A stretch of DNA of 58,368 bases, the filler included, from Sluysia triapertura (taxonomy: Eukaryota): assembly GCA_046118255.1 (NCBI GenBank). It is 4 parts of 4 records of this genome, joined end to end, with 100 filler letters (N's around TTAATTAATTAA, not from the genome) between each part and the next. Parts side by side here need not be neighbours in the genome. Positions count along the whole stretch, not along the records: positions 17,133 to 34,310 come from JBJNIA010191384.1; 3 more parts are not named here. One strand, 5' to 3'. Under the pieces are notes generated by a model. It was given only the letters and a program-made list of their open reading frames with translations. It was not told the origin of the DNA and did not search any database. Below are positions 1-58,368 of the stretch, one piece after another. How positions within the stretch are numbered: position 1 is the stretch's first letter; every line of letters begins with the position of its first letter. The translations under genes were made by a program, and so were the position numbers.

Positions 1-96
1 GTTTACAATCAATTTAAATTTCAAATTGTTGGAACTCCAATGCCTAAAATTTATCAATTTTGCTAATAATATCAATATATTGGTTTTTTATTTCTT

Positions 97-564
97 ATGA
101 ATAAAACTAAATTATCCAGAAAGCTTTACGTATTTCTATCACCAGAAAATCTAAAGGAATTTAATTTCAGAGTAAAAAATGTATTGAATACGAAATACAA
201 TATCCTATATCTTTATGATAATTTATCAGTCGAAAATATTAATCTTGAAGATATCGAGAGTCTTTATGTATCGAAGGATATAGATCCAGGTACGGAATTG
301 CTGGTTCATTTTTCATTGCAGCACGAACGTGAATTAGAAATTGTGAACGGTGCTATTATTTCATCACCACTTAAAGTTATAAACAGCACAGGAATCAGTT
401 CAAATTTTCACAATTTTGATCTAATTAGTAAAATAGAAACATCAGCAACAACTACAACATCAGAGACATCAACTAAAATTTCTGAATCTATGACAGTTAA
501 TACATCAACTAAATCAATGAGTGATACAGTAAATTCATCGAAACCATTGTTATTATCAAGTTAA
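97..564 (+). CDS. ORF with a partial PR/SET-like C-terminal motif and Ser/Thr-rich tail; possible gene fragment
   Basis: SKDIDPGTELLVHF resembles the SET/PR motif 'xDIxPGxELLVWY'. The frame stays open after the TAA at 562-564 until a TAG at 706-708. The rest of a SET domain is not recognisable. Confidence 0.3.
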   Translation: MNKTKLSRKLYVFLSPENLKEFNFRVKNVLNTKYNILYLYDNLSVENINLEDIESLYVSKDIDPGTELLVHFSLQHERELEIVNGAIISSPLKVINSTGISSNFHNFDLISKIETSATTTTSETSTKISESMTVNTSTKSMSDTVNSSKPLLLSS

Positions 565-1025
565 ATGAATAATCAAATTAAATCATCTGTTGACTGTAAT
601 CATATGCAAAATTCATTATCAGATTTAAAAAACATCTTCCCACAAAAATATTCTATTCTAGAAATCCTTTTGCCAACTTCAAATAAACCTGATATTTCTT
701 TTGCATAGTCTTTAGATCATTTTTAACCTGAAATTATAAAATTTTGATTTTTAGTTATAGTTTACTTACTTACAATAGTGAGTAAGTGAATTATGACTAA
801 AAATTATAAGGTATCTACTTGGAATTTTACTGCAAAACTATCAATATGTTGCAAATACCACTGAAAAATCACTATGCTATTAGATATTATAATCATGACC
901 CCAGATAAAGGAAAAAATAGCTAAACTTTTGAGATACCTGAAATTATATAAATTATAAAAAGAATTTAATAAAAATAAAGAATTAATTAAAAAATTAATA
1001 GAGAGATCGATTTTGTTAAAAACTT

Positions 1026-1799
1026 ATGGTTACCTATAAACTCATCGAGTTTCTTCTTTTATTAATATTAATACTGCACTCGAATGCATTACGTGAAAAT
1101 CTAGCTTGGAAATTTGATTGGTTTCGTCTATATCTTGGAGAAATAAATTACTATCCTATTGAAAAGCATAACATGCCTAGTCGCGGTCTTATTGTATCTT
1201 CAAGTGAAAACGTTCACTCTGCCGTAAATTTGATAACTGGAGATATTGAATACAGACGATATTATCATCGCATCCAGGTGTCATGGATATGTTCATTTGT
1301 TCAACGATTAATTATTGTATTCGCATTATTGCAAGCTGTTGGATTACAATTTTGTACATCATTTCCATCATATTTACTTTATTTCAAGAAAGATAAAATA
1401 ACAGCTAAGAGAGTTCTTCAAAGTCTTCGAACGCGCAATTGGAATACTGATATAGAATTTGAACAGTTATGTGAAGAAATCAGTAGACAAATCGTAAAAA
1501 AAAGTTTGAAAGATATATTGACGAATTCGTTTGTTAATTTACGTTATTTGTTGATTTATTTAATTTTATTATACTTTTTATTTTTTGAGTTAATACATCC
1601 TGTGCTTTGTAGTATATTCATAGTGTTTTTCTTGTTAACTAATTCGGGCCTTAAGCCCTTTTTGATAAATTTTAAAATTAAACTAATTAATTGTTCTTGT
1701 TTAATAAAATTTAATTTTTTAAAACTAAAAAAATATAAAATAAAGAAAAGGGTTAAATTGATAAGAATAAGATTGTTAATGACGCCCTCAACACTTTAA
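1026..1799 (+). CDS. Chimeric ORF: signal peptide + EMC1-like N-terminus (aa 1-78) fused to a GLUT/SLC2A-like TM6/central-loop fragment (aa ~87-170)
   Basis: [19 protein letters not shown]...[24 protein letters not shown] resembles EMC1 AVYEDQVGKFDWRQQYVG...[44 protein letters not shown]...AKRVLQSLR...[10 protein letters not shown] resembles GLUT1 [20 protein letters not shown]...AKSVLKKLR...QEMKEESRQ. The tail is low-complexity AT-rich sequence. Confidence 0.6.
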   Translation: [257 protein letters not shown]

Positions 1800-2636
1800 T
1801 TGGTTTAAATTTTATAGTCGGATTAATATTTTATGTAATTTGGATTTTATGGTATTTAAAGTAATTTTATTATTATAATTATGATAAAGATATAAAAAGA
1901 AAAATTTTTAAAATAATAGTAACAGTAATACGATCTTAAAAACTTCAACCAGAGTTTCAGTAGTACAAATAAGGATTGACAGATATTCGCCATTCGATCA
2001 CTTATTTGGATTTCACAAATTTTTATCCATGAATACGTAATATTTGTTATTTTAAGGATATCCTATGATAATTTAGGATTAAAATTACACTTAAATTTTG
2101 TTAATATTTCATAACCACATATTACATCTGGTTCAATAATTTTATTTTCCAAATAAAATATTAAATTAAGTGAGATACCTTAATTTTTAATTGTCATATT
2201 TGTATAATTCTTTTGTATTTTATTTACAACCTTTGTTTTTTAAATATAATTCAAAGAATTAAACTTTAGTATTAACATTTTTGAAGAGTTTAAACATAAA
2301 CGTTAAGTTCTTTGAAGATTAATTTTAAAAGACCCTTAGTATAGGTTGACATACACAAGAATTTATAAGGAGATATTTGTAATTATTGACATAAAACCTA
2401 AAGCGGTGTCTTGTATGCATACAAATCATCGAATTCAGACGAACCCGAATAAGATTTTTGCATTTTTGCTGAGATATATTAATAATAAATTTATTTTTAA
2501 ATAAAATTAAAATAGTACATAAAAATTTGAAATTTATTTAGAAAAAATGACTTTATTGATAATTTACATAATACTCATTTTACAAATAAGATACTTAAAA
2601 ATATTTTTAATAATGAAATCTAGCCAATTAAATAAC

Positions 2637-5600
2637 CTCTATTTCAGGTCGGTCTGAAAAATTTGTAATAGTTAGCAATGGAGTGGAGTTGTTGGCTAAA
2701 GATCTTGACAATAACTTAGCTTTGCAAAATTTAGATTTGTGTGGATCACTTGTTACTTGTTGTACGTATTGCATCATATCTGAATAAGTGTAAGGATAAC
2801 AATGCGACAAATAAACAGTATCTCCTGAATGAGGAAATTCCATTGTCCAAGTTAAAGAGTAAAAATTTCTAGTTCCTTTACTAGTCTCATATCTAAATAA
2901 ATAAATTAACAAATTATATTTATTACTTTACAGACAATTTAATATAATTTAATGTAATTGGTTGTTAAATAATTACTAATAATTTTTATTAAAACTATAT
3001 GACCTTTATCAGGATTTTAAAATTAGTATTATCATTATTAAGATGAAAATAAAAAATCAATATCATCTAATAATTGGAGCAACAAATCATTTTAAATAAA
3101 CTTACTTTTTTATGTTAATATAGTAAGAGATATTAGATCCACATCTGTACCAACCTCGATTATTTTTTTGTGCTTCGATTGTACTGTACATAAGAGGACG
3201 CAAACCATTGTTATACAGACTGTTACTCTGGATGTGTTAAATTACCGTGTTAGATTTAAATAGAAATTTTATATAGATTAAAACAAATATTACAAAAACA
3301 TATTGATTTACAGCCTTATATCATTATTATTTAATTGTGTATTTAATAAATCAAAAAATTTCATTTAATTAAACACAATTTAATTCATACTTTGTATAAA
3401 TTTACAATCGTAAATCGATAACTGACTCCTGGACTATTTTTCATGTTTTTAACACGAAAGTAATACCACTGAGTGTGTTTATTTGTGTATAAATCAGCTC
3501 GAAGATATAATTCATAGTCATAATCACCTCTATGATCAAAAAATGAAATTGTATTATTTAAATATTAAGGTAATATTAAATTTTTATTTATAATAATTAT
3601 AGAGTAACACAACGCACTAAAAATCAATAAAGACACGATTTAATTATGATATCATTTTACATATTTTGGTCACGTTTTAGCGAATGACACAATTAATAAT
3701 GGTTTTCAGATTATTTAATGTTTGAATATAACTCTTGAGAAAAATATCAAATAGTATGAAGCAACATAATCTTGGTGGCTAATTAATATCATCAAAACGA
3801 GAAATTACACGATCTGGAAAATTATCTTTCAATAGATTGATTGTTAAAACTAAAATCATTCATAAAAGTTATCATTATTTTGCCTGTAGAAATCACTAAT
3901 CAAAGATAAAATTGTTTTAATTAAAACAGCATTTTTAAATAAAAAAGAAACAAAAGATTATAACAATACATGTTCACAAGCAAAAAAAGCTTAATTAGTA
4001 TTGGGTAATATCAAGACACTTCCAAAATAATCAATGACATACATTTTATATACTTTTTCTAAATTACCACATTCGAATCGAGATTCAAATTCCAATGTAT
4101 TATCTTGATTAGCAGAAATATCTTGAATGCTTGGTCGTATATTAACTGATCTTAGATTGGCATTGTCAGAAGGAGCTGATTTCGATTTCATGAACTTTAA
4201 ATATTAATATTATAATAATAATGAAAATTAATGTATTAATATATTCTTATAATAATAATATTAAGTAATAATAATTAATAACTATTATTATATATTAATT
4301 TTTCTTAGAAAAAGCCAACGTCCAAATGTAGCATAAAATTATTTTTTGTAAATAAGTATTTATAAATAAGTCCATCATAGAATATATTATATAAAGCGCT
4401 GTATCTCTTCACAAATAAAGTAACAATATAATTTTGAGGGAAATATGTGATTTTACATATTCAAAAAAGTAATGTATTGGGTAGTACAGAAAATATTGAA
4501 TCGATATATTTGTACTACTAGATAATAATCCGAATTTGTTATATTCGTAAACAACAAAAGTCTTACTGATCAAATCAAACTATTGTTGATTAACAGTAAG
4601 TTTGTCATTAAACCTTTCAGCCCCGGGATCATACTCAAGTAATACGAAAAGCATAATTTTAGCTTCCTCCAGATATAAAGATTATGCTCTTCATATTACT
4701 TTAGTAGGATCTTGCATAGCAGTTGACGCCATATGGCGGTCCCGGGGCTGAAAGGGTTAAATAAGTTCACTTTTAAGAAAAATTCGTATAATATTGTACA
4801 CCGTTAGGTTATCAGTCATCTAGTACAGGTGAACCCATTATTTGATATCTCCATTTTTGCCAAGAGAAGCTCGTGATACAATAATTATAATTATAATTAT
4901 AATTATATTGATAGTAAAGCATAATACTTACAAATGGTGCAGTAATTACTTTATAATCATAAACCAGTTGCCCACTCTCTTCTCCTCGTGGTTGTGATTG
5001 AAATTCAGTACCAGCTATTAAAGAAACAAAGAATAATTTATTAAAATAAATGATTTATTAAAATAATTTATTAAAGTAAGTGTTTCCAAAATTTTATTTG
5101 TTAAATTTTTAAAATCATGCCAAAATTAAATGAAATCGAGGTAACAGACAGACTAAACTAAGTTTTGATAGATATTTTTTTATATAATCTACAGTGTAAC
5201 TATTTTAATGCAAATAATTTCGAATGTTTATGTGCATAAAAAAATAATTTGTTTTAAATTCGTAGGCGAAACAACAATTAATAATTAAAATAATGTAAAA
5301 TTTTGTTGTAAATATAAGTTTAATAAAAGTTAAGTTTATCTTATGTTATCAGATAAAACATTTTTTGTGTTTTTGCGTAACTTCCGCGACAGCCGGGTAA
5401 CATCAATAAGTGTTCTGATGAATTTGCTTGTTTTAATAGCTGCATAACACTTATTACCGCTACATATATGTTGAGTATGCGTTGTTTATTTATGCTAGCG
5501 CTTGGCTATATCAGCTGTATACAGTGTGATAGGATATTTTAGATTTGTTTGTATCACGTCTAAGAATCCGTACTTAGAATTATGATTATGAATAAATAAT

Positions 5601-5716
5601 TTACTAGGCTCATCGCTTCATTACTTTCATTCGGATTTCTATATTTTTCGAAGTCAGTTAAAACCATTATTTTTATATTATGCTCGTGCTCAACAGAAAA
5701 ATAACTGATTTTATGA

Positions 5717-5794
<78 letters not shown>

Positions 5795-6551
5795 AATAGT
5801 ATAATTATACTTCAAAAAAATCCTTTTTTCCTTTAAAATATTTTGCGAAATAAGTAGTAAAATTAGTTTCTGCAGCAACATAGTAACGTTAAATAATAAA
5901 TCAAAATATTTAAAAGTAATAGATATAGTTCTTATAATATAATATAATGTAAAATATATTATAATATATTATAGTAATGGTAAAGTAATAAAATTCATTA
6001 CAAAGATTTTTTAATAATCAAGAAAAGTTATGACAAGAACTTACTTGGTTTATATAAAAGTTCTTTTTTTTCATGAATATCTCGAATATGGATAATTTTT
6101 TCATTAATTATGTCCATTTCAATAGGCCTATTTAAAATAATTATAGTTATAATTATAAAAACTAAAATGAAAATGATAAATCCTTTATTATTCTTTTGTT
6201 AAGTTTATTCAACTGGAATAAAAATTTTCAATATTCAAATTTTTATAAGTAGCACAATCAATAATTTTTAAATTTTGCAATTAGTTGAAAATAACGATAT
6301 TTAATATAAATCACTAGAGAGTCATATAATTTATATAGCTCTAAAATCTATTGTAAAATTAACACTCAAAAGCCCTTAAAATAAATTATTCATTAAAACA
6401 TTTCTGAAATAGAACGAATTTTGTCTTTTTCTTAAATATTTCATAATCATCAAGTAATTTAATATTTTCTGGTAGGTAGTTGTATATTTGTTAAATTATT
6501 TATTTTATTATCAGTGTTGTTGCTTGAACACATTTCATTTTTGATTTTCGC

Positions 6552-6603
<52 letters not shown>

Positions 6604-7319
6604 TCCAAGCGATATCCAAGACTTCCACAAGATTTGGAATTCTACTTTTATTTTCACAGAAATTCGAATACAACAAAATAAAGAATTATTAAGTTATTAT
6701 TTAACAGCTTAGTAAAATTAAAATTCAATGTTAAAAACAAACTACTTCTAATAATGTTAAATGGTAAATACAACTTTAATTTATAATAACAAAACAATTT
6801 ATTTAAAAGTTATTCACTTTATCAACTATTATTAAATGCCAATTATTCTATTGAAAATATTCTAACTGTTTAAAAGGCATCAACATTTAGTTTTATTAAC
6901 ATTATTAAAATTAACTAGCATATAATTATTATTACTACTATTATTTCATTATTATAATAATAAATTACATCTTTTTGAAAAATGAATAACAATATAACGA
7001 AGATAGCACATTTAATTTTCAATAAAACGGCATATTAATAATATTAGAATTATAAAAATTAGTCCTTAAAATTATTATAAATATAACAGTAAAATAGTAA
7101 CAACAAAATGTGGGTGTTTCGTTTTATTCTAGCAATAAGAATTTCAATAATAATTATATTAGTGCACCAAAAAATGGATATAATTATAAAGATTATTTTA
7201 CATTATTATTCTTGTCAAATTGTTGAATTTCATTTTTGATGTGTCCAATTTTTGCTTTAAATTTAATAATGTTTTAAAATTTTTGGAACTAAAATGGTAA
7301 ACTATTTTATTATGTTCTA

Positions 7320-7389
<70 letters not shown>

Positions 7390-9491
7390 TTATATTGCTC
7401 TAATATCTACTGTAAAATAAGTACTCCATTCACTATAATATTTCCGAAATAGACTCTTACCTTTTTCTTAGTATTTAACATTCCCTGATAGCTGTTAGTA
7501 TACTATCTCTATAAATCATTATATCTTCTAATAGTAACATTATAATAAAATCCAATTTACTAATTAATAGTTGTAATGTATTTGTATTATTTTGTTTTTA
7601 TTTACAATTAAATATAACGGATATAAATAATTGATTTATAGATAATATTTCTTTGTAAAAAAATCATTTACATAATTGACTTTATCATTACTTTTTGATT
7701 TGCATGTAATGCATATTCAATTTTTAACTATTTAGTTAATAATATCTGTGTGAATTTTATTATGTGAATATAAGATATAATATGAAATGTTACTTTGATA
7801 TTATTTTAATAGAAAATTAATCAATAGTTTATTAAAATAATATTGTGCTGTTTTATTAAAAAAATTGTATAATTATCCACAATGAAAATAGCTCCGTAAT
7901 GTATAATGTATAACTCAGTGGTCGGAGGAACAAACTAGGTTCGAATACTGATCAATCCAGCAATATAGTTGTTGAATTCATATGAATAATTAAAAAATAG
8001 TAATATAATTTCATTTAATAATACAATTTCATTTTATATATATAACACAATAAATCATCGATTTAATATACGTAAGTGGTTTTAAAAAAGGGTCGTAAAA
8101 ACAATAGCAATATTACGGAGTTTTAGTATCTGAAATTAACAAAGAAAAAGCGGAGGCAGGAAAATGATGTATAGAAATAGTTGGTTTATGTATAATACTG
8201 TTGCTTCTAATATCAATTAACGAAGAAAATTGGTCTCTTCTTAATTAATTCTATATAGTATTTTTATTGCACACACAATATAATAACATTATATTATCGT
8301 AGTATTTAAATAACAACGTTATAATTTGACAGAAATTTAAATGACAAAAAATAAACAACGTATAATAAATTTGAAATAATAAAAAATAAATTTAATAAAA
8401 ATTTTCGTTAAACTAATATTAAAAAAAGCATAAAAATCCAAATTAAAAAAAAGATACTTCGAAAATGCATATAACTTAAGAAAACAAAAGAAAATAAAGG
8501 ATCATTCAAAACTAAGAATTCAACAAATCTTAATTAGAAAATGGAGAAAGTTATGGATTAAGCGAGAGCAATATGTATGAATTTAGTAAAACAAAATGAA
8601 AAATGAATACTAACAATCACAAATAAATACAAACCTACATATAATCATCATTAAATGATTGAATGTAAATTAAATAAATAATATGTGAAAATAATCTATA
8701 TGATTTTAATTATCGAAAGGAACTCACCATAAAATTGAATTCACTATAGAATTATTCGTTATAGTATAATATCAGTGAAAATACAATTAACAAAAAAACT
8801 TAATGTAGACAAAAATATTTCGATACGTGCATATTCTAAACTGTTGAATTGATAAATTTGTATCTATCCTACAAAGGCTAACACAATTGAGTAGTTTGAA
8901 TATTAAGCACAATATCCAAATTATTGATATTTAACTTCGATTTTTGAGTTTAGAGTGTATTAATCAAAATTAAAAATTAATCAAATTTTGCATATTCATC
9001 TCCACCACCAAAGACGAATCGAAAAGTCTGAGATTATGTAATTCAAGTTAAAAATCGAAACACAAAATCGAATATATTTTTATAATGATAAACAAATAAA
9101 TAAGGTCATTAAAAATACAATTTTTAAATTAAATAAGCTAATAAAATTTTAATTCATCATTTAAACATATAATGTATGTGACTATACAACTAAATGATAG
9201 ATCTATTATTGTGAGCTTTGTTGGAAAAGCGTTTGAATGTCTAACTTTAGAAATTTTACATTTTAGTACAAAAAATAATTATCTCAACAATAATGCTAAA
9301 ATCCAATATATAAATAGATGAACGATGAAATTCCTCGAAATATTAAACTTATTATCACAAATAATTTACTAACCAGCGAGGTTTTTGTGAGAAATTAATT
9401 TCAAAATCTTGTTGTATCGGATCTCGTAATTTGCGTAAAATTTTACCGTTTTCTAGGTCAGTAAAAATCAATTGTGTCGTACGAAATTCTT
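2637..9491 (-). CDS. AGBL2: Cytosolic carboxypeptidase 2/3 (AGBL2/AGBL3, tubulin deglutamylase), partial multi-exon gene
   Basis: GT-AG, phase-consistent exons: 9491-9374, 6127-6045, 5014-4932, 4194-4043, 3529-3391, 3227-3106, 2892-2637. They encode [95 protein letters not shown] and PLLTIT, all CCP2/3 hallmarks. The first exon(s) and the catalytic RVHPGE exon were not found in the window. Confidence 0.9.
4612..4756. mobile_element. piggyBac-like MITE (145 bp) in an AGBL intron
   Basis: TTAA on both sides (4608-4611 and 4757-4760). 19-bp TIRs: ACCTTTCAGCCCCGGGATC versus revcomp CCCTTTCAGCCCCGGGACC. TTAA target plus CCC terminus is the piggyBac signature. Confidence 0.8.
5719..5793. repeat. 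(TTA)n microsatellite
   Basis: Direct read; intronic. Confidence 0.95.
6554..6603. repeat. (TTA)n microsatellite
   Basis: Direct read; intronic. Confidence 0.95.
7321..7387. repeat. (ATA)n microsatellite
   Basis: Direct read; intronic. Confidence 0.95.
7891..7962 (+). pseudogene. tRNA-derived relic / SINE head with Pol III A and B boxes
   Basis: A-box-like TAACTCAGTGG at 7911-7921 and B-box-like GGTTCGAATAC at 7938-7948. The spacing is too short for an anticodon arm, so this is not a functional tRNA. Confidence 0.4.
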
Positions 9492-9498
9492 CTAATTG

Positions 9499-9564
<66 letters not shown>
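9499..9564. repeat. (ATA)n microsatellite directly upstream of an AGBL splice acceptor
   Basis: Direct read; it is the source of the spurious poly-Tyr in ORF 9355-9579. Confidence 0.95.
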
Positions 9565-9566
<2 letters not shown>

Positions 9567-12500
9567 GTACATATATCAAAGCTGCAATAATGTTAATAGC
9601 TTATACCAAATGCATCTTTTTCTTATTTTAAAATTTCAGATCACCTTCAAATAGAAGCGTATTGGTCTACTTATTTAATATATATATAATAAATAATAAT
9701 GATTAAAAAAAGTCACATGAATAAACAAATAAATGTTTTTTCAGATAATTTTCCTTATCAGATATATTTTTTCTGGTTTTAATTGATTATCTAAAGTGTT
9801 TTATAATTTTATTCAACTTCACTATTTATAATTTATTATTTTATTTTTATTTTAATTTTTATAAAAATTTTTAATTTTAATTTTATTTTTCCATCTTGTT
9901 ATGAAATAAATTCGCAATTTCGGTCTTCGAAATATTTATCATTTTGGCTTATCATTCTTACTTTAACTATTCGATTAACTTAAGTAAACTGAATAATATA
10001 TAATGATTTCTGAATAATGCTTTTCGTAAATAATATTTTTTATTAACAGTTTCATCGCTTGTAAAATACTTAAGCGCAGTTAACGTCATCTTTTTATGGT
10101 CTTATTTCACTTTTAAAATCACTTCAATCAATAATATATTGATGAACTCGAAATTAACATTTATTAAAAATATTAAATCCTTGATTTCTTTTGATTTGCT
10201 GGATTTTTCAAAACTTTCAATAACATTTTGTATCATTCTAATACTTTGTGATATATTGATGTTATTAGAGGCTTGCTAATAATAAAGAAATAATAAAGAA
10301 TCTTTAGTATGTCAATGAAATATGTGCTGTGTTACTGGACATATTTTTTGTAAATAGCAGAAACAATAAAATCAATAATATAATGGTGTAAAAGCTGTAC
10401 ATTAATATTATGGATATGTGAAACACTTTTTGGCAAGGCTATATAAATTAAATGTAAAAATAGCAAATATAAAATAACAGTTTTACTATATTCGTATTCT
10501 TCGGACCATTTTCGTTTTACTGATAAATGTACAAAGTTTCTTAAATCCCGATAACATTTATTTTTTCAACTTAAAGTGATTACTAAATTCGATTTATGTG
10601 AAATTGTAATATATCAATTAAATATGTAATAAAATTTTTTCTGTTTCCGATACGACAAATTTTAAATAATTTTAAATCTTTATTTAGTTAAAAAATTGTG
10701 TAAATTTTAAATTTGACATCTTTTTTAAGCACAAATGTATCAATAAAGACATTTTAATTTTGCTTTTCGTCAATAGATATATCCATATTAGATTTATCTG
10801 GGAAATACGTTTTTGATAGTGATCTTAAATTTGGACCATGTTTCGATTGGTTGTAATGATTACATCATTTTTGTAATATGATTGGCTAAAATAAATGGGT
10901 ACATACACTGATTAAAAAGTAGAATTTTGGTAAAATATAGGATCTGTTAGTGTTTCTTTCTATTAATGTATTAGTAGTCAAAGTCGATTGTAATGGTTAA
11001 TTAATCAGAAACATTAAGTCGCGTTATTATCTGCTAGTACTTAATCCAAAAATCAACCATACTTCTACAATATTGTGTTATTCACGGTTACTAAGGTTAC
11101 AAAGGCTTTATGGTAAACTCTTGTAACCATATATACATCCAATCTTGCATTGATGACGTTTAAACTGTTTAAGAATTGTGTAACAATCTAAAAGAATCTT
11201 ATCAGAAAGGTCTATTTATGCAAGAAAAATGTACATATATATATATATATATAACGTACGAAGAAATACCCAATAAGAAATGATACCAACCTGATCTTTT
11301 AATGATGTAGATGCTATCTATTATGAGATATTTCTAAATAATAACATAGAATCATCACAAAACCTAAGTGTTTTATTCTATGATTACATTTTAAGAATAA
11401 TGAAAAAATTACTTCTACATCCTTAACGTAGACACTCACATTTCTTAAATGCTCCTGAAGGCTACGCTACTAGTAAAAATGTATATTATTAGTATTCAAT
11501 TTAAACTTAAACTATAAGGAAAAAATCAAATACATGCATGGAACAATTCATTTTGTCATTTATTTTCTTTATTAATACAGTTAACGTGACATACAAAGAA
11601 AAACTATTGATCTTAAGTTTCTCACTATGATTTCGCATTTCTTCGCATTTTAATTCATTTTAACATCCAAAACAGTTGGTTTATCTAATCAAATCTTCAA
11701 TATGTTTGATTGAATTTCTAGTTTGTTTTACTTGTGCATATGATTAATTTTTTTGAAGAACTAAATCTTAAATTAATACGTCACTTTAAATTAATTACAA
11801 CCTTATAGTAAAGCGAATTGTTTTCATACTTGTAAATTTTTTCTGACATTTGTTATTGCCATACCACGTTTCTTTGAATATAAACAATATATTTAAGAAT
11901 GCAAGTTTGATTAAATTTAATTACTATCCTTTAATAACTACATCTTACTTAATATACATTTGTAGTTTATGATAACAGCAGAATTTAATTTAATTTTGGT
12001 TTATGAATTAATAACCTTTAATTTTTGATATTGGTATATATTTAGATTCCGGACGAAGTGAACTTCGAATATATAACCTATTTTACTATTTACACTATCT
12101 ATATTTGGTAATTTATATAAATTATGTGATAAAACCAGCCATTTAAATTATTTATATCTGTGTAAAATAAAAGCTATTATCAACTTTCGAGAAATATTTC
12201 TGGACAAAGACAATTCTAACTGTTACAGCAATTTCGAAAAAACTAAGCTTATCAGGATTAGTTAAAATCAGTAACTCATTGATTTAAATTCTGACGCGAA
12301 GCTTAAACCACACAATGATGAAAAGTAGGATAAATTTCTAAATTATTCAAAGATATCGACAAAAAATTATATATCTAATTTAAGACACCATAAAATAATC
12401 AAACAAATTAATTTAATTCTTATTACATTTTAAAAGCCTTGTTACAAATCGTCATTACTTATATCATTATTCCATGGCTTTAATTGAAATTTCTGTAATG

Positions 12501-15500
12501 ATTTTTTAAAAAAATAGTACTTGAAATTTTTTCGAAATTATTGAAATTATTCTAAACTATTTAAATTCATTTGATTTTGATCTTGATAAAACAATCTTAT
12601 TTAATAAATTGATTACGTAATTGTAGCTCTTGGTGCGTGTCCTTCATGCAGTAATGCAGACTCAAAGTTTACACAAATAACTAATGGTGGCTGTAGTGAG
12701 CTCAAAATGAAACACAATTATAATCATATGCAAACACCGACACATATTATATAATCAAGTTATTAAACATCAAACAATGTGTTAAAAATGGTTAAACCTT
12801 TAAATTCCAAACAAAATTTAGTTATTGTTAATATTTGTAATAGTTGGAACATCTCAATTTATTTCTTTTTACTCTACCTTTATAGGTCTGTATGTATGTC
12901 TATACAAGCTTATTTGTACGAGTATTCTGCTTCATATAAATATTTCATAATTTAAAATTTTATGGTATTGTATCACAAAAATAACAAAGAGATTGTGAAA
13001 TACTCTCGTTATGGAAGTAAATTGTTCACATAAAGGATGACCAAGCATTATAATTAATCTTTAATTGAACATTATTCAGTATTCAAAAGTACTGAGAAAG
13101 ATGATTGGTTCTATCATAACATAGTCATCAAAATTAATTGATCGGATTCAAAATAATCATTATTAACAATCATTATTTATTTATTCATTGATATTTATTT
13201 GCTCTTTATCATTCTTTTTTACGTATTGCTCATTATTGTTCTTCATTTTATCTTTTTAAAGAAAGAAATTAATTCATTTTTAATTCTTCTTATTTAATAT
13301 GATTAGTATGAAAATTAATTTTTATAAGTGAAATCATAGATAATTTGTCTTTTGAAAATTATTCACGAATTTAATTTAAATAATAATTAAAGCATTTGAC
13401 TAAATAATTTTTAAATTTCTCTGAATGAAAAAATACAAGAAAATGTAAAACGGTATACAAATTAATATTTTCTTCAGTATAATCCGACTGATTTTGTTTA
13501 ATTTTTAATATCTTAAAATAAAACATCTTAAAATATCTTAAATTAAAGTAACAAAAAGACAAAACAAATATTAATTTAAAATTAATCAATTAATTTAACT
13601 TTTAATATATATTGAAAACTATTTTATTGTGTAATCATATTTAAACATGAAATTGCTTATGAATAATATATTATATATATTAACAATAGCGTCAGTAAAA
13701 TTTGTTCTTTAATTACCATTTAAAATTACATTACTAAATAATATTATTGAATTATTAATTGTTTGTTAAATTAAAACAAGAAATAATATTTGATAAAGAA
13801 TTAGTATTTGATAGAGAATTTAACAACTGGTTTATGCTATCTTATAGTCATAGTTGTCTCGTATATTTTTATCAAATACATTACTATTGACATTTATAGA
13901 AATAGTGACAATTATAAAGAGGTTATTTTTAAGAAATTTATTATTATAAGCATTATCGTTAATTAAAAAAATTAATTCAAAAAATCAATGATTTATATTT
14001 TATTTGGTACATTATATTGTCGTAAAGTCAGAATGATGAACCGTTCAGTATATTCATTTTTTGTTGAATCCATTAATACTGTTTTTGCTTTTAATAACGT
14101 TAGAAAATTAAACTGTATAAACATTTTTAGAGTTTAAATGAATTGTATTTTTCATGCGTTATTTTGCTGTTTACTCCGATACTATTTACTTCAGCATAAA
14201 GAAACAGAATCTAAATGCCTCATAGTGAAGAAGTATGTAAATATAAAACAGAAATATTGATAAAACCAAAATCAATTACATTACAACAATATCTGGTTTG
14301 AAAATGCAGGTAAAAAAAGTAGTTCTGTCACCAACATAATCCACAGAAGATCGATTTGCTGAATCTATAATATGTGTACATTCTAATGCGGCTACTTCGT
14401 TTGTTGTGGTTAATTGTTTATTACATTATTTGTTGTTTATCTATATAATATTGGATTAATGTTATGATGTCTTGTTTCGATTAACTCGATTTTAAGCCGC
14501 CAGTAAAAATTTTACAGATTAATAAAATATTTAACAAAATTATAAAGCTAATCAAATTTGATATCAAAATATTAAACAAAGGAAAAGATGAAACTAAAAT
14601 CACAGCATTAGCGTCAACATATAAATTACGAATTAGACCTTAGTTTTTTGCTTATAAACGCAATATAGTGGAATAATAGTTTATTGTGATCATTAAATTC
14701 ACAGTTATTGTCAATTGGCGAAATGTACGATGCATCACCTTCAAAATTTTTGCTGCATAACTTAATGTGACTATTAAAAGAAATGTCTGATCGAAATCTT
14801 ATACAACTCTTACATTACTTATCCTTTAATCGATAACAAATTAATTTAAATCTATTATCGACACAAATATAATACTCAACATCCAATAAAAATGAAATAT
14901 TTTTTAATTTTAGTTGAATAAAATTTCAAAGAAAAACTTAAATTATTGAGTTTTAACTTTTAATTGAATAAAACTATAAAAATCAAAGAAAAAGTTAAAA
15001 CTGTTGATTTACATAATTTACCAATAAATAAATTGTAATAAATTCAAATTCTTTCATTGTCTTAAATTTTAAGAACTCGAGACTAGAGCATCCAAGAGAG
15101 AAATAAAAACTTATAATTAATGTTTGTATTAATTTAAAAGACTATAAGAATTTCGGTTTGAGTGAGATAAGAATTTACTTTCGCACTTCTATTTCAGATT
15201 ATTGAAACGAATACACGAATTCACGCATCCAGATAAAGTGAATAACATAAATAGTTAGATTTTACATTCATAAAGAATCTGGTTTTTATGAATGTAGAAA
15301 TCAATTCAAACGTTCCAAATTCTTAATTCTTTATCATTTCATGCCTAATATCACAAAAAGACAAGATTACCTAAAAACATCAAGAAAATAAATCACATTA
15401 TCAACATTCTACAATCACCTTTCGAACACACCAAAAGTTAGACTATAACTTATCTACTTTTCATAAGCCGAACGACACCCTTATAACATATTAATAACTC

Positions 15501-15759
15501 ACGTTCTATTAACATTTTCAGCTAGAAACATTTCATTTAGAACATTAAATAGTATCTAAAACTCATGTAAAACTAGCAAACAGCAAGTAAAATCTGATTA
15601 AAACGTTTATGTAGTACCTTATAACATCCTTAAGCTGTAACATCACAAAAGCTTTGTATTACAATGAAAAATTGAATTTTAATTTAAAATCAAAAATATA
15701 TACAACTTAACAACATAAGCTGAACAAAAATCAAGCAATGACGACAGAACAAAATCAAT

Positions 15760-15910
15760 AACATCACGCAACAAAAATCAATCCAACCCTGCTATTCGCA
15801 GAAGGAAATGAATAATGAAGATAACATAAAATGACATAAAAGAAGAAATTACATATGTCGTTTTTTATATCTAATTTTTATTTAAGTTAGGTTACTTTTG
15901 GAACACCCTG
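15760..15910 (-). mobile_element. 5' end/TIR fragment of the Tc1/mariner element also present at 54808-55522
   Basis: CTATTCGCAGAAGGAAATGAAT...GACATAAAAGAA is shared with 55470-55520. It ends in ...GTTACTTTTGGAACACCCTG, whose revcomp (CAGGGTGTTCCAAAAGTAACC) matches 54808 GGTGTCCCAAAAGTAACC. Confidence 0.75.
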
Positions 15911-17032
15911 TTTACGCGTGTCTGCTTAATGTCTGTACAATCTACAAAAGTTCCTATTTTCTTCATACTACAGTATTTGATGTCTATGTTTTTGTGTTTC
16001 AGCTTTTTCATTAAGTTCATTCCACTTGATTGATGATACATTTATAAATCATGCATTGCATCAAACCAATTATTTACATACATAGTTCTTTGATTAATAA
16101 TTGGTTTCCATTTTCCAGCAAAAATGGAATAACGTACTAAGATATATTAAAATAAAAATATAAAATTATTTACAAAATATTGGTAATGCATAAATATTGG
16201 TAGAGGCTTAAATCTCCGTAACATGTTTGTCTATTGAAATACATGGGTTCACCAATTTAAATAAGGTGATTAACTAATGGTTTGGATAATAAAAACATAT
16301 ATATTGAAATTTTACGTAGGCTGCAATCCAATGTTCACCAAATAAATTACTTGTACGTATGTCTACATCTATGCACATTTTTAAAATCCGCTGTATAAAT
16401 TTTTCTATAATCTATATTTCGGCTTAGTCTAATTGATTCCACATTACTATGTGCAAAACTTAATGCATCATTTTTATACTTCTATTAATTGTATGAGTAG
16501 TATGAAATATAACTAAACTACAATTCGGCAATCATGATTCACCAAGTCTGATATTTATAAAATCCAATGGTCGTTTTGACATGATATGCATTACAAGCTT
16601 TGTCTGACGAATATGATATTTGATTTTACGGGCCTCAATGATGCACAACATAGATTTAATTTTAATCACTCAAAACTATCTTGGAATCATTTACTTTATC
16701 GAATACGGGGAGAAATCGATTTGTTTTCTTGTAATTTTAATTAGATATTTCCATCAATAATTAACTGTTTGAGTGCAGGAGAGTTTTTTATGCATATACT
16801 AAAAGTCCGGGATGAAATGCTTAGTATTTTTTGAGGGTGGGAACAATGAAAATGGTTATGTAACAAGTAGTCTTGATCAAAAAAATATTTTTTATTTTCG
16901 CTTATTACAAAAATGTTTTGCTGCACAAATTCCATGAACTCCTTTTTTTTACCAACAGCAGCATCTTCGCATTATCGATACAAAACAAGAAAAGCGCTAT
17001 CGCGCTGCGCCGTATTTTTGGCATACGACAAG

Positions 17033-17132
17033 NNNNNNNNNNNNNNNNNNNNNNNNNNNNNNNNNNNNNNNNNNNNTTAATTAATTAANNNNNNNNNNNN
17101 NNNNNNNNNNNNNNNNNNNNNNNNNNNNNNNN
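17033..17132. other. Artificial contig-join linker
   Basis: N44-TTAATTAATTAA-N44; the central 12-mer gives stops in all six frames. Confidence 0.97.
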
Positions 17133-19330
17133 TTTTTCATTTCAGTTTATTTAAAATTTTAAAAGTTACCGGTTCGACGTAAGAACCGTATTAAACTATT
17201 TTATAAAAAATTTACAGGTTCAATTTCAGAACCTTATTAAAATCAATTTAAAAAGGTTCATTTTCAGAATCTCTTTAAAATCTTTAAACTATTTAAATTT
17301 TGTTAAAATTCTATAATTTTTGAGACCTCCTTAAATCAATTGCAACAAAACCAACGGTTGGCCGTTAAGTCTATAAGACCAATACGTTGGTGGACTCACC
17401 TTTCTAATTTTAAGTTTTATTCACATTCTTGCATTCAGAATACAATCCCCAATAACGCGTTTTGCAGTGTGCCCCATTTGTCGCAGAACGCTTTAAAAAT
17501 ATCGTGCTGTAGCCAAGCCTTTTACCCATAGATTCCACTTCCAGTGTCTTTTCTTTCTTTTTGATTCTTCGCCTACACCTCCACCGTTCTACAGTTAAAC
17601 ACTGCGAAATTTATTATAGAAAAAAGTTTACGCATTTTTATAACTTCAGCGTTACGTATATTAGAGATACAACAAGAACGCCTAATTCTTTAACCGACAC
17701 GCCCAATAATAATAATTATATTATTGTTACTCAACCAACATTAAAATCTAGATAACGTTCGGTAAATACACCTATTCAAAGACCAGAACCTATTCTTCTA
17801 CCGGGTTTAACCAAATCGCAAAAGAGAAATAGATGTCGTAGACAACTGAAACATTTTTATAAAACACAGGACAATCTTAGGAATAATACTGCAAAACCTT
17901 CTAATCCTTTTCTTATAAAAAAAGTATAAGTTTAGGTTTTCTCTAAAATCATTTATTAATTAATAAATCATAAACAAATATTTGTGTAAACTTATTGTTT
18001 GATTAATTATTTAATTATGTGTACCGTTTTATCATTTTTATTATTTCTTCAGTATTTCAACTAACAGTTACCATGTACCCATCTAACACAAAGTCCTTCT
18101 ATTTCTCTTTAGATAAGTATTGTGATGAAAATAGTTTTTTCATGTTTTTTCCAAGCTCACACAAAACGCCGAATAAATTTAAAAGTGAACTTGATTTCGA
18201 CGTAGCAACTTATATTTTTTCCTTTGAATGCTACTAAATCTTGCGTCACATTGAATGACTTGGCTAATCTCTCACACTTTGTATATAGCCGTCGCTCAAG
18301 GCCTTGTTAAAGTAGTAGCAACTTTGAACGAAATCCCATTAACCTTTCGAGTTGATACCTTCTGTATAATGTGCCTCTTTGAGATCAACATGTGATGCAA
18401 AATATACATAGAAGCCCACGAAATTCCGACATCTTTAGCTCTTCTTTTTAAATTGACATCTAGAGAGTTGTACTCATTGTTACCTAATCTTTTTGAGAAA
18501 GTTCTTGACAACGTTGCTCGATGGGCGGAAGGATCCTTCTTCACACATAAACCAAGAAGAGCGACTTCTGTTTGTGGCTTGTCACCACGCTGTAGACTTG
18601 GATGATAAACCGAGAATTATACATTTAGCGTGTACTCCATATATCAGACAGTACCACACCGAGGCTAAAATTCGCCCCTATTGCCGAATGTCTAACTTTT
18701 ATAGTGATATACACGGCATTAAGGAAGATGATTTAAAATCGGCTAAGGATATCTACGAAACGCAACATTACTTCCTAATGCAATTTCATAATATTCTCGT
18801 AACTTTTAATCCTAGACTTGTAATTAAAGTTTTACACATTCCTTTTGATTGGCTTCGGGGAATCATTAACCTCAATAATCACAATTTAGTTTCAATACCA
18901 GCTCCAAGCGTTTTAGCTCGTTCAAGCTTTTATATCCAGTTTTGCCACTGGATATACGCATGGCAACTGAACTTGTTCATCTTTTTGACTATATTCGGGA
19001 ACATGATCTCTCTTTTATCCCTGATTGTAATTTACCTCCTCTTTCTATCTTTCCTTCACTTTGTTTAGGCAATCTAGTATGCGACAACGTGATCTCATGC
19101 GACTCACCACCAACCTCTCCGAGAATAGATAATTCCAGAGCAATAACTGGCACAACTTCTCCAGTTTGGTCGCATCGATTCACGGATTTTATAAAATATA
19201 TATATTCCGACGACACAGAATCCAGCAACAGTGAAGATCCAGTTGACTTAGATGACTAATCCTATGATTGAACATTACTATTTGAATTACTGTGTTGTGA
19301 TTTTCTTTTTGATTTGAGGACAAATATTCC
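17133..19330 (+). mobile_element. Decayed copy A of an unclassified element family: structured leader, basic ORF1, unknown ORF2, DEDDh-like exonuclease domain
   Basis: The leader at 17351-17401 is 48/51 identical to 47312-47362. Stop/frameshift-broken ORFs lie at ~17561-17928, 18073-18540 and 18493-19259. Intronless and more GC-rich than the flanks. Confidence 0.5.
18493..19259 (+). pseudogene. Degenerate DEDDh (REXO4/ISG20/DnaQ-like) 3'-5' exonuclease-like domain, frameshifted
   Basis: KIRPYCRMSNFYSDIHGIKEDDLKSAKDIYETQHYFLMQFHNILVTFNPRLVIKVLHI resembles REXO4/ISG20 YVKPxxPVTDYRTxVSGIRPENLKxG..VQKEVAEMLKGRILVGHALHNDLKVL. ExoI 'ALDCE' is replaced by 'FVACH'. Continues in another frame (18942-19259). 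Confidence 0.5.
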
Positions 19331-21049
19331 CATGGTAGGATGTATTTGTAAAGTTATAATTTGTATATATACAAAATTATATAAAATTTATTCATGTTTA
19401 ATATTTATATTTTAATATTTTATATTTTATGTTTTGTAAAAATTAAAATATTATTAAAAATTATATAAATTATTACTATTTAAAAATTATAATTAAAAAT
19501 TAAATTTAAGAAAAAGAATAATCGAGAAAATTTGTTCTTATTAAGTAAAAATTTTTAATGTTTTTGTGACAAAAATTAGTATTTAAAACAGGGATTATTC
19601 ACAAAGAACACACAACAAACAAATAAAGCTAACAACAAAGCAAAATAAAGTTAGCACTATAATCAACAGCCAAATAAAGTATTCGATAAATAGAAGTCAA
19701 CGAAAATCTACCTCAAATATTTAACGTAATATTCAACGACAATTTCAACAAGCTAATATCAGGATACAGCAGCAGATTTCTATTGATTTTGGCCAATAAT
19801 TTATGTTTAAAATTTTCAAGCAGTAAGTCTAATTTTCACTTGAACAGAGTCTTAAATATTCTATTTCCGTTGGTCCTTAAGGCCAATGATAAAATCATTT
19901 TAAAACTAATTAAATCTTTTGACCGAGCCTCTAGCAAACTAGGTCTTTTTAAAAGAAAAATACTTTATTATTGTTATTATTTTTAGTTATACTATTATAT
20001 TAATTGGATTGTAAAACATTTTTGCTGTTGAACATTTATTTTTACGTTAATATTATTGTTAGTTTAATATTTTTTAGTGTAATTAGTGAATATTAGAATA
20101 TTTCTTATTTGATCTTTTGAATTATTGTATAATTAAATAAAGCATAAAGAGTGAACGATTAATTAGTTTAATAAATTAAAGTTTACAATAGAGCACATTC
20201 GATTTCTAAAGATTTCAAACATACCGATAGTAAAGTTACTTGAAAGAATAATTTTATTGCAGCCACTAAGTAACAAACCACGTATTTCACGAATTTTGTC
20301 GAAAGATTTTCACTTTATTTCATGTATCTACAGCCACGCCATTCGTAAGTCGTGTATTGTAGACGAACCTTTTTATTCCATTTTGTTGCTTGAGTAAGGT
20401 CAAGATATAGAAACCAGAGCATTTTATTATATCAAAGACAAAACACTATTTATGAACAGCATAAATACAAATTTTGTTCATATATTATTATTACAAGAAT
20501 ACTTTGTTCAAGAAGAGATTTTAATGTTCAGGATATTTTGTCAATTTATATTAACATGATTTGCTTCAATTCATTATTCAGGATATTTTGTCTAGTGAAG
20601 ATATTTAGTGTAAATCACCGTTAGTTTAAATTCATTTAAATTTGACGAAAGTTTCAATTTCGTTGCAAAACAGACAAAATTTTTATCAATCCTTTAATTA
20701 GATTGAAGCAAATTTTGCTATAAATTTGTAAATTCGTTTTGTGACAGTTGTTTTTTTATTGCTATTATAATTATAAAATTATAATTTAATTTTATACTCT
20801 AATATAATTTTTGTTGAATATAAATTAATTAATCACGTTGTTTCACTAAAGATTGATCGCTTTCTCGTAGCATTAATTTATATAGTTTTAAATTACATCT
20901 AAAATTTACCTGATATTATTGAATTAAATATTTAATGGAATTAAATATCCTATTTAATTGGGATACTTCGCCCCAACAATGCTATTACTATGCCAATACT
21001 GCAGGAAATATAGGCCTACGTATATTGGGCAGAGAAATAATCCCAATCG

Positions 21050-21660
21050 CACCAAACCAAGAATAGAAAATAATCTACCTTTGGTGAGTCTAAAATGAGG
21101 CAGGACATTTAAATGGTGCTGAGTCGAAATCTGGCGGGTCTGGAGGTGGTTCTTAGTGACCTGAATGTAAGGTACAAGTTTAATCCAACCCAGACTACTT
21201 CATAAACCTGAATATAAATGTCCAAGTCCTCAGCAGTTCCCATGTAAGACAATCGGCTCCGTTAACACAAGAAGTTGGTTATGACGAGAAACTCCAGACT
21301 GCTTAAGCAGATCTTGGATGTTAAGAAGTACTCACTCAATTATCACTTCCTGTATGTGCATGAAAAGCATGATGGACTAGGTCTGGTGTCTACATATTAT
21401 GTCTACATTTGTCAAAGTATCATAAGCGCATTCAGACTCCTCAGCTGCTCCACTGTGGAAACCAGAACGAATGGCAAAAGTCCGCATTGCAAGCGAGCCA
21501 ATCTTCAAGATGCTCTCGGTTGATTCAATGGTTCCCCGAACACTCGCTCGCCTAAACTGCAAACCTGGAAGATTAGGGTTCGAAAGGGTATAGAGAACCT
21601 GAACCGAAAGTAACACATAAAGATTACCTTTATGTTCGAGGACCCCATAATGGCAATTCA
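21050..21660 (+). mobile_element. Non-LTR retrotransposon relic (R2/NeSL/Utopia-type RT thumb region)
   Basis: LLKQILDVKKYSLNYHFLYVHEKHDGLGLVS...QSIISAFRLLSC matches the 'LYxxxxxGGLGL...AFRLL' thumb pattern of RLE-clade LINEs. The frames are broken. Confidence 0.55.
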
Positions 21661-21729
21661 AATAAAGATAATTTATTTATTCATCTTTAATATTAACAAA
21701 AATGATTTCATTTCTCATATTTCATCTAC

Positions 21730-22500
21730 TTCATAAGGTTAGTCAAAGATCTTAAAGGCTTAACAAGGCTTCAAGTCTACTTAAAGGTCAGTAAAGTCCT
21801 AAATGATCTCAAGGTTCATAAGTTCAAAGGTATCCTTAAAAGGTCTTTGTAATTCCAAGATATTCTTCAATTGTCAACATTAATATGGATGTTTTCCTCT
21901 TCATGATTCTTACTCCAGTGTTTATGTTCTATCACTTCGTATCAATTTTTCATTCATTTAATAGTTCTGTTTCTCACTTATCTCCTGATCCACAGTTTGG
22001 CAATCCCAACAAATATAGCACAATTAATAAACTAGGAGCGGACGTGCGTCGCATTCTATTATGGATACTAAAAGCGAATCACTCTTATTCGAAAAAAATC
22101 TGCTACACTTAAGTTATAGTTGAATATCATATAGAGTTGTACATGTGCGTGGAAATTGAATGTGATGTAAAACTTTTGTCAGGTTCTCATTGTGCCGATT
22201 TTCCTTCACACAAATGTTGTAAAATTTGCTACTCGATTACACAGACACCGGACCAATTTATTACAACTTCTCTGGCGATATATGAAAGTGGACTCCTATA
22301 TTAGAAAATCATTGTTCTTCGATGATTTACCCTGAGGATAATTTATGAGAACTACATTCATGTAAAATTGAGTTTAGATCGGACAATAGTATCGTTAAAA
22401 AGTTTGAGCGAATACGTGACACTTGAACATACGTCATCCAGGCCCGAAATACTCAATGCGATCGAAATGCAGACACTGAATTATAAACATGTGAGATAAC
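21730..22500 (+). pseudogene. Decayed copy C of the unknown ORF2 family (cf. 18073-18540)
   Basis: By-eye similarity to copy A: PNKY/PNKF, CKICY/CKIY, LQLLWRYMKVDSYIRKSLFFDDL / LALLFKLTSRELYSLLPNLFEKV. It is preceded by an AAGGT(T)C-iterated tract resembling 17160-17280. Confidence 0.35.
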
Positions 22501-23074
22501 TTCAAATTCGAATTTGTCAAATATTTACGTGAATATTAAATTTTTTTCGTTCTCTAGTGATAACACATGAAATAATTTTACATACAAATTAGTGTCTTAA
22601 GTACACTATTGCAAATCATTTGTTCATTCTAATAATAATCTCTTCGCATTACCAATAATGCACTCAAACCTTAATATTACCTTAAAAAATGAACTACCAA
22701 GCATGCACTTTCACATTGGAATCAATTATAAAAATCTCCTATTTGGTATTTTTCTTTGGGATCCCATACTTTAGCCTGGAGATTGTCATAACTTGTAAGA
22801 TTTAAATCACTTCGGTCATCAACATTAATTAGTCACCATTAGTCAGTACAAACATCTTAAAAAATTTAGAAAATACCTTCTAAATAAAAACAGATTTTAA
22901 ATATTGAAAACTATTTTCAGTATTGAATTACAATATGATAATTACATCATCTTTTATTTTTTACAAAGCTCATTAAGAGAATTACGACTACTAATTTCAA
23001 ATTATAATATTTAAAATTTAAATTCGCCTCCTTTTCGAGACAAAATAACATACATATAACTATTTATTGAACTG

Positions 23075-26000
23075 TTATTTTTTTTTATTTTTTTTCTTTA
23101 ACATATTTATATGATCCTTGAATATTGAATCACGGACTTCACGATCGATTTTTTCGCAAATGTCATCCCATCTATCATCTTTTCTTAAAAGTCTTTTAAC
23201 GTCTTTCCAGGAATCATCAGAATTTCTGACTAAATCAGTTAATAAAACTTTAAAAGCCTGTTCTGCTTCAGATTTCAAATAATTATCACGTTCTTTATCT
23301 CTATCTCGCAAAGCAGAAGATATAGATTCTTTAACTTCTTTTTCTCTTTCTCGTAAACTAGCCTCTTGTCTTTCTTTCTTTTCTTTTTCATCTAAACTAT
23401 CAGTCTAAATACAATAATTAATAATATTTAAATTACTTTTATTTTTTTGATATAATCTTTAAACCAATCTTCCCTTTTCGACGAACTATCTATTGCTTTA
23501 TATCTTGGATCATTATCAATTTTTTTTCTTACATCAGACCAATGTGAAGCTTTTGTTAATTTTTGCTCTTTTAAAAGCGATAGAAATTGTTGTTTTACCT
23601 AAATAAAAATAATTTAAAAAATATTGAATTTAAACTCATCTGAAATACCATAAAATTTTCAATAAAAGTTAAAACTAATTATTTAGATTTTGTATTTAAA
23701 AATAATTTATTACTGAATTTAACTATCGCATAGCTCGCACTACTAATTTTGATATTTTTTAAAGTTTATCCACGTATAACGGAACATTTATGCATTATCA
23801 AAATTAATAAATTAATTTTGAAGTTTTAGAATTAAAGAAATTTTATTTATTATCCTCACCACATACCGCCAAATTTTTATTCCATGTGATAAAAAATAAC
23901 ATTAAGTTTTCATCTGCAATTAAATTCTAAATTCTTTATCACAAACGGGCTGTAACGAACATTACCAAAACGTGTACGCAAAATCTTATCCTCTAGTTAA
24001 ACATTTCCAAGCCTCCCATTCTATTGATGCTAATATCACAAGATTTATTACTAATTGTTTGTTTAGCATTTTGTTATATGGACCTTCATATTACATGACT
24101 AAGACTTGATTTCATGAAATACCTCAAAGATACCAATCACGAGAATTGTGATTTTATTTTTTATTCAATAAAATATTTTACTAAGGCAATATACGTTTGT
24201 GATTGTATGTATTTCAAAACATCCAAGTAAATAAAAATATTTCCAGATTAACAGTTAACTACCAAAACTAGTTACCACTAACTTTGAAGGCACTGTTTTA
24301 GTATTTTGGTCAAATATCAAACATTTTAATGCGTGATTATCGTAAAAGTATCGATAACTGCTTTGCCGTAAATGTCAAAATTAAATTTTCAACAATTCGT
24401 GGATTATAAAATAATTTCATGTTACTGAAAATCCAAATGGTGCAAAATATTAAACAAATTAAAATAATTTTACAAACAATTAAAATGCTAACGTTAATGA
24501 ATTAAACTTAACGTTTGGATATAAATTCATTTATACATCATTAGCAACTTGGACAATAAATTCAATTATTGTATAAAATATCCAAAAATAAAATATAATT
24601 CACAACTTTACTAAGAGCTTAGTTTAAAATCGAAATTACCTAATTTGAAAATACAATTTATCAATAAATTCGTAACTATTTTTTCATTAAATAAGCCACA
24701 ATTTGATATATCCTAATTTCGTTTACATAAAATATTATAAAAGTCAAACCAATACATTTTATAATATATGCATAACTTAGCAATTTAATAATTTCAATAA
24801 TCAATAAGTTTTAAGTCACATATTCGTAGATTTGATAACGCCAAAAATAAATTTAAAATACAACGGAAAATTTACATTATTTATTAACTATTTAAATTAA
24901 GATTTTACTATTAAATCTTATATTAGAGCATTAACACTGCATCTACAGTAGCTGTTAAAAGAAACTTTAAAATTAACTTCAAAATTATTTTTCAAGTTTA
25001 ACATAGTTACCAAAGATTTGTACTTAATTCATGGTAATGATTGGTTTAAAAAAACTAAATGTTTATTAAAATTGATTAACTTAAAAAATTACTTTAAAGT
25101 TAATTTTTAAGTCTTTTGAAATACAAAAATTCAAGTAAAATAAATAATTCTTACTGTGCATTATAGTTTGTGTTATGAATCTTAAAATCGAAAGCTTTAC
25201 TATTTTACTTTACTTTTTGAATTCATTTTCATATAAAATTAGCATAATTAGTTTAACATTATCCTTACTCACCATATATAATAAAATTTAAACCGCTTTG
25301 AACACGAAGACTCTTTTGGTAGCCCTAAAATTTAACATTTACAAACTCTATAAAACCTTGAAATAATTCATATACTATATACCAATACATAATTAACCAG
25401 GACAGCAAACCCACCGTGTTTCATATTCCACTATGAATAGAATAAAATATATTTGATCTGACACTTCTTCTCAATAACTAAAATTGATTTTATTTCAAAA
25501 ATTCAAAATCTGCAACTGATAAAAACATTTCATAAATTATAAATAATATCTACCTAAGAAAATATTTTGTATTTTTACATTGTCATTACATTACATAATC
25601 TTATATTATGTTAAATCTATATAAATTTCACGTAATGACTTCAGCCTAATTTGCAATTACAATATTTAAAATTTCAAAAAATCAAATTATTTTATTTTTT
25701 ATCAAGGGTTTAAGTACATTTTTTATGAATTTCTTTACCATATAATGTTACCGAAACTATTTTTTCTAATATCTTGTACACAGAAAAATAAATATCAAAT
25801 CCTAAACAAATTTAAAACCAAATAAAATTTTAATTATTAATTTAAACTAAGCCAATTTTTATTATGTATTAAGTGTAACTAACAAATATAATCTCTAGAA
25901 TCGGAGTAGCAAATGGAGCAGCATCTAGAAGTTAACTATCGATTCCTACCTGCCCAATTGATCATTCAGAAATGCTAGCAAATTAAAGAAATATTATTTA

Positions 26001-29000
26001 AGGAAGATGATTACTATTTTTCTGCTTCATCTGTGGAACTACAGTAATTTCTTTCTTAGCTATCCTTAATACATTTACGTGAGTAAATAGTAAAACTTTA
26101 ATCATTTTTAATATTTTGATGTTTAACTTATTCTTATTATTCATTATTCTTGTTTTAGTTAACTAAAGTGTAGCAGAACGTCAGTGGCAATATAGTAAAC
26201 TTACTGCTTCACCTGAACTGTACAATCAACTATGAATACGCAAATACAGTTGCACTAATTGAAGTTTTTATGAATTAGAATATGTTCACAAAATATAATT
26301 TTCGGCCTTTTATCTACAAAACTAATTATTTTTCTAAAACATTTGTTTTCATTTAAAATTCATATATTTTTAATGTTTGTAAAATCGATACATTTTGATT
26401 ACACTACTTAAAATTAAGCAATTTTCTTTCGCTAGTATGCATAAAACTTTAAAAATAATTTTTAATATTTAACTGATATCTTGAAACATTTTTTACGAAC
26501 AGTCATAAAACCCATTAATGAGTCCAACCATATCGTGAGCTGCAAGAGACATTTCTTAAATAAAATTAAGCTTTAAGTAAATTAATGCCCATAAAACCGT
26601 GTATTTCTTATGAACAATTTAAAGTATGTATGAGTTGAAGATCAGAAGAATTACTGTCACGTCCAAAATAAAATATACAGATATTATATGCACATTAATA
26701 TTAGGTGACTAAGGCGTAATTATAGTCATTTATAAAATTAATCCTTTAACTTTCAAATTATAATTCTGTAAATAGTTATATATGTACATAATTTTAAAAT
26801 TACAACCAGTAAAAAATAAAACCTACTAAGTTTTGGAGTAAGAAAGAAATTACCGTATTGGTTAATAAGAACATGTGAAAAATCTAAATATTTAGATTTA
26901 GATACTTGTATTAAAAATATTTTAATTTTGCTTAAAATGCATAACGCAGATTATCAACATTTTAAATTCGATATTTATATTGTTATCGTTTAAGATTTGC
27001 ATACTTCAAATTCGTTAATGCATGCCGGATAATTATTACTTAAATACATTAAAATAGCTTTAACTATTTAATAATAACTATTTAACTATTTAAAAATAAT
27101 ACCATTCATTCTAGTAATATAAGTATTACTAGAATGAATGGTATTATTTTTATTAAATAATAATAGCATTTAATTGTAGCATTTCGGTTATTACGATTTT
27201 TTATGATTATTTTTGTATATATTATGTGCCTCTTAGCTTTTTTATTTGTTTAATAATTATTTCGAAATTTCAAATTAACATTAAAATGAATTATGCAAAA
27301 ATAATTTAAAACCTTCAATTTTTCGTAAGTGTGGTCAATTGTAATTTATATATTGCCAAATAGTCGTGATTATAAAGCGAAACTCGGTACATCAACATAG
27401 TAAAACGATTAGATATTTCGGTGTTCAAATCAAGTCCCAAACAATCAAAACTAAGTCATAGGATCATCCAGCAAAATAGACTTACAGTTTTTAAATATGG
27501 ACTAACAAGTAAAATAATTTCCATATTTTTATTTAGGTTAAAATAATAAATTTAGGTTTTAATTGAGAAAATGAATTTCACAAACCAGAGTTGCATAATG
27601 CCCAAATATATTTTAATACAGTTATCTTTACTGTTATTCAGGTTGTGAAATACAAAAAATGTATCAAAACTGTTCCGTACTGGTATGCGAATAGTGCGTG
27701 GTATCCTGACAGCACGCTTTAAGGGCAGCAATATCAGATCTAACTAATAATTAAAAGTACATTTTAAAAATTTTCGAATTCGATTTAATTTATTGATTTA
27801 CTATTAATTATTTAGTTCAATTTCAAAATTAAATATGTTCATCTCGGTTTCTGGAAAATTATCAAAAACTAGGCAAATTATTTTACATTAAAGTGTAAGA
27901 ATTGCTAATTATCTTCATTGTCAAATCCAATTTTCAAAATTTTTATAAGGACAAAAATAGAGTGACCCATGTTAATACTTTTAATTCTTGAAAACAATAA
28001 GTTTTAGTTTCATTAAGAGAAAAATGAAACTGTGACCAGATCACTATATATTTAATGCATAATTTGAATCTTGCTTTGAATTTAATATAGCAATGTTAAT
28101 TTATCAAGTAATTTAATATTAAATTAATTTTAAAATAAGGAATCGCATAAATTTTCAAAAATATTAATTCATTAACTGATTTATCCGTCCTGGATATTGG
28201 CAGGTGCGAAACTATCGTTTCAAGAAATAATGTAATGTACATTGAATTTTTAAATTAATAAATATTAGCACTTATCAAATTTAATATATCATACTATAAA
28301 TCAAAAAATCTTGGCAAAATTTTAAAGAAATTTTCTAAATAATTAATCTGACAAAGAATTAAATTTTACATTCATTTTTGATTTAAACTAATGTTTTACT
28401 TTTAATTTGATGCAACATAGTCTATTAAATAACAGTATAAGTACAAATTAAAAACAATCTTGAATTTAAACCTTCCAAAACAAAAAATACACAATAGTTA
28501 TTTTTTAAGTTTTAATCGAATCTACACTTTATTTGTTTAGTGCAACACTAACAAGCAAACCTAAGATTTAAATTCACAGTTAGTTGAGTCATACGTTCAC
28601 GAGACTTGAATTTCCTGTTATTAATGTATGATACAAAAGTAAATTTGAGTTATGTACATAAATTTTGAGAAAAAGTAGCATCACAACAAATAGAACACAT
28701 TTTAATAAAATGCAGTAACCAACCCTGTGTTTGTGATTGTAATTAAAATTCATCTAACATTTATTTTCATATTCTTTTAATACTTTATTTTTTGTTTCTT
28801 AAAAGCAAAACATTGTGATTGTGTAAAACTTTGTGTTGCACTTTTGTTAACTTTTAATTTTGATAATTATTTTTATGTAAATTTTATCAAATTACACTTT
28901 GAATTTCAATTTATTTAGAAAATAAAGCCATTTGTAATGGATTATTATCCTTTAAATTGTCTAAACAAACTATTATACATTTTCTAATATTTATATTCTT

Positions 29001-32000
29001 TAAGCTTCTTGAGAAAATTTTTAATGTTCTTAAAAATATTTGATTCATTAATAACTCATTAATTCTTTTTGAAAATATCTTAAGTTGCTGCTTAATAGTT
29101 AATCCGATAGCTGCCATATTTGATTACTCTTAATTTTTCATTTCTTTTGACATTAATCTTTACATTTATATTATCCGTAACATATAAAATAAATATAAGC
29201 TTCATTATAATTAGCAATATCAAACACAGATAAATGAATTCGTAATACTTTTTAATTTTTTAGAATTATAGTTAATTAAAGAGATTATGTTTAATGTTAC
29301 TTTATTTTTGCTTTTTAAATTAAATAATTTAAATAAATCAACTATATAATAAACTCCTCTCACTTGTATATTTAATAAAGGAGTTAGTTAAGTTTTATTT
29401 TAGTCAGAAGTGATTGATAAAGTAAAAGGTATATTATTGAATACTCCCATCAAGCTAAACATTAATACATTTTCATTTAGGGTTTTTATTTTGAATAAAT
29501 AAATTTTTGTAATAAACTTTTGATTCTACCTTAAATTTATTCACTTTTTAATTCTTAAATTTGAACATTTGTTTTAAATTTATTACTGTTAATATAATTT
29601 TGATGAATTTAAAACGAGAGCTTTCACCTTAGATAAAGCATAGTACAAAATCAACAACTTACATCAAATTAATCGAACCTTGCAAACCACAATTACATTA
29701 AACTATGTAACTGATTAAATTACATTAGAAATTATAATATTTAAAATCAAATTTCAATACTTCAGATAAGTTAACCAAAATAAATAAAAAATATATTGAA
29801 ATAAATTTTGACAAATATTAGAAAATAAAACTTTTACACAACCTATATAATTAATGTAAATAAAAAACATTATTCACGTACATAAGTTAAATCACGGCTA
29901 AAATATAACTTTACATGTACAATAATTTATATTTTAAGTCATTACAAAATTAAATAATCACAGTGAATTCCGACTATTAAAAAGTTTAATAAATGAACTA
30001 TATGAATTTATATTAATTTTTAAAATATAATTAAACACATTTTATTATATTGTAATACTACTCAATTTTACGCTTAAATTATACACTTAAAATCTTATTT
30101 AAATATGATGTAAATCCAGACAATTTTAACCCATCAATTAATTTTTAATACTCAAAGCGGTTTCAAACTACTTCACAGTCATTAAATGGCAAACAAAGTT
30201 TTTAGTCATACAATCTGGAGTTATTGGTTATATTTAAATTGGATTCATTCATATTACAAAAACATAATAATTAAAGTTCTTATGGCATCCATTAAATTAT
30301 AAAGTTATTAAAAAAATAAACAGTTGAATATTCACTATAAATTATTATATTAAATCTAACAAATTCTAAAGCATTTGATTTAATTTATTTTAATTACATT
30401 ATAAAAATTTGTTAATACTCACTTTGTCTTTATGTTTATCATCTTTTTCTTTCTTTTTTAAATCACTTATAAAGTCATTAAATAAGGACTCGCGATCACG
30501 AGACTTTTCTATTGCTTTAAAACGGTCATCTTTAGAATATTTACTTGAAAAATCAGAATATGAGGACCTATATTATTAATAAAACATAACTAAAACATAC
30601 TTTAGATTGAGATTTGCTTCTTTCAATAATTTCCGAAAATATTCTTTCTTTTCACGTTGTAAATTCTTTTTTTCTTTTCTTTCTTCCTCGGCTCTCTCTT
30701 TTACAAAACTTTCGAAAGCAACTTTGCGCTCCTTACTAGTAAGCAATAAGTAACGAGAATCAAATACTATCTTATGTAATTCCTTTTCCCAGGTCGAAAA
30801 GGCAGATACCTGTTTTTCAATTAATAATTCTCTGAATTGGCACAATCTATTTTCTAACGGCAATAATGCTCTTTCTTTAGCAGCTCGTTCTGCAGCTTCT
30901 TTAGCAGCTTCCTTAGATAATGGCACCATTTCTTTATTAGAAACTTCATTGCTATCATTTGCACCAGAATCACTTTGTTCATTATCCAAATCTTCAGATG
31001 AATCAGACTCATTAATATCTCTAAAAAAAATATGTTCTATAAAATGTAAATGAAACGAATTTAATAAATTTAATAAAATGTTTTCAAATTACTAACAACT
31101 TTTTTTTCTTTGAAGGAGGTTCATCCAAAGAATCATTATCAGATGATTTCTTATCTTTTGAAATTTCCTTAGGAGGCTCTTCTAACATCCTATCAACGTC
31201 AGAACGTCCTTTTAATTCATCCGGTCGTTCCCAAACACTTAATCTTTTTGCAGGATTGAAAAAAAATACTCTCCCATCCCCAGTCCAAACAATGCACCAT
31301 GGAGTTCCACTTACAGGTGTACTTGATACAGGTTTAGATTTATCTTTTATTTTCGATTCATCAGTTTGTTCATTTTCGTCCTCATCATCCACAGATTCCT
31401 TAAATACAAGTTAATCAAACATAGGTTAATGAGAACTGACTATTCTAATAAATATTAAAGATTTAAATATTGATATTAATCGAAGATAATACATAATCTT
31501 AAAATATCTTGTTCATTTGAATCCACAATTAATTAAACTAATAGAAATGCAAATATCATTCGAAAATTAAAAACTGCAAAACTATTTGAGAAATTAACAT
31601 ACCTCCGAATCACTTGAATCTTCCTTTACTTCTTGGATTTTTTCACTTGTATCATTTACTTTTGTAGCAGAATCAGAATGTTTTTCATTTTTATTTTGAT
31701 TGTCTTCTATAAAAGATATTTTATCAAATAAAGTTTTATTTTTATAATATATTCCCAAAAAAACTAACTTTCCCAGTCTTGTAAAACTTGTGGTTTATCC
31801 CACGTAGTAATACCAGTTCTTCTGTTGTGATAGTATAATCGACCATCAGGAGCTTTGTATTCATTCCACTCTATAACTTCAGGCGGCTTAGTCTGGGTAC
31901 TTATAACTTCAGTTGTCTGTATAGGTGCAGATGATATAATAGTTTGATTTTTATTAGCAACTATAGCGTCAAGTTCTGTTTGTAAAATTATCTGTTAAAA

Positions 32001-33567
32001 CATAAATTATACTAAAAATCAAACACTACAATAAAAATTATTTTAAAATTAGTCCATAACTTAATTTAAAATTCCTGTGCTACATTGTTTTTCAAATCAG
32101 ATTGGTTATTCAGAAACCGTCTAGTAATTATTATATTTAGTTAAAATCTGACTAAAATCAATTTTGATATTTTAAATTTACAATTACTGTCAAATGACTA
32201 AACATTTGTAACAGCTTCGAAAGAGTTACAAACATTCTAAGTTTTTAATGGAAATTATGAAAAGTAATTATGTTAATTGTAACTTACTTTAACACCCTGG
32301 GGGCGCTCCCACGTGGTTTGTCTTGTTTTCCAATTATAATAATATGATCTACCATCGTTTGTTGGATTTTGAATCCAAACATTATCTTCATTTAAGTTTT
32401 CTATTGTAAGAGGTTTTTCAGTCTGAGTGGGTATATCCATTGGAGGAAATGAAGCTGGAAAATTAGGTGGTGGGATTCCTATAGGTCGAAATATACCTGG
32501 AAAACGAAATGGTGGTGGATAAAAAGGCAGATCCTTAGCTTTTGGATCTATATTACCTTCATTGAATGGCATCCGTTGATCTGGTCTGGGAGGGTATCTA
32601 AGTCTCGGATCAATAATTTCAGGTCTAGACATAAACGGTGGTGGCATATTTGGAGGAGGATTATTTAGGGAAACGGGCATCTGTGGGGGAAATCCAGGCG
32701 GAACAGGAGTTTGACTAAATGGCCTGGATACACCAATTCCAGGTCTTGGAGCACTCATTACATCTGGTGGCATATTGGGCGGCACTCCCATTGGTCTATT
32801 CATGTGTGGAGGTGGACCTGGCCTAGGTGGATACGGATGCCCATTATTGATCATACCAATACGAGGTCTAATTATGCCTGGAAGTGGATTTCTAGGATCT
32901 AGAAGCAACGGCCTTTCTTTGTTTTCTATTGCGGAATCTAGTTTTTCTTCAAAGTTTTCATCTAATTTTTCATTCTCATTCTGGTTTTCGTCTTTATCTT
33001 CAAGTGCGTCATCAGACTGCATTCTAGACTCTTCTATGCCTTCCATTCTAGGTCTAAATATAGGATATCTACCCGGTGGTAAACGATTCATATGAAGAGG
33101 CATTCTAGGCATTCCTTCTCTAACCATAGGCATGCGATTAGGCATAAATGGATATCTCTCACGAAAGTTTTCATTGAATTCCCGTGGACGCATATCCGAC
33201 CTAGGTGGCATCACTCTAACATCTATATTTTCAGAATTCAATAGTCGTTCTCGTTCTGCCGGGTTAACTTGCCGAGAATAACCAGATAGTCTTTGTTCAA
33301 ATCTATTGAAGGGTCTACAAATATCAAAACAAAATATTTTGTTTATAACCTTAAACCTGACCGCTGAGATAGAGGTGCAGCATTTCGGTTAAAAGGATGT
33401 CTAGGTAATCTTGGAGTCCCAGGTCGCGTGCTTCGCTCATCTTGTATACTAAAGAAACTTAAAATATTTTAAACATCTTACAATGGTGGAGGCCGAACAA
33501 AAGATTGATTTAAAGGTGGAAACGATTTCACATCATGAGAAATATTTTCATTCACAGTTTCATCCAT
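23075..33567 (-). CDS. TCERG1: Transcription elongation regulator 1 (CA150): Pro-rich N-terminus, 3 WW, 4 FF domains
   Basis: Phase-consistent GT-AG exons: 33567-33482, 33448-33350, 33314-32288, 31991-31769, 31706-31603, 31398-31097, 31020-30601, 30567-30423, 23598-23437, 23404-23075. WW1 [21 protein letters not shown]; WW2 [21 protein letters not shown]; WW3 [28 protein letters not shown]; FF1 [23 protein letters not shown]. Confidence 0.93.
27091..27152. repeat. Perfect 29-bp inverted repeat with a 4-nt loop, in the 6.8-kb TCERG1 intron
   Basis: TAAAAATAATACCATTCATTCTAGTAATA-TAAG-TATTACTAGAATGAATGGTATTATTTTTA. Confidence 0.9.
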
Positions 33568-33890
33568 ATTCGTTATTTACTGTTTCAAATTTTTTAAAAC
33601 GTTAAACACAAATCAAATTTTAATATAAATTTTAAACAAATTAGATGATGAATAAAAATTAAAAGAATATTTTTAAATTTATTTATGTTAATAAATTTTA
33701 TTAACTTATTACCTTTTGTAACTATTAATTATTTTTAATGAATTGTTTTGTTAATTTATTTAATGTTTAGGTAGTACAATATAAAATTTTGATTTATTGA
33801 AATTTAAATATTATAAATTTAAGCATAAAATATTATAACAAACGCTAATAAGAAACTTTTTTAAAGCATATCTTAAATATTTAATGATTA

Positions 33891-33950
33891 ATAGCTAACT
33901 GTTCAAACAAATAGCTAACTGTTCAAACAAATTGCTAACTGTTCAAACAA
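33891..33950. repeat. 3 x 20-bp tandem repeat upstream of TCERG1
   Basis: ATAGCTAACTGTTCAAACAA x3, with one substitution in copy 3. Confidence 0.9.
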
Positions 33951-34148
33951 GCAGCGTAAAAATGATTTCAAACATTTCTGTTTCTATCGAAATTTAAATA
34001 AAATTAAGTGCTATAATAGTATTATATTAAAGTTATTTAAAAGTTCAAAATTATTTCAGTTTCTGCGAAAATAAGTGAATTAATTGTCGAACAATTAATT
34101 TTTATTTTTAAGAAACTGAAACATCAGTATTTCTATATACGTTCTTAA

Positions 34149-34310
34149 TGTGGTGGCCAACACTCACAACCACTAAAAATTTATTTAAATTTCACAACAT
34201 CTAAATTACAATCATATTCAACATTATCAATTTACATTAACTATTTCACAAAAATCATAACTCGACATTCACATTAACCCAACAATAAACTCATTCGAAA
34301 TAATACATCT
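34149..34310 (+). repeat. Dispersed C/A-rich repeat (homologue of 38320-39030), cut by the contig end
   Basis: TGTGGTGGCCAAC..CAACCACTAAAA..CACAACATC..CAATTTACATTAA..ACTCGACATTCA..CATTCGA are shared in order with 38320-38570. Confidence 0.75.
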
Positions 34311-34410
34311 NNNNNNNNNNNNNNNNNNNNNNNNNNNNNNNNNNNNNNNNNNNNTTAATTAATTAANNNNNNNNNNNNNNNNNNNNNNNNNNNNNNNNNN
34401 NNNNNNNNNN
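34311..34410. other. Artificial contig-join linker
   Basis: N44-TTAATTAATTAA-N44. Confidence 0.97.
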
Positions 34411-34426
34411 TACATTTATTCTTACA

Positions 34427-34427
<1 letters not shown>

Positions 34428-34493
<66 letters not shown>
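34428..34493. repeat. (TTA)n microsatellite
   Basis: Direct read; at the contig start. Confidence 0.95.
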
Positions 34494-34497
<4 letters not shown>

Positions 34498-37400
34498 ATT
34501 TGTAATTTTTCGTTCTTATTATATTTACAAAAACACATAAATGTATATGTGTTCTTTTCTTAATTTCTTAATTTCTTTCAATTTTTTAATATTAACTAAA
34601 ATAAAATTTTATGTACGCATTCTTGTAAATGTTGAATAACTTTAACTTACGCTTTTTCGGAATTAAATGTGTGAGTCCCTTACGATCCTGAAATTACTCA
34701 CTTAAGAGCTAGTTTGTAAGTGTCAGCGAAAGATGAAATTGGAGAATGGAGGTCAATTATGAACAATGATTCAGGTGGACATTATTTTACTGATATTCTA
34801 CTTCCGCTTTTACAGCGAGGTTACCTTTTATTTGATATTTTTTATTAGATCCTAATATTTAAAAAGGATTTTAACATAACATAAAGGATCTTAATAATAA
34901 CATAATTAAGTATTATTATGTTAAAAATTTTGATCAAATTATTATTCTGTACTTTTTAATAATTTAAAACTATAAGCGTTGATTTACTTAGTTAAGTGCA
35001 CGTTAAAGTGTTTTATATAGGTCTTAATAATTTTTAATTGGATATTATATCGTAAATTTAAAAATCTTTTTGCTTCTGTTGAGTCTTTAAAAATTTATGC
35101 GTCATTTCTTTGCTTTTACTGTATTCAAATTTCGTCAAATTTAGATATGTATGAATACTTTATAAATTTTGTACGTGCTTGAAAATCTCTTGTTCTTCAC
35201 TATTAATTTAAATCTCTTTATGAATTCTTATAATATTCTGAACTTCTCTATTAATGTTATCAATTTATATTAAACTTAACTGGAGGTATGAATTAATATA
35301 CCCGTCCTTGTTGTTCAGGATATAAGTGCTTAATTATCTAATTAAACCTTTGGTACTAAAGACTAATTACAAATTTCTATAATTATGATTAATATTAAAG
35401 GAATTTCACTTTATGCCTCTATTCCCAACCCTAAGTTTATCAATAAACAGTAAAACAATAAAAACAATGAATTTTATTTTAACATAAATTAATATTTTTA
35501 TTTTACAAAAATTTACAAAATAGTTGTTACAATATATAATAGACAAACCTGATGTATAAATAAAAATCATATGATTAAATGTTCTGGATCTAATATATTT
35601 TTACTGGATATATTTATATTTACTCTAAGTTAATTTTGATCGACTTTTATGCTCTTAAAATTTGATATCATTTTGTTATTATTAATTCTCATTTTAGGAT
35701 AACTTTTTGACTATAATAGTAAGATTTAATATTTATAAATTCTAATTTCAAATTAACTTCATAGAATCTAACTTTAAAAAGATTATTTCTACATTTTCAC
35801 TTTAAATTTAATTGTTATTTGTTATTAAATTTTGAATTAATATTGATTATATGTAATCTAATTTTAAATTGATACTAAATCATTATAATTTTATAATTAT
35901 TAAAAATAAATTTATTTTATTAAAAATGATAAATTATTTTATCAATTAAAACTGATTAAAATTAAAGTGAAGAATGAGCATTATGTTATGTCTATAAATC
36001 TTACATAGGGTGCTTATAAAATTATGTATACAGTTGAAGTACATCAAAGTGATCTATAAATTATATTAATATAAACTATAATGAGTAATATTTTTATAAT
36101 TTGTGCAATTCCACTTCTGTTTTTCAATCATCAATTCGCCATTTTACATTTTCTCTGTGTTAATCAAGTTTATCAATCAACATTCTTATTCAGACAATTT
36201 TTGTATTCGTGGCAAAACATTATTGAATCTATCAATTTTATCAGTTCCATGAGTGCAGTAATTCGTTTTCCTTAAGGTGTTTTATCTTCCTCGAGGAGGT
36301 AAAAGTCATAACGCTAACTTAAATTACTCTGTAAACGAATTTTTATAACCAGGTCTATTGAGGGGAACATTTCAAACCAAAACTCATTAATAAATTAAAT
36401 ATTCTGTTGAATTACAATTTTAAAATTTGATTTTTATTTGTCTATCTTGTTCTATAAATATTTTGTATTTTTAATAATATTTTACATTTTTTAATTATTA
36501 TTATTAATACAAAAAAACTTAAATAATCAGATTGATGAGGCCATCATACATAAAATTCTTTTGATTCACGAACAAATAGTTATAGGAACGCTATAACCGG
36601 ACGTTTGGATTTAAGAAAACTATATAAAATATACCGATAAATAATATATAATAATAATTGATGATGAGAATTTCTAAATTCTAAAATAAATTAATAATTT
36701 TATAAAATTAATTATATTTAGTTACATATATTGATATAACAGAGATAGAACGTAAAACACAAACTTACGAAAATCTTTGGTTGATTGAATTAATATGATC
36801 TTTTGTGACCAAATCTTATTTTCTGACGTTCACCAATTTATATTATCAATTTAACGATTAGCACCAATTGAACCAATATAAATTTGACAAGACTAAGTTG
36901 AGCCAACGTAAATCTAAACCAAAAAGATAATGGATTTATGGACGAATAGCACCGAATTTACACGACAATTTCAACGACAAATAGAATAACTCAACTTTTA
37001 GAATTCTGTAGAATCTTATGTTAGAATTACGTTTTTATATTAAATCAACCAACTACAATTTGTGTACTGTAAATTATTTATTTAAAATTTCATTAAGGAA
37101 AAAAATTTTATTTATTTTATTTACTTATTTTGTAATTTATGTTTTAACTTCAGGAATCCACAGGTAGTTAATTATATTTTTTCAATATTATTATTGTTGT
37201 GAAAATTTTGCTGTTTTTGCTTATTGATATATCTTACGTGAGTCTTCTTTGCCACTGGGCTTACTCACTCAAGGGCCAGCATATAGATATCAGCGTCGAA
37301 AGATAAATACGGAAAATGGGAGGTCAACGATATGTCAATAAATTTTTGATTATACGATATATATGATCAAAATAGATTTAATTCTGGTCAAACATGTCTT

Positions 37401-38319
37401 TAATTTTATAATAATTTTAAAAATTGCCGATAAGGATATCTTAATAGGTTTAACTCCACTGAAAACAATTTTTTCTAATGTATTAAATTCTCAAATCAAT
37501 TAAATTAAAAATATCACTTATGTAATTACACAAGAAAGCTTTTTAATTTGAATTGAAAGTTCGTAGCAGTAATTTATAAAAGTTTTCCTTTATCAAATAA
37601 ACCTTTCCTTTATCACTGAATAAAATATCTTCTTTAATAACCAAACAATATGATTTCCTTTTCAAAGATTTATAAAATTTGTTATTCAGATAACTAAAAT
37701 TTTTAATTTATAATCGTTAACTTATAACCAATGATTATTTATGATTTCAGCAAGTATTTATAGTAATTGAAATGATTGACAAGTAAACCATTTTAATAGG
37801 TTTAAACAAGAAAATAATGATAATTTCAATTTTTTTCAATAATTTTCATAAAATCTATTTAAAATTTTGATTTACAACAATAATAATAATTTTAATTCTT
37901 TTAATTTAATACAATTTAATAATTATTATTTTACGAAATACAAAATACGTTAAAATGCGTTTGCATTATTATTATTATTTCAGATGTTGCAGAATACGAT
38001 TCTTACAGCAACAACAACTACTAATAATTTAATATATATACTTTTACTATGTAGGCTCAGAAATTTAACTTTTAAATTGTTGGGATTATCCATATGTTAA
38101 TTAGGGGATATGTGAGAAACACATAGAACTATAAAATAATGAAGAACTGATACAAATTGATGGATTGAACATTATAAACATTGTCGGAATAAGAATCATG
38201 AAAGTAAAGTGTTGCATTTAAAACCTATTTTGATAATTTTAATATTGAAAATATAGTATTAGACATATTCTTTGAATAAATCTTGAATAACATAATATTG
38301 TTGCGTCTTTAAATATTAT

Positions 38320-39030
38320 TGTAGTGGCCAACCTTGACAACCACTAAAATTTTATTAAAAACTAATATCATTTTTTTCTCTTTTCATTATACTTTAACAA
38401 TCATACATCCATCTCTTACATACTTTTTAAAATCTATTTTTATCCACAATTCCACAACATCCAAATCACAATTACACCCAACATTACCAATTTACATTAA
38501 TTAATCCACCAAAACATGTACTCGACATTCATAACAATCTAACAACAAACACATTCGAGATAATCTACTCAATACTTTCGAATCCTTCGTTTTACACTAC
38601 ACTTTAACATCTAATAGTTAATATTTAACAATATTTATTTAATAGTTTATTTGCTTAAACTAAATCACAGTCACAAACTTATAGCACATAAGCCACAATT
38701 ACATTTTATACCATTTGATAACACCAGCAAATCTACATAAAACATAAAAAATACCTACTTCACATCTCCCAACCAATTACAACATCTCAAATTCACTATT
38801 TGTCTATGCATAATCACCAACAACACCAAAAACATCAAACATACAAATCACACAAAACATTGTATAATAACATCTTAAATATACCCAGAGTTGTAATGTA
38901 GTTGCCTTTTTAAATTTATTAAATTACAATCTTCTCAATAAGCCCTTTATCCACCATCTTTCAATACTTAAATCTTGTTTTCAATTATAAACTTCAATCA
39001 GTATCTAAGAACTCATTCTAACTTTCCCTA
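38320..39030 (+). mobile_element. C/A-skewed dispersed repeat starting TGTAGTGG (possible LTR relic)
   Basis: Homologous to 34149-34310 and, internally, to ~15340-15420 (ATGC.TAAT..CAC...AAAAACATCAA...AAATCACA). The TG start is LTR-like; the 3' boundary and TSD were not identified. Confidence 0.5.
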
Positions 39031-40041
39031 TTTCATTTTATGGTTCAAATCAATCATAATATCTTCAAAGGTTAATTATACTTATCAATTATTTCGAAAC
39101 AATTAATACTCAGAAATTTAGTCTAAAATACATTTTAATTTATTTCAACATGTTAAAATTCAGTTACATCTAATATTAAATTTATATTAAATAAGTATAT
39201 AAATGTTAATATGAATCAAATAACTTTTAATAAAGCTAGAACTCTAAAAATTTATACAGAATACGAATTTATTTCCCTAATTTCGAAACTTGGACAAATA
39301 ACATCACGAAATTGGTGTCCGACCTTAAAAATAAACATATTACCAAATTGATGTCAGGTTTTCAACATCATTATATTACCAAAATCGTGACTATATTTTT
39401 TTCATATTCATAATTCTTACTCCAACAATATTTATAATGTTCTGCCCATCACTTTGTATCAATTCTTCACATATTTTGTAATTTCATGTTTCTTACCCAT
39501 CTTCTGTTACACAGTTGGATAATTCCAACACATTAATCATCAATTTTTTGACAACATTTTTCATTCAATAAAGTTAGTAAGTTTACATGTAAGAGCAAAA
39601 TCATAAAATCCGACGCTAATTATTTATGTAATTCATTTAATGAGGGGAAAAGTATTTTTTAAAATCATTGATTAGTAAAGAAATTAAAGACCGAAAACAA
39701 GGCTTTAATTGTAAAATATATTACAGCGTTTTCTATCTTCGCCTTCTAATTCTCAATTTTCCCGGTATATTAATTTTTATTTTTGTAATAAATTTTTACG
39801 TAAGTTGTGACTTAATTGATTTATTAAGAAATAATTATAATTGTGATATTAAAGAATTGTAGACATTGACGAAGTAATAAAAGAATCTCGAAAGTTATAG
39901 AGTTCATTATTTGATATTGTAGTTGTTGAGATTGAAATCCTGTAGGTTCCTGGTTCATTCATTCAATATAGGTGTAACATAAGTGACTATTATTTTATAT
40001 ATGGCGTTGTACTTTTAACAATACATCTTAAGAATACTAAT

Positions 40042-40416
40042 AATTCCAACACAGACCTACTTATTCGTAGTCATATTTTTATTTCTGACCAATCTCAGTC
40101 CTATAAATTGAATCTTTTTGTTGTTTGAAAAATTTTGTATATTTTTTGTGCCACCCAAATTTACAATCAGAAATTACTTTTACACAAATCATCAAAAACT
40201 CTTTTGAAGACTAGACCGACAATAATAATTTTGATAATTGCATGGCATGACTAGTCAAACAGAACATAAACATTCGATTAAGAATTAACCATTTTTTTCC
40301 TTCTATTCTTTCATAAATTACATCTTATATTAAAAGAAGTAATACAAGTATCCTAACAATTCGAACACAGACCTACCTATACGTAGCCATATTTTTTATT
40401 TCTGACCAATCAGAGT
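40042..40416 (+). repeat. ~58-bp direct repeat pair (40042-40099, 40358-40416)
   Basis: AATTC(C/G)AACACAGACCTAC(T/C)TAT(T/A)CGTAG(T/C)CATATTTTT..ATTTCTGACCAATC in both copies. Confidence 0.85.
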
Positions 40417-42474
40417 TCCGTTTTTAATTATAGTCCATAGTAAAAGTGGCACTTTGAACTTATACAATAGTTCAACTTATACTCTATTTTAAATCATGAA
40501 TTTTTAGAATGTATGTTTATAAACCACCCTTATAAAAATATAATTTAAATTAGAATAAATAAATAAATAATAAATTTAAATTAAAAATAGTTGTTACTTA
40601 GAATTTAACATTTAAATTAAAAATTTATTAAATTAGACTACTTTTCGTGAATAAATAACTGGTTTTTAATTAGGTAAATTCATAAATAACAATAAGTAAA
40701 CAAAAATGTTTACTTTCCAAATTAACTTTATAACGATTTTGTTACATTAATTATATAAATTAAACTATATATAATTTTTTGATTATCAGCTATTAAATAA
40801 AATTATATATAATTTTTATTGATGTTTTTAATAAAAGTTTTCAATTTTTTGTTATTTTATTTATTTACATTCATTTCAAGGTTAATAATGAAGATTTTTA
40901 TTCAAAATTACAGTTACTAATGAAAATTGTGCTTTTAATTTCTAAAATAAAGCTGTTAACAATTTAAGTTAGTTTTATTATTTTTAAATTATAAAAATTG
41001 ATTTTATTTTAAATATATTAATTATATTTTAAATATTTGTCATTTGTTTTAGAAATTTAATCATATTGTAGAATAAATAGTTTTTTAAATTATCCAACCA
41101 GTTGATTTAATGTTATTTCACTTTTTAACAAGTGTTTGATGGAAATAATGTATTTTCAGTTATTTATGGCATTATTTTGATAACTGTATCGACATCGAAT
41201 TATTAAAAATTAGATTAGAAATGTAAGTCTTAAAATTTTAATTTCATAACAATGGAAATAATAACAGTTTACTAATTTGATTTTGTAAACATCACTTAAA
41301 AGAAGTTCGAATTATGTTTTTACCAAAGTAAAATAACTATTTATTATGTCTAATGTTATACCGAATAATATTTCGAGTAAATTTTGAAATAATATAAATT
41401 TCTAAAATTGTTATTTGTATATTAAAATAAAATTATAATTTTTTAAATTAAATTTTACGTTTAAATACGAAATTTCTAAAATAATAAATATTAAAATAGT
41501 CCTTAAGGATAATTATTTTTAAGGCTAATACGAATATTTTCGATTCTCTACGTTTATCCCTGAAATGTCCTAAAAATGAGAATTATTCAATTGGTCTATT
41601 TTTGATCTATTTATAATTTTCTTGAAAAATTTATTTGTTAATTATTTTCATAAAATCATACGACATGGATAAAATATTGAAAGTAACCAGTAGAAAATAA
41701 GTGTGAGAATTGCCATCGTAATTAGTGAATAACGTTATTTATCGTTAATGTTATTGATATGGACAAAGGTGGATTCTAAATTGACATTTTTTATTTTCGA
41801 GTTGCACTGTTTGAAAACATGGTATTACATTGTTACTTAATATAATAAGTACTATACCTAAATTAAAATAATAACTAAAATCACATTGAATAACTTTGGT
41901 CTCTTTTGTTATATTTAGTACTTATTGTGATACTAAATATACTTTAAGACTGAATTATTTTAACCACTAAAATTTGCAGCTACACACAAAGACTAGATAT
42001 AAACCGATTTTTAATATTTACGATAATATTAATACGAAACACGTCGATGTAGTAGACACGGTTAAAATAGTTAATTAAATTCTATTTTTGATAAAATTAA
42101 TGCTCACAAAAATATCATTTTGGATCTACAAAATAACACAATTTAAACTAACCATATAAATAAACTATATAAATAGTGAAAACAATGTTCATGTAAAACA
42201 CTAGAGAATAATTAGTGACATTTATATTCGGTTTTATTGTTTCAAATAATCTTCCAATTAAGTGATCAAAAATGTCAAGGTTATATGAATCATCAACTGT
42301 TCCTAGCATTTATTTAATTACTAATTCATAATTGTAATAATAAAAAAATCAATAAGTACATTTATTCATCTGGCTAATATAAAACCAAATGAAAATATGC
42401 GAGTAATGACAATAAATTGAGCTAATTAATTCTGTTTATCGTAAATATAATTTCATTCAATGTTATTCATCATC

Positions 42475-42811
42475 GCTTCAAAATTTGGATTTAAACGTAT
42501 TTTTGCAGAATCAATGTTTGTCTACGACACAATAACAAAGTATTCTACAAATGTCGTTAAAAAAGTTTATATAATTAGTTTTTTTGGTTCGACTAACATA
42601 ATAATTAAACTTATTTGCAAACTCTAAAAGTCGATTAACAAAACTTTAATTGTTAGTTTCAAATTTAGAAAAATAATAAGTCAAATTTTTGTCAAAAATG
42701 CTTCCATTGGGATTTAAACGTATTTTTGCGGAGTCAATGTTTCTATACGACGATAACAAATTATTCTACAAATATCATTAAAAAGTTTATGCAATTAGTT
42801 TTTGTTCGGCT
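42475..42811 (+). repeat. ~115-bp diverged direct repeat pair (42475-42594, 42700-42811)
   Basis: GGATTTAAACGTATTTTTGC.GA.TCAATGTTT...ACGAC..ATAACAAA.TATTCTACAAAT.TC.TTAAAAA in both copies. Confidence 0.85.
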
Positions 42812-45800
42812 ATTTAGTATTTAATTAATATTTTCCATTGATTGACAATATTTATCGAAATTAAACTATTAACAGCTGCAATAACATCTTATTAAACATA
42901 AGCATAATGAAATATATTAAATAGAAAACATTCAATAAATGAAAAATATTAATGAGATTTGTTTTATTGTTATAATTATGTTGATTAGTTAATAATTCCA
43001 TATTATTAACATTAATGTTACTTTTATATTATACAAAAAATATAAACCATTTCACTATTATTATTAATAATAATAATAATTTCTGTTATTCTAATTTACT
43101 ATCATTATTAAAATTAAAACTATTATATAATTATTATTTTCATTTAAACCTTATACTGATACAATTTATTCAATAATTATTTAAGAAATTTTAAATATAA
43201 ATCTGTATATAAAGAATTTTAATGGCTCATTTTTTTGTTTAATATAAACAATTATCGATTTTTTAATTTTTTTTATTGAATGTGTCTTGTGCGAAACTGG
43301 TTGAATAATTGTTTAATAGAGTAAAATAAGATTGATGTTGAATTTTGAAGTAAGTTAATGTGGTAGTCGAACCTGTTACTCTAAGTTTTGCTGCAAATCG
43401 GCATTTAACAAAATAAACTTTAAAATTCAATCAGAAATCTGTAAAATCTTTTAACATAGTATCAACACGAGTTTTGAATCAAACTAATTCAAATTTCTTC
43501 CGCACTAACATTCTTATAACTATCTTTATTGTTCTATTCTACTTCTTTACCTTCTGTTGAAAAAGCTGAGATAGAAGTAGAAATATAAGAAATAAAATAA
43601 TAAAAAAGTTATAAAAGTGGAGTGAATAAATTCTACAATAACTTCTTATAGATCAAATGGATCTAATCTTGACACATTCTATTCGAAATATTTTAACCCA
43701 ACCCAAAATTATCAATATTTTGAAAAATCTGCTATTTTATAATATTGAAACTTATCTGAACTTTAATTAACATAATTTGATGATGACTCAGCGATTCTCA
43801 ACCACTTATTTCTAAAATCCGAGTTTTGTTGGTTCCCACACACTAGCGATACTGTGAGCAGAACGTGTTGACTCGTTTCCCATAAAGAATATGTTAATAA
43901 AACAAAGTCAGACAATGAAGGAGAAGAAATTACAGTACAAATAGAAAAGATTGACACAAAAGATAGACTAACCATATCGAGGGTAGGGGTTTCAATGTCA
44001 TACTTTCACATTTTTTTAAAGATATTTAATTTTACTTTAATAATTTTAATCTCATAAGTAACTGAATGTAATGTATAATATATTTCTTTTTTCCTTTCCT
44101 TCCTTTTAGTCTTTTCCGAATTAGTTCACTTATTTTGTTTTCTTTACCTTTCTCTTGTTCTTTGTGTTTTCATTTTCACTTGTGATTTAATGTATGCTGA
44201 ATGCATGTGTCTCTCGTGTTCTAATATACGTTTTGCAGATGGAGAACAATTGTGTCAGCAATGATCCAACTGGTTTATATTTATATTTATGTTTGATCAA
44301 ATGTTTTACTTTTTTTAACCAATATTTATAAGTTAATATTAAATGAATGTTGATTAGGAACTCAGTGTTCTATTTTGCGATCGAATTATTACCTGATCAT
44401 ATGCATCACTATAATAACTCTTATATGTCTATCAATCCGACTGAATCAATTAATTCCTCTCGAAATTTCAATGAAAATGTCACAAAAGTGGCTAAATCTT
44501 GCCTTAGTAAAGTATCTTACGATACACCCATTGTCACTTTATCAGAAACTACGTATATGTTGCTTTGTCTTATCTGTCAATAAATAAAAACGCAAAGTGA
44601 GTCAACCTAGACTTTAGGATTTGGAAGAATGGAGATCAAACAAATCTGTTTATCAATTAACGTAACACGGGGAAAGCTCTTATTCGAAATAGTTTAATGA
44701 TAATAGATTCTCAGTTCGCCTTTAGACGAGTTTGATTTCCGCGAGATTAATGATTTAATTGATTTTATTAAGGTTCTGTTTAAATTAAACCTATCACAAA
44801 GAGTAATTTTATATTTCGGTATTACAGATGGAAGAATATCTGAATACGATTAATTTTATACTGATTAAAACTATATAATTTAATTTTATCACCGAAGCTT
44901 ATTAAATGGACCATATGAATTTATTAGTACTTGGACAGTAAGGTTACAAAGTATATGTATATTAACTTAATTAACAATTTATAGAACACAATTATAAAAA
45001 ATAATACAAACTTAAATATTTTACAAAAATATTATCACGCAAGATAATAATTTTTTAAAATGTTTAAAGAAGCAAAAAGGATATCGTTCAACTTTTTAAA
45101 AGTAGTATTGAATGGCTTTGAACATTGTAATAATCAATCTCTAGTGAGTCAGCATAATTATAAAATTATTATTATTATTATAAATAATTTTTCCAGCTCT
45201 TGAATTAAATGTTACCATATTCTGGCTTATTTTTCCAGGCACGAGTTAATAATTTCGAACACAATTTTAACTTCTCAATCATTTAAATGGTTTACAATAG
45301 ATGATCATAAAGTAATCTAAATATTTCGTAAATTTATTTATATAAAAATAAAATCATTATTATTTGTTACATAAATACCAAAAGCATATCAAGATCAAGT
45401 GTTCTCTGAGTACTACTCAGAGTTATTTCTACGAATATTTATATTGTTTTTACTAAAATTTAAATAAGTAATTTTCATCGTTTATTATTTTATGAATAAT
45501 ATTAACACTGAGTCAATAATTCATATATTTATGGATATTGATTAATCCAATTAAGTTTAAGTCAATCATTTAGACTGATGAAGTTTATTAGTTGCACACC
45601 AACTATGGTTATTATTAATTAGTTTTCCAATTGGCAATGTTGATTACAAAAATAATAATAATACTGTTGTGGAATTTACAAAGATCTTGAATCAAATTGA
45701 TTTACATCAGCAATTTGTAATTTGTTTAATTATATAGAAGATCTAATGTATCATGTAAAAAATATCAATAATATACTCGATTTAGACTTGTATAATGTAT

Positions 45801-47183
45801 AAAATGAATTCGTTTTTGATGTTTCGGTACAAAATACTTTCAAAATGCTAAATTTATTTTGTCATTGATGAGCAATAAGATCATTTAGTAATTTTAAAAG
45901 TATCAGAATTTACGGATTTTAAAAATAGATGAAATTTGTGTTAATAAAGCTGTTTTGTATTTAAACTTAGATAAACTCGCGAGAATAAACCGCCTATTTA
46001 TTAATATAGTAGAATCTATTATTTCAATGAGTATAAAGTTTAAATTTCATGTACTATTTAAAATGTTAAAAATAACAACAATGACGAACTTTTATGAATT
46101 CATCAAAATAGATTTTAAACTCAATATGTGTTAGAAATTGAGGGACATTTTCAATAATTTTTTCTTTTTCTGAGATTTAAGTCGACAGAAGAAGTATATT
46201 TATTATTTGATATCATACATTTTCCGTTGTATCTATTTGATGACCAAAAATGATTGTAGATTAAGTGATATAAAATGCAATGTGTACAAATATAATAAAC
46301 AAAAAATATTAAATTTGAACATATTGTGCATTTTGTTAGTATGCAGATCTTTGCACTTGTTACATCTTTCGATAATAACATGTTTCAGGTTTCGAAATAA
46401 CGCCAAGTCCATTCATAAATCCGGATAATGTTAATGCTAATTGTTCTTTTACGTTTATATATTTTGTTAGTACCACCACCATGGATTTAAAGGTTGTTGA
46501 AGAATGATTATAAAATAATTTACTAATTTTAACAACGTCATCAATTCAAATCATTAATAAAGTTTTTCTGTAATAATAGCTTTACGTTTTTTATCAAATT
46601 TCATAACGTCCATTATTAAAATAATTAGTGAAATTTAAATTCATTTAGTCTATTTTCCATTGTTGCTTCTAATATCCCTCTGATGTAATTACCACTGAGC
46701 GAATAATAACATTTTATAGGTTCGTTTGAAGAAATTGATGATACTTACAGTGGCGTGCCGAGGTACCTAGACTTGGCGACCCCAAACAACACCACCAATG
46801 GTCAAAAAACACTACATTTATTTCTTTTTCTATTATAGCCAAATCTACTGTTAGTATTTTCTTCGAATTAAGAGATTGAATATAAGTTTCCACAGTTCCA
46901 ATACTTAAATCATTTTCATTTAAAAATGGTTTGCATGGTAAAATGTCTACCTCAGATTTTAAATTTAAACTTTCACCGACAGAAATAAGTTCTGACTTGG
47001 TACGAGCATTATCTTCACATGTATTTAATTTTAAACTTTCCTTTTTTTACTGATTTATTAAGAAAACGATTATTTTTTGTTTGGGATAACCAGGATTACC
47101 AGGAAGTTCTTTTAAATTATTGGGCGTTCTACGTTTAGATAGAAATAGAGCCTTGATCAAATAAATTAAAATTACACTCAATA

Positions 47184-47283
47184 NNNNNNNNNNNNNNNNN
47201 NNNNNNNNNNNNNNNNNNNNNNNNNNNTTAATTAATTAANNNNNNNNNNNNNNNNNNNNNNNNNNNNNNNNNNNNNNNNNNNN
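47184..47283. other. Artificial contig-join linker
   Basis: N44-TTAATTAATTAA-N44. Confidence 0.97.
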
Positions 47284-48540
47284 TCCATTTTACTTTTTAC
47301 GTTAGAAAAATCCAACGGTTGGCCGTTCAGTCTGTAAGTCCAATACGTTGGTGGACTCACCTATATTCTTAAGCTTTATTCTCTTTACACTTTTCTTGCA
47401 TAATATTATTTTCTATGTTCATTTCAAATTCAGTATATATTTGCACATCATCAGAATACAAGTAGCTATAATTTAAATATACCAGAACGTCAATTCAAAT
47501 GTTCAAATATGCTTATAGAGTGTAACAATATTAGTGATTCTCTTGCCGAAGTGATGATACGGATGAAGAAATGCGCTCATCGAGTAACAAAAGAAAAAGA
47601 TAAAGTTCTTATCTGATAAATTATTTAAATATATTTTAAGCAAATTTAAATCGAACTAAACCAATTCGAATAATGAAGCACCAAGACGTAAATCCTGACA
47701 CTACTTGTAATACTTGAATTACTCATTTCTGAAATTTGACAGTAAGAAGCACCAAGATGTAAATCCTGACACTACTTGTAATACTTGAATTACTCATTTC
47801 TGAAATTTGACAGTAAGAACAAACCATGAACCAACCCAAGAATTTCTAGCTAAATCAATCCCTCGAACGAAATATAAAACCTAATGTTAACATGGGTAAC
47901 TTTTTATCTTTTAAAATTGGGAAGTTTTGTAAAACTAATTACATGGAAGCTGTAACTATTAACCCTGACTTTCCTGAAGCTACATGACGATATTATTCAT
48001 TAAATTCGAATTAATAGAGCCTTGAGGCGATTATCTTGAAAGTGTGCTCTCTACGCATAAATATTTGCTGACCCAGCCATTGCAAAACCGTCTATCATTT
48101 GGTATCAACGAACAGCAGAAGTAAGCATCAAGCTATCATTGTTATCATAACGACGTTATCATAAATCGTGATACAATAATCAATTTAAATTTATTTAAAA
48201 TTTATTCTCAACACGTCTTTGAAGCAGAAAGATACGCGCCACTCTTCACCATCGAAACAATGGAGTCTCGCAGTGGAATCCTCAAAAATCAGACAATAGT
48301 TTATTCGACGGGATTCGGCTTAGTGTATTTCCTTGCAAGAGTTAATTCGACACAATATAAAAGTAGATTCTGATGCTGCCTATTGTTACAGTTCTCTATC
48401 GGGAGATTGAATAACGCCTTATGAAAGGTGTTGGCGAGCGTCGAATGACGTGGAAAATGTCTACTTTACGTACGTTACTTATTTTATTTTTGGGATACCC
48501 AAACGGTGTATTGTAAGACGAAGCACAAGAATCATAATAT
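47284..48540 (+). mobile_element. Decayed copy B of the unclassified element family (leader + ORF2 homologue), probably inside an SGPP intron
   Basis: Leader at 47312-47362. ORF2 pieces from ATG 47892: LSFKIGKFCKTN ~ copy A FYFSLDKYCDEN; DFPEAT ~ DFDVAT; PLFTIETM ~ PLTFRVDTF. Confidence 0.5.
47675..47819. repeat. 71-bp tandem duplication
   Basis: GAAGCACCAAGA(C/T)GTAAATCCTGACACTACTTG...GAAATTTGACAGTAA x2, one mismatch. Confidence 0.95.
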
Positions 48541-48690
48541 AATCTCATATTATAAATTCGAAGTAATGTTCATAAATTCAGTAAAAGAAAAAGTAATAAG
48601 TTTACATTTAAATTTTAACGATAATATTCTATATTTAAGCAAACCCAGAAATAACTTGATAAAGCATCTTTAAAAGTAAAAGAAACGTAC

Positions 48691-50733
48691 CGTTACACTG
48701 TGCACTCCTTTGTACAAGCGGCTCATACTAATCAGTGCACACCACATAGTGCTGGCAATAATACAAATTCCTGTATTAACCTAAATTAAATAATGACAAT
48801 GTGAAATTGTATCAATTTAATTTATAAAGTTGGATAATAATGTGCATTATGAAATATTATGAAAAATGCATACTGATCAAGAATAAAAACCAAGCAAAAA
48901 ATTCCATATAACAATCCGTGAGATATTCTCCACCACAATTCCTTCCACCGTTCTGACAGTTTGTCAATCCCGCATTTGAAGAAGCTTGGTGGTTTTTGGT
49001 CGAAAAATTCTTCAATCTATGTTGTTATTACTTCTTCGTTTTCAAATGAGACCAGAAAGATGGTTCGACATGGACCGGAAAAGATGAAAATCTGTTGGGC
49101 CTAAGTCGGGCGAATACGGGGATCGGAGAACTTCCCAACCAAGCCCTTCAAAACCACTTTTGCATTGTTTGTTCAGTGACTGCCTTTTTCCACAAACGCA
49201 ACAAACCATTCTGGTGGCTTTTGCAGCATTTAAATATTGATTAAAATAGAAAATGAGTCGATGTCGGAAATGTTCATTTTTATCTACCAGACACGCCATT
49301 TTAATGAAGGTAATGAAAGTGAAAGTTAGTCTAAAATGATTTAAACAGATAATTCAGCTGAATTAATATAACTCAAATCAGTTAAAACAAGAAGTTGGTG
49401 TATTTTCTGTATGACAAATAAAACCGCACGAATTTATTCACCAACCTAATACATTGAAACAATTTTTAAAGCTTGTATATCAATCAAATCTATACATAAT
49501 GATTCTTACGTATGAATATTTATCTGTGTCAATATTTATCTGAATCTTCCAAAATGTCATAATATAATATAAAATAGCTTATTTAAAATTGAAAAACGAT
49601 TATTTAGCAAACTTATTTTAGAAATAATCATTTAAATATGGTGCAAAAAATAATACTTTACTGCAATTCTTGTCGCGATACACTAACATAACAATAAGAT
49701 GAATTTAAAAGAATTATATAACTTGTTACATTTTTTAGAATCATTTTTAGATCTACGTAGATTTAATTTCACGAAATGGCACTTCTAAATGAATAAATTT
49801 TTATATTCAGATTTTCATTTTGGTTATTATTAAAGCATATACAGTTATCATCTTTGGCAATTTCAATTATATTCAACATGGTATGTCAATGACGTATCGT
49901 CTGCACAGGTCAAGTAATGTGGTAAAAGTTTCTTTCACACAGCAACAAAGGTTCTTTTATTTTATCGCTTAATTGAATTTTTATGTAGTGCTTTATTACA
50001 ATATATGGCTTCTTGAATAGTTTTAATTTTGCATTTATTAAAGTAACTTGAATATTCCTATCACTTCAGCCTAACAATTCATTTTTATTATTATCAATTA
50101 CACATTTTTCATAATGGCGCTTTATGTCCATACTTCAAGACTTAATTACTATAAATTTAATCCGCTTTTTGATAAAACAAAATTCAAAAAATAGTTTATC
50201 ATTAAAAAAAACATTTATCATTAAATACTTACATCATATCTATGACTCAAAAGTAACCCAGCAGGTATAGCAGTTGCTGCAATAGCATGACTCGAAGGCA
50301 TACCATACTGCATACTAAATCTAGTTTCTAATTGAACTAAATGAAGATTTACTGGCCTTGGCATACGATAATAATCTTTCATACACAACCCTAAAATCAT
50401 AGGAATACTCCAATAAAGCATTACTTGCATTGATAACAACCTAAAATTATTTTCTAATATAAAACCATTAAAAACCTACAAATCTATCATAAAAGACATT
50501 ATGCAAAAAAATAAAATCGCAAAAAATTCTTCACCACATAATGAACCAAAAGAAAACAAATAGTATAAAAACAAATTTTCAACTTTGTATTTTTTCAGAT
50601 TACTTGTTTTGGAATCAGCATACAAGCCACATAAGTTTTGAAATTTTACAACAAATTCCGGATTGTTATAATAATCAATATTTTGTTTTATTTCTAGTTT
50701 TATCTTTTTCAAGACATTATTTAAAAAACTCAT
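48691..50733 (-). CDS. SGPP1: Sphingosine-1-phosphate phosphatase (PAP2 family), 3' part missing
   Basis: Exons 50733-50480, 50440-50233 and 48780-48691 encode FLYYLFSFGSLCGEEFF, KDYYRMPRP (motif 1), YGMPSSH (motif 2) and SRLYKGVHS (motif 3). The following 'D..AG' exon was not found before the contig end. Confidence 0.88.
48823..49451 (-). mobile_element. Internally deleted Mos1-like mariner element in an SGPP intron
   Basis: TIR AAAACCGCACGAATTTATTCACCAACCTAA + TA at 49420-49451; degenerate TATAAAGTTGGATAATAA at 48823. N-terminal HTH (DKNEHFRHRLIFYF) is joined to LGWEVLRSPYSPDLGPTDFHLF and then FFDQKPPSFFKCGIDKLSERW, with stops and a frameshift. Confidence 0.88.
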
Positions 50734-51074
50734 TTCCTCAAAAATCGTTATTAAAATTAAAATTTCATTAATTTATTTGCGATACTTTTATTAGTAACAT
50801 TATATAGATTACAAAATTATTTACAAAAGTAACTTTAATTAAAAATACAAATAAACTAAAAATAAAGTAAATCTAACAGAAAATATTCATTAATTCATAC
50901 AATTTATGGCTGAAATTAATTTATTAAAGTAGCAAATTTTAAACAAATAATAAATTACATTAAATATGCATTTTTATTAACATTTCTAAATAATTTTTCT
51001 AAAGAAAATAAATATCGAATACAAATAACAAATTAAATAAAATATATTTAAACATCATTTTATACACACAATAT

Positions 51075-54000
51075 TCACAAAATAGCAAACTGTTTGTATA
51101 GTAATTGTCGTACCTTAAAGTACGTTGACGACAAACCACCCTCAAATAACAACTTTCCAGCTTCTGAACGTTTTATAGCTACACAATTATCTACTATCAA
51201 AATACCTGCCATAAATTCAGCAGTAAATCCTTCGCGTAATAGTATTTGCTTAAGCTGAAAATAAAATTTTAATGTACAATTCAAATCAAATAAATCGGTT
51301 AATATTTATATAATTGAATATATTTTATATTAAATATATTAGTTCCGTAAAATTCGGATTTATAACTTTCTGAGAAAGAAAAAAATTAGAGTGCAAATAA
51401 TTCCAGATTGTCTGAAACTGAAAATGAAGTGAATGAATCTGATTAATACAAAGAAAAATATTAAACGTAAACGATTTTCATTAGGATCTATCCTGATGTT
51501 TTAGCTTTTCAATTAAAATTGTAGTAAAATTGTAATTTAAGAAATATTACTCCTTCATTTTCTCGATCAAATTTCTACAAATACGATATCAAATTTGGCA
51601 GCAACAATTGTGACATAAGTACGAACATTTATTCCATTGATTTATTATCTATAAAAGCCTCTACTTCGTCTTTAATGTTCAAGAAATGTGCAAGAAATTA
51701 AAATTTATAATGATTATACATTATGTCGATAAGATAAGCATCATTTAAGAGTATTTTTCATTTTTAATTTAAATAAATAAAATTTTTCATAACGAACATC
51801 AGATAATTTCGGTTCATTGATGTACACAGTTTCGTGTTCTGGAACATTGCCTTGCAGTGGCGCAAGAACTGGCATCACCGTGTCAGTAGGTGTGAGTGCA
51901 ACGTCTTCTTCTTCATCTTCACTATCCTCTAATATTGGCATGTTTCCTTCGACCCAAGACAGCTCATATTGATTTATCCGTTGAAATTTCAACCCACTAA
52001 CCAAACTGTCACTCATTTTAGCCTGGAACAAATGTATTTCTTTGGTTAAGTTTATTGGTTGATTACGATGACTCGGCATATGAATAGCGTATCGTGGTAA
52101 GCCCAAAGTTGACTCGGTAATATTGTGACCTCCGGGAGTCATGGATCCATCGTTTCCATGCGCAGCACACAATTGAAACAAATTCTGTTCCGCTTCTCGA
52201 GTTTCTCTGGATACCAAGACCACTTCGTTGGGTTTAAGACGACGCAAAACTTGTCGAAGTGCTTCTAAATCGGCTATTCCCTGAAATAAACAAATCCTCC
52301 AATATTAAAGATGTAAACAACTTTTCTATTTATGAATAGAGTTAATGTTGTGAGAAATGTATATTTAAATATTAGTAATGTCATCAGTGACAGATAATGT
52401 TCCTAATTTGTGGAGCATAATTTATTAAATGCTGAAAAAAGACGTTTCACACAAATAAGTAGTTGCACATATATCAAATCACTTTCACCTTTTGCACAAA
52501 ATATGGAAAATACATTTTATAAATATTTTTTAATTTTAAAAACACTTTCAATATACGAAATGTTTTACAAACGCCAAATTTTTACTAAGTTTAAAAGTTA
52601 TAATAGAAAACTCATTTTTAAGAAATATTTTAACGATTTATTATTATTTTTGACATGATATCATTGTTTTAAAATTAATTGTTTATGAAACATGTTTCAT
52701 TGGACTTTATTTATGTTAACACGAAAGTGTAAAGTTGTTTAAACTGTTGAAAAAAATGAAAATTTGAAGTAACAGAGTAGCAGAGGTTTTCTCAGGTAAA
52801 TTTAAAAATTAAATCTGCATTTGAAGCTTACAAATAACTTCAACAATTTTGAATAAAGAAAGTGGTGAATTTACCAATAGAATTTGTTGATAATTTTAAT
52901 GAATTTGTTTCTAAAGCACAGATACTTGATCGTCTTGGCGAATATAAATTTATGTTTTACTGCAGATGATGCAATTTTACAAGAATTTGAATCTTAAAAA
53001 TATTCGAGTTCAAGAAGTTTTTACAAGCAATGACAAGTTAAATGACATTAAAAAAGAATCATCAAATAATGACGTTTTCATAACGTTGTAAGTGTTTCTA
53101 GAAAGGAATGTTATTCTGCTATTCAATTAATAAAAAAAATACTTCGACCAGCTCGGCATGTGCATGATTTTAAAGCTATTGAAGGTCTGAGTCAAGTCTC
53201 AGAAGTCTTGAAGAAAAATAATATTTTCACACTAGACAAAAAAAACTCCTATTAACCGCCACATTTTTGATGAAGATTTTAGTGGTTTTGAATAAATTAT
53301 TATTTAAATTTTCTTTAATAAAACACCTTTTTTCTATATTGTGTCGTTCATAAAAATTAAGATCGAATGTTTTCGATTACAAAGTTTTCTTAAAATCATT
53401 TATAAAACTAAAGATCTCATGGACTATGTCGTCTGCCTACAAAATTAAGAAATAAAAACCTCAAAATCTTGAAACATAACGCGACATTTCAAAACAATTT
53501 CTTTCGTAGGAATTTTCGATGGTGAAACATTGAGTGAAAATCTTTTAACAGATGTTTGATTTTCGAATGACGCTGTAATATTATTGGTTGAAAGAGATTT
53601 TTCATTTTTAATAGTACTAAACCAATTCATCGAGACAACTTTGGATATTTTATCACTGAGTTGGGATAGAGTTTGTTGGGATAGCACCAACCTGGAAGGT
53701 GTGGCCAGTGACAGTAGAGAAGAGGGTATACCACCGAGATTATTTTGAATTAGCTGTTGGTTTAACTCCCCTGAAATAAAAATGAATTTAAAATAAATCA
53801 TCGAATAACGTTAGAGATACTTCGACAACAATTTCAATCTTATATCTAACGTATAAGTTTTAATGACATCGTATTAATTGTTTTAGCATTTGAATTAAAT
53901 GCTTTGAAAATGAAAGTACAATAGAAAAAAATACAAGAATTTCCCACTTGTCTTAGCAATAAATAAATCACGAAAAACATATTTACATCGCGCATAAGTT

Positions 54001-56932
54001 GAAATAAAATACTTCCGAACTAAATTTTATCTAATTCAGACGTTAAATGTTCCGTGAAAAATATGAATGATTAGAAAGAACGAAGATCACGCTAGAAATT
54101 CAGAAGCAAAACTAACTCATTGCATAAGCACTACCATAAGTATTTAGATAAATAGGGTCATTATTATCTATCGGTTCTCCATAAGCATCCCATGATACTT
54201 TAGTTTCTTGATGAGGATAAATAAGTTTCTTCCTTGTGTGCTGCTGCTGCTGATGAGAATGATGACTTACAATATCAAATCCTGGAACGTGTATCCCATA
54301 CGTCTCAGTACTACCATCCCCAACAGACTTCCATACATTCCCTCCGAAAGTACCCGCACTACTTACACTAGCACCAGAAGGCACCAAAGAACCACTACTT
54401 GAAGGTGTAACACTGCTACTCACACTTGCTGACATTTGACCACTCACTTCATCTTTTATTCGTTTCGGTTTGATTGAAACATCAATGTCACTGTCATGGG
54501 ATCGTTTTTTTAGTTTCCAATCTGATTTGAGTTGTTCTTTTTTCATATTAGAAATTTCTTCACCTTCATCGGAACTACTGGAGCTGCTTTCCAGATCTCC
54601 GTCAATGCCGAAATTCCTTTCTAATAATAATGATAATAATAATTGCATCATCTACAAGATTAAGTCTAATCGAATAAATATTTACGAAAAACGAATTATG
54701 TAGATTATTACATTAGGATCTGTAATAAATTGTATTCAAATATCGGCAATGCAGTAATCAGTTCCAGTTGAATTCAGTATAAAATTTAAAATTTTATACA
54801 AATTATTGGTGTCCCAAAAGTAACCAAACTGCAAACTTAAATAAAAATTAGATATCAAAAGCGACAATTTAATAGGTATATTTAGTATTTACAATATTCA
54901 AAATGTCCAACTTGAACTTCAATACACGCACGACATCTTTTGACAACTGTGCAACATACTTTCTGGCGATTCTTCACAAAATTGTACAAAATTCTAATCG
55001 TTTAACCGGGTTATCCAAATTTAGGGCATGAAGAAGATTAGGTCTGTATGGTTTTAGACCAATGTCATGCAAGACAGGGTGGATTGAGGTTCGAGAAATG
55101 TTCAGCTTTTTCGATGCCTGATGGATAGATTTTTTAGGAGAATGAACAAATGCAGCTGTGAATATATCCTAGTTTTCAGACGAATGAACTGTTTTCGGAC
55201 GACCTTATTTAAGAGCATTTGATACACTTCCAGTTACTTCAAATTTGAACATTGTCGACATACTCGGTATTGGTGTTTTGAAGTTTGCTTCCCATCTTTC
55301 TTCAACATGCTTGTACCTAGTCCTTGCATAGTAATTCTTAATAACGAAGATACGTTCATTTAAATCTAAAGTCCTTCGCTGCATTTTTAAGAATGAGGAT
55401 CCAGAAGTGCAAAATCCGTCAATAACATCAGGACAAAATCAATAAAATCGCGAAAAAGTCATTCCAAAAACTACTATTCGCAGAAGGAAATGAATGACAT
55501 AAAAGAAATTACACTTGCCGTTAGGATATTATTTGTAGAACCATAAAAATTAAAACGTAACAAATGGAGAAGCCATTTAAAAAGAATAATTAATATTATT
55601 TTTAATCACATATAAACCGAATCTAACCTAGATGAAATTCTGTTTCCTGATTTGTGAAACAGTTTTCCAATTGTAACACACTGTAATCTGGAATTAACAA
55701 CGTTAATGGACCAGTAGAACAACGAGTAGACTCAATTTTACTGAACAATTGACTAGCTACACAGTTTTCTCTCGGTCTTTCTGTCATTATCACTAAGTTT
55801 CGCGAATCGCCAGCTATATCTAATAAGACGTCTTGTGCCAAGCCATAATTTAAATGACCTTGACTCGTAACAATCACTTTCGGATCTGGAACTTCTTCTA
55901 AATCTGCCAATGTATGGCAAACACGTGTATAACGAAATTCAAATGGTTTAGTACGTAATTCTTCAAATGATTGCATAACACGTTCTGACATCCATTCAAC
56001 AAAACTTTGACAGCTTTCAATAACATTATTTCCAAACATATTGAAAAAAACTAAACCATATGCCATTAAACCAGAATTTTGATTGTGCCAAAGATTTTCT
56101 AATAAATATGCTAATTCTAAACAACGACCTGCTGTATCTGATAAAAACAATATACTGCCGTCTTTTCGAAGTGTTGCCAATAACAATCGTTTCATGTGTT
56201 CATCTCTTTTGGATCGATGCATGGCATGTTGCTTATCGCTTCCAGGATAGCAACCCATAATTAGAAGTTGCGGGCGAGGGATATTATCAAATAATGCCCC
56301 ATTCAAGTGTAATTCCTGTAAAAAATACATTAATTCAAATATTTCACTTAAAAAACCTTTTTATGATTAAAATCCATTGCGTAAATAATTTCATTATCAT
56401 CTTTACAAATTCTCCATATTGCACCACCAAGTGTACGTCCAGCTAAATAAGGTGTTACTGCTACTCCAGAACCTTTTCCATGCAACATTTTTGTTTCTTG
56501 GTATTTCAATTTAACTACTTTATCGAAAGCATCATCTAAGTCATCTTTAATATGTTTTATTTATTTAACAATTTTTTTACCTAGACTAAATTTTTGTTTA
56601 GTTCCATCAGTTGTTTTATTAATCAAAGCATCATAAACTGTTAAGTGACCCATTCGTGCTAATGGAAATGTAGTGTAAACAGGACAATTTAAGCCATGCC
56701 GTCCAACTAAATATGCCAATGCACCTAAATGTCGTACATCAGAATGAGAAAGAAATACTGCATCGATTAACTTCGTATATTTTGCCACTTGCTCAACATA
56801 ATCATCTGAAAAATTTGAATCCCAACCACAGTCTAATAAACAATGAAAATCATCTATTTGCAACATATAACAAGGTGGATCTCGCTCATGAATACCAGAG
56901 AACACATGCAAGCGAATTATTGAAGTCGACAT
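51075..56932 (-). CDS. CPSF2: Cleavage and polyadenylation specificity factor subunit 2 (CPSF100), complete
   Basis: Phase-consistent exons: 56932-56581, 56544-56357, 56315-55628, 54620-54117, 53770-53460, 52280-51798, 51254-51075. They encode MSTSIIRL..PPCYMLQIDDFHCLLDCGWD, LSHSDVRHLGAL, DFNHKKELHLNG, DTAGRCLEL, VEWMS, WDAYGEPI, DFEG, INEPKLSDLKQILLREGFTAEF and VRQLLYKQFAIL-TGA. Confidence 0.95.
54808..55522 (-). mobile_element. Internally deleted Tc1/mariner (DUF4817-type HTH) element in a CPSF2 intron
   Basis: From ATG 55384: ERIFVIKNYY..KFEVTGSVSNALK*GRPKTV..SPKKSIHQASKKLNISRTSI..LKPYR..KRLEFC, followed directly by the C-terminal KRCRACIEVQVGHFE. The DDE core is absent. TIR remnant at 54808. 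Confidence 0.85.
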
Positions 56933-58316
56933 TAATTTAATATAATTCTCATAAATATGTAATATATAATTCCAAAATCTTTAAAAACAGATATTTAAAA
57001 TACAATACAATAAAAATTTCTAGTTTAGCAAATAAAAATTACACTTAAAAATTATATTGTTTAGCATTAAAACAAAACAAATAATTTTAATATGCACTTT
57101 TATTAATTGTTAGTACAAAATGCATTATAAAAATAACACTCCTTTTATACAGTTGAAGCTAAAAATTATTTTCATTAAGCTCATTTGTAAATCGTTTAAA
57201 TTGATTTTTTACTTATATAACAAATGTCCAATTGTATGTTTACAGACAACATTCTTAAACCATAATTAGAGATAATTATTTTATTGAATAAACAGAATAT
57301 TTCTGATAAACATACAAATCATAAAATTCTCTCATTCATATTATCAATTATTTTATATTAAATAATGAATATTTTTTCAAAGTCTATGTATTGGGATTAC
57401 AGATCGAATGAGTAAGTTAAACATAGAATCGGACAAATGCATAAAAATTTGACAAAGAAAACATAAATAAATATCAATGAAAAGGAAAAGACTAAATTTC
57501 TTTTAAATATCGAAGCATGCCCTCGAAAATACCTCCATAATAAATGTATAATCATTGATAATAGTAGATTAAAGAAAATCACATTATAAAATTGGTACCC
57601 AGAGTGAGGACCAAAATTAAATAAAGTATAATTTGAGTTTTATTTCATGCTGAAAATAACTTAAGTTTATTTAGAGTTTATTTGTATTCATATTTATAAG
57701 TTGTGATTTTAATTTTTGACCAATAAATTCCTTTGATATTTAAGTCTTGAAATTGTTAAGTTAAGTTTTTGATATGAATATAAGTTTGATTATTTAATAA
57801 CTTTGATTAAAGAATTATATTTACTTATTTCTATTCGAATTAATTTGATATTTAAATTTTGATTTGATCTATGACTTAATAATTGATTGAAAAAATTCTC
57901 CTAATAATTAGTAATCTAAAATTCTCAGAAGAAGCCATTCAGTTTGTTACATATGAAAATCGTATGAAAATTGCATAGTGTACATTTTAAAAATGTAAAG
58001 TATATTATAAAAAATTGTATATTTTAGTATATTTAAAGAATTATTACTTTTAATTTTATGTTTAAGTATTTTTATTTATCAAAATTTTAGTATTTTGATT
58101 TATTAAAGTTATAATTTTATTCAAAATTTATGTTATATTTAAAATGAATTATTTTAATAGTATTTTAATATTATTACTTAAATAATATTAATTGTTGTGT
58201 CTTTTATCACTTTTATTTTCTCAGATTATTAGGTTAGAACTCGATAACTAAATAAACTCAAAATCTCGATATATTCGTTATATTATCACAGAACTACAAC
58301 TAGAATATATAAAATT

Positions 58317-58368
58317 ATGACAATACAAATTATTCTTTATAACAATGACAATACAAATTATTCTTTAT
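58317..58368. repeat. 28-bp tandem repeat at the window end
   Basis: ATGACAATACAAATTATTCTTTATAACA, followed by a second copy truncated by the window edge. Confidence 0.85.

What the first reader, a model, noticed from the sequence alone, without database searches (positions are those of the whole stretch)
17133..19330. Unclassified dispersed element family: conserved leader + unknown ORF + pseudo-exonuclease (copies at ~17.1-19.3, ~21.7-22.5 and ~47.3-48.5 kb)
Seen: two contigs begin with the same 51-nt leader, followed 0.5-0.7 kb later by intronless, stop-riddled ORFs. These share peptide patterns in the same order (F.F.[LI].K[YF]C..N; DF..AT; PL.?F.[VI][DE]T; L.[KR][LV].S.?.Y) with no obvious DNA identity. 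A third copy at 21885 shares PNK[FY], CKI.?Y and L.LL[FW][KR]....[DE].Y. Copy A continues into a DEDDh-like domain. No RT, transposase or capsid motif is recognisable. Inference: an old, multi-copy mobile element, an endogenous virus, or a lineage-specific expanded gene family. Location at contig ends fits a repeat. Established: some retroelements carry extra exonuclease ORFs.
Basis: partly seen in the sequence, partly recalled or inferred. Interest (0 to 1): 0.75.

Follow-up and report, generated by a model that had tools for sequence, protein, structure and literature searches.

The report
Decayed orphan pseudo-exonuclease gene, shared leader
An AT-rich animal genome carries a broken, intron-free copy of a gene for an undescribed two-domain protein, likely ending in a disabled exonuclease fold and likely delivered by a mobile element or virus; its short upstream sequence recurs on a second contig, but the claimed three-copy protein family is not borne out.

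Summary
Partly confirmed. The leader is real: 51 of 55 nt are identical (66 of 76 with the flank) at 17347 and 47308, and these are the only two copies in the window. It matches no Rfam family. Copy A (18073-19004) is a real pseudogene. It aligns collinearly with residues 16-347 of one intact 365-aa protein (P0001, a singleton on a 1,964-nt Logan contig), the only hit among 1.84 billion cluster representatives, and has 4 frameshifts and 1 stop. Several weak hits point to a DnaQ/DEDDh-like C-terminal half, but the catalytic acids are missing in both sequences. Two AlphaFold2 models failed (pLDDT 32-34), so the fold is not proven. The three-copy ORF family is not supported: C aligns with neither A nor P0001 above controls. 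B gives only a marginal signal against P0001 (1 of 300 shuffles), begins inside a different 130-nt repeat, and may instead be the tail of a decayed R2-like retrotransposon. No RT, integrase, capsid or RdRp is linked to A. Best reading: dead accessory gene of an unclassified mobile element (0.45). Rivals: endogenised RNA-virus gene (0.25) or host retrocopy (0.25).

The parts
17171..17271 (+). Three short inverted repeats GGTTC-N7-GAA(C/T)C at 17171, 17217 and 17255, upstream of leader A only
   Evidence: 3 of the 5 looser GGTTC-N4-14-GAAYC matches on the + strand of the window lie here; role unknown
17347..17422 (.). Shared leader, copy A (55-nt core plus about 20 nt). A string of short palindromes; the minus strand has AG|GTGAGT and ends in a T run
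   Evidence: minus strand folds at z -2.0, plus strand z -0.9; no Rfam match
47308..47381 (.). Shared leader, copy C
   Evidence: homology to A ends abruptly on both sides; minus strand z -2.4
18073..18551 (+). Copy A pseudogene, N-terminal domain of unknown family; broken by frameshifts near 18226 and 18281 and a stop near 18395
   Evidence: aligns with P0001 residues 16-101, score 72 vs shuffles 29+-3, max 37 of 25; tblastn E 0.002; no Pfam
18556..19004 (+). Copy A pseudogene, C-terminal DnaQ/DEDDh-like domain without recognisable catalytic acids; frameshifts near 18555 and 18917
   Evidence: 36% identical to P0001, E 3.7e-12; phrog_192 E 3.4e-4; PolC exonuclease E 0.058; NCBIfam E 0.025; ESM features 0.92; alignment with E. 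coli DnaQ, RNase T and ExoX
19005..19259 (+). Stop-free Ser/Pro/Asp-rich tail continuing the last frame of copy A; not matched by P0001
21943..22423 (+). 'Copy B': decayed GC-raised stretch; either a remote remnant of the N-terminal domain or the CCHC/endonuclease tail of the RT-like remnant upstream (unresolved)
47880..48540 (+). 'Copy C' region: GC 36%, longest stop-free stretch 82 aa (73 of 500 shuffles reach it); not shown to be related to A

Best explanation
Copy A is a dead, intronless gene for an undescribed two-domain protein of about 365 residues, whose C-terminal half is likely a DnaQ/DEDDh-type fold that has lost its catalytic acids, and it likely entered the genome as the accessory cargo of an unclassified mobile element together with the 76-nt leader. 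Shown: the leader repeat, the pseudogene, its full-length homology to the intact P0001, and the frameshifts and stop. Inferred: the fold; that the intact protein would bind RNA ends (for example the element's own transcript) rather than cut them, as catalytically dead DEDD derivatives do; that the leader is a cis-acting end or UTR sequence reused with different cargo, since the second copy precedes unrelated sequence; and that leader and ORF are of similar age.
For: P0001 aligns with A from residue 16 to 347, score 205-206 against a background maximum of 48 in 146 windows. It is the only hit at E<=0.001 among 1.84 billion representatives, and a word-based search with P0001 returned only itself, so this is not a widely conserved housekeeping gene. 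The alignment is collinear with no room for introns at the breaks, while host genes here are split into many exons. GC is 37% against 22-23% in the flanks. Four libraries give weak DnaQ-type hits. Both leader copies sit within 214 nt of contig starts, as repeats do. Leader divergence (4 of 55, about 3.6% per copy) predicts 1.5 stops in 300 codons and 1 is seen (a rough check that also fits 2-6%). Precedent: DEDDy ORFs are shared as accessory genes between LTR elements and Terminons in bdelloid rotifers (PMC5408684, passages; PMC6431247, passages).
Against: No RT, integrase, transposase, LTR, terminal inverted repeat or target-site duplication was found linked to A. Only one intact relative exists in the searched collections, as a singleton; a large active family might give more. 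The bdelloid ORFs are DEDDy with intact catalytic residues, unlike this one. The fold is unproven: no Pfam hit, hhalign to three E. coli exonucleases gave probability 0.4, and both AlphaFold2 models failed. The leader lies 650 nt upstream of the ORF, and sequence between leader and ORF is barely alike in A and C (2 of 200 shuffles reach the score), so the leader could be an independent short repeat.
Confidence: 0.45

Rival explanations
1. Copy A is an endogenised gene of an unknown invertebrate RNA virus, reverse-transcribed by host retroelements. The protein would be nucleoprotein-like with an exonuclease-fold tail, as in arenavirus NP, and the leader would be a terminal sequence common to different segments, with C the remnant of another segment.
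For: Domain order (unknown N-domain plus DEDD-fold C-domain) resembles arenavirus NP (PMC7968707, passages). An arenavirus NP cluster ranks 3rd for the C-domain (0.92, 135 of 256 features) and 1st for P0001 (0.76, a lead only). P0001's contig (1,964 nt) is about as long as leader-to-stop in A (17347-19259, 1,913 nt). Intronless, GC-raised, no detectable relative in named proteomes.
Against: No Arena_nucleocap or Arena_ncap_C match and no PDB sequence match. P0001 has no cysteine in its C-domain, so no ECHC zinc site. The feature count is below the 170 typical of true family members. No relative in viral contigs. No RdRp in the stretches scanned. A 650-nt spacer is long for a viral UTR (own knowledge).
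Confidence: 0.25
2. Copy A is a processed pseudogene or decayed paralogue of a fast-evolving, lineage-specific host pseudo-nuclease (Maelstrom/EXD1-like role in small-RNA silencing). P0001 is the working gene of a related animal, and the leader is an unrelated short repeat or small Pol III-type RNA gene.
For: Animals use catalytically dead DEDD derivatives in piRNA pathways (passages; PMC2628886 abstract). The host lineage is poorly sampled: its CPSF2 is only 45-48% identical to the nearest named proteins, from flatworms, so missing homologues prove little. A 1,964-nt contig also fits an mRNA. The leader's minus strand folds better than shuffles and ends in a T run.
Against: The Maelstrom Cys/His residues are absent. 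No poly(A) tail or target-site duplication is evident after the ORF. 36% identity is low for orthologues of related species. No named flatworm or other animal protein was hit.
Confidence: 0.25
3. One reading: A, B and C are three decayed copies of one ORF family.
For: Motifs occur in the same order, and for A and B at similar spacing. P0001's N-domain aligns collinearly with B (residues 17-188 vs 21943-22423); 1 of 300 block shuffles reaches the score under each of two matrices, and it beats all 146 background windows in 1 of 3 settings (3 and 7 of 146 in the others).
Against: A vs B is at chance (106 and 150 of 300 shuffles), and adding A to the profile weakens the B signal (6 and 23 of 300). 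C is never significant (40-192 of 300; 32-33 of 300). B has no leader, and its start belongs to a 130-nt repeat with two other copies not followed by such an ORF. The same B DNA in another frame reads like a decayed CxxC knuckle following an RT-thumb-like remnant (motif spacing recalled; domain order from PMC4838377).
Confidence: 0.15

Closest known systems
DEDDy accessory ORF3 of bdelloid Vesta/Juno LTR retrotransposons and Terminons (PMC5408684, PMC6431247; passages read)
   Same: An intronless DnaQ-superfamily ORF that would travel as cargo in mobile elements of an invertebrate.
   Different: Those ORFs are RNase D-like DEDDy with intact catalytic residues and are linked to RT. This one looks DnaQ-H-like, lacks the acids, has an extra N-domain of about 190 residues, and no RT or hammerhead is linked.
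Arenavirus nucleoprotein with C-terminal ExoN (PF00843/PF17290; PMC7968707, passages read)
   Same: Two-domain layout ending in a DEDD-type fold; language-model feature likeness.
   Different: No HMM or PDB sequence match, no ECHC zinc site, no DEDDh acids, invertebrate host, no L gene seen.
Maelstrom / EXD1 pseudo-nucleases (PMC2628886, abstract read)
   Same: DEDD-derived domain without the canonical acids, likely RNA-binding.
   Different: The EHHCHC signature is absent; intronless and broken; no detectable homologue in named proteomes.
DnaQ/PolC/RNase T-type DEDDh exonucleases (PF00929, phrog_192)
   Same: Central P...HGI...DL...LV segment aligns.
   Different: Below all curated cut-offs; ExoI D-x-E and ExoII Asp are not present.

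Membership tests
Active DEDDh (DnaQ-like) exonuclease | RNase H-like DnaQ fold | tested here: inconclusive
   Weak hits E 3.4e-4 to 0.076 and ESM 0.92; no Pfam hit; hhalign probability 0.4; AlphaFold2 pLDDT 31.8 and 33.5
Active DEDDh (DnaQ-like) exonuclease | ExoI D-x-E | tested here: not met
   The strand expected by spacing (spacing recalled from REX4/ISG20-type enzymes) reads FVACHHA in A and FVAVQQA in P0001. MAFFT instead places P0001's upstream IDYE there, but A has no Glu at that site, so the register is not certain
Active DEDDh (DnaQ-like) exonuclease | ExoII Asp (HN..FD) | tested here: not met
   The column of E. coli D103 holds a hydrophobic residue in both A and P0001
Active DEDDh (DnaQ-like) exonuclease | ExoIII His and Asp | tested here: inconclusive
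   P0001 has His324 and a Glu aligned across a gap; A has neither at those sites
Arenavirus nucleoprotein | Arena_nucleocap / Arena_ncap_C profile match | tested here: not met
   no PDB sequence hit
Arenavirus nucleoprotein | ECHC zinc site in the exonuclease domain | tested here: not met
   P0001 has cysteines only at 67 and 88; no Cys or His invariant between A and P0001
Arenavirus nucleoprotein | Encoded on an RNA segment that goes with an L polymerase | not testable with these tools
Maelstrom | EHHCHC residues | tested here: not met
   definition from PMC2628886 abstract
Bdelloid-type retroelement ORF3 / Terminon cargo | Linked RT or pol gene | tested here: inconclusive
   None found in 17.4-19.4 kb; the contig starts 214 nt before the leader; an RT-thumb-like remnant 1.7 kb downstream has no database support
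Bdelloid-type retroelement ORF3 / Terminon cargo | Hammerhead ribozyme at the element end | tested here: not met
   No Rfam match at gathering in the window, none meaningful to E 10 in 17133-17700
Bdelloid-type retroelement ORF3 / Terminon cargo | DEDDy exonuclease with intact catalytic residues | tested here: not met
   C: never. B: marginal against P0001 only
   No assembly held; no read depth obtained
Viroid-like / deltavirus-like circular RNA | Rod-like fold of the whole unit | tested here: not met
   Circular fold of 17133-19260: 56% paired, 36 hairpin loops
R2/NeSL-type RLE retrotransposon (for 20.9-22.5 kb) | RT thumb followed by CCHC, RH and PD-(D/E)xK motifs | tested here: inconclusive
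   LY......GLGL-like and CxxC....QT..Q motifs each occur once in the window and in this order (motif spacing recalled, patterns written after seeing the sequence); no Pfam or PDB support

The most novel reading that the evidence does not exclude
Copy A is a genomic fossil of an unknown segmented RNA virus (or virus-like multipartite element) of a flatworm-like animal. Its 365-residue nucleoprotein-like protein ends in a disabled exonuclease fold, the 76-nt leader is the end sequence shared by its segments, and P0001 is the living relative. That would be a third RNA-virus lineage carrying an ExoN-type fold besides nidoviruses and arenaviruses.
Probability: 0.2. Interest if true: 0.8.

Novelty: new variant of a known kind. 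Interest (0 to 1): 0.42.

Why it matters
The protein family appears undescribed: two members, no Pfam, PHROGs, NCBIfam or PDB assignment, and no matching description in six literature searches (listings only). If it is mobile-element cargo, it extends the known pool of DEDD accessory ORFs from active DEDDy enzymes to a catalytically dead DnaQ-like type in another animal lineage. If it is viral, it would break the statement that only nidoviruses and arenaviruses among RNA viruses encode an ExoN domain (PMC7968707) and give a handle on an RNA virus that RdRp-based surveys cannot connect to its other genes. As it stands the evidence is one pseudogene, one intact orphan and a two-copy leader.

Tried and rejected
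No whole genome is held, so copy number is unknown. Sequencing runs: one run listed, X1, holding 0.45 of the sampled words; no RNA holder listed. No read depth was obtained. Word-based search with the exonuclease piece among longer proteins: 0 of 78 candidates; with P0001: only itself among 1,482. The search for related loci found no relative: P0001 in viral contigs 0 of 17 and in metagenome contigs 0 of 96 pattern hits; A's C-domain 0 of 22 and C's ORF 0 of 53 in viral contigs. Leader patterns: 2 viral loci matched a 22-mer, both inside the same phage structural ORF, and 15 matched a 16-mer; none of the 17 extends (23-29 of 55 nt), so they are chance. The degenerate 30-mer gave 0 hits in metagenomes. 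Phage tblastn: nothing for A, one E 2 hit for P0001. Known ribozyme, tRNA or other Rfam family for the leader: none. Spliced-leader RNA was considered because of the minus-strand AG|GTGAGT and rejected: the would-be exon is the least conserved part and no shared Sm site follows (criteria recalled). Rod-like circular RNA rejected. Introns as the cause of the frameshifts rejected: the alignment is collinear. Four look-ups in earlier findings returned nothing. No supplementary files of the papers were read.

Full report
Setting. The window is four contigs joined by spacers at 17033-17132, 34311-34410 and 47184-47283. It is AT-rich (median GC of 700-nt windows 24.7%) and holds exons of ordinary eukaryotic genes. 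One of them, CPSF2, is 45-48% identical to its best named matches, which are flatworm proteins. The host is therefore a divergent, poorly sampled animal, probably a flatworm or other spiralian (inference). No whole genome is held, so all copy counts refer to this window.

The leader is real. 17347-17401 and 47308-47362 differ at 4 of 55 positions; with the flank 66 of 76 nt match, E 4e-21. Pattern searches give exactly two copies against 0-0.02 expected, and a profile of both copies finds no third. Similarity stops abruptly on both sides; the next 500-650 nt of A and C score 34 against a shuffle maximum of 34 (2 of 200 reach it). The copies lie 214 and 24 nt inside their contig starts. Rfam has no match at gathering score in the window and only four chance-level matches at E 2.8-9.1 near copy A, none on the leader. 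The minus strand folds somewhat better than shuffles (z -2.0 and -2.4) and the plus strand does not (z -0.9 and -0.2); the four differences show no compensatory pair on inspection. Upstream of copy A only there are three GGTTC-N7-GAA(C/T)C inverted repeats. Matches to leader patterns in viral contigs do not extend (17 of 17 loci at 23-29 of 55 nt).

Copy A is one broken two-domain gene. phmmer of the stop-free stretch 18541-18963 against 1,835,955,588 representatives returned one protein, P0001 (365 aa, 36% identity, E 3.7e-12), a singleton known only from a 1,964-nt Logan contig. P0001 also hits A's N-terminal part (E 0.002). A frameshift-aware alignment covers P0001 residues 16-347 and window 18091-19004, with four frameshifts (near 18226, 18281, 18555, 18917) and one stop (near 18395). 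Its score of 205-206 compares with a maximum of 48 in 146 background windows. The alignment is collinear, so the breaks are not introns; long host exons in the same window are unbroken, which argues against assembly error. The region is GC 37% between flanks of 22-23%.

The C-terminal half looks DnaQ-like but disabled. Hits are weak and agree: phrog_192 DNA polymerase exonuclease subunit E 3.4e-4, PolC exonuclease 2p1j E 0.058, NCBIfam epsilon subunit E 0.025 and DEDD family E 0.076, and language-model neighbours at 0.90-0.92 that carry PF00929 or arenavirus NP families. Against this: Pfam gives nothing relevant, hhalign to three E. coli DEDDh enzymes gives probability 0.4, and AlphaFold2 on 2-3 rows failed (pLDDT 31.8 and 33.5). 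In the alignment with DnaQ, RNase T and ExoX the central P...HGI...DL...LV block lines up, but the ExoII Asp column is hydrophobic in both A and P0001. The first strand reads FVACHHA and FVAVQQA with no D-x-E (expected spacing recalled). An alternative register on P0001's IDYE exists but is not kept in A. P0001 has no cysteine in this half, which excludes the Maelstrom and arenavirus zinc sites described in PMC2628886 (abstract) and PMC7968707 (passages). Since the intact P0001 also lacks the acids, their loss predates A's decay. RNA binding without catalysis is an inference from other dead DEDD derivatives.

The three-copy family does not hold. Direct comparisons of A, B and C are at or below shuffles (95, 61 and 97 of 100 shuffles reach the observed scores). 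A profile of A plus P0001 finds nothing in B or C. C is within controls in every frameshift-aware test, and its longest open stretch is ordinary (82 aa; 73 of 500 shuffles), although its GC of 36% is raised. B is more interesting: P0001's N-domain aligns collinearly with 21943-22423, 1 of 300 shuffles reaches the score under each of two matrices, and it tops 146 of 146 background windows in one setting but is matched by 3 and 7 in the other two. A itself does not align with B (106 and 150 of 300), and adding A to the profile weakens the signal (6 and 23 of 300). These were several of a dozen or more tests, so the signal is a lead only. B's first 140 nt belong to another repeat with copies at 38062-38211 (-) and 39392-39546 (+). 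B also follows a GC 42% stretch at 20.95-21.65 kb that reads like a non-LTR RT thumb, and carries a CxxC....QT..Q motif at 22218 in the place where R2-type elements have their CCHC (motif spacing recalled; domain order from PMC4838377 passages). Neither Pfam nor PDB supports this reading. The two readings use different frames of the same DNA, so at most one is right.

How it most likely arose. Shown: a dead intronless gene of a two-member orphan family, 650 nt downstream of a repeated 76-nt sequence, near a contig end. Inferred: gene and leader arrived together as part of a mobile unit. A rough age check fits: about 3.6% change per leader copy predicts 1.5 stops in A's 300 aligned codons and 1 is seen, though 2-6% fits as well. 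Leader-to-stop in A spans 1,913 nt, close to the 1,964 nt of P0001's contig, which may be coincidence. I put 0.45 on accessory cargo of an unclassified transposable element, for which bdelloid DEDDy ORFs are the precedent (PMC5408684 and PMC6431247, passages); 0.25 on an endogenised RNA-virus gene with an arenavirus-NP-like layout; and 0.25 on a retrocopy of a lineage-specific host pseudo-nuclease. Flatworms do carry diverse RNA viruses, bunya-like ones among them (PMC9241645, passages), but nothing here links A to an RdRp. None of the named families passes its membership tests.

Novelty and score. Six literature searches (listings and abstract starts only, apart from the six papers cited) showed no description of this family; the library lacks most subscription journals and no supplements were read. 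The finding is a new variant of a known kind, a DEDD-fold accessory or pseudo-nuclease gene in foreign-looking DNA. It rests on one pseudogene and one intact orphan, with the fold unproven and two of the three claimed copies unsupported. Interest 0.42; the viral reading would deserve 0.8 and has a probability near 0.2.

Noticed in passing
window 21885-22027 (+), 38062-38211 (-), 39392-39546 (+): A dispersed repeat of about 130-150 nt, three copies 72-77% alike, unclassified; a possible weak fourth at 36176-36264 (E 0.008).
   Followed up: partly
window 20950-21650 (+): GC 42% decayed stretch with an LY......GLGL-like motif that recalls the thumb of R2/NeSL-type non-LTR reverse transcriptases; no Pfam or PDB support.
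   Followed up: partly
window 49042-49400 (-): Mariner/Mos1-like transposase remnant (HTH_48, E 4.5e-4) about 500 nt after region C.
   Followed up: no
window 17171-17271: Three spaced GGTTC-N7-GAA(C/T)C inverted repeats at the start of contig 2, like protein-binding subterminal repeats.
   Followed up: no
window 17756-17929 (+): A 57-codon stop-free, basic (Lys/Arg-rich) stretch between leader and copy A, in frame after an 80-codon stretch at 17513-17755; possibly a decayed upstream ORF.
   Followed up: no
window 47675-47816: 71-nt tandem duplication, 99% identical, between leader C and region C.
   Followed up: no
window 34145-34304 / 38316-38564; 40030-40094 / 40346-40411; 42483-42595 / 42706-42812; 15727-15813 / 55411-55495; 15848-15907 / 54808-54873: Further two-copy repeats, 78-88% alike, unclassified.
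   Followed up: no
window 55623-56980 (-), 23075-33388 (-), 70-1799 (+), 2628-5054 (-), 50221-50772 (-): Exons of ordinary host genes: CPSF2 and, by recalled likeness only, TCERG1, EMC1, a cytosolic carboxypeptidase and a sphingosine-phosphate phosphatase.
   Followed up: partly
window 5719-5793, 6553-6603, 7320-7388, 9499-9566, 34427-34497: Long (TAA)n microsatellites, 50-75 nt.
   Followed up: no
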